Assembly: GCA_045535385.1 (NCBI GenBank)
Contig: JAZSLN010000036.1
Coordinates: forward strand, 1-48,596
Direction of reading: 5' to 3'
DNA: 48,596 nucleotides
From: Eubacteriales bacterium
GTDB taxonomy: Bacteria > Bacillota > Clostridia > Oscillospirales > CAG-382
In this document: piece after piece, positions 1 to 48,596 of the stretch
Layout of the letters: the number at the start of each line of letters is the position of its first letter
Numbering within the stretch: position 1 is the first letter of the stretch
The notes under the pieces: generated by a model
Databases searched by the model: none
The model's input: only the letters and a program-made list of their open reading frames with translations
What the model was told of the DNA's origin: nothing
Position numbers and translations under genes: made by a program

Positions 1-250
1 CGTCAAAGCCCATCGGGAACATAACGTTATAGCCTTCCATACGTCTCTTGCGCGAAACTACCTCAAGACCCGAATAAGCCTTGATGTGTCCGACGTGCAT
101 CCCCGCACCGCTGGGGTAGGGGAATTCGACGAGCGCGAAAAACTTTTCCTTTTCGGAACCCGATTCACCGGGGTCCTTCGCCTCGAAGATCTTGCTGTCG
201 TCCCAGCGAGATTGCCATTTTTGTTCTATTGTCTTAAATTCGTGTTTCAT
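1..250 (-). CDS. leuS: Leucyl-tRNA synthetase, N-terminal fragment (gene runs off the window start)
   Basis: Reverse-strand translation from the ATG at 250-248 gives MKHEFKTIEQKWQSRWDDSKIFEA...FPYPSGAGMHVGHIKAYSGLEVVSRKRRMEGYNVMFPMGFD. This is a class I HIGH-type motif (HVGH) in the LeuS-typical PYPSG context. It is absent from the ORF track because there is no stop in the window. Confidence 0.8.
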   Translation of the reverse strand, partial: MKHEFKTIEQKWQSRWDDSKIFEAKDPGESGSEKEKFFALVEFPYPSGAGMHVGHIKAYSGLEVVSRKRRMEGYNVMFPMGFD

Positions 251-631
251 TTATTCTTCTTCCTCGCTTCCGCCGAGCTTGATTTCGTTTCCGTTCCAAA
301 GGCGTTCCAATTTATAAAATTCACGCGCCTGAGAGGTGAAAATATTTATAACCACGCAACCGTAGTCCATAAGAGTCCAGGCGTTGCCCGATGCACCCTC
401 GATATGATTCGGAAGCACGTTAAATTCCTCGCGGAGCTTGAATTCGACTTCATCTGCGAGCGCGCGGACATGGGTGTTCGAAGTACCTGTCGAAAGGACG
501 AAATAATCGGCGAGGATCGTCTGGTCACCTACCTCAAGAAGAGTAACGTCCATACCTTTTTTATTATCGAGCACGCTGTACGCGAGTTCGGCTATAGCCT
601 TTGCCTGTTCCTTTTGCATATTTTCGTTCAT
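251..631 (-). CDS. rsfS: Ribosome silencing factor RsfS (iojap family)
   Basis: 126-aa ORF with DYFVLSTGTSNTHVRALADEV and WTLMDYGCVVINIF, typical of RsfS. AAAGGA RBS upstream. Sits in the conserved nadD-yqeK-rsfS order. Confidence 0.9.
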   Translation of the reverse strand: MNENMQKEQAKAIAELAYSVLDNKKGMDVTLLEVGDQTILADYFVLSTGTSNTHVRALADEVEFKLREEFNVLPNHIEGASGNAWTLMDYGCVVINIFTSQAREFYKLERLWNGNEIKLGGSEEEE

Positions 632-637
632 ATTCCG

Positions 638-1246
638 TTATCCTTTCGTAGCTTCGTTAAGCTTTTTCAAATAGAAGTTTCTCGCTTTGATAGTGTTCTC
701 GTCGATAGTCTTCTCGCTCGAGATAAGATGCTTTATCGTGGTGTCGAACGATTTGACGAGCGTTTTCAGCAAAGCAATATGTTTACCGTCTTTTACGAGC
801 GATTTTTTATAAAATTCGCGGAGCTGGATACAGCCGGGGTCATCGCGGAATTCTTCAATATAGTCGCCTAAATATATAACCGTTTCAAACGGAGTCATAT
901 CGGGTCTTCCGGTAGTATGCCAATAAACCGCCGAGCAGATATCTTCATTCAAATTGAAACCATGCCTTGCGATAAGCGACGCACTTTTTCCGTGGAGGAG
1001 CTTATAGTTTATTATATCTTCTTCGCTGACTTCAATACCGAAAAGCGAAAAAAGCTCCAAATGACGCTCTAACGGATATTCCTTCGTGTAATCGTGCATT
1101 ATAGCGGCGATCTCAACCTGGTTTTGGTCGAGCTCGGGGAAATGAGTTTTGGCGAGCTCTTTTGCCGCTTCGGCAACACCGAGCGTATGCTTTAGTCGGC
1201 GCTCGGATATCGTCATTGTGGAAAGTATTGTGTTTACGTCGGTCAT
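638..1246 (-). CDS. yqeK: HD-domain bis(5'-nucleosyl)-tetraphosphatase, YqeK family
   Basis: 202-aa ORF with RLKHTLGVAE...AAIMHDYTKE (HD motif). Positioned directly after nadD, as in other Firmicutes. Confidence 0.85.
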   Translation of the reverse strand: MTDVNTILSTMTISERRLKHTLGVAEAAKELAKTHFPELDQNQVEIAAIMHDYTKEYPLERHLELFSLFGIEVSEEDIINYKLLHGKSASLIARHGFNLNEDICSAVYWHTTGRPDMTPFETVIYLGDYIEEFRDDPGCIQLREFYKKSLVKDGKHIALLKTLVKSFDTTIKHLISSEKTIDENTIKARNFYLKKLNEATKG

Positions 1247-1827
1247 ATTCCGTAAAGCCTCCGTTCTTCGATATATTCAAAAACTCCGTCGGGCAGATAT
1301 TCTTTTTTCGGTTCCGCTCTGAATTGGCTCGACGAAAGCTCGATTCTTTCGTTTTCGAGCTCAAGCGGACGAATCCCCGTCAGCGATTCCAGTCTGTCGA
1401 GTGACGCGGTGATATCGTTACCGCTTCTTACCGCGACGACAAGGTGAGCGTTTTCGAGAATAAACTTATAGTCCTTCCACTTATCGAAGGAATCTATCCA
1501 ATCGTCGCCGGTGAGAAGATACAGCTCGCTGTCGGGATGCATAGCCTTCAGCTCGGCTACTGTGTCGCGTGTATAGCTCGTCCCTTCGCGTTTTAACTCG
1601 ATATCGCTTACAACGACCTTTTCGTTATGCGAAAAGGCGATTTTGAGCATATTCGACCGATCCTCGCCCGAAACGCTGTTCGAAATTTTAAGAGGAGATA
1701 TATTATTCGGGATAACATAAAGCATATCCAACCCGAAATCCTTAATAAAGCGTTCCGCGGCGGCAACGTGTCCTCTGTGAACGGGGTTAAAGGTTCCGCC
1801 GAAGATCCCGATCTTATTCGTCGTCAT
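1243..1827 (-). CDS. nadD: Nicotinate-nucleotide adenylyltransferase
   Basis: IGIFGGTFNPVHRGHV is the (H/T)xGH nucleotidyltransferase motif. The track ORF extends to 1878, but the start at MTTNK (ATG 1827-1825) gives the usual N-terminus and only a 14-nt overlap with yebC. Confidence 0.88.
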   Translation of the reverse strand: MTTNKIGIFGGTFNPVHRGHVAAAERFIKDFGLDMLYVIPNNISPLKISNSVSGEDRSNMLKIAFSHNEKVVVSDIELKREGTSYTRDTVAELKAMHPDSELYLLTGDDWIDSFDKWKDYKFILENAHLVVAVRSGNDITASLDRLESLTGIRPLELENERIELSSSQFRAEPKKEYLPDGVFEYIEERRLYGI

Positions 1828-2536
1828 CCCAGTTGTGCCAAACGTTTGTAACGTCGTCGTTGTCCTCGAGTACGTCAAGAAGCTTGTTCATCTTGGTTAT
1901 CTGTTCCTCGTCGTCGAGGCGGACATAGTTAGCGGGGATTTTTTCGAGCTCGGCGGATTCGATAACGTAACCCTTCGATTCAAGCGATTCACGAACCGCA
2001 GAAAGCTCGCTTATGTCGGTGAAAACTTCTCCGTTTTCGCCCTCGGAGGTAAAGTCGAGCGCGCCGCAATCGAGCGCCGCTTCCATAAACTCGTCCTCGT
2101 CCTTGATTCCCGAAACGACAACAACGCCCTTTTCGGCGAACATATAGGAAACGCATCCCGTAGTACCCAAGTTGCCGCCGAATTTATCGAAATAGTGGCG
2201 GACGTCGCCTGCGGTACGGTTACGGTTATCGGTAGCCGCTTCGACGATAACAGCAACACCGCCGGGACCGTAGCCCTCGTAGGTGATGACCTCGTATGCA
2301 ACGCTGTCCGCGCCCGAAGCCTTTTTGATAACGCGCTCAATATTGTCGTTAGGCACGTTCAGGCTTTTTGCCTTCGCGATAAGGTCGCGTAGCTTGGTGT
2401 TAGAAGTGGGCTCGGGACCGCCTTCACGAACGGCAATCGCCATTTCCTTGCCTATTTTAGTAAAGACTTTTGCTCTTTGAGCGTCGGTCTTTTCCTTTTT
2501 GTGCATTATATTTTTCCATTTAGAATGTCCTGACAT
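1814..2536 (-). CDS. YebC/PmpR family DNA-binding transcriptional regulator
   Basis: MSGHSKWKNIMHKKEKTDAQRAKVFTKIGKE is the canonical YebC N-terminus. The ATG at 2536 is preceded by GAAGGAG. The track start at 2542 is a TTG two codons upstream. Confidence 0.9.
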   Translation of the reverse strand: MSGHSKWKNIMHKKEKTDAQRAKVFTKIGKEMAIAVREGGPEPTSNTKLRDLIAKAKSLNVPNDNIERVIKKASGADSVAYEVITYEGYGPGGVAVIVEAATDNRNRTAGDVRHYFDKFGGNLGTTGCVSYMFAEKGVVVVSGIKDEDEFMEAALDCGALDFTSEGENGEVFTDISELSAVRESLESKGYVIESAELEKIPANYVRLDDEEQITKMNKLLDVLEDNDDVTNVWHNWDDDE

Positions 2537-2595
2537 AAGCAACTCCTTCGTCGTTAGAGAATAGTGAAAAAGGAATAGTGAATAGTTATTGTTGA

Positions 2596-2615
2596 TTTTT
2601 CGCTTTGGCGAAAAA
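2596..2615 (-). terminator. Hairpin TTTTTCGC-TTTG-GCGAAAAA between argS and yebC (weak terminator or attenuator, the core of a larger nested palindrome)
   Basis: Perfect 8-bp stem read directly. It is embedded in the outer complementary arms 2557-2564/2626-2633 and AAAAGGAA/TTCCTTTT. Confidence 0.35.
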
Positions 2616-2660
2616 TCTTCCTTTTCTATTCTCTTTTATCTCTTATCTTTTATCTGAAAT

Positions 2661-4358
2661 TTATATTTCCTCTGTTCTTACCATACCTAAAAGCTCCAAG
2701 CATCTTCCGAGAATATTTCTCGTGGCGGAGGTAAGCGCAAAGCGGAACTGTTCGGTCTCGCCGCCCGAGCCGAGAATACGGCAGTTGTGGTAGAATTGGT
2801 TAAACGCGGTGCAGACCGCAAGCGCATAACGCGAAATAATGCTGGGCTCGAATTCGTTTGCGGCGCGGAGCACGGTGTCCCGGAATTCGCTGAGCTTACG
2901 GATAAGCGCCAACTCGTCCTCGACGGGAGCATAATCTCCGTAACCGTCCTTCATTTCTCCGCGGCGGAGTACGCTTGCCGCACGTGCGTAGGTGTATTGA
3001 ATATAGGGACCGGTGTTACCCTCAAAGGAGAGCGTGCCTTCCCAGGTGAAGTTGGTGTCCTTGATACGGCTGTTGGCTAATGCGCTGAATATAACTGCGC
3101 CCAAGCCGACCGCCTCGGAGATAGCCTCTTTGTTTTCGTGAGCAACGTTCTTTTCCTCGATAATCGCTCTCGCCTTGGCAACAGCCTCGTCGAAAACGTC
3201 GTTAAGAAGGATAATGTTGCCCGTACGCGAAGCGAGCTTTTCGCCTCCGAAGCTCATCGTACCGTAGGGGATGTGGACGAGGTTTTTCGACCATTCCTTA
3301 CCCATAAGCTCGGTTACCTTGAACCACTGAGCAAAGTGAAGCGACTGGCCTGCGCTAGTAACGTAGGCGCAGATATCAAAATTATAGGTGTTGTATCTGT
3401 AATTTGCCGCCGCGATGTCGCGGGTGGGATAAAGCGTGCTGCCGTCGCGCTTCAGTATGAGCGCAGGGGGCATATTGTATTCCGAAAGGTCAACGATCGA
3501 AGCGCCGTCATCGATTTTCAGAAGCTCTTTTTCGCGGAGCTCGTCCACGATGGCGGGCATCTTGTCGGTGTAAAGGCTTTCGCCGTCCCAAACGTCGAAT
3601 TCTATACCCAAACGCTTATAGGTTTGGGTGTATTCGCGGAGCGAGATGTCCTTGAACAACTGCCATATTGCGAGATATTCCTCGTTGCCGTTTTCGAGCT
3701 CGCGGAACGCGGCGCGGGCTTGGTCGTTTAGAGAAGGGTCTTTTTCCGCTTCCTTGCCGAACATAACGTATATACGCTCAAGCTCCTTGATGCCTTCGCG
3801 TTCGAGCTGTTCGCGGCTCGACCATTTTTTGAACGCAACTATCTGCTTGCCGTTTTGGGTACCCCAATCTCCGAGGTAGTTAAGTGCAACGGTTTTGTAA
3901 CCGCAGAATTTATAAATATTACGTACCGCGTTACCGATAACCGTTGTTCCGAGGTGGCCGAGGTGGAAACGCTTTGCAATATTGGGAGAAGAAAAGTCTA
4001 AAACGATGGTTTTTCCTTCGCCGACCTTGGCTAATTCGGGATATTCGTCCGAGAGGAGCTTTTTCAGATCCTCCAAATATTTATCGCTCGCAAAAAAGAA
4101 GTTGAGATAAGGACCTACCGATTCGATTTTTTCAAAGCCCGAAACTCCGTCAAACGAAGCGCAAAGCTCCGCGGAAATGGCGGCAGGGTTGCTTCTTAAA
4201 ATCTTCGAAAGCTTGAAGCAGGGGAGCGCTATATCGCCCATCTTGCTGTCGGCAGGTGTCTCGAGGAAGGACATAACCTCGTCGGAAGAAAGGTTAGCGC
4301 CCTTCGATTCTACGAACGCACTTACTTTTTCACAAATAATCGTTTTGATATCACTCAT
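2661..4358 (-). CDS. argS: Arginyl-tRNA synthetase
   Basis: 565-aa ORF with FSSPNIAKRFHLGHLGTTVIG (HIGH region) and a C-terminal anticodon-binding DALR-like region. Length is typical of ArgS. Confidence 0.95.
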   Translation of the reverse strand: MSDIKTIICEKVSAFVESKGANLSSDEVMSFLETPADSKMGDIALPCFKLSKILRSNPAAISAELCASFDGVSGFEKIESVGPYLNFFFASDKYLEDLKKLLSDEYPELAKVGEGKTIVLDFSSPNIAKRFHLGHLGTTVIGNAVRNIYKFCGYKTVALNYLGDWGTQNGKQIVAFKKWSSREQLEREGIKELERIYVMFGKEAEKDPSLNDQARAAFRELENGNEEYLAIWQLFKDISLREYTQTYKRLGIEFDVWDGESLYTDKMPAIVDELREKELLKIDDGASIVDLSEYNMPPALILKRDGSTLYPTRDIAAANYRYNTYNFDICAYVTSAGQSLHFAQWFKVTELMGKEWSKNLVHIPYGTMSFGGEKLASRTGNIILLNDVFDEAVAKARAIIEEKNVAHENKEAISEAVGLGAVIFSALANSRIKDTNFTWEGTLSFEGNTGPYIQYTYARAASVLRRGEMKDGYGDYAPVEDELALIRKLSEFRDTVLRAANEFEPSIISRYALAVCTAFNQFYHNCRILGSGGETEQFRFALTSATRNILGRCLELLGMVRTEEI

Positions 4359-4494
4359 AAATAAAAACTACCTCTATATATGATTAATGAGCATAAATTA
4401 TTAAAATATCATATCATATTATAAGCCGAAAATCAAGACAATTCGCACTCATTCGGCTTATATTTCAACGATTTTTTGAAAGTCAGGTGTAAAT

Positions 4495-5784
4495 ATGCTT
4501 ATTCATATCGTACAATCAGGCGAGACTCTCGATTCGATTGCGCGTACGTACGGTGTCGAACCTTCGGTGCTTGCCTTTGATAACGATATTGCCGACCCCT
4601 TGAAGCTTCCCGTCGGTCAGCCGATCGCTGTTGTTTTTCCGACGCTCACCCATACTGTTCAGATAGGAGAGACCGTGTCCTCGATAGCCGAACGCTATTC
4701 GGTTACGCCCGACGATATTTTTCGTAATAATCTCTATCTTAACGGTCAGGACCGAATATTTGTGGGTCAGGTGCTTTATATCGATATCGAGCGCGAGCCT
4801 TTGGGCGCATATTCCACAGGCGGATATGCCTATCCTTATATAAGCAATACGCTTCTTCGTCGGTATTTGCCGTTTATGGGTGCGCTTATGCCGTTTACAT
4901 ACGGCTTCCGACCCGACGGCACGCTTGTTTCGGCCGACGATTCGGCAATGCTCACCGCATCGGCGGACTATTTTACCGAGCCGATAATGCACCTTTCCAC
5001 CCTTACCGAAAACGATATTTTTTCGGTCGAGCTTGCCGAAGTGCTTTTCGGCTCAACAGAGTTACAACGGATTCTTTTGGATAATATTATCTCAAATATG
5101 CAGGAAAAGGGATATACCTCCCTCGACGTCGATTTTGAATTTCTCGGAGCGCAAAACGCTTTGAAATATGCCGATTTTATCGCTTATTGCCGCGACAGAC
5201 TCCACCCGCTCGGTTACGGAATTATGACCGCGCTTGCTCCGAAGACCTCGGATTCCCAACCGGGTACGCTTTACGAGGGACACGATTACGCACGTTTGGG
5301 CGAGGTAGCGGACGCTGTGCTTTTAATGACCTACGAGTGGGGTTATACCTACGGTCCTCCTATGGCTGTATCGCCCATAAAGCCGGTTTCGGAGGTGGTG
5401 GATTATGCGTTGACGCGTATTCCCGCCGAAAAAATTCTTCTCGGAATATCCAATTACGGATACGATTTCATTCTTCCCTATACCCAAGGAATTTCGCGTG
5501 CGACCTCGGTTTCGACGAAGCGGGCATTTTCTTTAGCTGCCGAATACGGCGCGGAAATATTCTTCGACGAAACCGCCAAAGCGCCCTATTTCGATTATAC
5601 CTCCGAGGGTGTTGCGCATAGAGTGTGGTTTGAGGACGTACGTTCGATTTCGTCGAGGCTTCGTCTTATGGCAGAAAAAAATCTCCGCGGCGCGCTTTGG
5701 TGGAATCTTAACCGCGAAAATAACCAGACACTTGTCGCAATAAACGATCTTATCGACGTAAAACGGCTCAATTTATACCCATAA
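4495..5784 (+). CDS. Two LysM domains + GH18 domain, YaaH/SleL-like spore peptidoglycan hydrolase
   Basis: Two LysM repeats (HIVQSGETLDSIARTYGV and HTVQIGETVSSIAERYSV), followed by the GH18 catalytic signature LDVDFEF (DxDxE). AGGTG RBS. Confidence 0.8.
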   Translation: MLIHIVQSGETLDSIARTYGVEPSVLAFDNDIADPLKLPVGQPIAVVFPTLTHTVQIGETVSSIAERYSVTPDDIFRNNLYLNGQDRIFVGQVLYIDIEREPLGAYSTGGYAYPYISNTLLRRYLPFMGALMPFTYGFRPDGTLVSADDSAMLTASADYFTEPIMHLSTLTENDIFSVELAEVLFGSTELQRILLDNIISNMQEKGYTSLDVDFEFLGAQNALKYADFIAYCRDRLHPLGYGIMTALAPKTSDSQPGTLYEGHDYARLGEVADAVLLMTYEWGYTYGPPMAVSPIKPVSEVVDYALTRIPAEKILLGISNYGYDFILPYTQGISRATSVSTKRAFSLAAEYGAEIFFDETAKAPYFDYTSEGVAHRVWFEDVRSISSRLRLMAEKNLRGALWWNLNRENNQTLVAINDLIDVKRLNLYP

Positions 5785-5986
5785 TTAAAATTTTTTCGTT
5801 TTTTCGAAGAAATTTATAAACAAAAATGGGATTTTCGCTATTTATAAATAGGGACGGATAAAATTTCGCTAAAGTTGACCTCTTGATACAAAAAGACTTT
5901 AATTGTTTTATCTTCTGCCAACCTGCACCAAAGCCTAACCAAATCGAATAAAAACATATAAAAACACCAAAAAAATTCATTTCCGC

Positions 5987-6020
5987 TTCGACAAACCGTG
6001 CGTTGGTTTCGTAATATAAT
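5987..6020 (+). promoter_or_regulatory. Candidate spoIIE promoter: Spo0A-box TGTCGAA (reverse orientation, 5987-5993), then 21 bp, then TATAAT (6015-6020)
   Basis: Motifs read directly. There is no good -35 at 17 bp. The 0A box sits where a -35 with a 21-bp spacer would lie. Confidence 0.3.
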
Positions 6021-6055
6021 GAGATTCCAATAAAAAACGAAACGGAATGTGAAAA

Positions 6056-8218
6056 ATGGAATCATTACGAGTCAAATTTTTTGAAGATGAACGGAAAAAA
6101 CGTCTTATTTATGCCTTGTTCGGTTTTCTTTTGGGTGTTGCGCCTATAGCGGCGGGAGTTATGCCTTTTGGTTGTGCATTGCTCTGCGCTATGCCGAAAA
6201 AGGGAAGACGTGAAGCTTTTTTCGGTGTCGCGGCGGCATCTCTTTTAGATGAATGTATCCCCTTGGCATTGTTTTGTGCGGTATATGTCTATTTGGTGCT
6301 GGCCGCCAAGGAGAAAAACGGCGGAGTTTTTATGTATACCCGCGTATTGCTTTCTTTTTCGATAAGCGCACTGAGAAGTGCTTATATAGCGCTTTCGGGT
6401 GTTTACGATATATCCGACGTGTTCCGTCTCCTGGCAGCGGTAATTGCATATCCTGCGTTTACTTATGCCTTTAACGGGTTTTACGACAAGAAAAAAGAGC
6501 TTTACAAAAAGCGTTATGATATATCGCTTTTGGCGTTTGCTTTCGCCTTTACGGTTTTGTTTTCGCCGTTGGAGATAGGAGGAATTTCGCTTTCGTTGGT
6601 TCCCGCCGCCGCCTTTACTTTATGCGCGGCGCGCAAGGGCGGCTTCGCCTACGGAGGAGTTTGCGGTATCGCCTGCGGGCTTGTTTCGGGCGGCGCGGCA
6701 ACGGGTGCGCTCGGTGTTATGGGTATGTGCTACGGTCTTTTGGCCAACGAAGTTGAGATACTTGCGCTTATTCTTTCGTATATGCTTGCTGTAAGCGGAT
6801 ATTTTTATCTTTCGGGCACCGACGGAATAGTCGTTTCGGGGGTTATGCTTCTTCTCGTTTATGCGGGATTTGTGCCGTTGAGAAAGTATATCGAAATATA
6901 TAAAAGCTCTGCTTCGGGTGCCGAAAAACGCGCTCATGACCGACGTATATCCCGATACGCCGCCGCGTTCTCGTCGTTGTCTTCGCTGTTTTACACAGTT
7001 TCGGATACAACGCGAGCCGAAGGGGTAACCGAGGTCAACCGAAAAATAGTCCGCGCGGTCGATTCCTATTGCTCTCATTGCGAGGGCTGTGAGCTGGATA
7101 AAAGCGAAATATCCAACTTTTTTACAAGCGAAATAAGACGGAACGGCGTTGCCGCATATTCGCGTATACCGACCCATATTTCTTCGCGCTGTCCCTTCGC
7201 TTGCGCTATGGCAAGGTCGATAAATAACCTTCCGACGCTTCGCGAAAAGGAGTGCGAAAAGGGTTTGACACAGATGGCTGAGGAGTATTCTGCGTTCTCG
7301 TCGCTTCTTGTTGATGCCGCCAAAAAGCAGGAAGACCTGTCGCGCGCGGACAAGCCTCTTGCGGACAAAGTGAAGCGTTCGCTTTCGGAGATAGGCGTGG
7401 AATGCGACGGAGTCCGCGTTATCGGCACTCGTCAGCGAGAAATTACCGTGTTCGGTGTCAAGCCCGAAAAAATAAAAAAATCCCCGAACGAAATCGCTTC
7501 GTCGGTAGGTCAAGCAGTAGGCACCGCTGTATCTCCTCCCGAATTTGTACTCCATGACGACTATACTCTTATGAAGCTTCGCTCCGTGCCCTCCTTCCGC
7601 GTCGAGTTTTCGAAGATCTCCGAGGCAAAAAGCGGAGAAAGTGTTTGCGGAGATACCGTAAGTGTTTTCGAGAATGATGAAAGATATTTTTATTGTCTCG
7701 TTTCGGACGGAATGGGAAGCGGACGCGATGCCGCGCTCACGAGCAGGCTTTCGGCGATAATGATGGAAAAGCTGCTGTCGGTCGGCGCGGATAAGGAAAG
7801 CGCGATACGTTTGCTTAATAAAGCGCTCGTCGAAAAGCAGGAGGAGATTTTTGCGACGGTCGACCTTCTTGAAATCGATAGAATCATGTCAACGGCAACG
7901 GTCATAAAGGCGGGTGCCGCTCCGACGGTTTTGATTCGCGACGGAAGATCGGTTATGATAGAATCGAAAACGCCGCCGGCAGGGATAATGCGTAAGGTCA
8001 TAGCCGACAAAAAGAGCTTCCGTCTGGAAAAGGGCGATATGATCGTTATGCTGAGCGACGGTATATTGCAGACGGGAAGCGAATACGGTATTCTTCCCGA
8101 AGAGGGGATACCTCCGATGCCGAGCGCGCGTGCTCTTGCATCGAAAATCTTGAAAGACGCACAGAAAAACAGTGAATCGGCTGACGATATGTCGGTTTGC
8201 GTTTTGAGAATATGTTAG
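6056..8218 (+). CDS. spoIIE: Stage II sporulation protein E (membrane PP2C phosphatase)
   Basis: 720 aa. The N-terminal ~300 aa are polytopic and hydrophobic. The C-terminal PP2C domain has YCLVSDGMGSGRDAA, MLSDGIL and DDMSVCVL. Confidence 0.85.
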   Translation: MESLRVKFFEDERKKRLIYALFGFLLGVAPIAAGVMPFGCALLCAMPKKGRREAFFGVAAASLLDECIPLALFCAVYVYLVLAAKEKNGGVFMYTRVLLSFSISALRSAYIALSGVYDISDVFRLLAAVIAYPAFTYAFNGFYDKKKELYKKRYDISLLAFAFAFTVLFSPLEIGGISLSLVPAAAFTLCAARKGGFAYGGVCGIACGLVSGGAATGALGVMGMCYGLLANEVEILALILSYMLAVSGYFYLSGTDGIVVSGVMLLLVYAGFVPLRKYIEIYKSSASGAEKRAHDRRISRYAAAFSSLSSLFYTVSDTTRAEGVTEVNRKIVRAVDSYCSHCEGCELDKSEISNFFTSEIRRNGVAAYSRIPTHISSRCPFACAMARSINNLPTLREKECEKGLTQMAEEYSAFSSLLVDAAKKQEDLSRADKPLADKVKRSLSEIGVECDGVRVIGTRQREITVFGVKPEKIKKSPNEIASSVGQAVGTAVSPPEFVLHDDYTLMKLRSVPSFRVEFSKISEAKSGESVCGDTVSVFENDERYFYCLVSDGMGSGRDAALTSRLSAIMMEKLLSVGADKESAIRLLNKALVEKQEEIFATVDLLEIDRIMSTATVIKAGAAPTVLIRDGRSVMIESKTPPAGIMRKVIADKKSFRLEKGDMIVMLSDGILQTGSEYGILPEEGIPPMPSARALASKILKDAQKNSESADDMSVCVLRIC

Positions 8219-8234
8219 AATCCAAGGAGCATTT

Positions 8235-9257
8235 ATGTACATTAAACTTGATATAGCTTCGGAAATCGAAGACGATTTTGAAAGCTTTATAAACACCTTT
8301 GAGCATCCGATAATTGTTACCGACGGCGATCTGAAGATAATCTCGAAAAACAATGCCACAAAGTATTATACAGCCGGAGCGGAGATAGGAAAAACCATAA
8401 GAGGATGTTTTTCGGATGAGGAAGAAATACGCATAAGGGATCTTAAAATCGGCGAAACTCTTTGCTGTGAATTAAAATACAGATCGGCTGTATACGGCGC
8501 GAACGTGTTCGGGCTGGCAGACAGGCGAATGATCGTAGTAAATCCCGTTTCGTCGAGGCTGTGCGAAAGCATAAGAACGCTTTATGAGCGTATGTCGGGA
8601 TATGATATGAAAATTCCCGGGGACAGCCTTTTCGGCGAGGGGCTCGCAAGAAGAATCCGATCGAAATCAGCTTCGGCGCTTCTAACCGACTTATTGCAGA
8701 ACAATCTTTCAAAGCAAAAGACGGCGTTTTTCGACATAGCGCAAACGGTTGCCGATTTTGCCGAAGCACTTGATAGCATAGGGATTCCCGTATCGGTAAA
8801 TAACTGTTCTTTCGGTGAGGAAAAAACTGTCGTTGCGGGATTCGAAGACGAGTTTATGCTGCTTTTAGCGGTCGCCGTATTTCTCAACGGCTTCGGTGAT
8901 AACGGAATTGTATTCGAAATTGAACGGGACGGAAAAAGGGTTTATTGTCGAATAACAGGTGATGTTCCGTCTGATATTGCAGATATGGAATTCGGAACAC
9001 GGATAGACGCTTCAAAGCGATTCGAGGGCGAGCTCGGCGAAAAACGCTTTTGGAGTTATCTCGGACATCTTATTGCGAACGCGAATTTGTGGGACGTTTC
9101 GTTTGAGAAAACAGGTGAAAAAACGGTATTTACCATAAGCTCCGAGCTAACCTCTCCTTACACGGGATGTATTTTCCGCGACGAAAAGAATACTATGGCG
9201 AAGCACATCGCGGAAATGTTTTTCTTGGATTCCTGCGAAGCATTTTCTTTCGTTTGA
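8235..9257 (+). CDS. Hypothetical cytoplasmic protein, with a possible PAS-like N-terminus
   Basis: 340-aa ORF with an AAGGAG RBS, 16 nt after the spoIIE stop, followed by a strong terminator. HPIIVTDGDLKIISKNNATKYY resembles the start of a PAS fold. I recognise no catalytic motif. Confidence 0.6.
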   Translation: MYIKLDIASEIEDDFESFINTFEHPIIVTDGDLKIISKNNATKYYTAGAEIGKTIRGCFSDEEEIRIRDLKIGETLCCELKYRSAVYGANVFGLADRRMIVVNPVSSRLCESIRTLYERMSGYDMKIPGDSLFGEGLARRIRSKSASALLTDLLQNNLSKQKTAFFDIAQTVADFAEALDSIGIPVSVNNCSFGEEKTVVAGFEDEFMLLLAVAVFLNGFGDNGIVFEIERDGKRVYCRITGDVPSDIADMEFGTRIDASKRFEGELGEKRFWSYLGHLIANANLWDVSFEKTGEKTVFTISSELTSPYTGCIFRDEKNTMAKHIAEMFFLDSCEAFSFV

Positions 9258-9267
9258 TACAACAAAA

Positions 9268-9293
9268 AGGATGCAAAATTGCTTTTGCATCCT
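9268..9293. terminator. Bidirectional rho-independent terminator between convergent genes
   Basis: AGGATGCAAAA-TTGC-TTTTGCATCCT, an 11-bp perfect stem with A/T runs on both sides. Confidence 0.65.
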
Positions 9294-9301
9294 CTTGATT
9301 T

Positions 9302-10981
9302 TTACAGCTGAATATCAAAAAGTGTCGTTACGATAAGCGGCTTGTGCTTTGTGCGTTTGCGGGCATATTCCGCGATATCGTCGCGAAGTCGGGTTCGGAG
9401 CACCGAAATATCGTCGACACCCTTTGCGAAATTACGTATGAGCGAATTACGCGCCGACTCGGCGATACGTGCGATAAGCTCCTCGTTGTCCTTTTCGTAA
9501 ACGAAACCTCGGGTAACGACCTCGGGCGGAATGGAAATACATTGATATTCCATATCTACTCCTGCCGAAATAATGATAACACCGTCCTCGGAAAGACGCT
9601 TTCTGTCGCGGAGAACAACGTCGTTGACCTCGCCGACACCCGTTCCGTCGACCATAACCGTACCGGCCGCGATCATACCCGCCGCTTTTACGCTTCGTTT
9701 ACTCATTTCGACGATGCGTCCGTTTTCGGGGATAACGATGTGGCTTTCGGGCGTACCCATTTCACAGGAAAGCGCGGCGTGCGCGATAAGATGCTTGTAT
9801 TCTCCGTGGACGGGAATAAAATATTCGGGTGAAACGAGCGAATGGATAAGCTTCAATTCCTCGCGGCAGGCGTGTCCCGAAACGTGAACGTCGTAGTTGC
9901 TGTAAGTGATAACGTCGGTACCGCGCTTGAAAAGCTCGTTGATGATTTTCGTTATAAGCTTTTCGTTGCCGGGAATGGCGGACGAAGAAAGAACAACAAG
10001 ATCGCGATGATCGAGCGTTATTTGGTTGTGCTCACCGAATGCCATTCTGTACAGCGCGCTCATCGGCTCGCCCTGGCTTCCCGTGGTAACGATGGTAACG
10101 CGCTCGGGGGGATACTTTTCGGCATCGTTAAGGTCGATGATCATATCGTCGGGAACCTCGAGATAACCGAGCTTTATTGCCGCGCGGACAAAGTTTTGCA
10201 TACTTCTTCCCGAAACAGCGACGTATCTTCCGTACTTTTCCGAAGCGTTTATGATCTGCTGTACGCGGTGAACGTTTGAAGAGAAGGTTGCGATAACAAC
10301 ACGTCTCTTTTCGTTGTTGAAAATTCGGTCGAAGCTTTCGGCAAGACTGCTTTCGCTGGGGGTATAGCCGGGACGTTCGGCGTTCGTGCTGTCGCACATC
10401 AAAAGACGGATGCCCTTTCGTCCGAGCTCGGCAATTCTTGCTAAGTCGATGGGCTTTTCGTCAACGGGTGTGAAATCCACCTTGAAGTCGCCCGTGTGAA
10501 GGATTCTTCCACAGGGGGTGGTGATACATAATGCACATGCATCGGGCATAGAGTGGTTCACGTGAATAAATTCGGTTTGGAATACGCTTCCGAGGTTTAT
10601 GTGGTCGCCGGATTGAACCTCGATAAGCTTTGCGTTTCGGATGCCGTGCTCGGCAATCTTTCCCTCGATTATTCCGAGCGTCAAGCGTGTCGCATATATA
10701 GGAACGTTGGGGAATTTTTTGAGAAAATGGGGTACTGCGCCGATGTGGTCCTCGTGGCCGTGGGTTATAACAAGACCGCGCACCTTTTCGGCATTAAGTT
10801 CGAGATAGTTAAAGTCGGGGATGACAAGGTCGACACCGAGCATATCGTCTTCGGGAAAGGCGACACCGCAGTCAACGACCATAATATCGTTCGCATATTC
10901 AAAGGCGGTACAGTTCATTCCGATACCGTCGACACCGCCGAGGAATATTATATTAACTCTCGGTTTTTTTGGTTTTGCCAT
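9302..10981 (-). CDS. rnj: Ribonuclease J
   Basis: 559 aa. Metallo-beta-lactamase motif VITHGHEDHIG, a beta-CASP region and the typical RNase J length. Confidence 0.95.
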   Translation of the reverse strand: MAKPKKPRVNIIFLGGVDGIGMNCTAFEYANDIMVVDCGVAFPEDDMLGVDLVIPDFNYLELNAEKVRGLVITHGHEDHIGAVPHFLKKFPNVPIYATRLTLGIIEGKIAEHGIRNAKLIEVQSGDHINLGSVFQTEFIHVNHSMPDACALCITTPCGRILHTGDFKVDFTPVDEKPIDLARIAELGRKGIRLLMCDSTNAERPGYTPSESSLAESFDRIFNNEKRRVVIATFSSNVHRVQQIINASEKYGRYVAVSGRSMQNFVRAAIKLGYLEVPDDMIIDLNDAEKYPPERVTIVTTGSQGEPMSALYRMAFGEHNQITLDHRDLVVLSSSAIPGNEKLITKIINELFKRGTDVITYSNYDVHVSGHACREELKLIHSLVSPEYFIPVHGEYKHLIAHAALSCEMGTPESHIVIPENGRIVEMSKRSVKAAGMIAAGTVMVDGTGVGEVNDVVLRDRKRLSEDGVIIISAGVDMEYQCISIPPEVVTRGFVYEKDNEELIARIAESARNSLIRNFAKGVDDISVLRTRLRDDIAEYARKRTKHKPLIVTTLFDIQL

Positions 10982-11128
10982 ATAGATTCCTTTCTTGGTT
11001 TTTTAATATGTATATCTATCGGACATCCATCCGATCAACTACAAAAACAACAGTATATATTATGCCCCAAACGAAAAGTTTTGTCAAGAAGATAAATGTC
11101 GCATAAACTGTAATGTAATCATTAATTC

Positions 11129-11157
11129 TTGACTTTTATTATATTAGATGTTATCAT
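11129..11157 (+). promoter_or_regulatory. SigA-type promoter for murA: TTGACT-17-TATCAT
   Basis: Hexamers and the 17-nt spacer were counted directly. It lies about 45 nt upstream of the murA ATG. Confidence 0.45.
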
Positions 11158-11202
11158 AAAATAGAATATACATACGAATATATACCGAAAGGTGTTTTAT
11201 AA

Positions 11203-12468
11203 ATGGATAAGCTTTGTATTTCGGGCGGAAAGCCCCTTCATGGCTCGATAAACATAGGCGGAATGAAAAATGCCGCTCTCCCTATTATTTTCGCCACTAT
11301 TCTCGTAAACGATGTTTGTGTGCTTGAAAATCTTCCCGATGTCAGCGATATTGCCGCCGCGCTCGAGATAGTTAAGCGTATGGGCGCAAAGGTCGAAAAG
11401 ATCGATAACACTACCTACCGTATCGATACACGTTCTGTCCACAGTAACAGCGTTCCGTTGGATCTTGCTCGCGTTATGCGCGGCTCCTATTACGTTCTCG
11501 GCGCAGAACTCGGCCGTTTCGGAAGATCCTATACCGCTATTCCCGGCGGCTGTAACCTCGGCGCACGTCCCATTGACCAGCATATCAAGGGCTTTGAAGC
11601 GCTCGGTGCGAAGGTGAAATGCACTGCTGACGGTGTAAGCTGTTATACCGACGGTGATCTTGAAGGAACCTCGATTTATCTCGACGTTGCCTCTGTCGGC
11701 GCAACCTGTAATATTATGATGGCGGCTGTTATGGCTAAGGGTATGACGGTTATCGATAACGCCGCGCGTGAGCCCCATATCGTTGGCCTTGCGAACTTCC
11801 TTATCTCCTGCGGCGCGAATATCTCGGGCGCAGGTACCGAGGTTATAAAAATCCGCGGTGTTGATATGCTTTACGGCGGTACTTACGCGATAATTCCCGA
11901 TATGATCGAGGCGGGCACTTATATGATCGCCGCTGCCGCGACAAAGGGAGATCTTGTTATAAATAACGTTATCCCCCGACATCTTGAGGCGGTAACCGCT
12001 AAGCTTCAGGAAATGGGCGTAACCGTTGAAGAGGGCGACGATAACGTTCGTGTTGCATATAACGGTATTCTTAAAAAATGCCGTGTAAAGACCGATTTCT
12101 ATCCCGGTTTCCCGACGGATATGAACTCGCAATTCTGTGTTCTTCTCTGCCTCGCCGAGGGTCAGAGCAAGCTTACCGAGAGCGTTATGGATTCGAGATT
12201 TAAGTATACCGACGAGCTTGCACGTATGGGCGCGCGTATAACCGTTCAGGGCAGAGATGCTTACGTGGACGGTGTTCCCGCGCTGAGAGCCGCTAACGTT
12301 CGTGCGGTCGATCTTCGCGCGGGAGCCGCGATGGTTCTTGCGGCACTTGCCGCCGACGGAAAGACGGTCATCGAGGATATCCATCATATCCAGAGAGGCT
12401 ACGAGGATATGGTCGGAAAGCTTCGTGCGGTCGGCGCGGACATCAGGCTTATCAAAGATGAACAGTAA
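11203..12468 (+). CDS. murA: UDP-N-acetylglucosamine 1-carboxyvinyltransferase
   Basis: 421 aa. MDKLCISGGKPLHGSINIGGMKNAALPI is a MurA N-terminus, and the active-site Cys region PGGCNLGARPIDQHIKG is present. Confidence 0.95.
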   Translation: MDKLCISGGKPLHGSINIGGMKNAALPIIFATILVNDVCVLENLPDVSDIAAALEIVKRMGAKVEKIDNTTYRIDTRSVHSNSVPLDLARVMRGSYYVLGAELGRFGRSYTAIPGGCNLGARPIDQHIKGFEALGAKVKCTADGVSCYTDGDLEGTSIYLDVASVGATCNIMMAAVMAKGMTVIDNAAREPHIVGLANFLISCGANISGAGTEVIKIRGVDMLYGGTYAIIPDMIEAGTYMIAAAATKGDLVINNVIPRHLEAVTAKLQEMGVTVEEGDDNVRVAYNGILKKCRVKTDFYPGFPTDMNSQFCVLLCLAEGQSKLTESVMDSRFKYTDELARMGARITVQGRDAYVDGVPALRAANVRAVDLRAGAAMVLAALAADGKTVIEDIHHIQRGYEDMVGKLRAVGADIRLIKDEQ

Positions 12469-12483
12469 TAACCGTAAAATAAA

Positions 12484-12509
12484 ATCGCAGGCTTTTAGAA
12501 GCCTGCGAT
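12484..12509. terminator. Bidirectional terminator between murA and the M56 gene
   Basis: ATCGCAGGCTT-TTAG-AAGCCTGCGAT, an 11-bp stem, flanked by AAA upstream and TTTTTG downstream. Confidence 0.7.
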
Positions 12510-12515
12510 TTTTTG

Positions 12516-15179
12516 TTATATTTGCCTTAATGCATGATTGTATGTGCCTAATGTAAGCTTGACGGTTACGTTTAGATTGTTTTTATCAAGTGATATATCA
12601 CAATATTCGGTTTCCGTATACGTGTTGCCGTTTGGCAAGGTATAGGTTTTCGTGTATTTAATAATAATATCGTGTCTAAACTCATCGGAGGTAATTTTAC
12701 CTTTTATGGTTCCGTCTTTGCCGGTGATCGTATTTTCAAACTGAGCATCGGCGTAGATCTCGTTAAGATCATAGGTGATTTCAACACCCGAAACAGGTTC
12801 GTTGGTATAATAGTCCAATACCGTTATGGAGAAATCGTATTCGTGAATCGGTTCGAGCTCGATCTCCATGTAGGTTTGGTATAGACCGGCGCTCTTTGTG
12901 TTCAAGACCGGTAAATAACCGTCGCACTCGCATTTGGCGGCGAATGACGAAGAACGTCCCGATACATATTCCATCAGAGGAGCATAGACCGCGATTCCGT
13001 CGCCATCGGTATAAACAGTCCTTTCGTCCAGCGTAACCTTGGCGTTTTTCAACGGTTCTTTTGTTTCCGAATCTATAACCTTTACCCTGAAATTCTCGTA
13101 AATGTCGCGATAGACGATTGCATTGTTAATGTAATCTGTTTTGATCGGATACAGAGATACCGGAGCTTCGAAATAAGGATAATCGATTGCCCGAGAATCG
13201 CTGTAAAACTTACCGCTGACGGTTATGGAGTGAACGTATTTGTCCACGTAAACATCGGAATCAAAAAGGAAGGTATAGGTTCCTACGGGACATTCAAATC
13301 GGAAAAGACCGTCGCTGTTGGAATACACATAGTCGATTTTCTTACCGCTTTCGGTGCATATCCATATTTTGAGTCCCGATTTTTTAATTATACCCTTTTC
13401 GATAACGCTCTCGTCGGTTGCACCGTATGGTACAGTTCCGCGGTCGCCCGAACGCTCGAACATCAAGTCGACGTCAGAGAGCTGAATATACGTCGGCGTT
13501 AAGTCGCCTCCGTGATATTTCAACCTATCGGATTTGACGTTTAAGTCCTCGGGAGTTTGGTGAGTGCTTTGCATCGCGCTCGGCTGTTTTTCCTCTTCTG
13601 TCAAAGCAGAATCGATAACCGCTTTTTCGTCTTCGGTAAGCGGAAGAGTGCGTCCTTTTTCAAAATCGACGATATTTCCTCCGACGCTGTCGTATACAAG
13701 GTCGTCGTTTCCGATAGTGATTACGTGAGTGCCGACTAATTCAGCCGCTTCCTCTGTCCAGCTTCCGCTGTTGACGATATCGCGTATTTTTTGCGCTTCT
13801 TCGTCGGTGATATCAAGATATCGGTCGGCGGGTCCGGAATCGGTGTAGGCTAAAATATCGCCTTCGTATTTGATAGACTCGGCGGTCGTTTCGCTGTTTT
13901 CCGTGCTGTTTTCCGAAGCGTCATCGGAGACATCGGATGAATTATCCTTCGATTCCTGCGATTCTTCCGAATTTTCCGATGAATCGGTGCTTTCGCTCGA
14001 TACATCCTTGTCCGCATTGTTGTCTTTCGGCGGCGAAGTAAGGAAGAATACCGAAACGGTAATCGTTAGGATTATGGCAACGATGATTATCCAGAACATC
14101 GGCTTTTTATAGGTCAACGCGTTTTTTACTCTTTGCTTTACCCCAACTTCGCCGAAAGCGACCGGGCAGGCGGCAATAGAACTTCGCTTTATGCCGCATT
14201 CGAGGAGCGCGCCCGCGTATGCCTTTCTCGACTCGATGCTCATTTTTTCGACAACCTTTTCGTCGCAAGCGGTTTCGATATCTCTGCAAAGGAGTATATA
14301 CGCGATCCATATGAGAGGGTTGAACCAATAAACCGCAAGAAGCATATATCCGAACGGCTTAATAAGATGGTCAAGCCGCTTGAGATGCGCTCTTTCGTGG
14401 GCGATTATGAGCGATTCGGTTTCGGGAGAAAGCCCGAAGGGAAGATATATTCTCGGCTTGAAAATGCCCAGAATAAAGGGGGATGCGACGTTTTCGCATC
14501 GGCGGATACTGTTGCCGTCCGGGATGGATTCCGCAACCCTACCTCTTAAAACAAGGTAGTTGATTATAGCGTACCCCGCCATTATCGCTACGCCGATCAT
14601 CCAAACGATGCTTCCGATATCGGCAAAGGTCTTTAGCGGATTCTTATTCGGATCCTCAGAAACCTTCGACGAGATGGCTGTATTTACACGGTCGTCTACG
14701 GGCTTGATTCCCGACTGGACGTATTCTTTGTCGGGCGCCGTTTCAGGTGCGGCTTCCTCGTCGGGTATTGCTTGGGGTAGGCTGTTTTCGCCCGAAGATG
14801 CTTCGGTGTCGGTTTTGTCGATGTTGGTTATCGGAGGCAGTATTATCGGTTCGTGTTCGCTTTGCTCCTGTCGGAACTCCGAAGCTTCACCCGAAATACT
14901 ATCCGAAACCGATTCCGAAACGGTATCGGAAATAACGTCGGAAGATACCTCCAACGTATTTATTGCATCGGGATTGAGTGTTTGGGAGCTTGGTATAAGG
15001 CTTATATCGCTTTCGATGGAGAACGGGACAATAAGACGTAATCCCACTACCGCCCACAAAAGGCAGACCGTCCATCTCGGCGCAAGTTTTTTGAAAACAA
15101 GCCTTATTATAACAACCGCAGCAATAAGCCAGGAAGTCGAAACACTCAGGTTGAAAAGATGAATGAATATTTCGGACAA
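12516..15179 (-). CDS. BlaR1/MecR1-like M56 zinc-metalloprotease signal transducer with a non-PBP extracellular C-terminal region
   Basis: 887 aa. HEXXH is present as IIAHERAHLKRLDH, with FNPLIWIA just downstream. TTG start with a GGAGGTG RBS that overlaps the blaI-like stop. No SxxK penicillin-binding domain. The C-terminus has three carboxypeptidase-regulatory-like beta-sandwich signatures. Confidence 0.8.
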   Translation of the reverse strand: MSEIFIHLFNLSVSTSWLIAAVVIIRLVFKKLAPRWTVCLLWAVVGLRLIVPFSIESDISLIPSSQTLNPDAINTLEVSSDVISDTVSESVSDSISGEASEFRQEQSEHEPIILPPITNIDKTDTEASSGENSLPQAIPDEEAAPETAPDKEYVQSGIKPVDDRVNTAISSKVSEDPNKNPLKTFADIGSIVWMIGVAIMAGYAIINYLVLRGRVAESIPDGNSIRRCENVASPFILGIFKPRIYLPFGLSPETESLIIAHERAHLKRLDHLIKPFGYMLLAVYWFNPLIWIAYILLCRDIETACDEKVVEKMSIESRKAYAGALLECGIKRSSIAACPVAFGEVGVKQRVKNALTYKKPMFWIIIVAIILTITVSVFFLTSPPKDNNADKDVSSESTDSSENSEESQESKDNSSDVSDDASENSTENSETTAESIKYEGDILAYTDSGPADRYLDITDEEAQKIRDIVNSGSWTEEAAELVGTHVITIGNDDLVYDSVGGNIVDFEKGRTLPLTEDEKAVIDSALTEEEKQPSAMQSTHQTPEDLNVKSDRLKYHGGDLTPTYIQLSDVDLMFERSGDRGTVPYGATDESVIEKGIIKKSGLKIWICTESGKKIDYVYSNSDGLFRFECPVGTYTFLFDSDVYVDKYVHSITVSGKFYSDSRAIDYPYFEAPVSLYPIKTDYINNAIVYRDIYENFRVKVIDSETKEPLKNAKVTLDERTVYTDGDGIAVYAPLMEYVSGRSSSFAAKCECDGYLPVLNTKSAGLYQTYMEIELEPIHEYDFSITVLDYYTNEPVSGVEITYDLNEIYADAQFENTITGKDGTIKGKITSDEFRHDIIIKYTKTYTLPNGNTYTETEYCDISLDKNNLNVTVKLTLGTYNHALRQI

Positions 15180-15182
15180 GGC

Positions 15183-15542
15183 TTATTCACCTCCGCGCTC
15201 GATAATTCGTTGTATTTCTTCGACGTCCTTTTGCGAAAGATTTTGTTGCTTTGCAAAAGCGGCGATAAACGCAGGAAGCGATCCTTCGAATCGTTTTTCG
15301 AACATTTCGTCCAACTCTGCGCGCTGTATCTCGTCCTTCGATACGATTGAGGATACGATGGAATTTTCGTTTTTCAAAACACCGCGCTCTTCGAGACGTT
15401 TGATGACGGTATAGGTCGTCGTGCGCGACCAATCGAGCTTTTCCTTGCAAAGCTTCGCGAGGTCCTTGCACGCCATCGGCTCGACTTCCCATAAAATAAG
15501 ACAGAATCTGTATTCACTTTCGAAAATTTTGGGTGTATTCAT
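15183..15542 (-). CDS. BlaI/MecI/CopY family transcriptional repressor
   Basis: 119-aa winged-helix protein. Contains SEYRFCLILWEVEPMACKDLAKLC...WSRTTTYTVIKRLEERGVL. It lies immediately upstream of, and is translationally coupled to, the M56 gene. Confidence 0.85.
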   Translation of the reverse strand: MNTPKIFESEYRFCLILWEVEPMACKDLAKLCKEKLDWSRTTTYTVIKRLEERGVLKNENSIVSSIVSKDEIQRAELDEMFEKRFEGSLPAFIAAFAKQQNLSQKDVEEIQRIIERGGE

Positions 15543-15561
15543 ATGTAATTCCTCGCTCTTC

Positions 15562-15573
15562 TGTATATATACA
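15562..15573. promoter_or_regulatory. Perfect 12-bp palindrome TGTATATATACA between the promoter and RBS of the blaI-like gene (candidate operator)
   Basis: The sequence is self-complementary and contains the TGTA/TACA half-sites used by BlaI/MecI/CopY repressors, although in TGTA-N4-TACA order. Confidence 0.35.
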
Positions 15574-15586
15574 ATTATCCACCTAT

Positions 15587-15615
15587 ATTCTAATGCGTTA
15601 GACGTCGCGTGTCAA
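15587..15615 (-). promoter_or_regulatory. SigA-type promoter of the blaI-blaR1-like operon: TTGACA-17-TAGAAT
   Basis: Read on the minus strand, with the spacer counted as 17 nt. It lies about 45 nt upstream of the start codon. Confidence 0.5.
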
Positions 15616-15690
15616 GAGAAAATCGAAAAATTTTGATTCTTCGAGGGAAATTCCGTTATTTGACGGTTGTATTTGAAAACGAATTAAATA

Positions 15691-15728
15691 TAAAAACAGA
15701 ACCTGAAGGTATGTACCTAAAGGCTCTG
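15691..15728 (-). terminator. Rho-independent terminator after the acyl-CoA ligase gene
   Basis: The minus strand reads CAGAGCC-UUU-AGGUA-CA-UACCU-UCA-GGUUCUG, followed by UUUUUAUAUUU. Confidence 0.5.
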
Positions 15729-15805
15729 CTTCGTTTTATACAATTAAGGTTTGTGAGTTTTTAAGAGTGAAAATCACACCGAAATATCCTGTTTTGTCAA
15801 GCGGA

Positions 15806-17515
15806 TTACATAGGCGAGCCGTCTTTTGCACGGCGAATCTTGTTTGTCGTCGTTTTAACGAAGGGCTCTTCGCGGATGATAACGTGGGTTATCTGCTTAT
15901 AGGTCGGTAACTGAGCGAGCTTTTCGTAAATATCGCTCTTTAGCTTTGCGGTGAGCTCGTCCTTGTTTCCGCTCGCGAGATAATCGGGGTCGAGCGCACA
16001 TTGAACCGCAAGCGCATCCTCGGTACCGTCTTCGGCGCGTGAGCCGTAGACGATGCATTCGAGAACGTAGGGAATACCGCAAATATAATCCTCAAGCTCC
16101 TCGGGATAGATGTTCTTGCCGTTGCCGAGGATGATAATATTCTTCTTACGGCCGGTAATAACGATCTGACCGATGCTTGTTATCTTGCCGTAGTCGCCGG
16201 TACGGAAATAGCCGTCCTCGGTGAATGCCTCGGCAGTAGCTTCGGGGTTTTTGTAATAACCCAGCATAACGGTGTCGCCCTTGACGCATATCTCACCCTC
16301 TTCGTCTTCGTTCGGGTCGTCGATACGTACGTCAACACAAGCCATAGGGAATCCTACGGTGCGCGGGTCGCTGATAAAGTCGGTGTTGACCGATACGAGG
16401 GGCGAACATTCGGTTATACCGTAGCCGTTGTTTACAAGAATACCGATGTCGTTGAAGAAATCGACGATTTCAGCACGGAGCGGAGCACCGCCGCAGATCA
16501 ACAAGACAAGGTTTCCGCCGAGACCGGCGTGGATTTCGGCGAATATTTTGCGTCTTGCGTCGATGCCGATAGCACGTAGGAAGTTAGAAAGCTTGCGTGC
16601 GGTTTTGATCGTTTTTGTCTTGCCCTTTTCTTCGATGCTCGCGTTAAGACGGCGGTAAAGAACCTCCATAAGCGCGGGAACAACGTACATATATTCGGGC
16701 TGATAAAGCGCGAGGTTTTTAACGATTCTCTTTAAGCTGTCGTTTATAGCAACGGTATTGTGTCTGTGGATAGCCACGAGAATGCCGGCAATAGATTCGT
16801 AAGCGTGATGGTAGGGAAGCACCGATAACGCGGTGTCGCGGAGGCTGGTTAGCTTGAGTCCCCAATGTATAAGCGATTTGATGTTGTGCTCGGAGAGCAT
16901 AACGCCTTTTGCCAGTCCCGTTGTGCCCGAGGTATAGATGAGCATTTTCATAGCCATCATATCCTTGGTTTCCATTTCACAGAACTCGCGGTCGCCGTCT
17001 TCGTAAAGCTTTTTGCCCTTCTTCATAAGAAGCTTGAAGGATAAAAACTCGCCTTCGTCCTCTTCTCTGTCGAAGGAAACGAAATATTTAACGTTGGGGA
17101 GTTGGTCGCGGATGGAACGGAATATCTCCTCGCGCTTCTTGTCGCAGAAGATTATATCGTCGTCGCCGTGGTTGATAACCGTAACGAGGTCATCCGCAGG
17201 AAGCTCTTTGTCGATAGGGCAGAAAACACCTTCGCTCTGGAGCGCAGTAAGGAAAACAGCTATCCAATTATAGCTGTTCTCGGCACAGCAACCGATATGG
17301 CCTCTCGCCATTCCGAGCGAGTTGAGTCCGGTGCCGATGTAGAGAGTATCCATACGGAAATCACGGTAGGTAACCTCGACAGTGCCACCTTTTCCACGGT
17401 ATTTATATGCGATTTTGTCGCCTGCATCGTCGGCAGCCATCAAAAGCATGTGCTTTATATTTTTAGGTTCGGGAAGATTCATTTCCGGTTCTCTTGCGAG
17501 AGCGTTTTTTGCCAT
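15806..17515 (-). CDS. AMP-dependent (long-chain type) acyl-CoA ligase
   Basis: 569 aa. AMP-binding motif LIYTSGTTGLAKGVMLSEHN, FRTGDYG, and a C-terminal TTTNKIRR. The gene has its own promoter and terminator. Confidence 0.85.
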   Translation of the reverse strand: MAKNALAREPEMNLPEPKNIKHMLLMAADDAGDKIAYKYRGKGGTVEVTYRDFRMDTLYIGTGLNSLGMARGHIGCCAENSYNWIAVFLTALQSEGVFCPIDKELPADDLVTVINHGDDDIIFCDKKREEIFRSIRDQLPNVKYFVSFDREEDEGEFLSFKLLMKKGKKLYEDGDREFCEMETKDMMAMKMLIYTSGTTGLAKGVMLSEHNIKSLIHWGLKLTSLRDTALSVLPYHHAYESIAGILVAIHRHNTVAINDSLKRIVKNLALYQPEYMYVVPALMEVLYRRLNASIEEKGKTKTIKTARKLSNFLRAIGIDARRKIFAEIHAGLGGNLVLLICGGAPLRAEIVDFFNDIGILVNNGYGITECSPLVSVNTDFISDPRTVGFPMACVDVRIDDPNEDEEGEICVKGDTVMLGYYKNPEATAEAFTEDGYFRTGDYGKITSIGQIVITGRKKNIIILGNGKNIYPEELEDYICGIPYVLECIVYGSRAEDGTEDALAVQCALDPDYLASGNKDELTAKLKSDIYEKLAQLPTYKQITHVIIREEPFVKTTTNKIRRAKDGSPM

Positions 17516-17550
17516 AACATAAGACCTCTTTTGCTAATGTTTCTGTATCG

Positions 17551-17579
17551 ATTATAGTGCTTTTTATAAATTAAGTCAA
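17551..17579 (-). promoter_or_regulatory. Consensus SigA promoter TTGACT-17-TATAAT for the acyl-CoA ligase gene
   Basis: Read on the minus strand, with the spacer counted as 17 nt. A TGTCGAA (0A-box-like) heptamer lies upstream at 17612-17606. Confidence 0.55.
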
Positions 17580-17611
17580 CGAAATAGAAAAAAATTCATA
17601 AAATATTCGAC

Positions 17612-17641
17612 AAAAAATGCCGCGCGGCTAAACCGCGCGGC
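17612..17641 (-). terminator. Rho-independent terminator after the dockerin-protein gene
   Basis: GCCGCGCGG-UUUAG-CCGCGCGGC followed by AUUUUUUG on the minus strand. Confidence 0.75.
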
Positions 17642-17664
17642 GGAATGATTGAAATCAATCAATA

Positions 17665-18777
17665 TTAATCAACATATTTGGCATTAAAAGTCGATACATC
17701 GCCGATGTCGGCTCTGTCGAGCTCGGTTACCGCAAACATAACGGTGAACAAATCCGGAAATATTCCGTCCATGCTCCATCGGTCGATGTATACCGTAAGA
17801 CCGTTCTTGCCGTAAGTGACGGCGGCGGTATAAGCAACGTAGCTTCCGTCGGGAAGACCTATTTGTGTAAGAGTGAGCACCTTGGTGTCGAAAAAGTCTT
17901 CGGGAAGAGATTCTGCATATTCCGCAAGCTCGCGATTTCCGTCGCAAAGCTCTTCAAGCTGCTCGAAGTTAGTTATAAGGCGGTGAGGAAGAATTTCTTC
18001 CGTGACTATACACGAGTCGGCACTGAAAGAATAGTTAACACCGTAAATGTTAGCTTCGATAATTTCAGCGCGAGCAGAAGTACAGTCCGCGATATCGGAT
18101 TTGTTGACTTCCGCGGTCATAAGACGGTTTTGACAGTCATCTGTGCCTTCGCCATAGCCTATTACCGAGATCTCGGTAAGAATTTCGCTTCCGTTAACCT
18201 TTACACCTTCAATGCTGATGATCGCAGAGCCTGTAGAAGCGAAAACGGGAGTTATAACGAGCGCCTTGGTTTCGAAATAGTCATCGGAAAGCGCTTCGGC
18301 AAAATCAATAAAGGGCTCGTCGTTAACGGAATTGCCGTAATTGAGATAGACATCAAGCAAAGCGTTAAGCTGATCGGAATCGGTAATGAGGAACGAAACC
18401 AATTCCATACCGTATTCGGGACGGATACCCTGAATGTCATATTCTTCGAGAGAACCCGAAAGACCGTGTGCCGTGTAGGGGATGTCTTTTTCCTCGACAA
18501 CTACGTCGCTTTCGACGGAAAGATATGCTGCCTTAACGAGAATACAGTCGAAAATGTTGGTTTTGCCGTCGCCGTTAACGTCGCCGCCGTTAAATTCGGG
18601 GACAGTATCGATAGATCCGAGGTAAATACCCTTGATGAAGATATAGTCGAACATATTTACTTTACCGTCGCCGTTAACGTCGTAGATGTCTTGGTTCGGT
18701 TCAGCCTCTGCAACAGCCGATAAGGGAACAATTGCGGTCATAAAAACAACAAGGATGAGGGAAATAAGCTTTTTCAT
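17665..18777 (-). CDS. Secreted dockerin-containing protein with two copies of an uncharacterised ~105-aa domain
   Basis: Start at MKKLISLILVVFMTAIVPLSAVAEA (AAAGGAG RBS and a signal peptide). Two dockerin Ca-binding repeats, DVNGDGKVNMFD and DVNGDGKTNIFD. These are followed by two related domains containing YFETKALV/FFDTKVLT. Confidence 0.8.
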   Translation of the reverse strand: MKKLISLILVVFMTAIVPLSAVAEAEPNQDIYDVNGDGKVNMFDYIFIKGIYLGSIDTVPEFNGGDVNGDGKTNIFDCILVKAAYLSVESDVVVEEKDIPYTAHGLSGSLEEYDIQGIRPEYGMELVSFLITDSDQLNALLDVYLNYGNSVNDEPFIDFAEALSDDYFETKALVITPVFASTGSAIISIEGVKVNGSEILTEISVIGYGEGTDDCQNRLMTAEVNKSDIADCTSARAEIIEANIYGVNYSFSADSCIVTEEILPHRLITNFEQLEELCDGNRELAEYAESLPEDFFDTKVLTLTQIGLPDGSYVAYTAAVTYGKNGLTVYIDRWSMDGIFPDLFTVMFAVTELDRADIGDVSTFNAKYVD

Positions 18778-18863
18778 ATGTAATGCTCCTTTCGCATACT
18801 GTTTTTTGTCCTCATACATTAAGTACGGAAAAAAGAGGGAACATTACAAAATTTTTGAGAAAA

Positions 18864-20939
18864 TTATTTGTATTCGCTTAAATATTTATGAAGCATTACC
18901 GTGTATGAGTCGCGGCCTTCATCGGGGTAGATAAGACAATAGGAATAATAATCTTCGATATATACACAAATTTGCGTGCTGTGATGCTTGATATCGTAGA
19001 TTTTCGCCGTTACGGTTACTTTTCCGTTCTCGTCGGTGAAACGCTCGACTAAATCACCCGGACCGTAATAATCGCCGACGAGTACCGTCGCATTTTTGAT
19101 CGGCTTTTTCGTTGTTTTATCGATAACCGTTATTTCGATATTGGATATGGTTTTTTCTGCGGACGGAGTCAGCTCGACAATATGCTCTTTGCCCTCTTGC
19201 GTAACCTTGAAATCACGGTTGTCGTATCCGTCTGCAACCACGGAATAGCTTTTAGAAAGATAGAAAACAGCCGAAATTATACCGTTTTCATCGGAGCGGA
19301 GGTAGGAGTTGTGAGTAACGGATACGTTTTTTATCGGTTTTTTTGTTGTTTTGTCTATGAATTTGACGGTAGCTTCACCGGGATTATATTTGAAATCGCT
19401 TTTGCGCATAAGTGAAAAACGAATTGTTGCAACCTTTCCGTCTTCCGTTCTTTGGGATAGCTTCACTCCGGCATCTTCCTGAACAAAAACGCAATAATTC
19501 TTATCGGTTGCGTCCTTGGCATTACGCGGATGCAATTCATTGTTGCCGGCGAATCCGATGTGATAATTTTCACCTACAGGTATAACGAAACGCGCCACTC
19601 CGTCGCTGTTGGTTATCGATCGTTGAACGATATTGTGTTCGTCGTCGTAAAGGAAAAGCTCAACTCCCGAAAGCTTCATACAGGGATCGGAATCCGAAAA
19701 CAAAACAAGTCTTTTGTCCGTGAGGTATACGTAAACGGGATTATAGTAAGAGCCTATGAACTCGGGCTCCTCGGTGATTTCGGTTCCGTATCCTTCGGGG
19801 GTTTGATTGTTGATATTTATTTCATTATAAGGATTTTTTTCGAAAGGAGGAACGGGAAATTCATAAGGAGAGGGGAGTGCGCCCTCACTTTCGTCTAAAA
19901 CAACATTAAAAAGCTCACATCCCGCAAGTAATTCTTTTTCTACTTCGGCAACGACTACCGAATATACCTCGTCGGTTTCGGCTTCTTCGGCAAGGGTGTG
20001 CTTGACGGTCATCGTGATTCCGTTTTCGTCGGCGCGAAGCGAGGATATCTCGAAATTACTTCTGCCGTCGGACGAAGCAATATAGGTCGAGATAATCGCC
20101 TTGTCTTCGAAATAGTCATTGCCCTTTTTGAAGTATTGTTTTATATCGGTACCGCTTTTTCCGTATTCCTCGAGCTCATCGAATTCGGGTTCGAAAATGA
20201 AGAATAGATCACCGTACACGCTAACCTTCAAATCAGGTTTTCCGTCGATAGACTCGATTACTCGGTCTTTGATTCTATAGTTGAAGGTGTAGGGAGTAAA
20301 TTTAATATCGCGCGGGGTCTCGTCGTATTCACCGACCTTGCCGCTTACCGGATAAACGTGTTCTTCTATAATAGTTTTTGCGGTTTTGCATCCGCCGATG
20401 TCGGATTTGTTGACTTCGACAGTCATAATATAGGACAATGTGGCATCGAGACATATGGTGGGGGTTTTTGTGCTTATCGAAAGGGTTATTCCGCTTTCGT
20501 CGATACGAACGCTTTCGAGCTCGACAACTATGCTTATAGATGGCATAGTGCAGTCAGACAGAATAAGAGCCTTTGTGTCGAAAAAGTTTTCGCCGTACTT
20601 CTCAATGAATTCTTCATAGGTCATTCCGCGTTCCGTAGCAGCTAAGATTTCTTTCATTTCCTCGTTGCTTGTTGCGACGAGTGTCATAGTATCGCTATCC
20701 GAACTCGTCGGCATACGGAGGTTTCGGAATTCGCCCGAAAATCCGTTTTTGATGTAATCAAGCTCGCGCGGAGTTACGTCCCAAGTCGGCTCTTCGGACG
20801 GTTCGGAAGTATCCGATTCTGACGTATGATTGGATATGTCCGACGGCTCGGACGGGATGTTTGAAATATCGACCGTTTCGGCACAACCGACAGCCAAAAG
20901 ACAAAGCATTAATAATAACGGTAAAAATTTAATTCTCAT
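18864..20939 (-). CDS. Lipoprotein with 2 x the ~105-aa domain plus three carboxypeptidase-regulatory-like beta-sandwich modules
   Basis: Start at MRIKFLPLLLMLCLLAVGCAE (lipobox LAVGC; AAAGGAG 8 nt upstream; the track start at 20957 is upstream of that RBS). FFDTKALI...TVEVNKSDIGGC and YFEDKAII...VAEVEKELLAGC are repeats. The C-terminus has NSDGVARFVIPVG, VKFIDKTTKKPIKNVSV and TVIDKTTKKPIKNATV. Confidence 0.75.
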   Translation of the reverse strand: MRIKFLPLLLMLCLLAVGCAETVDISNIPSEPSDISNHTSESDTSEPSEEPTWDVTPRELDYIKNGFSGEFRNLRMPTSSDSDTMTLVATSNEEMKEILAATERGMTYEEFIEKYGENFFDTKALILSDCTMPSISIVVELESVRIDESGITLSISTKTPTICLDATLSYIMTVEVNKSDIGGCKTAKTIIEEHVYPVSGKVGEYDETPRDIKFTPYTFNYRIKDRVIESIDGKPDLKVSVYGDLFFIFEPEFDELEEYGKSGTDIKQYFKKGNDYFEDKAIISTYIASSDGRSNFEISSLRADENGITMTVKHTLAEEAETDEVYSVVVAEVEKELLAGCELFNVVLDESEGALPSPYEFPVPPFEKNPYNEININNQTPEGYGTEITEEPEFIGSYYNPVYVYLTDKRLVLFSDSDPCMKLSGVELFLYDDEHNIVQRSITNSDGVARFVIPVGENYHIGFAGNNELHPRNAKDATDKNYCVFVQEDAGVKLSQRTEDGKVATIRFSLMRKSDFKYNPGEATVKFIDKTTKKPIKNVSVTHNSYLRSDENGIISAVFYLSKSYSVVADGYDNRDFKVTQEGKEHIVELTPSAEKTISNIEITVIDKTTKKPIKNATVLVGDYYGPGDLVERFTDENGKVTVTAKIYDIKHHSTQICVYIEDYYSYCLIYPDEGRDSYTVMLHKYLSEYK

Positions 20940-21002
20940 AAAACGAACTCCTTTCATGCGTTTTCAATAATATTGTACGTTTTTTCGGAAACACCTTACA
21001 CA

Positions 21003-21033
21003 AAAAGCAAAAAACCGCCGTTTCGGGCGGTTT
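21003..21033 (-). terminator. Rho-independent terminator after rlmH
   Basis: The minus strand reads AAACCGCC-CGAAAC-GGCGGUUU followed by UUUGCUUUUUG. Confidence 0.6.
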
Positions 21034-21110
21034 CGGGGCACAAGTCTATTCTTTCGCCCGAACTAATTATACCATCCGGGCAATGCGATGTCAAGTCCGT
21101 TCACTCCGTG

Positions 21111-21581
21111 CTATTTATGATACTTCTTTCCCGAATTTATCGAGAATGCGCGATAAACCTGCTCGGCGAGCATAACACGGGCGAGCATGTGGGGAAAGGT
21201 CATTTTAGACATCGACAAGCGCATATCGCATTCACGCTTCAAACTTTCGTCAAGCCCGAAGCTCGATCCGATTATAAAGCATATGGGGCGCGATTCTTTT
21301 GCGAAAACATCTGCCAGCTCGACGCTCGACAGCTGCTTGCCCTCGATACACATTGCGATTTTGAAGGCTTGCTTGGGAATGGCGGCGCGTATAGCGTTAG
21401 CTTCCTTTTCGAGTGCGCGGGCGATCAATTTGTCGGAATCCTCGCCGAAGGAGGACTCTTCTTTAATACAGACCGTTTTATAGTCGCAAAAAGCCTTTAA
21501 TCGCTTTATATATTCCTTTTCCGCTTCGCGAAAGTAGGTTTCCTTAAAGTCGCCTACGTGAATCACAGTTACGCTTGTCAT
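21111..21581 (-). CDS. rlmH: 23S rRNA (pseudouridine1915-N3)-methyltransferase
   Basis: 156-aa SPOUT protein. IIGSSFGLDESLK...MSKMTFPHMLARVMLAEQVYRA is typical of RlmH. Its ATGA overlaps the stop of the upstream gene. Confidence 0.9.
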   Translation of the reverse strand: MTSVTVIHVGDFKETYFREAEKEYIKRLKAFCDYKTVCIKEESSFGEDSDKLIARALEKEANAIRAAIPKQAFKIAMCIEGKQLSSVELADVFAKESRPICFIIGSSFGLDESLKRECDMRLSMSKMTFPHMLARVMLAEQVYRAFSINSGKKYHK

Positions 21582-22162
21582 CTCTTTTTCTTCCTTGAGA
21601 TAGTCTTCTTTTTTCGTACAGAATAGCCGAAATCTCCGATTTTCTTACCGAGAGTGAAATAATCGCCGTGAACGTATGTTATAAGGTCGGCATTTTCGAG
21701 CATAAGACGACCGTTTTTATCGATCAATTTTTCGTCGGCGGCAACGGCTACAATATCAGCGATAAACATATCGTGCGAGCCGAGAGGGACGATTTGGGAG
21801 ACCTTGCACTCAAGTGTAAGCGGACATTCCGCAACGGATACACAACCGACCTCGAAGGAATCCTCTTTGGTGAGCCTTGTTTCCTTGAACTTGTCGAGGT
21901 CTTTTCCCGAGCGTACACCGCAAAAATCAACGGCACGCACTATTTCGCTCGTCGGCAGGTTGACGCAAAATTCACCGCTCTGCTTGATTATTTCGTAAGA
22001 ATGCCGTTCGGGACGTACGGAAATATAAAGCTTGGGCGGCTGAGTGCAGACGATTCCCGTCCATCCGATAGTTATCAAATTTGCGTTTTCACCGTTCCCG
22101 CAGGAAACGAGTACAGCCGGCACGGGCGATAGTAACGCTCCGCCCTTCCATTTTTGTTTCAT
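21578..22162 (-). CDS. Flavin reductase-like domain protein
   Basis: ~194 aa. PVPAVLVSCG...NLITIGWTGIVCTQPPKLYISVRPERHSYEII matches the flavin-reductase-like fold pattern. I take the ATG at 22162 as the start, since the track start at 22168 is a TTG. Confidence 0.7.
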   Translation of the reverse strand: MKQKWKGGALLSPVPAVLVSCGNGENANLITIGWTGIVCTQPPKLYISVRPERHSYEIIKQSGEFCVNLPTSEIVRAVDFCGVRSGKDLDKFKETRLTKEDSFEVGCVSVAECPLTLECKVSQIVPLGSHDMFIADIVAVAADEKLIDKNGRLMLENADLITYVHGDYFTLGKKIGDFGYSVRKKKTISRKKKR

Positions 22163-22319
22163 AGTCAATACCTGTTAAATATCTTATAAAATCACTCAAA
22201 AACCTGTTTTTGAGTGGGAGCGTAAGCGACACGCCCCGCCCTTCCATTTTTGTTTCATAATTGTATCCTATAATAAAAATATCATTATTTTCGAGGACAA
22301 GTGCCTCGGAAATGAATTT

Positions 22320-23021
22320 TCATTTTATCAATCGTTCAACGATCTCGTAAGCCATTCTTAAGCCTGCGGTTGCGGGGACGAAGACGGCGCTGGAGGGGGT
22401 GGCGCGGCGCGTTTCCTCGTTTCTGCCCTCGAAGCATTCGCCGGGTGCTTCCTCGGAAAGAACCACGGTGAGTGATTCTACGTTGCGGGCGCGAAGCTCT
22501 TTTCTCATAACACGCGCCAAAGGGTCGCCCGAGGTTTGGTAGATATCCTTGACGGTAACAAACGATGGGTTCAAGCGGTTTCCGGTGCCCATCGAGGAAA
22601 TGATCGGAATGCCGAGCCGATTCGCTTCGGCGATAAGAAGGAGCTTCGAGGTAACCGTGTCGATACAATCGGCGATAAAATCATATTCCGAAAGATCAAT
22701 TTCGTCTTTTGTTTCAGCCGAATAGAAAAGATCGATTCCCGAAAAATCCCCTTCGGGGTTGATGTCCTTCAGCCTTTCGGCACAAACAGCCGATTTCGGG
22801 CTGTCGACCGTAGAGGAAAGAGCAATTAACTGGCGGTTGCGGTTGGTTTCGGAGACGGTATCGCCGTCAACAACGGTGATTTTTTCGATTCCGCACCGAG
22901 CCAAAGCCTCGGCACACCAAGAGCCGACGCCGCCGACACCGAAGACGATGACCGACGATCTATTCAATTTCTCGATTCCGTCCCCGCCCAGAAGGGGCAC
23001 AGAGCGTTCAAGCATACTCAT
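22320..23021 (-). CDS. tcdA: tRNA threonylcarbamoyladenosine dehydratase (ThiF/MoeB-like)
   Basis: VIVFGVGGVGSWCAEALARCGIEKITVVDGDTVSETNRNRQ is a Rossmann/E1-like signature. The 233-aa size fits TcdA. Confidence 0.85.
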   Translation of the reverse strand: MSMLERSVPLLGGDGIEKLNRSSVIVFGVGGVGSWCAEALARCGIEKITVVDGDTVSETNRNRQLIALSSTVDSPKSAVCAERLKDINPEGDFSGIDLFYSAETKDEIDLSEYDFIADCIDTVTSKLLLIAEANRLGIPIISSMGTGNRLNPSFVTVKDIYQTSGDPLARVMRKELRARNVESLTVVLSEEAPGECFEGRNEETRRATPSSAVFVPATAGLRMAYEIVERLIK

Positions 23022-23028
23022 ACAATAC

Positions 23029-24774
23029 TCACTTTATATCCGGCATAACGGCATCTACCACCGCCGAATAGTATTTTTCGTAGGTTACAAAGCCCAATGC
23101 ACTTCCGTTGGGCTTCTTCAAATTACGCACACGCGTATAATCGACCTCGACGTTTCGGCTTCCGCGCTTTTCACTGAAATATGCGGCGAGCATAAGAGCT
23201 TCGTTGTAATCGCGGTCGGTAGGCTCGTTGTTTCCGTCGGGAGTGAGGATGACGTGTGAGCCGTGGAAGCCTTTAATATGGAACCAAATCTCGTTTCTGT
23301 CGGCGTTTCCCGTAAGAGCATCGTTTTGGCGGTTGTTACGTCCGACTCGAACGGTAAGTCCGTCGGTCGTCTTAAACGAAAGAGGCTTGGCGGCAGGCGT
23401 TTTCTTTTTCTTTCCGACAGCCGATTTTCCGGCGATATATCCTCCCTCGGCAAGCTCGGTTTTTATTTCCGCGAGCTCCTGCGGATTAGCAGCGCGGTCT
23501 ATGAACGAAAGCACGCTTTCGAGATAGTCGGTTTCGGCTTCGGTTTGCTTTATCTGTTCGGCAAGCATAACCGACGCACGCTTCATTTTTGAATATTTCT
23601 TATAATATTTTTGGGCGTTTTTTGCGGGATTGAGCGAAATATCGAGCGGAACGGTAATTTCCTCGCCCGATTCGTAATCCATTCCCGTAACTTCGCTGTC
23701 GCCCTGACGGATACGGTAGATATTTGCCGTGATAACGTCTCCGCGGATACGCATTTTTTCCATCGAGGCGCAATCGTCGAGCTCGCCTTTTAATAAAACA
23801 AGCTTCTTTTTCGCGCGAGAAAGATGGGTGTTGACAGTTTTAACGAGCTCGCGCGAATAGCGGCCGATGTTTACCGCCTCTTCTTTTTTGCCGAAATAAT
23901 CGGTAAGAAGAAGCGAAAAGCTGTCGTATTCTCTCGCTTCATATTCGTTTCCGTATTGCGTGAGGGGAATGAAGGAATATTCAACTCCGTTTCCGTCGGA
24001 ATCCAACACCGCGCAAGGCGAAAAGTCATTATCTGCGATCGTTGTTTTTATTGTAATTAATTCCTCTGCAAGGCGATTTGCGTTAGCTTCGTTTATAACC
24101 GTTTCGCTGTCATTAAACGCGCGATAGGCAACCTCACGCGCAACGACCGGCGAGAAACCGAAAAATGTACGAATTATAAAATCACTCGCCTTGATTCCCG
24201 ATTTTTCGATACAAAGCGAAATTATGTCGCTTTCCGTTACGCTAAAGAGAGATATTTTATCTTGCTTCGGAGGGAACTCATAGGGAAGCCCCGTCATAAT
24301 ACTTCTTACGTTCGATGTTATATCCGAAAAAGCGCTTGCGGAAAGGATCTTGTCCTTTTCGTCGGTAAGGATAATATTTGAATATTTGCCCATCATCTCG
24401 GCGTAAAGATGCTTACGTTTTATATAACCCATTTCGTCGGCGCAATCGAAAATAAAACGTATGATTCGTTCGTTTTCAATCCATTCCGAGCCCATAAACC
24501 TACCGTTCTGGAGATGCTTGCGATAGAGCATACAGGTAGGAGTAGGGGTGTCGGGACGTGCTACCGCCTCGTCGGTTATCGCAAGAATAGGGCGTGAGGC
24601 TGACGCAGAAACGACGAAATTACCGCGTGTGCCGTCCTTGTATATCTGGAAATAAAAGCAGGTTTGCGAGCTTTGATAGACCTTTTCGACTCTTGCGCCC
24701 GCCCAATTATTCAATTCATTCGCGACCGCGGCGCAAAAAAGTCCGTCAAATGCCATATTCTTCCTCTCTTCCAA
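23029..24774 (-). CDS. rqcH: Ribosome quality-control factor RqcH (NFACT / FbpA family)
   Basis: 581 aa. NFACT-N N-terminus (MAFDGLFCAAVANEL), a coiled-coil middle region, and a C-terminal NFACT-R with WFHIKGFHGSHVIL. Confidence 0.85.
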   Translation of the reverse strand: MEERKNMAFDGLFCAAVANELNNWAGARVEKVYQSSQTCFYFQIYKDGTRGNFVVSASASRPILAITDEAVARPDTPTPTCMLYRKHLQNGRFMGSEWIENERIIRFIFDCADEMGYIKRKHLYAEMMGKYSNIILTDEKDKILSASAFSDITSNVRSIMTGLPYEFPPKQDKISLFSVTESDIISLCIEKSGIKASDFIIRTFFGFSPVVAREVAYRAFNDSETVINEANANRLAEELITIKTTIADNDFSPCAVLDSDGNGVEYSFIPLTQYGNEYEAREYDSFSLLLTDYFGKKEEAVNIGRYSRELVKTVNTHLSRAKKKLVLLKGELDDCASMEKMRIRGDVITANIYRIRQGDSEVTGMDYESGEEITVPLDISLNPAKNAQKYYKKYSKMKRASVMLAEQIKQTEAETDYLESVLSFIDRAANPQELAEIKTELAEGGYIAGKSAVGKKKKTPAAKPLSFKTTDGLTVRVGRNNRQNDALTGNADRNEIWFHIKGFHGSHVILTPDGNNEPTDRDYNEALMLAAYFSEKRGSRNVEVDYTRVRNLKKPNGSALGFVTYEKYYSAVVDAVMPDIK

Positions 24775-25501
24775 ACATATAAACAGCGCAAGGCACGTAT
24801 TGATTTATCTTATCGGCAAGGATGGGGACGATTAATCGCTCGGTCGCGTAATGCGTTCCGCAAATCAGGTTCAAACCAAGCTCTTTGCAGTCGATCATAT
24901 GGTTATGCATAACCTCGCCGGTAACGAAGGTGTCCGCGCCTGCGGCAATAACATCGTTTATTTCGTCCTTGCCGCAACCTGAAACAACTGCAACGCGCTT
25001 TACTCTGTCCGATGCTTTTACCAATCCGAGCGATTTGACGTCAAGCTTTAATGCTTCGGCGGTTTTCTTTGCGAAATCTTCAAAGCTTTGCTCGTCTACG
25101 TCGCCGATACGTCCGTAGGGAAGAAACGCAACGGTATTTTTTATTCCGAGATATCCCGCGAGAACGTCGTTCACACCGCCCTGCATACTGTCAAGGCGCG
25201 TGTGGTAGGACAGCACGGAAATGCCGTGCTTAATGCATTTTATAATACGCTTACCGACGCTGTCGTCGGGGGTTATCGCGCCGATCGGCTTGAAGATAAG
25301 CGGATGATGGGTAACGATGACGTTGCATCCCCCATCGATAGCCATATCTATTGCAACGCTCGTGCAGTCAAGCGCGCATAAAACTCCGGTAACCTCTTCG
25401 CTCGGGTTGGGGATAATCATTCTTCCGTCGTTGTCCCAAGGCTCCGATAGGTCGCGCGGAATAAGTATATCAAGTTCTTTTGCAAGCTGTTCTATGGTCA
25501 T
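24746..25501 (-). CDS. Nif3-like dinuclear metal-centre protein
   Basis: 251 aa. VIVTHHPLIF, LSYHTRLD and CGTHYATE are NIF3 family signatures. Confidence 0.85.
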   Translation of the reverse strand: MTIEQLAKELDILIPRDLSEPWDNDGRMIIPNPSEEVTGVLCALDCTSVAIDMAIDGGCNVIVTHHPLIFKPIGAITPDDSVGKRIIKCIKHGISVLSYHTRLDSMQGGVNDVLAGYLGIKNTVAFLPYGRIGDVDEQSFEDFAKKTAEALKLDVKSLGLVKASDRVKRVAVVSGCGKDEINDVIAAGADTFVTGEVMHNHMIDCKELGLNLICGTHYATERLIVPILADKINQYVPCAVYMFGREEEYGI

Positions 25502-25555
25502 AATATACCTCTATTCACAAAAAACCGCTATTTTCAGCGGTTTTTTGAGTATCAT

Positions 25556-26491
25556 TTATTTGCCGAGAAGCTTCTTTACACGGCTTACGACACCTGCGGA
25601 ATTGAGCTCGTAGAAGTCGATGAGCACGCCCGCGGGAGCGCTTGTGCCGAAAACGTCGTTAATACCGAGCTTCGCCATTTTGGCAGTGCCGGTTTCGGCA
25701 AGGAGAGAAGCAACGGCATCACCGAGACCGCCGATAACCGAATGCTCTTCGGCGGTGAGTATGAATCCGGTCTTTTCGGCATATTCGGCGATGAGCTTTT
25801 CGTCGAAGGGCTTGACGGTGTGGATATCTATAACTGCAGCATCGATGCCTTCGCTTGCGAGGATATCGCGGGCTTCCATGGCCGCCGCAACCATAATACC
25901 GGTCGCAACGATGGTTACGTCCTTACCGTCGGCAAGAACGATACCTTTGCCGAGCTTGAATTCCTGCTCACCCTTGGTATAGAATTGGGGAACCGCATAT
26001 CTGCCTAATCTCATATATACGGGGCCGGGATAGTTGATGACCTCTTCCAAAAGCGCTTCGGTCGAAGCCGAGTCTGCGGGGCAGACAACCGTCATATTGG
26101 GAAGAGCGCGCATGATTGCAATGTCTTCGCAGAATTGGTGGGTCGCACCGTCTTCACCGACGGTAATGCCGGCGTGAGAAGCACAAATTTTTACCGGAAG
26201 CTTGGGATATGCAACCGAGTTTCTTATCTGTTCGAAAGCGCGTCCGCAAGCAAACATAGCGAAAGAGGATGCAACTGCGGGAATACCCGTAGCGGCGATA
26301 CCTGCCGCAACCGAAATCATATTTTCTTCTGCGATACCGCAGTTGAAAAAGCGATCGGGATATTTTTTTGCAAAAACAGCGGTCTGTGTAGAGCCCGAAA
26401 GATCGGCATCCAACACGTAAAAATCTTTAGTTTCACCGAGCTCGGCAAGCTTTCTGCCGTACGCGGCTCTGGTTGCTTCTTTTTCAGCCAT
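25556..26491 (-). CDS. tkt: Transketolase, C-terminal (pyrimidine-binding) subunit
   Basis: 311 aa. FFNCGIAEENMISVAAGIA and HAGITVGEDGATHQ are present. It overlaps the N-subunit gene by 8 nt. Confidence 0.9.
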   Translation of the reverse strand: MAEKEATRAAYGRKLAELGETKDFYVLDADLSGSTQTAVFAKKYPDRFFNCGIAEENMISVAAGIAATGIPAVASSFAMFACGRAFEQIRNSVAYPKLPVKICASHAGITVGEDGATHQFCEDIAIMRALPNMTVVCPADSASTEALLEEVINYPGPVYMRLGRYAVPQFYTKGEQEFKLGKGIVLADGKDVTIVATGIMVAAAMEARDILASEGIDAAVIDIHTVKPFDEKLIAEYAEKTGFILTAEEHSVIGGLGDAVASLLAETGTAKMAKLGINDVFGTSAPAGVLIDFYELNSAGVVSRVKKLLGK

Positions 26492-27338
26492 TGTTCATTT
26501 CCTCCACTGCTTCCTGCCATGCCTTCATAAGTTCTTCTTCGGCGATAGCATATTCCTCTGCCTTGGGAGCCTTTCCGTGCCAGGAATAGTTGTTTTCCAT
26601 AAAGGAAACGCCCTTGCCCTTAACGGTGTTGCAAATAATAACCGAGGGCTTGCCGCTGTTTTCCGCAGAGATAACGGCGTTATCTATTGCTTCGAAATCG
26701 TGTCCGTCGATAACCTGAGCGAACCATCCGAACGCCTGGAATTTTTCGTCAATGGGCTTGGGATTCATAACGTCGGTTATTGCGCCGTCGATCTGATATC
26801 CGTTAAAGTCGACGAAAGCGATTATATTATCAAGCTTATAGTGGTTGGCGAACATAGCCGCTTCCCAAACCTGACCTTCCTCGATCTCACCGTCGCCGAG
26901 CGCGGTATAGACCTTCCAGTCATATCCCTTGCGCTTTGCAACCGCAGCCATACCGCAAGCGGTCGAAAATCCCTGACCGAGAGAGCCGGTCGACATATCA
27001 ATGCCGGGGGTTCCCTTCATATCGGGGTGTCCCTGGAGCATACCGCCGAGCTTACGGAGGTTTTTGAGCTCCTCAACATCGAAATAACCCTTGAGCGCGA
27101 GAACCGAATAGAGCGCGGGGCAGCAATGGCCCTTCGAAAGAACGAATCTGTCGCGGTCCTCCATTTTGGGATTCGAGGGGTCGTTTTTCATCTTGTAGTA
27201 GTAAAGATAGGTAATTACGTCGGCAATCGACAGCGATCCGCCCGGATGGCCGCTTTTTGCACCGTAAACCGCTTCGACAGAAAGCTTTCTGACGAGCGCG
27301 GCTCTTTCTTTCAGCATAAGAAGAGTGTTTCTTTCCAT
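26484..27338 (-). CDS. tkt: Transketolase, N-terminal (TPP-binding) subunit
   Basis: GHPGGSLS, SKGHCCPALY and LGDGEIEEGQVWEA are present. I prefer the start at MERNTLL (27338, AAAGGAA RBS) over the track start at 27368. Confidence 0.9.
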   Translation of the reverse strand: MERNTLLMLKERAALVRKLSVEAVYGAKSGHPGGSLSIADVITYLYYYKMKNDPSNPKMEDRDRFVLSKGHCCPALYSVLALKGYFDVEELKNLRKLGGMLQGHPDMKGTPGIDMSTGSLGQGFSTACGMAAVAKRKGYDWKVYTALGDGEIEEGQVWEAAMFANHYKLDNIIAFVDFNGYQIDGAITDVMNPKPIDEKFQAFGWFAQVIDGHDFEAIDNAVISAENSGKPSVIICNTVKGKGVSFMENNYSWHGKAPKAEEYAIAEEELMKAWQEAVEEMNNG

Positions 27339-27363
27339 AACGATATTTCCTTTCGTTTGACTG

Positions 27364-27644
27364 GTCAAAGCATTGAAGCTTGAATCAGCTTTTCAAGGTC
27401 GGATTTTAGCCGCTACTGCGTCAAAATGCTCGAGAATACGCCGGTATTCACTCCGCTTTTTCCTTGTATCGACTACAAATCATTCGCTTGAAAAGTCTTC
27501 GACCCAAAAGGGTCTGAATTTCGAGAAAATTTCGATGAAGAGGATGACGCAATACGAGCGTATTGCTAAGACGATAAATTGAAATTTGCCGAAAAACGTA
27601 GTGGTTCAGCACTTTTGGGCTGTTTCAAGTATTAATGCTTTGAC
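27364..27644 (+). ncRNA. Candidate structured RNA (alternatively a MITE-like element) filling the rluD-tkt intergenic gap
   Basis: Nested long-range pairing: 27364-27374 with 27634-27644 (11 bp), 27379-27384 with 27624-27629, 27386-27389 with 27619-27622, 27410-27416 with 27598-27604, and 27417-27423 with 27545-27551. There are also internal hairpins. The G.U pairs only work on the plus strand. There is no credible ORF. Confidence 0.35.
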
Positions 27645-28555
27645 TAAAGCCCGGCACGGCGGAGCGCATCGCTGAAATACGCAGGCCTTGCCGCTTCAAA
27701 TGTCATTTTTTCTCCACTTATCGGGTGGATGAATGAAATATATTTCGCAAACAGACATTGACCTTCCATGCCAAGTCTGTAACGAGCGTTTCCGTATACC
27801 GTGTCGCCCGCGACGGGGTGGCCGATATGCGCCATATGAACCCTGATCTGGTGGGTTCTGCCTGTTTCGAGAGTTAATTCGAGGTGGGAATAGAGATTCC
27901 CCTCGGCAACTACGCGGTAATGCGTTGTCGCTTCTTTCGAGTTAACCTCGGTAACCGCCATTTTCTTGCGGTCGGTCTTGTGCCGTCCTATAGGAGCCGA
28001 AACCGTACCGTTTTTTTCGCGGAGATGACCGCCGACAATCGCTTCGTACTTGCGCTCGAAGGAATGAACGGCAATCTGTTCGGCGAGACCTTTGTGTGCA
28101 TCGTCTGTCTTCGCAACGATCAAAAGCCCCGACGTGTCTTTATCGATTCTGTGGACGATTCCGGGACGAATGACTCCGTTTATCGACGAAAGCCTGCCCT
28201 TGCAATGATACAAAAGAGCGTTCACAAGTGTCCCGTCGGGGTTACCCGCGGCAGGGTGAACCACCATTCCGCGCGGCTTGTCCACGACTAAAAGATATTC
28301 GTCCTCGTATATGATGTCTATCGGAATATTCTGTGGGATTGCTTCGAGCTCCTTTTCGGGCGGAAGCTCGATTTCGACGGTTTCTCCCGCTGTAAGAAGA
28401 TATTTCTTCTCGCGTTTTTTACCGTCGACGGTAAGTAAGCCTTCGGAAATAAGCTCCTGCGCGCGAGCACGGCTTATTTCGAAAACCTTTGCCGAAAAAG
28501 CGTCCAAACGTAATTTTTCGGAAGCATCCTGCTCGGTAACGATATATTTATCCAT
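27644..28555 (-). CDS. rluD: 23S rRNA pseudouridine synthase, RluA/RluD family
   Basis: 303 aa. N-terminal S4 domain and the catalytic motif VHRIDKDTSGLLIVAK. Confidence 0.9.
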   Translation of the reverse strand: MDKYIVTEQDASEKLRLDAFSAKVFEISRARAQELISEGLLTVDGKKREKKYLLTAGETVEIELPPEKELEAIPQNIPIDIIYEDEYLLVVDKPRGMVVHPAAGNPDGTLVNALLYHCKGRLSSINGVIRPGIVHRIDKDTSGLLIVAKTDDAHKGLAEQIAVHSFERKYEAIVGGHLREKNGTVSAPIGRHKTDRKKMAVTEVNSKEATTHYRVVAEGNLYSHLELTLETGRTHQIRVHMAHIGHPVAGDTVYGNARYRLGMEGQCLFAKYISFIHPISGEKMTFEAARPAYFSDALRRAGL

Positions 28556-29165
28556 TTTCGGCTACATCCTCAGCAGTCGCATTTACGCTTTCCTCGGCCG
28601 TTTCTTCAACCGTTTCTTCGGTTGCTTCCTCGACAGGTTCTTCGGTTGCGATTTCTTCGGGATTTTCGGGTGCAGACTCGGATTTGATACGCGCTTCGAC
28701 CTTAGCGTCGAGGAAGATCACGTAGACAGCGAGAAGCACCGCGCCGACGGTAACAAAACAATCGGCAACGTTGAAAATCGGGAACTTTATAAAGTCCGTC
28801 TTGAGAAAATCGACAACGTATCCCAAACGGAAACGGTCGATCATATTACCGATCGCTCCTCCGAGAATCATCGACAAAGCGATATTCATGAGCGGATGAC
28901 GCTTGTAAAACTTGATAAGAATATAAACTATCAAAGCCATTGCGGCGAGGGAGATGCCGAGTAAAACGACTCTCTGCCATCCGCCGTCGTTGAGGATCGA
29001 AAAACCGCCGCCTTTGTTTTCGGCATAGGAAAGCGAGAGAACGTGGGGAATGAATCCCTGCGTCCAATCGCTGATTCCGTTAACGGGGTTTGCCGCTTGA
29101 ACGACAAAATATTTCGTGATCTGGTCGGAAACTACCGCCAAAATTACAATAATTATCGCTAACAT
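28548..29165 (-). CDS. lspA: Lipoprotein signal peptidase II (with a ~50-aa acidic C-terminal tail)
   Basis: AENKGGGFS, GGAIGNMIDR and FNVADCFVTVG are LspA motifs. The tail reads PEEIATEEPVEEATEETVEETAEES. Confidence 0.9.
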   Translation of the reverse strand: MLAIIIVILAVVSDQITKYFVVQAANPVNGISDWTQGFIPHVLSLSYAENKGGGFSILNDGGWQRVVLLGISLAAMALIVYILIKFYKRHPLMNIALSMILGGAIGNMIDRFRLGYVVDFLKTDFIKFPIFNVADCFVTVGAVLLAVYVIFLDAKVEARIKSESAPENPEEIATEEPVEEATEETVEETAEESVNATAEDVAENG

Positions 29166-31963
29166 ACTGCTTTACGGCAACGTGCACAGAGATGCTGACC
29201 GTCTTCATCGGCGGTGCAATCGTTCTTGTGCATCCAGCAACGTACGCACTTTTCACCGTCAGCAACCGAAACAGAAACGGAAATTCCGGTTTCTTCGTCG
29301 GTGTAAGCGCTTTCGGGAGCGTTTTCGGACGAAAGGGAAGCCTTGCTTACGATGAATATTTCGGGAAGAATAGATTCAAATTCGGCAAAGAGCTTGAATG
29401 TATCGCTTTCGGACTTAGCGTATATAACAACGCTTGCCTCGAGAGATTTACCGATGATCTTATCCGCACGTGCGATCTCGAGCGCCTTCATAACTCCGTC
29501 GCGGAGGTTGAAGAGTGCTTCGTATTTAGCCTCGATATCCGAGAAGTCGAGCTTTTCGTCAAATTCGGGCATACGGTTAAGGAATACGCTCTCGAGGTCG
29601 TCGCCGTCTGCGTGGCACATAAAGTCCCAGGTTTCCTCAGCGGTATAGGACAAAATGGGCGCGAGAAGACGGGTGAGCGAGTTTACGATGATATACATCG
29701 CGGTCTGCGCGCTTCTGCGAGCCGCGTCGTCCTTAGTTTCACAGTAAAGTCTGTCCTTGGTGATGTCGATATAAAGCTTCGACATATCTATCGAACAGAA
29801 ATTGTGGATATCGTGGTATACGATATGGAATTGATAGGTGTCATAAGCATCACGAACTCGCTTAACGAGCTTGTTGAGACGCGAAAGAGCCCATTTGTCG
29901 ATATCGGTAAGGTTTTCTAGCGCAACCATATCCTTGTTGGGGTCGAAATCGGTCTCGGGTGAGCCGAGGTTAGCGAGAAGGATACGCAACGTATTTCTGA
30001 GCTTGCGGTAGGATTCCGAAAGCTGCTTGAAGATCTCTTTAGAACAACGTACGTCCGCATGATAGTCGGAGGATGCCGCCCAGAGACGAAGGATATCCGC
30101 GCCGAAATCCTTAATAAGATCGGCGGGGTCAACACCGTTGCCGAGACTCTTGTGCATCGCACGTCCCTGACCGTCAACGACCCAGCCGTGAGTCAATACC
30201 TGCTTGAAGGGAGCGCCCTTATCAAGCGCGCCTACCGAGGTAAGAAGGCTCGACTGGAACCAACCGCGGTACTGGTCTGCGCCTTCAAGATATACGTCCG
30301 CAGGCCAAAGATCGGGGGTGTCCTTCATAAGAGAAGCAAAATGGGTGGAGCCGGAGTCGAACCAACAGTCGAGGGTGTCGGTCTCCTTCTCAAAACTCTT
30401 GCCGTTACAGTGCGGGCAGGTGAAGTTTTCGGGAATAAGCTCTTCTGCGCTGAGCTCGAACCAGATATTAGAACCGTGCTCGTTGAAGAGCTCGGAGATT
30501 TTTGCGATAGATTCGGGGGTGGAAATGGGCTTGCCGCAATCCTTACAGTAAAATACGGGAATGGGAAGGCCCCAACGGCGTTGACGGGAAATACACCAAT
30601 CGGCTCTTTCGCGGATCATGCTTATCATTCTGTCTTCGCCCCAAGCGGGATACCATTGAACGTTCTCGATAGCCTTTATTGCCTGATCCTTGAAGGATTC
30701 GACAGAGCAGAACCATTGGGGAGTCGCACGGAAGATGACCGGCTTTTTGCAACGGTCGTGGTGGGGATAGGAGTGCATTATGCTTTCGGATGCGAAAAGT
30801 GCGCCCGATTCTCTCATATCCTCTAAAATAATGGGGTTGGATTCCTCGGTTTTGAGACCTGCATATTTTCCTGCATAATCGGTGTGTCTGCCGTAATCGT
30901 CAACGGGAACGACAAGATCCATACCGTAACGCATACAGGTCTGGTAGTCGTCGGCACCGAAGCCGGGAGCGGTGTGTACGCATCCCGTACCGCTGTCCAT
31001 GGTAACGTATTCGGCGTTAACCAAGCGGGAGGTCTTATCCAGGAAGGGGTGAACGGCTATCATATTCTCGAAGAATTCTCCGGGGAATGTAGCTAAAATC
31101 TCGTAATTTTCAAATCCGCCGAGCTTCATTGTTTTTTCGGCGAGTGCTTCTGCCATAATATAGGTTTCGCCGTTTTCTGCCTTTATGAGAGCATAGCTTT
31201 CGCGGGGATGCAGACAGATCGCCATATTACCGGGAAGAGTCCAGATAGTGGTGGTCCAAATGACGAAATAGGTATTTTCAAGGTAGAATTCGTTGAGCTT
31301 GCCCTGATCGTCCTTCATTTTGAACTTGACGTAAACGGAGGTACAGGGGTCGTCATGATATTCTATATCGGCTTCGGCAACGGCGGTAGCACAGAAGGGA
31401 CACCAGGTTACGGGCTTGAGACCCTTGTAAATGTAGCCCTTATCGAACATGGCGCCGAAGATTTTAACTTCCTGCGCTTCGAAGTGCTTGTCCATAGTAC
31501 GGTAAGGAGCGTCCCAATCACCTACAACGCCGAGACGTCTGAAGCCGGACATCTGCTTCTGGATAAAGTCCTCTGCGAAATCCTCGCACGCCTTTCTGAA
31601 TTCGGGGACGGACATATCCTTATTCAAATCCTTTTTGGATTTTTCAATAGCTCTTTCAATAGGAAGACCGTGGTTATCCCAACCGGGAACGTAAGGGGTG
31701 TAATATCCGCTCATTGCTTTGGATTTTACGATAAAATCCTTCAAAACCTTGTTAAGAGCGTGGCCCATGTGGATGTAACCGTTAGAAAAGGGAGGGCCGT
31801 CGTGCAATACGAAAGCGGGGTTTCCTTCATTCTTTTCCAAAATCTTTTTGTAAAGCTGCTGATCGTTCCAGCGCTCAAGCATTACGGGTTCCTTCGAGGG
31901 AAGGTTTGCTCTCATAGGATAATCCGTAGAGGGCAAATTGAGTGTATCCTTATAATCTTTCAT
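29159..31963 (-). CDS. ileS: Isoleucyl-tRNA synthetase
   Basis: 934 aa. PFSNGYIHMGHAL (HIGH), a KMSKS-like HKSLGN, and C-terminal zinc-finger cysteines (CVRCW...CARC). Confidence 0.95.
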   Translation of the reverse strand: MKDYKDTLNLPSTDYPMRANLPSKEPVMLERWNDQQLYKKILEKNEGNPAFVLHDGPPFSNGYIHMGHALNKVLKDFIVKSKAMSGYYTPYVPGWDNHGLPIERAIEKSKKDLNKDMSVPEFRKACEDFAEDFIQKQMSGFRRLGVVGDWDAPYRTMDKHFEAQEVKIFGAMFDKGYIYKGLKPVTWCPFCATAVAEADIEYHDDPCTSVYVKFKMKDDQGKLNEFYLENTYFVIWTTTIWTLPGNMAICLHPRESYALIKAENGETYIMAEALAEKTMKLGGFENYEILATFPGEFFENMIAVHPFLDKTSRLVNAEYVTMDSGTGCVHTAPGFGADDYQTCMRYGMDLVVPVDDYGRHTDYAGKYAGLKTEESNPIILEDMRESGALFASESIMHSYPHHDRCKKPVIFRATPQWFCSVESFKDQAIKAIENVQWYPAWGEDRMISMIRERADWCISRQRRWGLPIPVFYCKDCGKPISTPESIAKISELFNEHGSNIWFELSAEELIPENFTCPHCNGKSFEKETDTLDCWFDSGSTHFASLMKDTPDLWPADVYLEGADQYRGWFQSSLLTSVGALDKGAPFKQVLTHGWVVDGQGRAMHKSLGNGVDPADLIKDFGADILRLWAASSDYHADVRCSKEIFKQLSESYRKLRNTLRILLANLGSPETDFDPNKDMVALENLTDIDKWALSRLNKLVKRVRDAYDTYQFHIVYHDIHNFCSIDMSKLYIDITKDRLYCETKDDAARRSAQTAMYIIVNSLTRLLAPILSYTAEETWDFMCHADGDDLESVFLNRMPEFDEKLDFSDIEAKYEALFNLRDGVMKALEIARADKIIGKSLEASVVIYAKSESDTFKLFAEFESILPEIFIVSKASLSSENAPESAYTDEETGISVSVSVADGEKCVRCWMHKNDCTADEDGQHLCARCRKAVC

Positions 31964-31989
31964 AATTTGCGCGTTTAAGGCGGAGCCGA

Positions 31990-32787
31990 TTATTCGGTTT
32001 CGCCGTCTCCCATCATAAATTTAAGATATTCATCTTCTGCCTTCTTTGCCTGCTTGCGTGATTCGGGCAGAACCTCTTCTTCGGCTTCGGGTATCGGTTC
32101 CAAAACGAGCTCGTTGCTCTCTTCGGTTGTTTCGGGAGTGCCAAAGGTCAACTCTTCGATAACTTTGTTTTCTTCCTCAACGACCTCTTGGGTTTCCTCG
32201 GGTTCTTCGATGATAACCGGCTGTTCCTTGAGCTCGCGAACGTTTTTGCGGCGTTCGGTCTCGGCTTCGATCCTCGTTTTAACGTCGTTGAATATTCCGG
32301 CAACAAGCGCGTCATCGTTGGGGAACACAATGTCCTCGATCTCGTTTACGCTCAAATCCTTGAGCTCTTCTATATGGTTGGCGTAAAGCTCATAAACCTG
32401 CTTCTTGAAGTCGATAATGCGGGTACGCATTACCCAAGCCTTTTCCTTTTCCGACTGAAGCTGTTGACGGAATTCGGCGATAACACCGTCGCAACGGTCT
32501 TTGATCGCGCCCGTGATGATGTCAGCGCGGTCGTTCGCGTCGGCAATGATCTTCTCCGCCATTTTTTGCGCAGCAATAAGAGTGCTTCTTATAGATTCTT
32601 CTTCGTCTTTTATTTCATCAAGATTTGTAACAACGATTCTGAGCTTGCGTTCGAGCTCGCTGTTTTCACGGTATATCTCGGTGTATTTTTCGAGAACGAA
32701 TTCCAAATATTCGTCAACCTCCTGAGGGTTGTAGCCCTTGAAGGTTTTCTGGAACTGTTTGTTTTTTAGTTCGTGCGGTGCTAACAT
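31990..32787 (-). CDS. divIVA: DivIVA-domain cell-division protein
   Basis: LAPHELKNKQFQKTFKGYNPQEVDEYLEFV is a DivIVA N-terminus, followed by coiled coil and an acidic tail. It lies upstream of ileS, as in B. subtilis. Confidence 0.85.
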   Translation of the reverse strand: MLAPHELKNKQFQKTFKGYNPQEVDEYLEFVLEKYTEIYRENSELERKLRIVVTNLDEIKDEEESIRSTLIAAQKMAEKIIADANDRADIITGAIKDRCDGVIAEFRQQLQSEKEKAWVMRTRIIDFKKQVYELYANHIEELKDLSVNEIEDIVFPNDDALVAGIFNDVKTRIEAETERRKNVRELKEQPVIIEEPEETQEVVEEENKVIEELTFGTPETTEESNELVLEPIPEAEEEVLPESRKQAKKAEDEYLKFMMGDGETE

Positions 32788-32917
32788 CGCGAAAACTTCC
32801 TTTCATGTAATATATATTTCGGGTGATTATTTTCAAATTCAGGACGGCCGATGTTCGGTTTTGTCTGTGCCGTCAAAAGACAAAGCCCAAAAGCACTACA
32901 CCAACCGATTTTTTCGG

Positions 32918-33241
32918 TTATATGGGTAGTGCGGTCTGAACAAGTATTATAATAAGGCTGGTCGCCATAAACGAAAAGTCTATCGGTGATTCTTCGAGCG
33001 CAGGAATCTTCGCTAAAAGAACTCGGACGGGATAAACCACCGGCTCGGTAACGACCGAACAGAAGGTTAAAATAAACGAGGGCGATTCCTCGTCGGCAAA
33101 CATCCCGAGAACTGCACGAATAAGCAAAAGCCACATAAGCGCACTAAGGAAAACATAGACTGTTCGCGTGGTTAAAAATAAAAGCTGTTCCAAAAATGAC
33201 ACTCCGTAGCGAACGGAAAAGCTTTGCCGCGCCGAAAGCAC
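32918..33241 (-). CDS. YggT-family membrane protein
   Basis: ~100-aa protein with two hydrophobic segments, between sepF and divIVA (the ylmG position). The start codon is uncertain. Confidence 0.65.
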   Translation of the reverse strand: MLSARQSFSVRYGVSFLEQLLFLTTRTVYVFLSALMWLLLIRAVLGMFADEESPSFILTFCSVVTEPVVYPVRVLLAKIPALEESPIDFSFMATSLIIILVQTALPI

Positions 33242-33343
33242 AAATAATGCTTCCGGCGGGCGCAGAGTTCCTTAGGTTTAATATAAAACGGTTTCCGAAA
33301 TCGGTATCACGTTATATATTATTGTTTTTCCGATAAAAAGAAA

Positions 33344-33811
33344 TTAACGGAAGAGTTCCTTGGGCTTGATAGCCTGGTCTTCGGTAGCCTGGTCAGCAGG
33401 AGCCTGGTCTCCGGAAACGTCAACGTTCTTAGGAGTAACTACGTATGTAGCGTTTGCAACCTTTTTAACCTGACCGTCGATAGCGAAAACAACACCGCAA
33501 AGGAAGTCGATGATTCTCTTTGTGGTTTCCTTGTTGGTTTCTTCAAGGTTGAGTACAACGGTACGTCTTGCGAGGAGATGCTCGCCGATAGCACGAACCT
33601 CGTCGAAGCGTTCGGGCTTAACGACCTTCATTTCAAGAGCGGCGCCGGAGGAGATTCCGCCGGTGGATCTGGAAACGGGTGCTGCTTTGGGAGCGGGAGC
33701 AGGAGCGGGAGCTACTGCTTCGTCCTCGTCTTCGTATTCTTCAAATTCTTCGTTTTCGTCGAAATCTTCGTTGCTGTTGAAGAGATCGCCTAAGCGGTTC
33801 ATAAGTCCCAT
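33344..33811 (-). CDS. sepF: Cell-division protein SepF
   Basis: 155 aa. The conserved C-terminal domain reads VVKPERFDEVRAIGEHLLARRTVVLNLEE...IDFLCGVVFAIDGQVKKV. Confidence 0.88.
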   Translation of the reverse strand: MGLMNRLGDLFNSNEDFDENEEFEEYEDEDEAVAPAPAPAPKAAPVSRSTGGISSGAALEMKVVKPERFDEVRAIGEHLLARRTVVLNLEETNKETTKRIIDFLCGVVFAIDGQVKKVANATYVVTPKNVDVSGDQAPADQATEDQAIKPKELFR

Positions 33812-33839
33812 AATGTGCCTCCAATGTTTTAATTTTCAT

Positions 33840-34517
33840 TTATTTATAAATTCTTTTTCCGAAGATAGAACTGCCTACACGAACGAGTGTAGAACCGCAT
33901 TCGGCTGCGGTAAGATAATCGTCGCTCATACCGAGCGATAAAATATCCATAATACTATTATCTACATTTTTGCGTGATATGTCAATAAATATTTTCTTCA
34001 TTTCTAAAAAATATTCGCTATTATTGCCTCCGTTTACGCATTTCGGCGGAATTGCCATTAATCCGCGGAGCTTCAAATGGGGCAAAGAGGTCAGAAATTG
34101 ACAAAACTCATCTGCTTTTTCGGGGCAGACTCCAGATTTTGTTTCTTCGTTGCCGATATTAACCTCGGCGAGGATCGGCATAACGATTCCGTGCTTCGCC
34201 GCCTGCCGTTCGATTTCGAGCGCGAGCGATTCGCGGTCTACCGATTGTATCATATCGACCTTGTCGATTATATATTTTACTTTGTTTGTCTGCAATGCGC
34301 CGATAAAGTGGAGCTCGGTCTTGCTTCTGTCGATGTATTCGTATTTTTCCAAAAGCTCGTTGACGCGGTTTTCGCCGATAAGGTCGATGCCGCAGGACAA
34401 CGCGAAATTGATCATTTCGGGCGGTATCGTTTTCGTGGCGGCAAGAAGCCGTGCACGTCCGCCAAGCTCGTTTTTTATTCGTTCGATATTTTCGGCGACC
34501 TGTTTTTCGGTGTTCAT
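33840..34517 (-). CDS. yggS: YggS-family pyridoxal-phosphate homeostasis protein
   Basis: 225 aa. LLAATKT contains the PLP lysine. HFIGALQTNKVK and SLGMSDDY are also present. Confidence 0.9.
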   Translation of the reverse strand: MNTEKQVAENIERIKNELGGRARLLAATKTIPPEMINFALSCGIDLIGENRVNELLEKYEYIDRSKTELHFIGALQTNKVKYIIDKVDMIQSVDRESLALEIERQAAKHGIVMPILAEVNIGNEETKSGVCPEKADEFCQFLTSLPHLKLRGLMAIPPKCVNGGNNSEYFLEMKKIFIDISRKNVDNSIMDILSLGMSDDYLTAAECGSTLVRVGSSIFGKRIYK

Positions 34518-34533
34518 TGATAGCCTCGCAAAA

Positions 34534-35901
34534 TCAGTTGAGCCTCATTCCGTCGTACAGCCCTTCGCCTTCGGTAACAACCGCATCGTGGAGCGAAAGC
34601 CGTGTCGGGGAAGTGTAGGTAAGGTCTTTACGGTCGGGGTAAGCGGGGTTTTTCGGCAGCGCGCATACGGAATAGCTTCCGTAGTTGTAAAGGATATCGG
34701 TCTCTTTGAAGACGACCTTGGAGCCGACTACTACGAAAACTCCCGTTTTTCCGTCCACCATACGGAGCGAATCGTTGTGAATACGTATTCCCTCGTACTT
34801 GGCGTGGGCGAGCTCGACCGTTTGACAACGGGAATAGTCGAACCCGGCGGGCATTCGCTTCGAGCTGAAGATCAGAACCGTCATATCCTTGTCGCTTCGG
34901 GGCAGTCTTCGTTCGAGCTTCATGGTAAGCTCGGTGTTGTTCGAATATTGGAAGGTTATCGGATAACTGCTTCCGTCGCGATAGGTTTCCGCCGTGCGTT
35001 TGTCAAGCGCGAGCGCGATATACCAGGTCGAACCGATAACGATTTTTCCCGCGGATGAGTTGATGATCGATTCATCGGGGGTCGCGTCCGAGAGAAAATC
35101 AAACTCGTCGCTCGTGAGATTTTCCAGACGTTCGAGAGTGAATTGGTTTTCGTATCCGTCGACGGTTGCGTAAAAATAACCGCTTTCGGGAGATTGTGTG
35201 GTAAAGCTTGCACCCGAGAGCGTCGCGGAAAGGCTTTCACGTTCCTTTGAAAGGCTGGCGATCTCCGCCGTATAGCTTTCGGAATTGATAAGCGCCTGAC
35301 GGCGGTTCATCAGAATCAAAAGCTCTTCCTTTTCACGTCTTACCTTATCGAAATTATTGAGGTCGGATTGACGTATGATCGAAAGAACGAGCTCGTCGAT
35401 CTGGCTGTCAAGAAGCGTGATGTTGGTGGTGGAAGCACCGGTCGAGAGACTGCTTCGGTTGAGAATGTCGAGACGTGTGTCGATTTCGTTGATCCTTTCA
35501 CGGATCTTCACGTCGTTCGGGTCGGAATAGGTGATGGCGATGTCCTGACCCTTTCTGACCTTTTCGCCGTCGACTGCGAGGAAGCAATGGGTGCCGTCCG
35601 CGCCGGAAGCGACAGTCTTTTCGTCGCGGAATAAGAAGGCATCGACCTCTGTGCGGTCGGTAATACTTGCGTAGGCGGCGGCTTCGGTTTCGATAAACGC
35701 GCCGACGTTAAGCATTAATTGGAGGAAAATATAGGAAACTATCGCTACGGAAATTATCGCCGTGCCGAACTGAGCAAAGAACCTTTTTGCGAAAACAATA
35801 AAACGGTCGGTTTTAGAGCCCTTGGGCGCAAAGCCTTTTGTCGTAGCGACCGATGAGGTCTTCTTTTTGGGCGCGACGCTTGTGTTTTTCTTTTCGCTCA
35901 T
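34534..35901 (-). CDS. Membrane-anchored HlyD-like (barrel-sandwich/coiled-coil) protein
   Basis: 455 aa. Basic N-terminus, one TM segment (GTAIISVAIVSYIFLQLML), a lipoyl-like segment (VDGEKVRKGQDIAI) and a coiled-coil region. The family assignment is tentative. Confidence 0.5.
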   Translation of the reverse strand: MSEKKNTSVAPKKKTSSVATTKGFAPKGSKTDRFIVFAKRFFAQFGTAIISVAIVSYIFLQLMLNVGAFIETEAAAYASITDRTEVDAFLFRDEKTVASGADGTHCFLAVDGEKVRKGQDIAITYSDPNDVKIRERINEIDTRLDILNRSSLSTGASTTNITLLDSQIDELVLSIIRQSDLNNFDKVRREKEELLILMNRRQALINSESYTAEIASLSKERESLSATLSGASFTTQSPESGYFYATVDGYENQFTLERLENLTSDEFDFLSDATPDESIINSSAGKIVIGSTWYIALALDKRTAETYRDGSSYPITFQYSNNTELTMKLERRLPRSDKDMTVLIFSSKRMPAGFDYSRCQTVELAHAKYEGIRIHNDSLRMVDGKTGVFVVVGSKVVFKETDILYNYGSYSVCALPKNPAYPDRKDLTYTSPTRLSLHDAVVTEGEGLYDGMRLN

Positions 35902-35935
35902 TTTGTTTCCTCCTTTCCTTTTTATATATAGATGA

Positions 35936-36814
35936 TTATATATAGATGATTTCGTCCGCAGGCTTGCGGTTGAACCAGGTCAATTGACGTTTTGCGTATC
36001 GTCTTGTATTAAGACAGATATTTTCTTTTACTGTGTTTATATCGATCTCTCCGTCGAAATAAGGATAAAATTCCTTGTATCCTATCGCTTGCGATGCTGT
36101 CGGAGTATCGCGCAGCCCTGCTTCGACGAGTTCTTTAACCTCCTGCTCGAGTCCCGTTTCGAACATAATATCAACGCGCCTGTCGATCCGCGTATAGATA
36201 TTTTCGCGTACTTCGGGGACGAGATAGACGGTTTTGGGAGCGTATCGGCTTTCGTTTATTCGGCTTTTTCTGTCCAGTTCGGATTTCGTTTCTCCGGTTT
36301 TGTAGTAAATTTCCAGAGCGCGTACAACTCTTTTGATGTTGTTCGGGTGAATCGCATCGGCGGATTCGGGGTCGATTACTCGTAATTTGTTGTGTAATTC
36401 CTCGGCACCTATTTCTTCGGCTTCGCGGAAAAGCCTTGCGCGCAGATCACTGTCATCCTCGGTCGCCGAAAGCTCGGTTCCCGAGACGAGCGTGTCGATA
36501 TAAAGCCCTGTGCCGCCTGCAATGATCGGAAGCCTTCCGCGCGAAACGATATCGTCTATCGCGCGTTCGGCAAGGGATACAAACTTTGCCGCCGAAAACG
36601 GCTCGTCTATATCGGCGATATCGATAAGATGGTGGGGAATACCGCATTTTTCTGCTTCGGAGGGCTTCGCTGTGCCGATGTCCATCTTGCGGTAGATCTG
36701 CATAGAATCGCCGCTTATTATTTCGCCTCCGAGCTTGATAGCCTGCTCGATTGCGTATTTACTTTTACCGCTTGCCGTAGGGCCTACGACAACGAGCAGA
36801 GGTATTTTTTCCAT
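35936..36814 (-). CDS. miaA: tRNA dimethylallyltransferase
   Basis: 292 aa. P-loop VVVGPTASGKS, followed by HHLID. Confidence 0.9.
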   Translation of the reverse strand: MEKIPLLVVVGPTASGKSKYAIEQAIKLGGEIISGDSMQIYRKMDIGTAKPSEAEKCGIPHHLIDIADIDEPFSAAKFVSLAERAIDDIVSRGRLPIIAGGTGLYIDTLVSGTELSATEDDSDLRARLFREAEEIGAEELHNKLRVIDPESADAIHPNNIKRVVRALEIYYKTGETKSELDRKSRINESRYAPKTVYLVPEVRENIYTRIDRRVDIMFETGLEQEVKELVEAGLRDTPTASQAIGYKEFYPYFDGEIDINTVKENICLNTRRYAKRQLTWFNRKPADEIIYI

Positions 36815-36850
36815 AAAAAACGTTTCCGATATTACTATTATTAAGTCGAC

Positions 36851-36881
36851 ATCAGGCGCAGGAGGTATTCCTGCGCCTGAT
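36851..36881 (-). terminator. 13-bp GC-rich hairpin after the HTH-cupin-ACS gene
   Basis: ATCAGGCGCAGGA-GGTAT-TCCTGCGCCTGAT. No clear U-tract follows on either strand, so its terminator function is uncertain. Confidence 0.45.
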
Positions 36882-36933
36882 ATACTCCCAAAATAATCTT
36901 AACATATTATCGGGTAAAGTCAATGCTTTTTTA

Positions 36934-39240
36934 TTAATTATTTGTTGCGTTCTTGTCGCTTTCGCGGATCTCTTTACGTCTGATCTTGCCCGAGATGGTC
37001 TTGGGGAGACTTTCAACGAATTCGACTCTTCTCGGATATTTGTAGGGTGCGGTATGCGTCTTGACGTAATTCTGGATTTCCTTTACAAGCTCGTCGCTCG
37101 GCTGTTTATCCTTCGTAAGAACGATAGTTGCCTTTACGACCTGACCTCTCGTTTCATCGGGAACACCGGTGATGGCACATTCGAGAACGTAGGGAAGCTC
37201 CATGATAACGCTTTCGATTTCGAACGGGCCGATACGGTAGCCGCTGGATTTGATAACGTCATCAACACGTCCGACATACCAGAAATATCCGTCTTCGTCG
37301 CGCCAAGCGGTGTCGCCGGTGTGGTACATATCGGGCTTGAGTACGTTGTCGGTCGCCTCCTGGTTCTTGTAATAACCGAGGAACAAGCCGAAGGGCTTTT
37401 CTTCGCCTTCCTTGAGACGGATAACGATCTCGCCCTCTTCGCCGACAGCGGCAGGAGTGCCGTCCTCACGCACAAGGTCAACGTTATAAGCGGGGCTGGG
37501 TTTACCCATCGAGCCCGGCTTGGGATCTGCTCCGTAGAGGTTGCCGATAGCAAGAGTGGTTTCGGTTTGACCGAAGGCTTCCATAAGCTTAAGACCGGTG
37601 GCGGTGTAGAAAAGCTTAAATACTTCGGGGTTGAGCGCTTCGCCTGCGATAGTCGCGTGCTTCAAGGAGGAGAGATCGTATTTCGAAAGGTCCTCGCGGA
37701 TGAAGAAGCGATACATTGTAGGAGGTGCGCAGAAGGTGGTGATGTTGTATTTCTTGAACATAGGAAGGAGCTTCGAAGCATCGAAACGGTCGAAGTCGTA
37801 AACGAAGACAGCCGCCTCGCAGAGCCACTGACCGTAAAGCTTACCCCAGAGAGCCTTGCCCCAGCCTGTGTCGGAGATAGTGAAGTGGAGTCCGTCGGGG
37901 TCTACGTAATGCCAATGTCTGGCGGTTACGATATGACCGAGCGGATAGGTGAAGCTGTGCATTGCGAGCTTCGGATAACCGGTCGTGCCCGAAGAGAAGA
38001 ACATAACCGAGGGATCGTCCTTCGAGTTCTGGACACGCTCGAAAACCGAAGAGCAATTGATAAAGTTTGCGTCGAAATCTTCCCAACCGTCCCTTGCTCC
38101 TTTGACCATGATCTTGGTTTTAAGAGTGGGCGCTTTTTCTGCCGCTCTTGCCGCTTCCTCGGCGGTATTTCCGTCGGAGGTGCAGACAATGGCGCTGATT
38201 TCGCCCGCATTGAAGCGGTATTCGAAGTCGTGCTCGACGAGCTGGTTGGTCGCGGGAACGGCAACAGCACCGAGCTTATGAAGCGCGATCATACATACCC
38301 AGAACTGCCAATGGCGCTTGAGCACGAGCATAACTCTGTCGCCCTTTTTGATACCGAGCGACGAGAAATAGTTCGCTGCTTTCGAAGAAAGACGGGAGAT
38401 ATCCGAGAAGGTGAACTCCATTTCGGTTCCGTCGTTGCCGACCCATTGGATGCATTTCTTGTTGGGTACCTTTGCGGCGAGTGCATCGACAACGTCGTAT
38501 GCAAAGTTGAAATTATCGTTGCAATGAAGCTTGATATCGGTCAATCTTCCGCGTTCGTCGAAGGTTTCGTCTACGAACTGCTTGTAGATACAATCGCTGT
38601 AATCGTGCTCGAGAACAAGCGGCTTGACCTGCTCGTGCGCGGTCATATGGTCGTGCATATCCGTGGGGGTGTGGTCTTCCTTGAAAACGACTGCAAGGAA
38701 GGTACAGTCGGAACCGCCGACAGCGATCATACCGTGGGGATGTGCACTGTCGTAATACACCGTGTCGCCGGGGTTCATAACGTAGGTGTGTTTACCTAAC
38801 TGAACCTTGAGCTGACCGGTGAGGACGAGGTCGAATTCCTGACCCGCGTGAGACGCTACGGGGATAGGTTTGTTTTGCGCTTCTTCTTCGTATTTTGCGG
38901 TAACGATAAAGGGCTCGCTCATACGGTTTTTGAGAAGAGGAGCGACGTGTCGGTAATCAAAGCCCTTTTCGCGCTTTATTGTAATACCGCCGCCGGCGCG
39001 GGTGAGGTTATAAAAGTCGAGCTTGGGGTCGCTGCCCGAAACAAGCTCGGAAATATCCATACCGAGAAGCTTTGCACATTTGAAAAGGAACGTGAAGGAG
39101 AAATCCTCCTCGCCCTGTTCAAGGCGTAAATATTCTGCCTCGCCGATTCCACAGGCATCCGCCATATCGGAAACGGGAATATCGAGGTTTTCTCTCGCCC
39201 ATTTAAGTCTTCCTGCGATAAGTTTTGTTTGCTGGTCCAT
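36934..39240 (-). CDS. Fusion protein: XRE-type HTH + cupin + medium-chain acyl-CoA synthetase (ANL superfamily)
   Basis: 768 aa. HTH segment LKWARENLDIPVSDMADACGIGEAEYLRLEQGE. Cupin segment GQEFDLVLTGQLKV...GDTVYYDSAHPHG. AMP-binding motifs FFSSGTTGYPK, YHTGDTAWRDEDGYFWYVGRVDD and SGKIRRKE. Confidence 0.85.
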   Translation of the reverse strand: MDQQTKLIAGRLKWARENLDIPVSDMADACGIGEAEYLRLEQGEEDFSFTFLFKCAKLLGMDISELVSGSDPKLDFYNLTRAGGGITIKREKGFDYRHVAPLLKNRMSEPFIVTAKYEEEAQNKPIPVASHAGQEFDLVLTGQLKVQLGKHTYVMNPGDTVYYDSAHPHGMIAVGGSDCTFLAVVFKEDHTPTDMHDHMTAHEQVKPLVLEHDYSDCIYKQFVDETFDERGRLTDIKLHCNDNFNFAYDVVDALAAKVPNKKCIQWVGNDGTEMEFTFSDISRLSSKAANYFSSLGIKKGDRVMLVLKRHWQFWVCMIALHKLGAVAVPATNQLVEHDFEYRFNAGEISAIVCTSDGNTAEEAARAAEKAPTLKTKIMVKGARDGWEDFDANFINCSSVFERVQNSKDDPSVMFFSSGTTGYPKLAMHSFTYPLGHIVTARHWHYVDPDGLHFTISDTGWGKALWGKLYGQWLCEAAVFVYDFDRFDASKLLPMFKKYNITTFCAPPTMYRFFIREDLSKYDLSSLKHATIAGEALNPEVFKLFYTATGLKLMEAFGQTETTLAIGNLYGADPKPGSMGKPSPAYNVDLVREDGTPAAVGEEGEIVIRLKEGEEKPFGLFLGYYKNQEATDNVLKPDMYHTGDTAWRDEDGYFWYVGRVDDVIKSSGYRIGPFEIESVIMELPYVLECAITGVPDETRGQVVKATIVLTKDKQPSDELVKEIQNYVKTHTAPYKYPRRVEFVESLPKTISGKIRRKEIRESDKNATNN

Positions 39241-39332
39241 GATGAAAAATCCTTTCTGTAATAGAAAAATTTTCCGATAAAAACATATTTTTTGTTTTTT
39301 CTCGGGCGCAGATGCTTCTGCTTTTCGCCGAT

Positions 39333-39593
39333 AAAAACAAAAATAGCTTCATCTGCAACGAGATGAAACTATTACAAATAGTTACACTATACCACTCATT
39401 TGCCGCGCATATACGCATTTCCCTTTATTACGGCGGAAGCTCCGGCGCGCCCTACTGGTGATTCGGGCGAGCAGCTCGAAGGTGATAAGTCGGTAAGGCG
39501 GCTGTTGCCTCGCACCAAACGGCAACTCTCTGAAAGCTTAACACATATCGACCCGTGTCCTTGTCTGTGCTTTTATCGGTTATGTTTTTGATG
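39333..39593 (-). promoter_or_regulatory. T-box riboswitch leader, specifier AUC (isoleucine), including the terminator at 39371-39333
   Basis: All elements are on the minus strand. K-turn: GC-ACA-GA-CAAGG against CCUUC-GA-GC. Specifier AUC followed by A at 39486-39483. AGAGA bulge. Distal loop GUUUGGUGCGA. Antiterminator bulge UGGUAUA (39394-39388). A competing 11-bp terminator plus U-tract. Confidence 0.72.
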
Positions 39594-39599
39594 ACACAC

Positions 39600-39628
39600 A
39601 TATTATCACTATTGATACGGTTTGTCAA
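39600..39628 (-). promoter_or_regulatory. Promoter of the T-box leader: TTGACA-17-TAATAT with a TGn extension
   Basis: The minus strand reads TTGACAaaccgtatcaatagTGaTAATAT, with the spacer counted as 17 nt. The predicted TSS is about 20 nt before the K-turn. Confidence 0.55.
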
Positions 39629-39678
39629 GTGCTTTTTTGGATTTTTTGTAAAAAATATTTTTTCGACGGTTTTCGCTA

Positions 39679-39707
39679 TTTACAATTTTGCCGTGTGCGT
39701 GTATAAT
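39679..39707 (+). promoter_or_regulatory. Divergent promoter for the MBL-fold gene: TTTACA-17-TATAAT
   Basis: Hexamers and the 17-nt spacer were counted directly. An AGGAG RBS lies at ~39736 and the ATG at 39749. Confidence 0.55.
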
Positions 39708-39748
39708 CTTGTTGAAAGAAAAAGACGAAAAGCCTTAGGAGTAATATT

Positions 39749-40375
39749 ATGAAAGATATGATAGTCAAAAGAGTGCCGGTTGGTTCGCTCGGTACGAATT
39801 GTTATATAGTAAAGCATCCCGATTCGCGCGATGCCGTCGTTATCGACCCGGGTGCCGACCTTACCGTTATTCAGGATGCGCTTCACCGCGCCGATGCGGT
39901 TTGCCGTCTTATTCTTTTGACCCACGGCCATTTTGACCATATCCTCGCTGTCGGCGACCTTCGTAATATAAGCATTCCCGTTGCGATCCACGAGCGTGAT
40001 GCCCATATGCTTACCGAACGCGATATGTTCAGCGCGATAATCCCTTATGACCCGCGTCCCTTCGCTCCCGCCGATTTTACCTTTTCTAAGGAGGGCGAAT
40101 ATTCTATCGCAGGCTTTGATTTTTACGTAATACCTACCCCCGGCCATACCGCGGGAAGCGTTTGCTATGTGTTCGACGGAATGATGTTCACCGGCGATAC
40201 TCTCTTTAAGAACAGTATAGGCAGAACCGACCTCGGCGGTGATGAAAACGCACTTATCCGTTCACTCCGCGCGCTTAAAAATCTCCCCGGCGATTATGAG
40301 ATATTCCCCGGACACGACTCCCCGACTATCCTCTCCGACGAAAGACGTAATAACCCCTATTTGAGAAATCTTTAA
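39749..40375 (+). CDS. MBL-fold metallo-hydrolase (hydroxyacylglutathione-hydrolase-like)
   Basis: 208 aa, with LLTHGHFDHI, PTPGHTAGS and GHD motifs. Confidence 0.85.
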   Translation: MKDMIVKRVPVGSLGTNCYIVKHPDSRDAVVIDPGADLTVIQDALHRADAVCRLILLTHGHFDHILAVGDLRNISIPVAIHERDAHMLTERDMFSAIIPYDPRPFAPADFTFSKEGEYSIAGFDFYVIPTPGHTAGSVCYVFDGMMFTGDTLFKNSIGRTDLGGDENALIRSLRALKNLPGDYEIFPGHDSPTILSDERRNNPYLRNL

Positions 40376-40394
40376 TGTAATAACCGCAAAAGTA

Positions 40395-40425
40395 AAAGGC
40401 TTTCGGAAACCCCGAAAGCCTTTTT
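40395..40425. terminator. Bidirectional rho-independent terminator
   Basis: AAAGGCTTTCGG-AAACC-CCGAAAGCCTTTTT. Confidence 0.75.
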
Positions 40426-40445
40426 GTGTTTGTCAAAGGGTATTG

Positions 40446-41168
40446 TTATTCGGTAAGTTCATTGTTGTCAACAGTTTTTTCGTCTGTTGTATAGCTTTTC
40501 ATTGCGCTCGTTACTTGTGATGCGCTTTCTAATTTAAGCAATTTGCTTATAGCTGTCGATTTATCAGTTGGATATGTACTTAGATCATGATGCACTATAT
40601 ACTCAATATCGCCACGGCGCCATACAATCGAATGCAATTTTCCGGAAGGAAAGTACAAATATTCTATACCGTTATGAGAATAAGCGCTGGACTCGGACAC
40701 ACTCGCGGTTCTCATATCCAAAGCATTTATGTTCGTTTCTTTAATTATCTGCATTTCGAATTTTCCGACCAATGTATTTCCTTTGGGAATATAATCTACA
40801 TACATACAGAGGTCTGCGCCTGTTTCGTCAACGAATGAGTAGAACAATGAACTGTAATCTCCCATTTCCGACTTGGACAAGCATACAAATCCTGAAAACT
40901 CACCAAACTGCGAAATATCTTCATAAGTAACAAAGTATTCCGGCAAATCTGCTGTTTTTGTGAATTTAACGTATTCATCGTAAGAAAAGATGGATAACTG
41001 ATATTCGTCAACATGTACGTCTTCGATATTTTCGTTTGCAGGAACAGAATCATTCGGCTTCAGAGAGTTCACGTTATCGCTTCCGGACTCTTCAGCTTGT
41101 GTTTGACATCCTGTAAAAGATATTACAAATGTTATCATTGCTAAAAAAATCGATAAAAATTTTTTCAT
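40446..41168 (-). CDS. Lipoprotein of unknown function (DUF4367-like C-terminus, from memory only)
   Basis: 240 aa. MKKFLSIFLAMITFVISFTGCQT contains a lipobox. The gene is AT-rich. The pattern IEYLYFPSGKLHSIVWRRGDIEYIV recalls DUF4367. Confidence 0.65.
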   Translation of the reverse strand: MKKFLSIFLAMITFVISFTGCQTQAEESGSDNVNSLKPNDSVPANENIEDVHVDEYQLSIFSYDEYVKFTKTADLPEYFVTYEDISQFGEFSGFVCLSKSEMGDYSSLFYSFVDETGADLCMYVDYIPKGNTLVGKFEMQIIKETNINALDMRTASVSESSAYSHNGIEYLYFPSGKLHSIVWRRGDIEYIVHHDLSTYPTDKSTAISKLLKLESASQVTSAMKSYTTDEKTVDNNELTE

Positions 41169-41193
41169 ATTTACACCCTCCCTATTCTATACC

Positions 41194-41379
41194 TTATAGT
41201 TCATACATGGTAGTAATTGTACCGTACGTTTCATCCGGAGTTATGTACACATTCGGAATTCTATAATAAAAGCCTTTTTGTGTTCGATTTTCCAAGGGGG
41301 GGCGGAGGACTTCCGCCCCTTTGAGAGCGTGATCGGGATATTTATACATATCGAGAGAATACGGATACGCCTCTTTCAT
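41194..41379 (-). CDS. Small hypothetical protein (61 aa)
   Basis: The ORF's ATGA start/stop overlaps the upstream gene, which suggests translational coupling. No recognisable motif. Confidence 0.45.
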   Translation of the reverse strand: MKEAYPYSLDMYKYPDHALKGAEVLRPPLENRTQKGFYYRIPNVYITPDETYGTITTMYEL

Positions 41380-42278
41380 CCTTGTTGATTCTTGCGTTTT
41401 CCTCTATTAAGACCGATGCCAATAAAAACACTTGCGGATATTAGTAAAACGACACCGGCAAAAGTAAATACCCACTTTGCGCTGTTTTTGAGACCGTCGG
41501 GTTGTGAGTCATCTTTAACATTTTGTTGCGATTGCAGGTCTTCAACATACGGCTTCGACTGTTGGTTTTCAACGTCGGTCGGAGAGTTTGTATCGGTTGC
41601 TATTTTGAAATTCGCAGAATGAATATCGTACTTGGAGAGATCCCATAATTGACTGATATCTACACCTCCGTCCGAATTTGGATACTTAGCTATTTCACTT
41701 TGTATTGCTTTTTGATATTCGCAAAAATCTTTTATTGGGAATAAATATTCGCCGGAACCGACTGCGTAATAACTGTAATATACATAATCTCCTTTGTTTG
41801 TTTTATAATAAATAGCAGAACCGGTGTAGGTTGTTTCGCCGGTAAGGTAGTATGTTTCATATATCTCGATTTCGGAGGATACTTTTGCAATAACCTTGTT
41901 TTCCTGCAACGCTTTCATAGCTCTTGAGTCTATAGGAACATCATTACCTAAATCAATCGAAACATTATCAATAATATCTTTGTAAATATATGTATTATCA
42001 ACTGCTTGAACCAAATAGTATTGGCTTAAAATTAAACCTTCGCTTTTTAGAAGTTCGTCAATACTTTTAACGTTAGCAAAAGCATTACGTATCGAAACAT
42101 TATAAATTCTAATTACTTTTTCCGAATCTTTAGCACCCAGCAGTTGGCGTTCTTCTTGACTTATGTTTATCGAATCCTTGTTTTTCACGGTATCAACTCC
42201 ATTTTCTGCTGCAAAAACCGTCATTGACATAGTTATAAGCATTGCGAAGATGATTCCAATTAAAATGGATTTTTTCAT
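41376..42278 (-). CDS. Secreted hypothetical protein with a C-terminal membrane anchor
   Basis: 300 aa. Signal peptide MKKSILIGIIFAMLITMSMTVFA. C-terminal TM WVFTFAGVVLLISASVFIGIGL followed by NRGKRKNQQG. No LPXTG motif. Confidence 0.65.
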   Translation of the reverse strand: MKKSILIGIIFAMLITMSMTVFAAENGVDTVKNKDSINISQEERQLLGAKDSEKVIRIYNVSIRNAFANVKSIDELLKSEGLILSQYYLVQAVDNTYIYKDIIDNVSIDLGNDVPIDSRAMKALQENKVIAKVSSEIEIYETYYLTGETTYTGSAIYYKTNKGDYVYYSYYAVGSGEYLFPIKDFCEYQKAIQSEIAKYPNSDGGVDISQLWDLSKYDIHSANFKIATDTNSPTDVENQQSKPYVEDLQSQQNVKDDSQPDGLKNSAKWVFTFAGVVLLISASVFIGIGLNRGKRKNQQG

Positions 42279-42566
42279 TATATATGCCCCTTTCTAATAA
42301 TTTCAATTTCTCTAGTTATATATCGGAGAAAGTGTATTGTTCGAATAAGATATTAATACTTTTTTCTTTGCTTTTATTTCGATGAATCCTTTCTGATATT
42401 TTAGTCATTAAAAACCTTTTAATATATCAAAAAAGCCCATCGGGTTCTCCTCCCTTCGTTATACATTGTGAGATTTTTTATCTCTCACTATATAAATAAC
42501 AAAAAGGGCGAAAACGTCTATAAAAAAGTTTATGTTTTTTGAAAAAATTCCGTTTTGACGGTTTGA

Positions 42567-43616
42567 TCACTCGTTGCAGATAACACCGCCGCCGAGCAAT
42601 GTTTCGCCGTCGTAGAAAACAGCCGATTGACCGGGGGTTACGGCGCGTACCTTTTCATTCGTTTCAACGAGCAGTTTTCCGTCGCCGAGAGGGGTTATAC
42701 GGCATTTGACGAACGGAGCGCGGTAGCGGATACGTACTTCGCATTCGAACGGGCCTTCGGGAAAATCGCAAGCCGAGAAGTTGGCCTCGCGGACGGTGAA
42801 GCGGTCGACGAAGAGGTCGCTGTTGCTTCCGAGAATTATAAGATTTTGCGCGATATCGCGCCCGATAACGTAAAGAGGCTCTTTGTATGCGATACCGAGA
42901 CCCTTGCGCTGTCCTATCGTATAGGATCGCTGACCTTTATGCTGTCCGAGCACCGTTCCGTCGCCGAGAACGAAATCACCCGAAGCGTCGTCAGATGGGG
43001 ACACTCTGTCTAAAAACGCGCGGTAATCGCCGTCGGGGATGAAGCAAATATCCTGGCTGTCGCTCTTATGTGCGACGTGAAGCCCGAAGCTTTCGGCAAG
43101 CTCGCGGACTTCTTTTTTTGTATATTCGCCGAGCGGTGCGTAAAAACGCGAGACCTGCTCGGAGGTAAGATTCCAAAGGACATAGCTTTGGTCTTTGTCG
43201 GGGTCGGATGCACGGGTGATTATTCTTCGTCCGCCCGATTCCTTGACCCGGACGTAATGTCCCGTGGCGTATGCTTCCGCACCGTTACTGACCGCGTAAT
43301 CGGCTAAGACACCGAACTTTATATGTCGGTTGCAAACAACGCAGGGGTTGGGTGTTTCGCCGTTTTGGTAGGCGCGTATAAAATCGGCGATGACCGTTTT
43401 TCGGAACTCGTCGGAAAGGTCTAAAAGCGTGTGCTTTATGCCGAGCGAATCGCAAAGCTTTTTTGCGTCGGTGGATTCGTCCTTGGCATTCGGAACGAGC
43501 TCGTTTCCGAAGGGCTTCATAGTGATGCCCTCGACCGAATATTCTTTTTTCAGAAGGTTAAGCGCAACGGCGCTGTCGACACCGCCGCTTACGGCAACAA
43601 AGCATTTTTTATCCAT
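42567..43616 (-). CDS. mnmA: tRNA-specific 2-thiouridylase
   Basis: Start at MDKKCFVAVSGGVDSAVA (PP-loop SGGVDS). PNPCVVCNRHIKFG is present. The 112-codon N-terminal extension in the track ORF has no homology logic and overlaps the divergent promoter region. Confidence 0.9.
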   Translation of the reverse strand: MDKKCFVAVSGGVDSAVALNLLKKEYSVEGITMKPFGNELVPNAKDESTDAKKLCDSLGIKHTLLDLSDEFRKTVIADFIRAYQNGETPNPCVVCNRHIKFGVLADYAVSNGAEAYATGHYVRVKESGGRRIITRASDPDKDQSYVLWNLTSEQVSRFYAPLGEYTKKEVRELAESFGLHVAHKSDSQDICFIPDGDYRAFLDRVSPSDDASGDFVLGDGTVLGQHKGQRSYTIGQRKGLGIAYKEPLYVIGRDIAQNLIILGSNSDLFVDRFTVREANFSACDFPEGPFECEVRIRYRAPFVKCRITPLGDGKLLVETNEKVRAVTPGQSAVFYDGETLLGGGVICNE

Positions 43617-43761
43617 ATCGCAGGAATCCTTTTTTATTGATAACTGTATTTTATCATCGCTTGGGATATTTGGCAACCGTTTTTTGGCATTTTGGCATAT
43701 TATATCCGAACGATGTGTATTAATTAAAAAGAGAAATAACCTCGTAAAGGAAGAATATGCT

Positions 43762-45039
43762 ATGAAAAAACTTTTTTTGTTGATTATCTGTTCGGCGCTT
43801 GTCTTATCCTTGGTTGCGTGCGGCGGGAACGGCGAGGATATATCGAAGCCCGACCGACCTCCCGCGTTCTCGGTGCTCCAAAAGCAGACTAAACTCCAAA
43901 AACGAGCTGAGCGCGGCGAGAATGCGTCGTTTTCCGAGACCGAGTTCCGCAATTTTCTCGGCGAGGATTTTGGGCATATAACCGTAACCGCTCTTCCCGA
44001 CGCGGCAATGGGAACCCTTGTTTTTAACGGCTCGTCGGTAATGCAAGGTCAGAGCCTTCCGTCGGCACAGCTCGGGTTTTTGAAGTTTATACCGAGCTCG
44101 GGATGTTCCTCGGCGGTATTTCGTTTTTCGTCCGATTGTGCGGGATATTTCGGTAACGAGTTCGAATGTGTTATGGTATTCGGCGAGGGTGTAAATTCGC
44201 CTCCCGTTGTTGCCGACAGTATTATTAAGACCGTTTCGGGAATCCCCTGCGAGGGCGACCTTAATATAACAGAGCCCAACGGCGACAACTACACCGTTAA
44301 CGTTATAACCTATCCCACCGAGGGCGAAATCAAGATCAATACGCTCGGAAAGCTCGTTTATATCCCCGATGAAGGCTTTTACGGTAAGGATAAAATGGTA
44401 TTTACGGTAACCGACCGCTTCGGCGCGGTATCTCCGAGCACGACTCTTACCATCGAAGTCGGCGAAAACGCCAAAAACCTTTGCTTTGAGGATATGAAGG
44501 ATAACTATGATCACATTTATGCCCACAGAATGTGCAATAACGATACGATGATCTACCGTGTTTCGGACGGGAAATATTATTTTGACCCCGAAACAGTAGT
44601 TTCGAAAATGGAGTTTCTTGTCATGGCGATGAACGTTGTCGGGCTTGACGCGGATATAACCGCGGTTGCCGACAGCGCAGTGAAGGACGATGACGGCTTG
44701 AGCTCGGGTATGAAGGGCTATCTTTCCGCGGCAACCGAAAAGGGATTGATCAAGCTCAAAAACGGTAAATTCTCTCCGAAAAGCGAAATAACCGTCTCTG
44801 AAGCGTCGTATATTATATGCGAGTCGCTCGGACTTCCCAAGGTTTCGGCAAATACCGCTGCGGCTGACGGCGAAGATGTATTTTCTGCGGTTTCGGCTGT
44901 TGTAAGCGCAGGAATTTTGGATCCGAACGACGGCTCTCTCGAAGCCGGCTCGACTCTTACCAAATCCGACGTAGCGCGTATTCTCTGCCGAATCGAGGAT
45001 TATATGGCGGATAATAATATGGTTAAGTCTCGAGATTGA
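43762..45039 (+). CDS. Lipoprotein with a cadherin/Ig-like repeat and C-terminal SLH-like domains
   Basis: Start at MKKLFLLIICSALVLSLVACG (AAAGGAAG RBS and a lipobox). PPVVADSIIKTVSG...FTVTDRFGAVSPSTTLTIEV is cadherin-like. FEDMKDNYDHIYAHRMC...FDPETVVSKMEFLVMAMN is SLH-like. Confidence 0.72.
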   Translation: MKKLFLLIICSALVLSLVACGGNGEDISKPDRPPAFSVLQKQTKLQKRAERGENASFSETEFRNFLGEDFGHITVTALPDAAMGTLVFNGSSVMQGQSLPSAQLGFLKFIPSSGCSSAVFRFSSDCAGYFGNEFECVMVFGEGVNSPPVVADSIIKTVSGIPCEGDLNITEPNGDNYTVNVITYPTEGEIKINTLGKLVYIPDEGFYGKDKMVFTVTDRFGAVSPSTTLTIEVGENAKNLCFEDMKDNYDHIYAHRMCNNDTMIYRVSDGKYYFDPETVVSKMEFLVMAMNVVGLDADITAVADSAVKDDDGLSSGMKGYLSAATEKGLIKLKNGKFSPKSEITVSEASYIICESLGLPKVSANTAAADGEDVFSAVSAVVSAGILDPNDGSLEAGSTLTKSDVARILCRIEDYMADNNMVKSRD

Positions 45040-45062
45040 CAAAGCGAAAAAGCGATGATATA

Positions 45063-45094
45063 ATATTAGGGCGAGGATATCCTCGCTCTAATAT
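45063..45094 (+). promoter_or_regulatory. 14-bp stem hairpin between the SLH lipoprotein gene and the LCP gene
   Basis: ATATTAGGGCGAGG-ATAT-CCTCGCTCTAATAT, with one G.U pair. No U-tract. Its 3' arm ends 19 nt before the LCP start. Confidence 0.4.
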
Positions 45095-45113
45095 GTTTAT
45101 GGGAGAGATAAAT

Positions 45114-46442
45114 ATGGACGAAATGTCCGAAAAAAACGGAAAAACCGTTTCGGAAGATGAGTCGACCTCGTATATGAGCGCCGAGCAGCTTTCATCCGAG
45201 CCTGCTCCGACGGACTCCGAGCCCGAAGAGCAACCCAAAACGAAAAAGAAAAAATCGGCTTGGAAAAAGGTTCTCATCGTTTTGGCAATATTGCTTGCAC
45301 TGCTGCTTTTGGTCGTTGGCGGTGTTCTTTTTGCCGTGGAAAGATATGTCGACCATATGCTCGATTATATTTCTTACGAGGAAACCGAAGAGGAATGGTC
45401 GGGAGTTGATATCGATGACCCCGCCTACGGCCTTGACGATAATATGGGCATCGACGTTTCCGAGTTTGTCGACCCCGAAGCAGGAACAGATACCGATCCC
45501 GATTACAGCGGTGTCCCCGATGACGGCGGTTCGAGCAACGGTGGCGGCGGAAGCGGCGGAAGCAGCGGTGGCGGCGGAAATTATGTGCCCGCACCTCCGG
45601 AGCCACCCTACGAGCCCGATTACGAGATCCTCGACGGGCTGTTCGACGGCGATACGGTTACTGAGGCATACGATAAGGACGTTATAAATATTCTTCTTAT
45701 CGGCGCGGATACAATAAGCGGAAAAAGCGCACGAAGCGACACGATGATACTTATGTCGATAAACAACGTCAAAAAACGTATTGTCTTCACATCGTTTATG
45801 CGTGATACCTACGTTAAGATCCCCGGAAGAAAGGACAACCGTCTTAATGCGGCTTTTGCGGCAGGCGGACCCAATCTTCTTATAAAGACAATAAAGCTTA
45901 ATTTTGATATCGACGTCGACTATTACTTTATGGTAAGTATAAGCTCGTTCGAGCAGGCAGTCGACTCGATAGGCGGTATCGACCTTACCGTTAACGGCGA
46001 TAACTATAATTATTTCAAGGGTTGGAAGGAAATTAAGGGATTATCCGAGGCGAAGGCAACCGACGGTACGCATAAAATCCACTTGAACGGCGGTCAGGCG
46101 CTCGGATATGCGCGCTCGCGTAATTTCTCCAACGGCGACTTTACCCGAACTCTTCACCAGCGCGACCTTTTGAAACAATTTGCTTATCAATGTAAGGGCA
46201 AATCGCTTACCGAGCTTCACGGTTTGCTGAAATCGGTTCTTCCGTACGTCAAGACGAGTATGCCGAAAACGACGTTGAAATCGATGATATGGAATGTGCT
46301 TACGTATATTTCGTATAATATTACGGACGCCCGCGTGCCCTGCCCCGGCTCCTTCCAGTATGCCCGAATCAACGGCAGGGAAGTGCTTTCGGTAAACTTT
46401 GAAGCGAATAAAAAATATATCAAAGCGAAAATCTACGGATAA
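45114..46442 (+). CDS. LytR-CpsA-Psr (LCP) family cell-wall polymer transferase
   Basis: Start at MDEMSEK (GGGAGAG RBS). One TM segment, a Gly/Ser linker, then the LCP core NILLIGAD...RSDTMILMSIN...SFMRDTYV...NAAFAAGG. Confidence 0.85.
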   Translation: MDEMSEKNGKTVSEDESTSYMSAEQLSSEPAPTDSEPEEQPKTKKKKSAWKKVLIVLAILLALLLLVVGGVLFAVERYVDHMLDYISYEETEEEWSGVDIDDPAYGLDDNMGIDVSEFVDPEAGTDTDPDYSGVPDDGGSSNGGGGSGGSSGGGGNYVPAPPEPPYEPDYEILDGLFDGDTVTEAYDKDVINILLIGADTISGKSARSDTMILMSINNVKKRIVFTSFMRDTYVKIPGRKDNRLNAAFAAGGPNLLIKTIKLNFDIDVDYYFMVSISSFEQAVDSIGGIDLTVNGDNYNYFKGWKEIKGLSEAKATDGTHKIHLNGGQALGYARSRNFSNGDFTRTLHQRDLLKQFAYQCKGKSLTELHGLLKSVLPYVKTSMPKTTLKSMIWNVLTYISYNITDARVPCPGSFQYARINGREVLSVNFEANKKYIKAKIYG

Positions 46443-46455
46443 TCGGGAGGTAACT

Positions 46456-46992
46456 ATGAAAGGTATTAAAGCGATATTAAGTATCATTTTAGTTTGCTTT
46501 TTGACCTTCGCTTTATGCGGTTGTACTATTATTTCAAGCAAATACAAAATAGAAACCGAGGATACGAACGGAGAGGAAGACCATTCGCTCGCGGTAATAA
46601 CCGAGGATTATATTCGTTCGGACGATACCGAGTGTTATTGTGTGATCTATTTTTTGAATACCGATGGTGATAAAAGTTATGCTGACAAAGACTATACGCA
46701 TGATGCCGATAAGGTAGAAGCTTCGGCGGAATCGCCTATGTCGGGAGTTTCGATCATCCAAAGGACCTACGGCAAAGAGGAAACTGTCGTTTTTTCCGTG
46801 GATTGTAAGCGCACCAAAGGAAACCTAAGAATTGTATTGCTTGACGAGGACAGCAATATTATCCACGATTTTGATATCTCGGGTGAGTCTGAGTATAAAG
46901 TCGAAAACGCCAAAGGAAAAGCCTATGAAATACGCGCAGTAGGAGAAAGCGCGGAATTTGAAATCTCGGCATCAAGAGAATTTGTTTCATAA
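46456..46992 (+). CDS. Small lipoprotein of unknown function
   Basis: Start at MKGIKAILSIILVCFLTFALCGC (GGGAGG RBS and a lipobox). 178 aa. Confidence 0.65.
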   Translation: MKGIKAILSIILVCFLTFALCGCTIISSKYKIETEDTNGEEDHSLAVITEDYIRSDDTECYCVIYFLNTDGDKSYADKDYTHDADKVEASAESPMSGVSIIQRTYGKEETVVFSVDCKRTKGNLRIVLLDEDSNIIHDFDISGESEYKVENAKGKAYEIRAVGESAEFEISASREFVS

Positions 46993-47000
46993 ATAAATGT

Positions 47001-47032
47001 AAAACCTCTTTTCAAATACGAAAAGAGGTTTT
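47001..47032. terminator. Bidirectional rho-independent terminator
   Basis: AAAACCTCTTTT-CAAATACG-AAAAGAGGTTTT, followed by TTG. Confidence 0.75.
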
Positions 47033-47044
47033 TTGTATGGTCGT

Positions 47045-48025
47045 TTATCCGCAAATCATATTGTCGCAATTACCGTTTTTTGTATAGTCGGTAATGTTTT
47101 TCACAGTCGTTTCGGCGATATTGTTAAGCGCCTCCTCGGTCAGAAAGGCTTGGTGGGACGTTACGATAACGTTCGGCATCGAAATAAGCCTTGCGAGTAC
47201 GTCGTCGTCCATAATATCGTCCGATTTATCCTCGAAGAAAACCTCGGATTCTTCCTCGTATACGTCTAAGCAAGCCGCACCGATACGTCGTTTTTTGATG
47301 CCCGAAAGCAACGCCTCCGCATCGATAAGCGCTCCGCGGGAGGTGTTGATTATAACGACGTTCTTTTTCATAATATCTATTGCGTCCGAATCGATAATAT
47401 GTCTCGTTTCGTCGGTAAGAGGGCAATGGAGCGAGATAACGTCGCTTCTTTCGAAGATCTGTTTGAGAGGGACGTATTTTATATCCGATTTTTTGTCGGG
47501 ATATTTGTCGTAGGCAATAACGTTCATACCGAAGCCTTTACATATATTAATGAAAACGCGTCCGATACGTCCCGTACCGATAACACCGACGGTTTTTCCG
47601 TTCAGGTCGAAACCGGTAAGACCGCTGAGGCTGAAATTGTGGTCGCGCGTGCGGATATATGCTTTCGGAATTTTCCGCACCGACGCAAGCAAAAGCGCCA
47701 TAGCGTGCTCGGCGACGGCATAGGGAGAATAAGCGGGAACGTTGAAAACGGCTATCTTACCTTCGGCATACTTAATGTCAACGTTGTTGTAGCCCGCACA
47801 TCTTAATGCGATCATCCTTACTCCGAGCTCGCAAAGCTTATCGATTACGGTATAGTCGACGGTGTCGTTGACGAAAACGCAAACACCGTCGCAACCCGAA
47901 GCAAGGCTGACCGTATCTATATTGAGCTTTGTTTCGAAATACTTGAAAATTATATTTCCTCCGAGCGCATATTTATCGAAGGAAGCTTTATCGTAGGGCT
48001 TTGTGTCGAAAAATGCAAATTTCAT
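47045..48025 (-). CDS. ldhA: D-lactate dehydrogenase / D-isomer-specific 2-hydroxyacid dehydrogenase
   Basis: 326 aa. MKFAFFDTKPYD is a D-LDH N-terminus. NAD-binding motif VGVIGTGRIGRV. The catalytic region has NTSRG and TSHQAF. Confidence 0.85.
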   Translation of the reverse strand: MKFAFFDTKPYDKASFDKYALGGNIIFKYFETKLNIDTVSLASGCDGVCVFVNDTVDYTVIDKLCELGVRMIALRCAGYNNVDIKYAEGKIAVFNVPAYSPYAVAEHAMALLLASVRKIPKAYIRTRDHNFSLSGLTGFDLNGKTVGVIGTGRIGRVFINICKGFGMNVIAYDKYPDKKSDIKYVPLKQIFERSDVISLHCPLTDETRHIIDSDAIDIMKKNVVIINTSRGALIDAEALLSGIKKRRIGAACLDVYEEESEVFFEDKSDDIMDDDVLARLISMPNVIVTSHQAFLTEEALNNIAETTVKNITDYTKNGNCDNMICG

Positions 48026-48100
48026 AATAACATCACCTGTTTTTGTTTTTATTTGTTTGTTTTATTTTACCCAAACATTTGTGCAGAAATGCCTATTTTA

Positions 48101-48129
48101 TTGACTTTACATAATGTTTGGTGTAAAAT
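48101..48129 (+). promoter_or_regulatory. SigA-type promoter TTGACT-17-TAAAAT for the ABC transporter gene
   Basis: Hexamers and spacer were counted directly. An AGAGGAGG RBS lies at ~48143 and the ATG at 48160. Confidence 0.5.
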
Positions 48130-48159
48130 AAATTATACTCGAAAGAGGAGGTAATAATT

Positions 48160-48596
48160 ATGCTTGAAACAAAAGGATTAGTTAAGATATATAAGCCGAA
48201 AAAGGGCGTGCCCGTGCGTGCGCTCGACGGCGTTTCGCTCAAATTCCCCGATAAGGGAATGGTCTTCCTTTTAGGTAAATCGGGAAGCGGTAAGTCGACG
48301 CTTCTTAACCTGCTGGGCGGACTTGATAAATATGACGGCGGAGAAATCATTATAAAAAACGTTTCGTCGAAGGACTTTAAGCAACAGCATTTCGATTCCT
48401 ACCGCAATACTTACGTCGGATTTATTTTCCAGGAATATAACGTGCTCGACGATTTTACCGTCGGTGCAAATATCGCGCTTGCTATCGAGCTTCAGGGCAA
48501 AAAGGCGACCGATGAGGAATTAAACCGCATTCTCCACGAGGTTGACCTCGACGGATACGGCAACCGTCGTCCAAACGAATTGTCGGGCGGTCAGAA
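48160..48596 (+). CDS. ABC transporter ATP-binding protein (MacB/FtsE-like), 5' fragment running off the window
   Basis: Translation gives MLETKGLVKIYKPKKGVPVRALDGVSLKF...LLGKSGSGKSTLLN (Walker A) and then ...ELSGGQ (signature motif). Absent from the ORF track because there is no stop in the window. Confidence 0.85.
   Translation, partial: MLETKGLVKIYKPKKGVPVRALDGVSLKFPDKGMVFLLGKSGSGKSTLLNLLGGLDKYDGGEIIIKNVSSKDFKQQHFDSYRNTYVGFIFQEYNVLDDFTVGANIALAIELQGKKATDEELNRILHEVDLDGYGNRRPNELSGGQ

Follow-up and report, generated by a model that had tools for sequence, protein, structure and literature searches.

The window analyzed here, the whole 48,596-nucleotide stretch of an Eubacteriales contig, contains a blaI gene followed by an M56 protease gene (15542 to 12516, minus strand) that form a non-canonical BlaI/BlaR1-type signaling pair. 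On balance, we lean toward an explanation in which the protease carries an autonomous extracellular input unit, here called KABC, whose ligand would trigger cleavage of BlaI, and in which a lipoprotein encoded nearby carries an old paralog of the same unit. The repressor gene ends 4 nt before the start of the protease gene in the same operon, and the features of this operon are as follows.

15587-15615, minus strand: blaI-M56 promoter, TTGACA-17-TAGAAT (promoter scan)
15588-15603, minus strand: probable BlaI operator GTCTA-N6-TAGAA, between and over the promoter hexamers, with one mismatch to GTCTA-N6-TAGAC
15183-15542, minus strand: blaI-type repressor, 119 aa (Pfam Penicillinase_R, E 4e-21)
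12516-15179, minus strand: M56 sensor, 887 aa (all quoted peptides present)
14031-15179, minus strand: membrane and protease part of the sensor, residues 1-383 (Pfam Peptidase_M56, E 6e-48)
13875-14039, minus strand: acidic, Ser-rich, probably disordered linker, residues ~381-435 (residue composition)
13590-13874, minus strand: sensor J module, residues 436-530 (recurrence in relatives)
13395-13589, minus strand: sensor K module, residues 531-595, THQTPE motif (family alignment; aligns to lipoprotein residues 373-425)
13104-13394, minus strand: sensor module A, residues 596-692, CarboxypepD_reg type (Pfam PF13620; module z-scores)
12825-13103, minus strand: sensor module B, residues 693-785 (module z-scores, family alignment; AF2 pLDDT 82-94 in this part)
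12519-12824, minus strand: sensor module C, residues 786-887 (module z-scores, family alignment, AF2 model)

The earlier note had read the M56 protein as a BlaI-linked protease, and this reading was borne out by the adjacent Penicillinase_R gene and by a Peptidase_M56 domain (PF05569) scoring 164 bits against a cut-off of 31. The zinc site and downstream acidic ligand (HExxH/ExxxD) are intact, with active-site motifs HERAH at residues 261-265, D270 and ETACD at 302-306, and the hydrophobic helices predicted from hydropathy at residues 11-29, 37-55, 184-202 and 365-383 fit the BlaR1 topology. Aspartate, glutamate, serine, threonine and asparagine make up 77% of residues 380-436, and comparable acidic linkers occur in relatives. 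The J module, which had no Pfam match, is also found in M56 proteins (of locus L032, and P0019) and in lipoproteins (P0008 and P0009). The J-K-A-B-C ectodomain matched neither PF00905 nor a beta-lactamase, and because no penicillin-binding sensor domain was found we regard the sensor as a non-canonical member of the BlaR1/MecR1 type. In Pfam and Foldseek the ectodomain gave CarboxypepD_reg/SpaA-type matches only, none of them to a known carbohydrate-binding or glycoside-hydrolase family, and Pfam detected no RsgI_N anti-sigma domain in the sensor, the partner of which is the BlaI repressor.

Like the BlaR1/MecR1-BlaI/MecI systems of Staphylococcus aureus and Bacillus licheniformis, the window pair combines the M56 HExxH and ExxxD motifs and four predicted membrane helices with a C-terminal domain, presumably extracellular, after the last helix, an adjacent winged-helix Penicillinase_R repressor, and a palindromic operator over the operon's own promoter. 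It differs from them in that the class-D-beta-lactamase-like domain is replaced by J, K and three sandwich domains, in that no beta-lactamase or PBP2a-type target gene lies near blaI-M56, and in that its operator is GTCTA-N6-TAGAC rather than the TACA/TGTA type of BlaI/MecI; indeed, TACAnnTGTA, the BlaI/CopY-type operator, is absent from the window. The GTCTA-N6-TAGAC motif was found at the same place in four orthologous promoters (twice in L032, twice in L033, once in L048 and once, with one mismatch, in L056), and the window BlaI is 88-92% identical to those of L032, L048 and L056. Another candidate operator, the palindrome TGTATATATACA at 15562-15573, occurs once in the window and was rejected; since it is not conserved in the orthologous promoters of L032, L033 and L048, GTCTA-N6-TAGAC was preferred. 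The blaI promoter is the sole location of a BlaI-type operator in the window, and the sole one assigned to this BlaI in the 74%-complete genome, where no targets beyond its own promoter were found.

Lack of a penicillin-binding domain is the majority condition of BlaR-like systems (PMC13492132); the domain is present in only ~6% of ~15,000 M56 proteins, which comprise 254 domain architectures and whose ligands are unknown (PMC13492132). CenIR of Clostridioides difficile (PMC13492132), BlaIR of Mycobacterium and PvmSR of Pseudomonas aeruginosa (bioRxiv 10.64898/2026.08.03.742534) likewise have a BlaR-like protease without a transpeptidase domain. Their ectodomains are short, unstructured or absent, whereas the window sensor has ~450 folded, presumably extracellular residues, and, unlike theirs, its modules also occur on lipoproteins, a dockerin protein and anti-sigma-like proteins. 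BlaR-like proteins can apparently function with an unstructured C-terminus (CenR, PMC13492132), indicating that a folded input domain is not required, a point against the input role of KABC.

The second cassette lies in a lipoprotein-dockerin operon upstream of blaI, which is arranged as follows together with the gene that intervenes.

21066-21094, minus strand: consensus promoter of the lipoprotein operon (promoter scan)
20958-21094, minus strand: lipoprotein leader region including the promoter (terminator-like hairpin 21011-21034)
18864-20957, minus strand: lipoprotein N-N-K-A-B-C, 697 aa (signal peptide; module map)
20349-20696, minus strand: lipoprotein module N1 (module map)
19878-20240, minus strand: lipoprotein module N2 (module map)
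19683-19841, minus strand: lipoprotein K module, residues 373-425, NNQTPE motif (alignments, family profile)
19383-19682, minus strand: lipoprotein module A, residues 426-525 (module z-scores; weak Pfam SpaA and bMG3 matches)
19149-19382, minus strand: lipoprotein module B, residues 526-603 (module z-scores)
18867-19148, minus strand: lipoprotein module C, residues 604-697 (module z-scores)
17665-18819, minus strand: dockerin protein with two N modules, 384 aa (Pfam Dockerin_1, E 1e-12)
17619-17641, minus strand: strong intrinsic terminator at the end of the lipoprotein-dockerin operon (10-bp stem with 9 G-C pairs, then a T run)
15806-17515, minus strand: AMP-binding acyl-CoA ligase gene (Pfam AMP-binding, E 1e-60; own promoter 17551-17579)

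The lipoprotein has a single N-terminal hydrophobic helix within a signal peptide that ends in the lipobox cysteine of LLAVGC (MKGVRFMRIKFLPLLLMLCLLAVGC), and LLAVGC is kept in the orthologs P0156 and P0157. The product of 17665-18819 contains a type I dockerin (PF00404) with the duplicated calcium-binding segment (48.4 bits against 22.9), and it shares homologous N modules with the lipoprotein (E 2e-12). The N module matched nothing in Pfam or, by sequence, in the PDB, and Foldseek likewise gave no match (best E 0.14). Conservation of the leader extends to L056 and L057; the leader matched no Rfam family as a riboswitch or other known RNA, and its fold z-score was -0.9. The AMP ligase, 91% identical in the syntenic locus L056, is encoded between the lipoprotein and sensor genes, which belong to separate transcription units.

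Every peptide that the earlier note quoted from the M56 protein and the lipoprotein was found in place, and its central observation, that the two proteins end in the same ordered cassette of modules, was confirmed, with two corrections to its description. BLASTP of the full proteins gave one collinear segment joining sensor residues 530-826 to lipoprotein residues 373-657, with 25% identity, 20% gaps, 35.8 bits and E 7e-6. Such low identity and high gap content, and the weak E-values of genome-wide single-sequence searches (0.3-0.9), could suggest that the resemblance is due to chance, or is merely the generic CarboxypepD_reg motif occurring three times. We find this hardly credible. The cassette-against-cassette score of 33.5 bits is ~8.5 sd above the 500 shuffles (mean 16.1, sd 2.0, maximum 25.4). 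A KABC profile of 348 positions, built from relatives only with both window proteins left out, was then searched against all 5957 six-frame ORFs, and only two of these matched at E<=10. They were the sensor (E 2.3e-94, profile positions 10-345) and the lipoprotein (E 2.6e-17, profile positions 9-303, residues 377-673 in one stretch). The latter figure is the independent one, since E-values for the lipoprotein are inflated in searches with query alignment A1, which includes its own cassette. At least eight further generic matches of the CarboxypepD_reg/SpaA type occur in the genome (contigs C103, C4, C98, C37 and C45), and because the profile misses them, the similarity goes beyond the generic motif. 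The search with the independent profile thus led us to reject the chance or generic-motif reading, and the K module, with its QTPE motif common to both proteins, argues against it as well.

The shared unit is larger than the one first described. As the alignments show, it consists of K, A, B and C, and starts ~65 residues before the three modules; K (sensor ~531-595, lipoprotein ~373-425) carries the conserved motif (H/N)QTPE ... P.Y(V/I). Smith-Waterman z-scores between sensor (s) and lipoprotein (l) modules were 7-8 for sA-lA, 7 for sB-lB, 8 for sB-lC, 9-10 for lB-lC, 6 for sB-sC and ~3 for sC-lC, and those of module A against any B or C were ~0-2, the sensor A module scoring ~7.5 against lipoprotein A and ~0 against lipoprotein B or C. 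Modules B and C of the lipoprotein are 41% identical across 41 residues. As judged from these scores, the cassette comprises K, one type-1 module (A) and two copies of type 2 (B and C). B and C being copies of one repeat type, neither B nor C of one protein has an ortholog of its own in the other, and the module-by-module matching claimed for them was not seen pairwise. In Pfam, PF13620 lies above its cut-off of 32.3 in the sensor (35.7 bits) and below it in the lipoprotein (23.7 bits).

KABC is predicted by structure modeling to be a small alpha/beta element followed by three seven-stranded transthyretin/CnaB-like beta-sandwiches. The AF2 model, from an alignment of just 7 sequences, had a pLDDT of 73, with low confidence at model residues 132-166. 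Its best Foldseek matches included CnaB-type arrays of pilins (4oq1, 3kpt, 5f44; E 4e-8 to 1e-5), the transthyretin-like domain of carboxypeptidase D (5aq0; rmsd 2.2 A, target-normalized TM 0.77) and SdrD B repeats, and the fold was not that of a known carbohydrate-binding module type. CarboxypepD_reg (PF13620), SpaA prealbumin-like (PF17802) and CnaB pilin/adhesin domains have the same fold as A, B and C and share with them the motif TD..G.f.f..l..G.Y. Unlike pilin and adhesin CnaB domains, modules A, B and C form a fixed ordered unit, preceded by the K element, at the distal C-terminus, and the carriers, anchored to the membrane or through cohesin, have neither an LPXTG sorting signal nor a pilin motif. 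Such a fold is typically found in stalk domains of Gram-positive pili and adhesins, and the B/C repeat is common in giant surface proteins, both of which count against sensing.

An exhaustive profile search identified ~25 proteins with an uninterrupted match to the entire cassette, and many giant repeat proteins that match the B/C type only. The carriers, from uncultured gut and rumen Clostridia, are of at least four kinds: BlaR-like M56 proteases, single-pass proteins encoded immediately after ECF-type sigma genes, lipoproteins and one dockerin protein. Wider sampling by profile scans of genome contigs gave few loci, and a scan of metagenome contigs gave none. One single-pass carrier lies 13 nt downstream of an ECF sigma gene (Sigma70_r2 and r4), and the start of another is overlapped by an HTH and Sigma70_r4 gene; judging by gene adjacency, at these two loci only, such carriers would be anti-sigma-like. 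In a tree of 33 cassettes, well-supported branches require the M56 label to change at least four times and the lipoprotein label also at least four times, and the clade of the window sensor has a pair of lipoproteins as its sister group. Identity of the sensor cassette to lipoproteins from other organisms is 42-45%, compared to 25% to its neighbor. Furthermore, ectodomains differ among positional orthologs whose BlaI proteins are ~90% identical, those of L048 and L056 being J-KABC and that of L032 being N-N-J plus further modules, without KABC. These comparisons demonstrate, at the level of sequence, that the cassette has been repeatedly exchanged between carriers.

Such free movement is one reason to consider that KABC has no sensory meaning, and is instead a structural or wall-associated tail (a rigid array, or a means of wall retention) spread by domain shuffling, with the window pair as a by-product. 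We consider this somewhat unlikely. The pilin shafts, SdrD B repeats and transthyretin-like domains among the best structural matches are consistent with it, as are the repetition of B/C 5-22 times in giant surface proteins and the lack of conservation of the pairing, and Gram-positive surface proteins often have wall-binding modules at the C-terminus. However, several proteins consist of an anchor, an acidic linker and KABC alone (lipoproteins P0013, P0029 and P0030; sensors P0017, P0024 and P0025), where a pure spacer would hold nothing. KABC is always C-terminal, distal from the membrane anchor, and not between an anchor and a head domain. Taken together, these two observations suggest that KABC is a functional unit and not a spacer. 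The K-A-B-C order is kept, with invariant residues (TP of QTPE, P..Y and NS.G..F), across proteins that are 25-45% identical, and its presence on transmembrane transducers of two unrelated kinds suggests that the cassette takes part in signal input.

The earlier note had also likened the pair to the RsgI anti-sigma factors, with the lipoprotein as a mirror of the sensor. In its full form, this would mean that both cassettes bind one ligand and that BlaI controls the lipoprotein-dockerin operon. Within the genome, each cassette has the other as its sole relative, at a distance of 3.7 kb, and the order of lipoprotein, dockerin protein, AMP ligase, blaI and M56 genes recurs in one related genome (L056), so that the two genes do co-occur elsewhere. 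Other M56 sensors of the genus have LRR_5 or N modules in common with lipoproteins, adjacent or elsewhere: in G012 two LRR_5 lipoproteins come after an LRR_5 sensor (E 1e-14 to 1e-17), and in G023 the upstream neighbor matches part of the sensor ectodomain at 61% identity. KABC is also found on anti-sigma-like proteins, the gene of one adjoining an LRR_5-dockerin gene, and cohesin matches that exceed the cut-off occur in the genome. Against these points, the 25% identity and the distant tree branches mark the window cassettes as ancient divergent paralogs, not mirror copies, and the sensor cassette is the closer to lipoproteins of other organisms. In L056 the sensor keeps KABC, but the lipoprotein ortholog lacks K, A and B; module C is the only cassette module retained in P0156 and P0157. 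Among 60 other species genomes of the genus, 12 contain a KABC match, in no case more than one. No mirror modules were found next to the genome's other two M56 genes (contigs C74 and C76). The lipoprotein operon, separated from blaI by an unrelated gene, has its own promoter, conserved leader and terminator, and no GTCTA-N6-TAGAC occurs near the lipoprotein, dockerin or AMP-ligase promoters in a scan of the window and the 74%-complete genome. The sensor-lipoprotein pair is not dedicated, the mirror claim is not supported for this lipoprotein, and a shared ligand under common BlaI control is decidedly unlikely.

The possibility that the lipoprotein recently acquired K-A-B from the neighboring sensor gene was also rejected, as the lipoprotein cassette sits on a long, distant branch and the dockerin protein P0066 is collinear with the lipoprotein over N-N-K-A-B (28% identity). 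These two findings indicate that the lipoprotein's module arrangement is old, and K-A-B was probably lost in the L056/P0157 lineage.

What survives of the RsgI comparison concerns the family, in which sensors and surface proteins, as in the genus, carry the same modules. In RsgI/SigI of Clostridium (Acetivibrio) thermocellum the logic is the same, in that the C-terminal module of a transmembrane regulator is also found on surface or cellulosome-like proteins, and KABC organisms, like the hosts of RsgI/SigI, have dockerins and cohesins. By this analogy, an RsgI-like logic is plausible for the KABC family. The window system differs in having no RsgI_N, SigI or SEAL-type juxtamembrane domain, in its proposed output through BlaI proteolysis, in that KABC is not a known CBM, GH or PA14 domain, and in that the sensor-lipoprotein pair itself is not conserved.

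Returning to the explanation toward which we lean, a non-canonical BlaIR pair with KABC as its autonomous input unit, we infer that KABC binds something and that binding activates the protease; any link between the sensor and the lipoprotein operon would be conjectural. KABC would bind an extracellular ligand or partner; ligand on the sensor cassette would activate the cytoplasm-facing zinc protease, which would cleave BlaI, and cleavage would lead to derepression at the GTCTA-N6-TAGAC operator of the blaI-M56 promoter and at further targets. On lipoproteins and dockerin proteins, KABC may display the same binding activity on the cell surface. In a stronger version, which we regard as unlikely but conceivable, KABC is a dedicated input module for one ligand, which could be a surface protein, a wall component or a polymer of plant or host origin, is used on both BlaR-type and ECF sigma/anti-sigma chassis, and binds that ligand at the surface when carried by lipoproteins and dockerin proteins.

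According to a 2026 survey, ~94% of BlaR-like proteases lack a penicillin-binding domain, and their signals are unknown (PMC13492132). KABC may help to identify them, as it is a folded, recurrent sensor cassette that is also found on small lipoproteins made of an anchor, a linker and the cassette, and its presence on anti-sigma-like proteins would offer another, independent read-out. Without a ligand, KABC stays a case of ordinary domain shuffling among extracellular proteins. Finding one would reveal the signal of a whole group of orphan BlaIR and sigma/anti-sigma systems of uncultured Clostridia from gut and rumen, and would show that sensors and surface proteins in these bacteria draw on one pool of modules. 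Should KABC prove to be a dedicated input module, the system would parallel the RsgI biomass-sensing network on a BlaIR basis, and non-canonical BlaR systems would gain their first predictable class of ligand.

The lipoprotein-to-M56 region of the window lies on the minus strand, and a consensus scan indicated three transcription units across it, with murA convergent toward the M56 gene from the opposite side.

Features of the lipoprotein-to-M56 region (promoters and terminator from the consensus scan)
21094-21066, minus: promoter of the lipoprotein and dockerin genes, perfect TTGACA-17-TATAAT
20957-18864, minus: lipoprotein, 697 aa, first in the direction of transcription
19878-20696, minus: two N modules within the lipoprotein
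18819-17665, minus: dockerin protein, 384 aa, Pfam Dockerin_1
17668-18402, minus: two N modules within the dockerin protein
17641-17619, minus: strong terminator closing the lipoprotein-dockerin unit
17579-17551, minus: separate promoter of the ligase gene
17515-15806, minus: AMP-binding acyl-CoA ligase, Pfam AMP-binding
15615-15587, minus: promoter of blaI-M56, TTGACA-17-TAGAAT
15542-15183, minus: blaI-type repressor, Pfam Penicillinase_R
15179-12516, minus: M56 protein (the sensor), 887 aa, Pfam Peptidase_M56 E 6e-48

The sensor carries the motifs HERAH (261-265), D270 and ETACD (302-306), hydrophobic helices at 11-29, 37-55, 184-202 and 365-383, and an acidic linker after the last helix, in which D, E, S, T and N make up 77% of residues 380-436. 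This layout is consistent with BlaR1 topology, so that residues ~384-887 would be extracellular. The blaI and M56 genes form a non-canonical BlaI/BlaR1-type pair. Atypical BlaIR-type systems have been described in Pseudomonas and mycobacteria. M56 proteins occur in 254 domain architectures; only ~6% of the proteins contain a penicillin-binding domain, and no ligands are known for those that lack it (PMC13492132).

An earlier note had proposed that the sensor and the lipoprotein end in the same ordered set of three modules, A, B and C. By Pfam, the sensor has a CarboxypepD_reg match (35.7 bits against a cut-off of 32.3), and the prealbumin-type matches of the lipoprotein are all sub-threshold. 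BLASTP aligned sensor residues 530-826 with lipoprotein residues 373-657 in a single collinear HSP (25% identity, 35.8 bits, E 7e-6), and the two cassettes scored 33.5 bits against each other, compared to 16.1 +/- 2.0 (maximum 25.4) for 500 shuffled versions of the lipoprotein cassette. Within the assembly containing the window (1.65 Mb, 74% complete), the sole other match of each cassette was the other cassette, at weak single-sequence E values of 0.3-0.9. An independent profile, built from nine relatives with both window proteins left out, recovered only two ORFs at E<=10 among 5957 six-frame ORFs of the genome: the sensor (E 2.3e-94) and the lipoprotein (E 2.6e-17, in a single stretch over profile positions 9-303 of 348). 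Further generic CarboxypepD_reg or SpaA-type domains on contigs C103, C4, C98, C37 and C45 were not matched by the profile, indicating that the similarity exceeds the generic CarboxypepD_reg motif.

The shared cassette is therefore real, but it starts earlier than claimed, since a module with an (H/N)QTPE and a P.Y(V/I) motif, here called K, directly precedes A in both window proteins and in all relatives; we refer to the whole as KABC. Pairwise Smith-Waterman scores, expressed as shuffle z-scores, showed that A is a type of its own (7-8 for sensor A against lipoprotein A, and ~0-2 when A was compared with any B or C). B and C belong together as two copies of a single type, with values of 7 for sensor B against lipoprotein B, 8 for sensor B against lipoprotein C, 9-10 between the two lipoprotein copies, 6 between the two sensor copies, and ~3 for sensor C against lipoprotein C. 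Both the family alignment and the profile support the common order of the modules, but one-to-one orthology of B to B and C to C is not readable from the pair.

The AlphaFold2 model of sensor residues 527-887 (mean pLDDT 73, pTM 0.60, alignment depth 7 sequences) consists of a small alpha/beta K element and three beta-sandwiches, with a low-confidence loop at 132-166 in model numbering. Foldseek matched it to CnaB-type domain arrays of Gram-positive pilins in the PDB (4oq1, 3kpt and 5f44, E 4e-8 to 1e-5) and to SdrD B repeats; for individual modules, carboxypeptidase D was matched through its transthyretin-like domain (5aq0, rmsd 2.2 A; target-normalised TM 0.77). The earlier note had raised glycan or protein binding by the cassette; the predicted fold is CnaB/transthyretin-like, and no carbohydrate-binding-module fold was present among the PDB matches of this model. 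Because of this fold, a structural or wall tail is a plausible, though less likely, reading of KABC. In several lipoproteins and sensors, an anchor, an acidic linker and KABC are the entire architecture, which argues that KABC is a functional unit by itself rather than a spacer.

An exhaustive search of 1.84 billion representative proteins returned 1374 matches to the KABC profile at E<=1e-3. Approximately 25 proteins matched the whole profile in one stretch, and most of the others were giant proteins of 1000-5000 aa that matched solely through B/C-type repeats, 5-22 times. Proteins with the whole cassette are of four carrier types, and KABC is C-terminal in all of them.

Carriers of KABC by type
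M56 sensors: P0005, P0010, P0017, P0019, P0021, P0023, P0024, P0025, P0038
Lipoproteins: P0008, P0009, P0011 (with LRR_5), P0013, P0027 (with N module), P0029, P0030
Dockerin protein: P0066, architecture Doc-N-N-K-A-B
Single-pass membrane proteins with a short cytoplasmic N-terminus: P0039, P0041, P0055, P0063, P0098, P0105, P0127

Two single-pass carrier loci yielded gene context. In L052, which belongs to a Ruminococcus sp. MAG, the carrier gene begins 13 nt after the end of an ECF-type sigma gene (Sigma70_r2 and r4), and in L051, from a buffalo-rumen Clostridia MAG, a gene encoding HTH_3 and Sigma70_r4 overlaps the start of the carrier gene. On the strength of these two loci, the single-pass carriers are anti-sigma-like by position. 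The L052 segment 5515-10416 holds, in this order, the ECF sigma gene, the 750-aa single-pass KABC protein and an LRR_5-dockerin protein; the 750-aa protein has a weak, below-cut-off cohesin-like match (18.9 bits), and the segment may represent a sigma/anti-sigma unit linked to a surface system of cohesins and dockerins.

The full sensor ectodomain, J-K-A-B-C, with J a further module, is also found on the lipoproteins P0008 and P0009 (42% identity over 99% of the cassette), and no BlaI or M56 gene was found within 10 kb of P0009. A maximum-likelihood tree of 33 KABC cassettes placed the window sensor within an M56 clade with P0005, P0010 and P0007, whose sister is the P0008/P0009 lipoprotein pair (support 98/91), followed outward by LRR-lipoproteins (100/99). 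On well-supported branches, the M56 label and the lipoprotein label must each have changed four times or more, demonstrating that KABC has been repeatedly exchanged between carriers. The window lipoprotein lies far from the sensor and groups with the dockerin protein P0066 on a long branch (support 98/91, subject to long-branch effects). P0066 aligns with it collinearly over N-N-K-A-B (residues 56-581, 28% identity, E 4e-54), indicating that this arrangement is old. In P0007 (L049, 246-2582), the ~90 N-terminal residues of a BlaI run in frame into the end portion of an M56 protein, comprising the conserved stretch before the last membrane helix, the helix and an N-J-KABC ectodomain, without the protease domain; the fusion stems from either a natural deletion or an artefact of assembly.

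The earlier note had likened the pair to RsgI anti-sigma factors, with output through a BlaI-type repressor. RsgI/SigI pairs have been reconstituted in Bacillus subtilis and followed with a reporter (PMC4711584). In an RsgI-like mirror model, the sensor and lipoprotein of the window would bind the same ligand and BlaI would control the lipoprotein operon. This model, which appears unlikely, is weakened by the deep divergence of the two window copies and by their distribution in relatives, which are MAGs with several loci stopping at contig borders. The gene order is kept in one related genome (L056, GCA_054298135.1): NFACT, ThiF, flavin reductase, rlmH, lipoprotein, dockerin protein, AMP ligase, BlaI, M56, murA and RNase J. 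Identity to the window is 91% for the ligase, 88% for BlaI and 59% for the M56 protein, which has J-KABC. However, the 463-aa L056 lipoprotein, which aligns to window lipoprotein residues 16-376 and 606-697 at 63% each, lacks 229 residues corresponding to K, A and B. The same absence is seen in P0157, which comes from a third sample. The orthologues at L056 10001-11392 and L057 1166-2584 are 60-63% identical to the window lipoprotein, lack exactly residues 377-605, and keep module C alone behind their two N modules. Among 60 other species genomes of the genus, many of them incomplete, 12 have a KABC match, exactly one each, approximately half in M56 proteins and half in short lipoprotein-sized ORFs (module C only in G067), and two copies occur only in the window's genome. 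The sensor-lipoprotein pairing is clearly not a conserved feature.

Regulatory signals bear on the same reading. Orthologous blaI promoters share a GTCTA-N6-TAGAC palindrome, located between and over the promoter hexamers.

Promoter regions with GTCTA-N6-TAGAC
L032 380-440: two copies
L033 9560-9615: two copies
L048 140-170: one copy
Window 15562-15603: single copy with a mismatch, GTCTAACGCATTAGAA at 15588-15603; the syntenic L056 likewise has one copy with one mismatch

The comparison points to this palindrome, which overlaps the promoter, as the probable BlaI operator. Another palindrome, TGTATATATACA at 15562-15573, occurs once in the window, at the second-copy position, but is absent from the orthologues, and no TACAnnTGTA site was present in the window. 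Around the lipoprotein, dockerin and ligase promoters, scans of the window and genome detected no operator-like site, further weakening the mirror model. Other good matches in the genome, on C21, C79 and C42, adjoin TTGACA promoter-like hexamers and may be operators of other BlaI paralogues.

The lipoprotein leader (window 20958-21094, minus; L056 9813-10000; L057 1008-1165) contains the promoter, a hairpin and a terminator-like hairpin. The perfect sigma-70-type promoter is located downstream of the rlmH stop codon and ahead of the latter hairpin, so its transcripts would reach the terminator after ~35-55 nt. The segment TTCGGGCG is predicted to pair with GCCCCGAA or alternatively with CGCCCGAA, part of the terminator stem, giving an attenuator-like layout. 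The leader matches no Rfam family and is ~80-90% identical in L056 and L057, where it is far better conserved than the coding sequence. Judged from sequence, the sensor and lipoprotein genes are separately regulated.

In this genus, sensors and surface proteins recurrently share modules. Positional orthologues of the window sensor have J-KABC in L048 and L056 and no KABC in L032 (819-4439), where BlaI is 91.6% and the M56 core 72% identical to the window and the C-terminus of an AMP-ligase lies upstream. The L032 ectodomain comprises two N modules, J and further modules, the C-terminal one resembling an M56 ectodomain on contig C74 of the window genome, indicating that ectodomains are swapped between close orthologues. 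The N module (~115 aa), found twice each in the lipoprotein and the dockerin protein of the window, also occurs in M56 ectodomains and lipoproteins of relatives. In its model (pLDDT 79, likewise from a shallow alignment), two helices pack against a sheet of five to six strands, and the lack of any relative in Pfam, PDB sequences or Foldseek makes it an uncharacterised extracellular domain. In G012 (L036, G012:C26, 6799-13016), an M56 protein with a BspA-type LRR_5 ectodomain has two lipoprotein genes with LRR_5 immediately behind it (E 1e-14 to 1e-17), one of which is LRR_5-KABC. An ORF upstream of the G023 sensor is 61% identical to part of its ectodomain, the G002 sensor ectodomain shares 36% identity over 274 aa with a three-N lipoprotein on a different contig of the same genome, and a G007 lipoprotein matches the sensor ectodomains of G023, G003 and G005 over 430-510 aa. 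L045 (G018:C35, 7701-10763) appears to hold a sensor gene that has been split or broken: 40 nt beyond a 795-aa M56 gene lies a 211-aa ORF that shares 66% identity with a portion of the G023 sensor ectodomain.

Literature searches turned up neither KABC itself nor any account of lipoproteins and anti-sigma-like proteins sharing it. Our results demonstrate that a specific KABC cassette family exists and is present on two kinds of sensor and on surface proteins. We infer that KABC serves as the input module of the sensor and binds something.

Follow-up and report, generated by a model that had tools for sequence, protein, structure and literature searches.

What does an isoleucine T-box control when it stands upstream of a single gene that joins an HTH-like domain, a cupin and an acyl-CoA synthetase? 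Such a locus lies in the 48,596-nt stretch of DNA analyzed here (the window). We propose that the gene encodes a 2-methylbutyrate:CoA ligase (AMP-forming, MacsMa-type) that is gated by the Ile T-box and feeds isoleucine salvage via a VorB-type oxidoreductase and IlvE. Comparative sequence evidence makes this the probable reading, at roughly 0.7.

A three-part ORF and its downstream hairpin

The gene is an uninterrupted ORF of 768 residues at 36934–39240 on the minus strand. The first-pass annotation had described it as one polypeptide of three parts, and Pfam bears this out: HTH_3 (PF01381; residues 12–66; 28.5 bits against a cut-off of 23), Cupin_2 (PF07883; residues 126–185; 43.7 bits) and AMP-binding (PF00501; residues 255–623; 199.4 bits) are found in the same protein, together with AMP-binding_C (PF13193; residues 674–752; 79.9 bits). 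The four motifs quoted in that annotation are all present, GDTVYYDSAHPHG at residues 158–170, FFSSGTTGYPK at 414–424, YHTGD at 639–643 and SGKIRRKE at 750–757. The coding region and the element that follows it are laid out as listed.

36934–39240 (stop codon included), minus strand: 768-aa ORF, HTH-like domain plus cupin plus MACS-type acyl-CoA synthetase (ORF listing, Pfam, NCBIfam, homologs)
39037–39240, minus strand: residues 1–68, XRE/HTH_3-like alpha domain, five helices, net charge −6 (Pfam, AlphaFold2 models, charge analysis)
38680–38928, minus strand: residues 105–187, cupin beta-barrel with H131, E135 and H169 invariant, a possible 2-His-1-Glu metal site (Pfam, invariant columns, Foldseek)
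38596–38679, minus strand: residues 188–215, disordered linker, the point of division in two-gene versions (pLDDT <50, split-ortholog alignment)
36946–38595, minus strand: residues 216–765, ANL adenylating enzyme, MacsMa-like (3ETC match, NCBIfam)
37846–37863, minus strand: residues 460–465, WGKALW, putative acyl-pocket helix (class-discriminating residue analysis)
36849–36883, minus strand: stable hairpin 3′ of the ORF, without a U-tract (sequence, folding)

The hairpin, earlier placed at 36851–36881, is present at 36849–36883 and is strong (folding energy −32.6 kcal/mol, z = −7.6). As had also been noted, the same strand holds no second ORF between the T-box and this hairpin.

An isoleucine T-box precedes the gene

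The region upstream of the start codon contains the following elements.

39600–39628, minus strand: sigma-70-type promoter, −35 TTGACA at 39628–39623, 17-nt spacer, TG-extended −10 TAATAT at 39605–39600 (consensus scan)
39356–39576, minus strand: T-box leader with Stem I, Stem III and antiterminator (Rfam RF00230)
39484–39486, minus strand: specifier codon AUC (Ile), then A (Rfam alignment)
39385–39397, minus strand: T-box sequence GAGUGGUAUAGUG, with predicted UGGU pairing to the tRNA 3′ end (discriminator A) (read from sequence)
39329–39373, minus strand: intrinsic terminator, 13-bp stem at 39373–39342 plus U-tract (terminator scan, folding, relatives)
39250–39256, minus strand: ribosome-binding site GAAAGGA, 9 nt 5′ of the ATG (read from sequence)

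The promoter matches the consensus at 10 of 12 positions, plus the TG, and the pattern TTGACAA...TGnTAtAAT is kept at the same position in 76 related leaders. RF00230 matches 39576–39356 on the minus strand across the full model (1–219) with 69.6 bits (E = 9e-15 in E-value mode), which is below the gathering score of 93 bits, and the leader is missed at that threshold. Despite this sub-threshold score, the leader is a real T-box. The Stem I distal motifs, the specifier loop, a UGGN-bulged antiterminator and a competing terminator with a U-tract are all found. Within Stem I, the full-length alignment contains AGAGAG, UUUGGUGCGAG and the specifier AUC followed by A; in the folded antiterminator a 7-nt bulge, UGGUAUA, separates helices A1 and A2; and the 13-bp terminator stem runs into the U-tract UUUGUUUUU. 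The 5′ arm of the terminator overlaps the 3′ arm of the antiterminator, so that the two folds are mutually exclusive, and compensatory changes occur in the terminator stem among close relatives.

The window's leader variant is common to its close relatives. Orthologous leaders in cultured relatives score above the gathering threshold: [Clostridium] cellulosi at 109.9, Ligaoa zhengdingensis at 96.8 and Acetanaerobacterium elongatum at 95.4 bits. A T-box is found in 64 of the 73 related loci with sufficient upstream sequence, and some lineages, a Ruminococcus clade and Lentisphaerae, carry the fusion without it. At the specifier position, 52 related leaders have AUC and 27 have a Val codon (GUA or GUC). 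The earlier call of an Ile T-box stands.

The fusion is genuine

In cultured relatives the two halves are separate neighboring genes that follow the same T-box, and these split orthologs align to residues 1–190 and 216–764 of the fused protein. A lost stop codon in such a two-gene arrangement could create a false fusion, by sequencing or assembly error or by a frameshift. This explanation is effectively refuted by the abundance of independent fused homologs: more than 100 full-length proteins of 750–770 aa, from many samples and sources, have the same architecture, as do 80 of 80 reference-genome loci and 27 sequences of the window protein's own 90% cluster. The linker, moreover, spans about 28 residues, stays in frame, is conserved in length and has pLDDT <50. 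The fusion is no artefact, because full-length homologs are this numerous and adjacent split pairs stand behind the same T-box. Stand-alone HTH–cupin homologs lie directly upstream of a MACS ortholog in six of six cases examined. The module is invariably made 1:1 with the enzyme, either in one chain or from a gene that is coupled to or overlaps that of the enzyme, and is its obligate partner, as a fusion or as a translationally coupled upstream gene.

A MacsMa-like enzyme with a candidate 2-methylbutyrate pocket

The C-terminal part has the AMP-binding N-domain, the C-domain and the A3, A7, A8 and A10 motifs of the ANL superfamily, and its core motifs FFSSGTTGYPK (A3), YHTGD (A7), GRVDDVIKSSGYRIG and PKTISGKIRRKE are invariant in the family. 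The closest solved structure, and the closest characterized enzyme, is MacsMa of Methanosarcina acetivorans (3ETC; 656 bits; 55% identity over 535 aa). The preference of MacsMa for 2-methylbutyrate, stated in the first-pass annotation, is confirmed by the literature: it adenylates a broad range of C3–C8 acids and carries 2-methylbutyrate through both steps to the acyl-CoA, whereas many other acids yield adenylates unsuited to the thioester-forming step (PMC10455477). The pocket Trp of acetyl-CoA synthetase (AcsMt W416) is replaced here by G557, which aligns with MacsMa G351, and W465 aligns with MacsMa W259; the roles of this Gly and of the pocket-filling Trp259 have been described for MacsMa (PMC10455477). 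The segment WGKALW (460–465) aligns with MacsMa W254-G255-K256...W259. W443, W460, K462, W465, C504 and G557 are invariant in the family, and we take them to be the equivalents of the MacsMa pocket residues; the pocket residues other than Trp259 were reportedly described by Meng in 2010.

Among NCBIfam models, the best match is MbcS (NF047394; 456.7 bits), which does not reach the equivalog cut-off of 850. MbcS is a 2-methylbutyrate/isobutyrate-CoA synthetase that is inactive on acetate (PMC10026030). An acetate-CoA ligase model comes second, and all such models fall below their cut-offs (356.7 against 729, 253.4 against 657 and 252.7 against 725 bits). By homology and by its pocket Gly/Trp pattern, then, the protein is a predicted MacsMa-type medium-chain acyl-CoA synthetase that is outside the Acs group and related to MbcS, yet no MbcS equivalog. 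Its substrate is most likely 2-methylbutyrate, an assignment that draws on 55% identity to one archaeal enzyme and on gene context.

Specifier codon and putative acyl pocket vary together

We compared specifier and pocket in 79 related genes with leaders. AUC occurs with GWGK in 52 genes, GUA or GUC occurs with GWAK in 26, one gene is discordant and AUC never occurs with GWAK, so that 78 of 79 are concordant; the Val class is one clade, and its class-specific residues are therefore confounded with phylogeny. Of about 530 positions in the enzyme, just 6 tell the two classes apart. At 461, 464 and 564 the Val class carries bulkier residues (A for G, M for L and I/V/M for T/S/A, respectively), and the window gene has the Ile-class states G461 and L464 where the Val class has A and M. 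The Val-specifier sister clade, with its bulkier putative pocket, appears to mirror an isobutyrate-to-valine branch and supports the proposed assignment. The N-terminal half contains 31 class-discriminating positions, many of them invariant inside a class; judged by these, the module too has diverged in a class-specific manner.

Operon context and the predicted route to isoleucine

Gene context was surveyed in 52 loci with at least 6 kb of downstream sequence. Downstream, on the same strand and across short gaps, are genes for Vor subunits in 22 loci, the branched-chain aminotransferase IlvE in 16 and a P-loop protein in 20 (VorB 550 bits against a cut-off of 399; IlvE 486 against 307). The Vor-bearing operons are headed by the ligase gene or by an Ile-then-Val tandem pair, and all 13 two-copy loci contain Vor. 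Operons of ligase, Vor and IlvE support a salvage sequence from acid to acyl-CoA, 2-oxoacid and amino acid. The ligase gene is monocistronic in 29 of the 52 loci, as it is in the window. No Vor, IlvE or P-loop homolog is found in the 48,596 nt of the window, so that the pathway link for the source genome comes from its relatives. According to PMC7356843, which cites Robinson and Allison (1969) and Allison and Peel (1971), rumen bacteria make Ile from 2-methylbutyrate and Val from isobutyrate.

The mechanism we envisage begins with uncharged tRNA-Ile, which would pair with the leader at the specifier AUC and at the bulge UGGU and stabilize the antiterminator, and RNA polymerase would then pass the terminator at 39373–39329; both steps follow from the leader anatomy and established T-box biology. 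The enzyme would convert exogenous 2-methylbutyrate to 2-methylbutyryl-CoA, as homology, pocket residues and gene context suggest. A VorB-type 2-oxoacid:ferredoxin oxidoreductase would turn this into 2-oxo-3-methylvalerate by reductive carboxylation, and IlvE would transaminate the latter to isoleucine, both steps being modelled on the operons of relatives and the classical rumen pathway. The sister subfamily, with its Val T-box and bulkier putative pocket, would likewise lead from isobutyrate to valine. The proposal in the first-pass annotation that 2-methylbutyrate is activated upon Ile starvation and reductively carboxylated toward Ile thus gains strong support from comparative evidence, namely the AUC specifiers, the match to MacsMa, the VorB/IlvE operons and the Val clade, and probably describes the gene's function.

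Two other roles for the enzyme have to be weighed. It could supply branched-chain acyl-CoA primers for anteiso and iso fatty acids, as MbcS does in Staphylococcus aureus, with induction at low Ile or Val offsetting the loss of amino-acid-derived primers. Rumen bacteria also put branched-chain acids into lipids, and the monocistronic gene of the window and of 29 of the 52 loci, with no VOR or IlvE nearby, would suit such a function. So would the standing of MbcS as the best NCBIfam model, an enzyme that feeds FabH with 2-methylbutyryl-CoA and isobutyryl-CoA (PMC10026030). A T-box, however, senses tRNA charging, that is, the translational demand for the amino acid; the co-operonic VorB-type subunits (22/52) and IlvE (16/52) are the two steps from acyl-CoA to amino acid; and a supply tailored to each amino acid predicts separate paralogs under Ile and Val control. 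We regard primer supply as improbable, though it is compatible with the amino-acid role and neither precludes the other. Still less probable, and to be held only at long odds, is a generic short-/medium-chain acyl-CoA or acetyl-CoA synthetase whose Ile T-box says nothing of its substrate. A JGI record does call a relative in the 90% cluster "acetyl-CoA synthetase", an acetate-CoA ligase model is the second NCBIfam match, and MacsMa itself adenylates C3–C8 acids (PMC10455477). Those acetate-CoA ligase models lie far below their cut-offs, however (357 against 729, 253 against 657), G557 replaces the Acs pocket Trp as in medium-chain enzymes, MacsMa completes the two-step reaction with 2-methylbutyrate while many other adenylates are unsuited to it (PMC10455477), and the pocket residues follow the specifier class in all but one of 79 genes. 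Activation of 2-methylbutyrate for isoleucine salvage remains the reading we prefer.

The HTH–cupin module

AlphaFold2 models give the N-terminal region a five-helix HTH fold (pLDDT 82–97). Its fold and its 28.5-bit profile score place it in HTH_3, and in many members of the family Pfam does not detect the HTH. Across 115 members the domain is strongly acidic (median net charge −6 to −7, range −11 to −2), with a conserved E35-E36-Y37 in the "recognition helix", against +2 to +9 for an informal set of classical XRE domains. Helix 1 contains two invariant arginines, R11 and R16. The adjoining domain scores as Cupin_2 and keeps three of the four canonical metal ligands, the first His of motif 1 being Ser; its invariant motifs are H131-x3-E135-x6-G142 and G158-x10-H169. 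We found no sequence-level PDB match for the HTH–cupin module. A Foldseek search with residues 1–205 returned HppE, Psf4, HEPD and MPnS as the best matches (E 2e-14, probability 1.0); the TM1459 Mn-cupin and 1Y9Q, annotated as an HTH_3 regulator, were also matched. The HTH-like domain of HppE/HEPD-type enzymes is structural and is not known to bind DNA. HppE, Psf4, HEPD and MPnS, which are mononuclear non-heme-iron enzymes, share the alpha (HTH-like) plus cupin architecture, and H131, E135 and H169 occupy canonical metal-ligand motif positions; identity to the module is only 20–22%, a difference in domain orientation keeps the TM-scores at about 0.5, and the O2- or peroxide-dependent phosphonate chemistry of these enzymes is unlikely in strict anaerobes.

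Trigger enzymes (BirA, PutA, NadR) and small XRE–cupin regulators (PuuR) combine an HTH with a ligand-binding or enzymatic domain by the same grammar, and BirA is itself an HTH fused to an adenylate-forming ligase. The module might therefore be a true XRE-family DNA-binding regulator and the protein a trigger enzyme of this kind, in which the cupin would sense a ligand such as the acid, its acyl-adenylate or the amino acid, and the HTH would turn its own promoter, or other genes, up or down and so give the T-box a second layer of control that senses supply. The above-cut-off HTH_3 match, the five-helix XRE-like fold with invariant R11 and R16, and the match to 1Y9Q point this way, as do the retention of the module in T-box-less lineages and the A/T-rich palindromes, such as AAAAAATATTTTTT, that recur just 5′ of the −35 box. 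DNA binding, the defining property of trigger enzymes, is nonetheless disfavored here by the electrostatics of the domain and by the promoters: among 76 anchored on the −35 box, we found no conserved fixed-position operator, only the −35, the −10 and UP-like A/T tracts. A repressor would not usually be made 1:1 with the enzyme; the proteins that match best in structure are enzymes of the same two-domain architecture; and the HTH of many members escapes Pfam. On balance we consider a DNA-binding trigger enzyme unlikely, though a serious contender, and the ligand-dependent autoregulator in a regulator–enzyme fusion suggested by the first-pass annotation is not supported as stated. In our view the module most likely binds a ligand or a metal and acts on the specificity or the regulation of the enzyme; that it is a DNA-binding repressor of the classical kind is less likely.

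Relation to known systems

The synthetase resembles MacsMa in its ANL core motifs, its pocket W/W/K/W/C/G and GWGK as well as in overall identity (55% over 535 residues). MacsMa differs in being archaeal and in having neither an HTH–cupin module nor a T-box, whereas the window's enzyme is one of a large family in bacteria that divides into an Ile and a Val subfamily. MbcS is the best curated family model (457 bits), but that score is far under 850, MbcS feeds fatty-acid synthesis, and one MbcS enzyme takes both acids where here two putatively specialized paralogs do so. We found no record of a T-box, an HTH–cupin or a VOR/IlvE operon for MbcS. The branched-chain amino acid genes under T-box control in Firmicutes (ilv/leu operons, ileS, valS and transporters) use the same riboswitch class, in which the uncharged cognate tRNA brings about antitermination and thereby raises amino acid supply, and paralogs with specifier switching (AUC to GUC or GUA) are a known mode of T-box evolution (PMC3766115). 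They differ in serving the acetolactate pathway, as against the predicted salvage of a fermentation acid by reductive carboxylation. The T-box regulon surveys consulted and full-text literature searches yielded no mention of an acyl-CoA synthetase or VOR as a T-box target. The predicted reaction sequence is identical to that of the classical rumen pathway (Allison and co-workers), in the same rumen and gut anaerobe setting; the loci found here come from rumen, cecum and fecal MAGs. That pathway, known since the 1960s, is physiology and biochemistry without gene assignment, and it was studied in Bacteroides/Prevotella, Megasphaera and Ruminococcus, whereas the carriers here are mostly others.

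Many fibre-degrading rumen and gut anaerobes need or profit from branched-chain volatile fatty acids, which are also supplemented in dairy cattle. We found no assignment in the literature of the genes for acid activation, the first step, or of their regulation in Firmicutes. Comparative genomics now attaches candidate genes and a control circuit to this biochemically known pathway, as a testable set: the T-box, the HTH–cupin/MACS pair, the P-loop protein, VorDBAC (the VOR subunits) and IlvE. The riboswitch–pocket correlation predicts which paralog takes which acid, and three cultured species carry the system. If the reading holds, annotation would improve in hundreds of genomes in which the protein is now an "AMP-binding protein" or "acetyl-CoA synthetase", metabolic models of gut amino-acid cross-feeding would be refined, and the T-box regulon would extend to fermentation-acid salvage. 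A large family annotated as "XRE-family regulators" may not consist of DNA-binding regulators, and a non-DNA-binding enzyme partner would be a new role for the XRE–cupin architecture.

More tentatively, and at somewhat less than even odds, we picture a modular "acid-to-amino-acid" salvage in gut and rumen Clostridia, in which GWGK (2-methylbutyrate) and GWAK (isobutyrate) ligases with cognate T-boxes would share a VorB-type oxidoreductase and IlvE, each ligase depending on an HppE-like HTH–cupin partner that binds metal or ligand, confers specificity or feedback and does not bind DNA.

Further T-box-gated CoA ligases were seen in these loci. Some hold, outside the window, a Phe-type (UUC) T-box before a PaaK-like ligase and an ACT-pair protein, and clusters with a Leu (CUC) T-box are also present. 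PaaK-type phenylacetate-CoA ligase with its ACT partner repeats the combination of T-box, acid-CoA ligase and small ligand-binding partner, with a different ligase subfamily and partner domain. Phenylacetate-to-Phe synthesis is presented in PMC7356843 as an established rumen route. On the same tentative reading, these Leu and Phe clusters suggest that the design principle is general.

Domain architecture in fused and split forms

The minus-strand region 36934–39240 is one unbroken ORF of 768 aa. The first-pass annotation read it as an HTH, a cupin and an ANL enzyme in a single polypeptide, and this is borne out by four Pfam domains and by the presence of every motif it quoted.

Pfam domains of the 768-aa protein
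Residues 12–66, HTH_3
Residues 126–185, Cupin_2
Residues 255–623, AMP-binding
Residues 674–752, AMP-binding_C

The same annotation had raised the concern of an artefactual fusion, which we reject because the fusion recurs in many full-length homologs and in reference loci. More than 100 full-length homologs (750–770 aa, 59–89% identity) have the identical domain order. A scan taking one genome per species yielded no fewer than 596 relatives, and the top 80 loci are fused without exception. These loci derive from MAGs of Oscillospiraceae, Acutalibacteraceae, Christensenellaceae and Ruminococcus sampled in rumen, cecum and feces, and include two Lentisphaerae/Victivallaceae MAGs. By neighbour joining, the window protein groups closest to the Lentisphaerae proteins, a placement that may stem from horizontal transfer or from misbinning. 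Database names of the fusion homologs go no further than "AMP-binding protein" or "acetyl-CoA synthetase".

Hundreds of stand-alone proteins of about 190 aa are homologous to the N-terminal 205 residues (47–60% identity). Six of these genes were inspected, and each is followed by a MACS ortholog of 550–605 aa, at a spacing from a 20-nt overlap up to a 50-nt gap. The split pair is carried by, among others, [Clostridium] cellulosi, Ligaoa zhengdingensis and Acetanaerobacterium elongatum; the split enzymes of three cultured species are 58–62% identical to window residues 216–764. The point of division corresponds to a disordered linker at about residues 187–215 in the AlphaFold2 model.

Assignment of the enzyme domain

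The closest solved structure to the enzyme domain is the Methanosarcina acetivorans enzyme MacsMa (3ETC; 656 bits, 55% identity over 535 residues), which also contains the GWGK motif. The preferred substrate of MacsMa is 2-methylbutyrate, which is carried through both steps to the acyl-CoA, and its adenylates of many other acids are unsuited to the thioester-forming step (PMC10455477). The top NCBIfam model is MbcS, a 2-methylbutyrate/isobutyrate-CoA synthetase (PMC10026030), but the score of 457 bits against a cut-off of 850 leads us to reject an MbcS equivalog. An Acs identity is likewise rejected, as the acetate-CoA ligase models score far under their cut-offs and Gly557 replaces the Acs pocket Trp. 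Judged by the 3ETC match, these sub-cut-off scores and Gly557, the window protein is a member of the MacsMa-type MACS family, neither an MbcS equivalog nor Acs.

The T-box leader of the window gene

At the Rfam gathering threshold, no RNA family is reported anywhere in the window. In E-value mode, RF00230 (T-box) matches 39576–39356 on the minus strand over the full model (positions 1–219) at 69.6 bits, a score below the curated threshold with an E-value of 9e-15 locally and 4e-13 over the whole window. We found the following elements.

Elements of the window leader (minus strand)
39628–39600, strong promoter: TTGACA, 17-nt spacer, TG-TAATAT
Distal Stem I motifs: AGAGAG and UUUGGUGCGAG
39486–39484, specifier codon AUC, followed by A
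T-box sequence GAGUGGUAUAGUG, folding with a 7-nt UGGUAUA bulge between two helices
Terminator, a 13-bp stem followed by UUUGUUUUU, a mutually exclusive alternative fold (terminator scan and folding)

The Stem I structure is taken from the Rfam alignment; single-sequence MFE folding gave no match to the covariance-model structure. The diverged leader variant and the AUC specifier are common to close relatives, whose terminator stems carry compensatory changes. The full-length match, AUC specifier, bulged antiterminator and competing terminator together substantiate the isoleucine T-box that had been proposed upstream of the fusion. A second T-box, sought in the window as an internal control, was not found. 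The 934-aa class-I aminoacyl-tRNA synthetase gene (29159–31963, minus strand), probably IleRS from its size and its position after divIVA, has no T-box and starts 26 nt past the preceding ORF.

On the 3' side of the ORF, the strong hairpin noted in the first pass exists by folding (36849–36883, minus strand; −32.6 kcal/mol, z = −7.6), although it lacks a U-tract on both strands and is not a canonical intrinsic terminator. It sits between a promoter-like site (TTGACT...TAAGAT, 36923–36896) and miaA.

Specifier codons co-vary with putative pocket residues

A T-box core lies 100–300 nt before the start codon in 64 of the 73 loci having at least 300 nt of upstream sequence. In four loci without a regex match the T-box is wholly absent. 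Fusions without a T-box are L007 and L063 (L-numbers denote loci from related genomes), and also L014, L033, L040, L056 and L065; they belong to Victivallaceae/Lentisphaerae MAGs and one Ruminococcus clade. The split pairs of three cultured species have an upstream T-box with an AUC specifier at 109.9, 96.8 and 95.4 bits, all above the Rfam gathering score.

Specifiers extracted from the leader alignment are either AUC (Ile class) or GUA/GUC (Val class), and the genes with Val leaders are monophyletic in the protein tree. About 20 loci have two tandem copies. The leader of the first copy is always AUC, and the second usually comes with a promoter of its own and a leader reading GUA or GUC. Among the 79 genes with a readable leader, the specifier tracks the motif around residues 460–462.

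Specifier and putative pocket motif in 79 genes
AUC with GWGK, 52 genes
GUA with GWAK, 23 genes
GUC with GWAK, 3 genes
GUA with GWGK, 1 gene
AUC with GWAK, 0 genes

The sole discordant gene (L055:7962-10250), with a Val leader and an Ile-type motif, diverges basally in the Val clade; it is a possible evolutionary intermediate. At L012:10502-12100, a Val-type T-box is followed by ORFs of 237, 150 and 113 aa at the expected place of the second MACS gene, ahead of an intact P-loop/VOR cluster; this Val paralog looks pseudogenised or frameshifted.

Comparison of 52 Ile-class with 27 Val-class proteins gives only 6 class-discriminating positions among about 530 in the enzyme domain, and since the Val class is monophyletic such residue correlations are partly phylogenetic. 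Three of the changes introduce a bulkier residue in the Val class.

Enzyme-domain positions with bulkier Val-class residues
Position 461, G (Ile class) to A (Val class)
Position 464, L (Ile class) to M (Val class)
Position 564, T/S/A (Ile class) to I/V/M (Val class)

Trp259 of MacsMa has a role in substrate binding (PMC10455477). A putative pocket helix, W460-G461-K462-A463-L464-W465, which holds positions 461 and 464, aligns to MacsMa W254-G255-K256...W259. The roles of the remaining residues were reportedly described by Meng et al. 2010, whose list of MacsMa pocket residues has six members. In control clades the discriminating positions are spread over both protein halves; in the Val clade they are concentrated in the N-terminal module, with one strict discriminator in the enzyme domain.

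Role of the HTH-cupin module

The N-terminal module had been suggested to provide ligand-dependent autoregulation. That is possible, but several features lean against a classical repressor, and we consider a DNA-binding autoregulator rather unlikely. Over 115 fused and stand-alone members, the HTH is acidic, with net charges between −11 and −2 and a median of −6 to −7, and its "recognition helix" carries a conserved E35-E36-Y37...E41-x-G43; classical DNA-binding XRE domains have a net charge of +2 to +9. An inverted-repeat census and 76 promoters anchored on the −35 box showed UP-like A/T tracts and no conserved operator beyond them. The module is always stoichiometric with the enzyme, whether fused or encoded by the adjacent gene. 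The N-terminal 210 residues gave no match in a sequence search against the PDB; by fold, the AlphaFold2 model of residues 1–205 (pLDDT 87) best matches HppE, Psf4, HEPD and MPnS (E 2e-14 to 1e-9), which like the window module combine an HTH-like alpha domain with a cupin. In HppE-type enzymes the alpha domain is structural and the cupin carries a 2-His-1-Glu metal site. Other fold matches are 1Y9Q, a structural-genomics "HTH_3 regulator", and the Mn-cupin TM1459.

In the window module, H131, E135 and H169 are invariant and occupy the canonical metal-ligand motif positions of cupins. Of the 42 class-discriminating positions, 31 fall in the module, and many of these do not vary within a class (A91, H92, L111 and Y182, for instance, occur in all 27 Val-class proteins), which indicates a class-specific function, possibly recognition of an Ile-related or Val-related ligand. 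Because of the acidic HTH, the absence of a conserved operator among the anchored promoters, the stoichiometry, the HppE-type folds, the retained cupin residues and the class-specific positions, our preferred reading, at a probability of about 0.55, is a module that binds a ligand or metal and acts on the enzyme to set its specificity or provide feedback. A cupin epimerase for chiral 2-methylbutyrate is rejected as a general explanation, as the Val class keeps the module and isobutyrate is achiral.

Operon context and proposed pathway

Clustering all ORFs of the 80 loci revealed a recurrent, tightly spaced layout on one strand: T-box(Ile)-MACS(I), T-box(Val)-MACS(V), a CbiA/ParA-like P-loop protein, a gap of about 210–270 nt, and then VOR alpha (VorB), the TPP-binding beta subunit, the gamma subunit and a class-IV aminotransferase. 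At L088, a 68-aa ferredoxin (delta subunit) gene follows the P-loop gene and precedes that of the alpha subunit; with our 80-aa ORF filter, delta genes of this size would go undetected at other loci. VorB scores above its NCBIfam cut-off (550.5 versus 399 bits) and the aminotransferase above two IlvE equivalog cut-offs (486 versus 307 and 401 versus 250), and VOR beta, gamma and the P-loop protein are assigned at Pfam level.

Partners in 52 loci that extend 6 kb or more downstream
Any Vor subunit, 22 of 52
IlvE, 16 of 52
P-loop protein, 20 of 52
Vor among two-copy loci, 13 of 13
No partner at all, 29 of 52

The window is in the last group, and a search of its 48.6 kb for homologs of Vor, IlvE and the P-loop protein found none. 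Housekeeping genes surround the fusion gene (MBL hydrolase, miaA, an HlyD-like gene, yggS, sepF, divIVA, the class-I aaRS, mnmA and others), in a synteny kept in relatives at 81–84% identity.

The leader anatomy fits a classical transcription-attenuation T-box, in which uncharged tRNA-Ile would stabilise the antiterminator and allow read-through into the ligase gene. We infer that the AMP-forming ligase would then supply 2-methylbutyryl-CoA, which VOR, working reductively with reduced ferredoxin and CO2, would convert to 2-oxo-3-methylvalerate, and IlvE would complete isoleucine. The anabolic direction is argued from the predicted induction by amino-acid starvation and from the AMP-forming ligase. 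Robinson and Allison (1969) and Allison and Peel (1971), cited in PMC7356843, demonstrated the same route physiologically in rumen bacteria. Where an operon has two copies, antitermination at either leader would express the shared VOR/IlvE genes, an OR logic for Ile or Val demand.

Every component is of a known class (MacsMa-type ligase, T-box, VOR, IlvE, XRE-cupin) and the pathway is decades old. Full-text searches and T-box regulon surveys, mostly outside the subscription literature, returned no T-box control of an acyl-CoA synthetase or VOR/IlvE salvage operon, no pair of Ile and Val paralogs in which specifiers and pocket residues correspond, and no obligate HTH-cupin partner.

The P-loop NTPase (about 220 aa, without an NCBIfam assignment; e.g., L031:12897-13571, L035:2715-3380, L088:1905-2606(-)) is consistently encoded between the MACS gene(s) and VOR delta/alpha, and it also adjoins VOR at a locus with VOR in divergent orientation. 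It may serve in VOR maturation or act as an Fe-S factor.

Related T-box and ligase clusters

In [Clostridium] cellulosi, a 129-bit T-box with a GUC (Val) specifier (L081:13345-13587, minus strand) precedes an IlvE-like class-IV aminotransferase gene about 4 kb from the Ile-T-box/HTH-cupin/MACS pair. Acetanaerobacterium elongatum has a NiCo riboswitch (L085:11206-11302, 76.8 bits) before a P-type cation ATPase gene, unrelated to the present finding.

Leu-type (CUC) T-boxes precede a three-gene cluster at L016:14859, L022:2778, L030:2699, L044:2786, L049:3617, L057:2765, L062:4652(-), L069:6205(-) and L077:15020, often directly upstream of the Ile/Val operon. The cluster encodes a LeuA-like protein (HMGL-like and LeuA_dimer, about 470 aa) scoring under the 2-isopropylmalate synthase cut-offs, a fusion of about 830 aa between a xylose-isomerase-like TIM barrel and a fatty-acid-CoA ligase, and an Amidohydro_2 protein. 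Possibly this is a third branch, related to leucine and again involving an unusual ligase fusion. Elsewhere in the window, another AMP-binding enzyme of 569 aa (15806–17515, minus strand), unrelated to the MACS fusion, has weak similarity to this TIM-barrel-ligase family and no AMP-binding_C domain at the threshold used.

UUC (Phe) T-boxes occur at L043:12840-14283, L049:13785-15672 and L029:12004(-). Phe-type leaders precede a PaaK-like aryl-CoA ligase (AMP-binding and AMP-binding_C_2, 435 aa) and an ACT-pair protein, and at L029 the leader stands ahead of a sodium:solute symporter. These clusters suggest a comparable module for salvage of phenylacetate to phenylalanine, in which a small ligand-binding protein is the partner.

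Follow-up and report, generated by a model that had tools for sequence, protein, structure and literature searches.

We report a T-box leader that offers an isoleucine codon in front of a gene for an acyl-CoA synthetase, within a 48,596-nucleotide stretch of DNA from a Clostridia genome (the window; contig JAZSLN010000036.1). The element is a genuine T-box leader, transcription-attenuating and ordinary in mechanism, and we consider it likely that it responds to uncharged tRNA-Ile by inducing an enzyme that activates 2-methylbutyrate, from which isoleucine would be made through reductive carboxylation. The elements of the leader and its promoter are the following, in transcriptional order.

39600..39628, minus strand: sigma-70-type promoter, with TTGACA (39628-39623), a 17-nt spacer and a TG-extended TAATAT (39605-39600); 10 of 12 matches in the promoter scan
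39333..39576, minus strand: complete T-box leader, which begins in the 5′ flank of stem I and runs through the terminator U-tract (RF00230 and our own covariance model, R1)
39474..39570, minus strand: stem I (Rfam alignment, covariation, RNAalifold)
39570-39559 and 39482-39474, minus strand: GA/K-turn strands GCACAGACAAGG and CCUUCGAGC (Rfam alignment)
39552-39544 and 39497-39489, minus strand: middle helix of stem I, GUCGAUAUG/CUUACCGAC (Rfam alignment)
39527..39531, minus strand: AG bulge of stem I, AGAGA, equal to the invariant AGAGA of the RF00230 consensus
39504..39526, minus strand: distal hairpin GUUGCC/GGCAAC with loop GUUUGGUGCGA (39520-39510), which fits the consensus gUUGGUGaaA loop
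39483..39486, minus strand: specifier AUC (Ile, 39486-39484), followed on its 3′ side by a conserved purine, A (39483), immediately above the CCUU helix (Rfam alignment)
39446..39471, minus strand: stem II, CUCGCCC/GGGCGCG closing a GAAUCACCAGUA loop (GA...AGUA motif; Rfam alignment)
39428..39444, minus strand: stem IIA/B, CGG (39444-39442)...CCG (39433-39431), and F-box-like CCGUAA (39433-39428), aligned by Rfam to CGg...cCGUUA
39405..39416, minus strand: stem III, GCGU-AUAU-GCGC (Rfam alignment)
39358..39399, minus strand: antiterminator, aligned by Rfam to aGGG-UGGUACC-GCGag, with lower helix AUGAG/CUCGU, 7-nt bulge UGGUAUA (39394-39388) and upper helix GUGUAACUAUU/AAUAGUUUCAU
39333..39373, minus strand: intrinsic terminator, a 13-bp stem (39373-39361/39354-39342) with loop CGUUGC and U-tract UUUGUUUUU (39341-39333; terminator scan)

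The whole of the Rfam T-box model RF00230 (model positions 1-219 of 219) can be aligned to positions 39576-39356 of the minus strand, with 69.6 bits and an E-value of 3.6e-15, a match far beyond chance. The gathering score of the family is 93 bits, and because the leader scores below it a default, gathering-threshold Rfam scan of the window returns no match, as a preliminary description made from the sequence had anticipated for automated annotation. The gathering threshold is a curation device, not a biological criterion. The leaders of five clade relatives scored 55-85 bits, so that all six of the eight clade leaders scored against Rfam fall below the gathering score, and more distant orthologous leaders reached 90-100 bits; the threshold thus misses a whole clade of functional-looking T-boxes. 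Model R1, which was built from two near-identical sequences and is of limited sensitivity, finds this leader as its sole match in the window.

The preliminary description had proposed a complete T-box architecture on the minus strand, and each of the elements it named was recovered in its place: the near-consensus promoter, the K-turn (in register in the Rfam alignment), the AUC specifier, whose position the alignment fixes and which occupies the same column before orthologous genes, the AGAGA bulge, the distal hairpin, the candidate stem II CGCCC/GGGCG and the short stem III. For stem IIA/B and the F-box-like segment the region is the one proposed; its register may be CGGA/UCCG as first drawn or CGG...CCG as aligned by Rfam, the data fitting either. 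The leader shares with RF00230 T-boxes such as the Bacillus subtilis tyrS, glyQS and ileS leaders the GA/K-turn, a specifier loop with codon and purine, the AG bulge, the distal loop, stem II, the IIA/B and F-box-like elements, stem III, an antiterminator with a 7-nt UGGN bulge, and a competing terminator with its U-tract. It differs from them in its core (UGGUAUA-GUG against the family consensus UGGNACC-GCG), in specifier-loop sides that lack the AGUA and GAA S-turn letters usual in T-boxes, and in a downstream gene that is neither an aminoacyl-tRNA synthetase nor a classical biosynthetic or transporter gene. Two further candidate motifs were discarded. A second GAGUGGCA motif found about 24 nt upstream of the T-box at some loci is the conserved AGuGg linker on the 5′ side of stem III in the Rfam consensus, and a palindrome TATCA-N4-TGATA between the −35 and −10 hexamers, considered as a conserved operator for autoregulation by the HTH domain, is absent from L081, a close relative in which both hexamers are kept and the spacer has diverged.

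Comparison with related loci supports the proposed helices. Across 97 related leaders, 92.6% of the base-pair cells are paired, against 40-46% when the partners are slid, and 49 of the 54 pairs show double-sided change. The seven helices of stem I are 77-100% paired with double-sided changes, the distal hairpin helix is 96.6% paired (five of six pairs covarying), stem IIA/B is 97% paired, and stem III, the tenth helix, is 97.8% paired with covariation at all four pairs. The closest leaders, from an eight-genome clade whose regulated proteins are 67-89% identical, keep the specifier and every helix, with AGAGA present in all eight, 92.4% of cells paired and compensatory double-sided change in 30 of 54 pairs. 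Stem II alone has double-sided changes at five of its seven pairs within this clade, CGCCC/GGGCG becoming AUACC/GGUAU in L081, and the upper antiterminator helix covaries at 9 of 11. Structure-blind RNAalifold on a plain MAFFT alignment independently finds the helices of stem I and of stem II as well as the terminator, the last with five compensatory pairs. Minimum-free-energy folding of the whole leader or of stem I by itself failed to give the T-box structure (z −1.8 and +0.6, respectively); thermodynamic folding is therefore uninformative for stem I, which we judged by the covariance model and by covariation. The leader is thus matched by RF00230 at relaxed thresholds and its helices are conserved in related genomes, including those of stem I and the antiterminator, for which the preliminary description had proposed a covariation analysis at orthologous loci.

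The 3′ part of the leader holds two mutually exclusive structures, since the 5′ strand of the terminator is the 3′ strand of the antiterminator. The antiterminator, drawn as above, coincides exactly with its minimum-free-energy fold at −7.8 kcal/mol, and the terminator reaches −14.2 kcal/mol (z −5.8, none of 200 shuffles being equally stable). The UGGUAUA bulge of the preliminary description stands, but its lower helix, GCAA..GAG/CUC.UUGC, is better replaced by the contiguous AUGAG/CUCGU found also in orthologues; likewise, its mutually exclusive terminator with U-tract holds, with a stem that the scan extends to 13 bp (39373-39342) from the 11 bp (39371-39344) first drawn. The UGGU of the bulge would pair with the A73-C-C-A end of the tRNA, and the distal hairpin would be the platform that contacts the tRNA elbow. 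For the A73 discriminator that UGGU predicts, as the preliminary description had noted, no tRNA-Ile gene was found within the window or in 60 loci; the tRNA-Val(UAC) of a related MAG (L015) carries A73.

The core was rightly described as divergent. The window has UGAGUGGUAUAGUG where the conserved 14-nt sequence is AGGGUGGNACCGCG; ACC has become AUA at two conserved positions of the bulge and GCG has become GUG, while UGGU and the geometry of the 7-nt bulge are kept. The variant GAGUGGUA(U/C)A(A/G)UG is found in seven of the eight clade leaders, the eighth (L085) having GAGCGGUA. On this comparative evidence the unusual core is very unlikely to be decay, because it is conserved in the eight-genome clade alongside many compensatory base-pair changes.

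The regulated gene, which we regard as monocistronic, encodes an HTH-cupin-acyl-CoA synthetase, as its Pfam domains confirm, with the following features.

36934..39240, minus strand: regulated gene, 768 aa (Pfam, NCBIfam and PDB searches)
39238..39255, minus strand: ribosome-binding site AAAGGA (39255-39250) and ATG start (39240-39238; sequence and ORF list)
39207-39043, minus strand: HTH_3, aa 12-66 (Pfam)
38865-38686, minus strand: Cupin_2, aa 126-185 (Pfam)
38478-37372, minus strand: AMP-binding, aa 255-623 (Pfam, E 1e-58)
37860-37858, minus strand: G461, class-discriminating residue (class-specific residues)
37848-37846, minus strand: W465, equivalent of Macs Trp259 (invariant residues)
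37221-36985, minus strand: AMP-binding_C, aa 674-752 (Pfam, E 3e-22)
36851..36881, minus strand: GC-rich hairpin AUCAGGCGCAGG-aauaccu-CCUGCGCCUGAU directly after the stop codon (sequence, folding)

The synthetase part has the ANL fold with both AMP-binding domains and an invariant P-loop, SSGTTGYPK. In the PDB it matches 3ETC, the Macs enzyme of Methanosarcina acetivorans, with 657 bits and about 60% identity over the catalytic region. Macs prefers 2-methylbutyrate, and its Trp259 lines the acyl pocket (PMC10455477). The invariant W465 of our family aligns with Trp259 by its offset from G459-Y460-K461 and R490, so that the two enzymes have in common the AMP-forming ANL fold, W465 (Trp259) and G461 (Gly255); Macs is archaeal and lacks both the N-terminal HTH-cupin module and the T-box. 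Among NCBIfam families the best match is MbcS (NF047394), at 456.7 bits against an equivalog cut-off of 850, which places the window protein, as judged by its score, as a relative of MbcS and not as its equivalog. In Staphylococcus aureus, 2-methylbutyrate and isobutyrate destined for branched-chain fatty acids are activated by MbcS (PMC10026030; PMC11167679). This enzyme serves the supply of fatty-acid primers and is without an HTH-cupin module. To our knowledge, MbcS is not regulated by a T-box. Taken from these homologies, the enzyme controlled by the leader most likely converts 2-methylbutyrate to 2-methylbutyryl-CoA. The family is currently labelled 'AMP-binding protein' in MAGs.

For the N-terminal module, a phmmer search of the PDB with the first 200 residues gave no match and a profile was needed. 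The N-terminal 190 residues, which span both domains, then matched 1Y9Q and HppE/HEPD/MPnS (profile E-values of 6.5e-10 and 3.3e-7), with Foldseek E-values of about 1e-12 and TM-scores of only about 0.4, because the orientation of the domains differs. The invariant H131, E135 and H169 occupy the positions of the cupin metal triad. The HTH_3-family regulator 1Y9Q of Vibrio cholerae and the Fe(II) enzymes HppE/HEPD/MPnS likewise combine HTH and cupin domains; unlike them, the window protein has this unit fused to an acyl-CoA synthetase.

Of 86 homologous genes from Clostridia of gut and rumen, at least 73 are preceded by a T-box, always with an isoleucine (AUC) or valine (GUA/GUC) specifier; the count is a lower bound because R1 overlooks a few leaders recognizable by their core motif (L043, L073) or by a weak Rfam match (L016). 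In the specifier column, AUC is found in 53 leaders before orthologues and GUA/GUC in about 33 before paralogues, with variable flanking bases; where the gene is a different one, the leader has a leucine, threonine or further specifier. Within the family, the specifier goes with the enzyme clade, whose substrate we infer from homology, and with a Gly/Ala switch at residue 461, which is Gly in 50 of 50 Ile-class enzymes and in Macs, and Ala in 29 of 30 Val-class enzymes (the exception is L057); the switch traces to essentially one ancient duplication and therefore counts as a single evolutionary event. Judged by its spacing in the sequence, residue 461 probably lies near the acyl pocket, four positions before W465 and inside the region of the A4 acyl-pocket motif (PMC8388817). 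Two sister clades have c1-VorB-beta-gamma-IlvE directly downstream in 25 of 30 and 20 of 29 loci, genes for a VorB-type 2-oxoacid:ferredoxin oxidoreductase (VOR) and a branched-chain aminotransferase, both of which pass their NCBIfam cut-offs. In the enzyme clade to which the window protein belongs (21 sequences), none of 20 loci has VOR/IlvE or a tandem paralogue within ±5 kb, and a search of the 48.6-kb window for VOR-, IlvE- or LeuA-like neighbours returned AMP-binding cross-matches only, so that the link of this clade to the pathway would come from homology (55-60% identity) only. The pocket segment ISDTGWGKALWGKLYG has the same consensus in the window clade and in the VOR-linked Ile clade.

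The sequence of events that best accounts for these observations would be as follows. Transcription would start at the promoter at 39628-39600, and tRNA-Ile would bind with its GAU anticodon to the AUC codon in stem I and with its elbow to the platform of AG bulge and distal loop. In an uncharged tRNA the A73-CCA end is free; it would pair with UGGU in the bulge and stabilize the weak antiterminator against the stronger terminator, allowing RNA polymerase to read into the gene. With a charged tRNA, the terminator would form and transcription would stop at the U-tract. The product, an HTH-cupin unit joined to a Macs-type short/medium branched-chain acyl-CoA synthetase, would make 2-methylbutyryl-CoA, from which ferredoxin-dependent reductive carboxylation would yield 2-oxo-3-methylvalerate and transamination would yield isoleucine. 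Cells starved of isoleucine would then begin to salvage an acid that fermentation makes abundant in gut and rumen. In rumen organisms, 2-methylbutyrate and isobutyrate are precursors of isoleucine and valine, respectively (PMC7356843; PMC10658910).

The preliminary description had placed the gene outside the usual T-box regulon. This is true of its annotation, but comparative evidence fits the family into branched-chain amino-acid synthesis or salvage, and its regulation therefore follows standard T-box logic and is no exception. Biosynthesis operons account for 18% of T-boxes in the survey of Wels et al. 2008, who also proposed that the specifier predicts the substrate specificity of T-box-regulated transporters (PMC2494555). 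As with T-boxes before amino-acid biosynthesis operons, uncharged tRNA would induce genes that replenish the cognate amino acid; unlike in those, the induced step would be the activation of an exogenous branched-chain acid for reductive carboxylation.

The most serious competing account, which we regard as unlikely, is that the enzyme supplies 2-methylbutyryl-CoA primers for anteiso fatty-acid synthesis, as S. aureus MbcS does, and not precursors of isoleucine: a shortage of isoleucine brings with it a shortage of its catabolic product 2-methylbutyryl-CoA, so that scavenging of the free acid would be induced. MbcS, the best NCBIfam model, does act in branched-chain fatty-acid synthesis (PMC10026030; PMC11167679), and the window clade is without the VOR/IlvE link; yet the MbcS cut-off is missed (457 against 850), the enzymes of the sister clades share operons with the VorB-type oxidoreductase and the branched-chain aminotransferase, which points to amino-acid synthesis, and T-boxes sense tRNA charging, that is, the supply of amino acids for translation. 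Both uses can also coexist. Less probable still is that the window-clade enzyme activates propionate, whose CoA ester would be reductively carboxylated to 2-oxobutyrate and enter the normal ilv pathway to isoleucine. An isoleucine specifier would be logical here too, the window clade stands apart from the Ile clade linked to VOR, and Clostridium sporogenes reportedly makes isoleucine from either propionate or 2-methylbutyrate, in work attributed to Monticello et al. in 1984. Macs adenylates C3-C8 acids but forms the CoA thioester efficiently from 2-methylbutyrate only (PMC10455477), and the identity of the ISDTGWGKALWGKLYG consensus between the two clades likewise argues against propionate.

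It is very improbable that the leader instead serves ileS, which has no leader of its own and lies at the end of a co-directional string of about 10 kb (ACS-miaA-RND-like-yggS-sepF-yggT-divIVA-ileS, ACS being the synthetase gene) that isoleucine-dependent read-through could reach. There is indeed no T-box in 28900-37000 (no Rfam match at E≤1; unfiltered R1 at most 6.3 bits), the gap between divIVA and ileS is 26 nt, and the gene order recurs in L081, L082 and L084. In addition, the hairpin after the synthetase gene has lost its U-run in the window. Against read-through, a homologous hairpin of −15 to −24 kcal/mol followed by a U-run closes the synthetase gene in six of six relatives folded, the leader accompanies at least 73 synthetase genes whatever sits downstream, the close relatives L083, L086 and L087 having other or convergent downstream genes, and a conserved promoter-like element precedes miaA, with more promoter-like sites inside the string; relatives with different downstream genes keep the leader. 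We find it hardly credible that the leader is only the remnant of a T-box, decaying and without function, although this would account for the divergent core (UGGUAUAGUG instead of UGGNACCGCG) and for the score of 69.6 bits below the gathering score of 93: variant core, specifier and helices are conserved in eight genomes, 30 of 54 pairs have compensatory changes, the terminator is intact and strong, and the promoter is conserved.

Returning to isoleucine synthesis from 2-methylbutyrate, we suggest tentatively, as a possibility that falls short of being probable, a wider reading in which the leader is one member of a large regulon of gut and rumen Clostridia that uses AUC and GUA to label substrate-specialized paralogues (Gly461 for 2-methylbutyrate, Ala461 for isobutyrate) that head VorB-type oxidoreductase/IlvE operons, and in which the fused HTH-cupin, with its invariant His-Glu-His, could add a sensor or regulator at the protein level, comparable to BirA.

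It is long established that Clostridia of gut and rumen require or use isobutyrate and 2-methylbutyrate for making valine and isoleucine, which is why ruminants are given branched-chain volatile fatty acids in their feed. In the literature searched we found no paper on the gene for the branched-acid-activating enzyme of these organisms or on its regulation, and no T-box control of acyl-CoA synthetases or VOR, of which an earlier description may exist; the T-box surveys covered, Wels et al. 2008 (no mention of CoA) and the TBDB preprint, give no such case. The switch is a standard T-box, so its mechanism adds nothing new, and its value lies in what it labels. The specifier is a built-in annotation that splits an unannotated family into isoleucine-linked and valine-linked enzymes, in agreement with operon context (VorB, IlvE), with the probable one-methyl difference in the pocket that Gly/Ala 461 makes, and with what the nearest characterized enzyme uses as its substrate. 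If the proposed reading is true, it puts genes and a mode of regulation to the long-known conversion of branched-chain volatile fatty acids into branched-chain amino acids, and the split of specifiers yields testable predictions on enzyme specificity and on the sensing of amino-acid shortage.

Every element of the isoleucine T-box leader proposed in the preliminary description was located on the minus strand (39640-39230), arranged as follows:

39628-39600, minus: promoter TTGACA-17-TAATAT with a TG extension (promoter scan)
39570-39559 and 39482-39474, minus: GA/K-turn strands GCACAGACAAGG and CCUUCGAGC
39531-39527, minus: AG bulge AGAGA
minus: distal hairpin GUUGCC/GGCAAC with loop GUUUGGUGCGA
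39486-39484, minus: specifier AUC, then A and the CCUU helix
39471-39446, minus: stem II; a IIA/B-F-box-like segment and stem III are also present
39394-39388, minus: 7-nt antiterminator bulge UGGUAUA
39373-39342, minus: 13-bp terminator, then UUUGUUUUU (terminator scan)

As anticipated, annotation pipelines would overlook this leader: a whole-window Rfam scan at the gathering threshold returned zero matches, whereas a relaxed search of the region matched the Rfam T-box model RF00230 over its full length (positions 1-219) at 69.6 bits (E 3.6e-15), short of the 93-bit gathering score. Given this full-model match, the T-box leader is real, far beyond chance. Model match and architecture place it in the T-box family, within which its core is a lineage-specific variant and its score stays below the threshold; it would be expected to operate like any transcriptional T-box. 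The proposed terminator and antiterminator alternatives were likewise recovered by folding, the terminator at -14.2 kcal/mol (z -5.8; as stable in 0/200 shuffles) and the antiterminator at -7.8 kcal/mol, with the AAUAGUUUCAUCUC strand common to both. Termination is therefore the default state, and the antiterminator requires outside stabilisation, which is the T-box principle. Minimum free energy folding was uninformative for stem I (z +0.6), so its support was taken from comparison.

The regulated gene (36934-39240, minus strand) encodes 768 aa with HTH_3, Cupin_2, AMP-binding and AMP-binding_C domains (Pfam), in agreement with its initial reading as an HTH-cupin-acyl-CoA synthetase (ACS). 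Among curated families, S. aureus MbcS scores best (NCBIfam, 457 bits against a cut-off of 850), and the nearest solved structure is M. acetivorans Macs (3ETC; 657 bits, ~60% identity across the whole catalytic part). The N-terminal 200-residue profile matches two-domain HTH and cupin proteins, among them the regulator 1Y9Q (E 6.5e-10) and the Fe(II) enzyme HppE (E 3.3e-7); a structure model (pLDDT 76) gave the same top matches, with TM-scores of just about 0.4. The closest structural relatives of this HTH-cupin module (window 38686-39207, aa 12-185) include the transcription regulator 1Y9Q and the Fe(II) enzymes HppE/HEPD/MPnS. H131, E135 and H169 are invariant and occupy the 2-His-1-Glu metal-site positions of the cupin, and at HTH residue 54 the Ile classes have Lys and the Val class has Arg.

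A homologue scan with one genome per species yielded 80 full-length homologues (54-61% identity), all but two belonging to gut or rumen Clostridia MAGs. In their loci, a covariance model derived from the window leader detected 97 T-boxes. Pairing holds in 92.6% of their pair cells (slid partners: 40-46%), with covariation at 49 of 54 pairs; seven complete orthologous leaders score 90-100 bits with Rfam and carry the canonical UGGUACCGCG core. By specifier column and next ORF, HTH-cupin-ACS genes follow 53 leaders that read AUC and about 33 that read GUA/GUC, and leaders with CUC, ACA and other specifiers sit before other genes. Of the 86 family genes whose upstream DNA was long enough, at least 73 carry a T-box, and the clear negatives include both non-Firmicutes genomes. 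These are L007 and L061 (Victivallaceae, Lentisphaerae MAGs), where a full-length HTH-cupin-ACS lies outside Firmicutes or on contigs binned there; in L015, L031, L058 and L066, from one Ruminococcus MAG group, a T-box was likewise not detected at full-length genes, and ACS regulation in these six genomes must differ. The leader of L016 (1647-1799) is just 153 nt long, lacks the AGAGA bulge, scores 46.9 bits against RF00230 and may be a shortened T-box variant.

Many loci hold tandem paralogues, always ordered Ile-leader-ACS, then Val-leader-ACS, and a distance tree resolves three groups of enzymes:

Clade A: Ile throughout (21 sequences); the window gene falls here
Clade B: Val throughout (29 sequences)
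Clade C: sister to B, with 28 Ile sequences and one exceptional pair (L057)

The preferred substrate of Macs is 2-methylbutyrate, and Trp259 is part of the lining of its acyl pocket (PMC10455477); through the numbering anchors of that study, the counterpart of this residue is the invariant W465 of the window protein. Four residues before W465, in the invariant DTGW-x-K segment, lies residue 461: 50/50 Ile-class enzymes have Gly there, as does Macs, and 29/30 Val-class enzymes have Ala. This one-methyl difference, at a putative pocket position, would match C5 versus C4 substrates, and the switch amounts to one ancient substitution, kept afterwards. The sole exception is L057 (2072-7000), whose Val-specifier (GUA) copy is closest to its own Ile neighbour and keeps Gly461, but has Arg54; it could reflect recent duplication, gene conversion or recombination.

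Specifier and enzyme clade also correlate with operon context. In 20/29 clade B and 25/30 clade C loci, the ACS genes are followed by a small P-loop protein, a VorB-type alpha subunit (NCBIfam 544 bits, cut-off 399), the beta and gamma subunits of a 2-oxoacid:ferredoxin oxidoreductase (VOR) and a branched-chain aminotransferase (IlvE; 486 bits, cut-off 307). Ligases, VOR and aminotransferase would together form a complete route from branched-chain acid through acyl-CoA and 2-oxoacid to amino acid, a route documented physiologically in rumen organisms (PMC7356843; PMC10658910). Such VOR/IlvE genes occur within 5 kb at 0/20 clade A loci and nowhere in the 48.6-kb window, so the window gene is assigned to this pathway provisionally, by homology, shared Ile specifier and shared pocket motif. 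That clade A enzymes instead supply primers for anteiso fatty acids, as MbcS does, appears unlikely, since the VOR/IlvE operons of the sister clades fit primer supply less well; propionate as the ACS substrate is more doubtful still. A 222-aa protein (cluster c1; L047:11287-11955 and 25 other loci) always lies between the ACS gene(s) and VorB; it resembles CbiA/ParA P-loop proteins only weakly, matches no NCBIfam model and could serve the oxidoreductase operon as an uncharacterised accessory factor. Behind the ACS in L004 (7325-8767), L008, L033 and L063 lies a 480-aa protein with a metallo-beta-lactamase fold and an AHAS-small-subunit-like ACT domain that hints at amino-acid sensing; L004 and L008 fall, like the window, in clade A, and the L033 and L063 ACS genes were left out of the tree.

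Downstream of the window ACS gene lie:

36881-36851, minus: GC-rich hairpin
36851-36923, minus: ACS-miaA spacer (L081:3060-3144 and L082:8298-8449 in close relatives) with a conserved promoter-like element and hairpin
29159-31963, minus: ileS, directly after divIVA (26-nt gap)

The spacer carries the promoter-like element GCATTGACTTTAC...TAAGAT/TAGAAT, then the conserved hairpin GCGCAGGA...UCCUGCGC, followed by a U-run in L081 and L082 but not in the window; this hairpin might terminate the ACS gene and also act as a leader structure in the miaA transcript. A hairpin of -15 to -24 kcal/mol followed by a U-run occupies the post-gene spacer of 6/6 relatives, which, with the promoter-like element before miaA, makes the T-box-gene unit essentially monocistronic. 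No T-box was found at ileS or in the 8 kb upstream (28900-37000; Rfam, E<=1), where our own model, R1, reached at most 6.3 bits with filters off. This absence is unusual, because the Ile T-box at ileS has been described as the most universal T-box (PMC2494555). An ileS without a leader of its own would suit a leader acting on ileS by read-through, yet we consider this very improbable in view of the terminators and promoter behind the ACS gene and of relatives that carry the T-box-ACS module in other contexts.

The divergent core is conserved among close relatives (n=7 loci, whose proteins share 89-67% identity with that of the window). In each of the seven, a leader lies in the upstream gap of 350-450 nt, AUC-A stands at the specifier position in 8/8 leaders, window included, and seven of the eight share the variant core GAGUGGUA(U/C)A-(A/G)UG. 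In the alignment of these eight leaders, fitted to our own model, pairing holds in 92.4% of pair cells (slid partners: 36-51%), and 30/54 pairs show both-sided changes; 0/500 shuffles reach any measure. As a cross-check, RNAalifold on a plain MAFFT alignment independently recovered stem I, stem II and the terminator; 24 of the pairs were compensatory. RF00230 scores of five relatives span 55-85 bits, and 6/6 tested clade members, the window among them, fall below threshold. Such conservation and covariation make a decayed T-box relic scarcely credible. The L085 leader (5728-5965) has GAGCGGUA, hence CGGU instead of UGGU at the bulge start, aligns poorly in the antiterminator and terminator region, and may be a degenerate or differently built copy.

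Other T-boxes occur in the homologue loci. A Leu (CUC) T-box in L019 (1-4600), L048 (423-3900), L021, L028, L047, L050 and L055, inverted in L062, L071 and L079, precedes genes for a 462-aa LeuA-like protein (HMGL-like and LeuA_dimer, below LeuA cut-offs), for an 825-aa protein in which a xylose-isomerase-like TIM barrel is fused to a fatty-acid-CoA-ligase domain, and for an Amidohydro_2 protein. This module adjoins Ile/Val ACS genes in about 10 genomes and may be a leucine-related counterpart. Of two further T-boxes (L026:8965-9222, minus; L048:10572-10834), one appears to have an ACA (Thr) specifier and lies before the gene of a 516-aa membrane protein; the other, with an apparent UCC specifier of uncertain register, lies before that of a 442-aa PaaK-like ligase. 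Elsewhere in the window are:

15806-17515, minus: second, stand-alone AMP-binding enzyme
2661-4358, minus: argS, with no T-box match at the gathering threshold
17665-18819: dockerin-domain protein
6056-8218: SpoIIE

Together, these four genes point to a probable spore-forming, cellulosome-type Clostridium as host.

In the literature searched, both the regulated gene family and the pairing of Ile and Val specifiers with enzyme paralogues appear to be undescribed. For the window, we propose that uncharged tRNA-Ile would bind the AUC specifier and the UGGU bulge, stabilising the antiterminator and allowing transcription of the ligase; the ligase would activate 2-methylbutyrate, and enzymes encoded elsewhere would carboxylate and transaminate its product to isoleucine.
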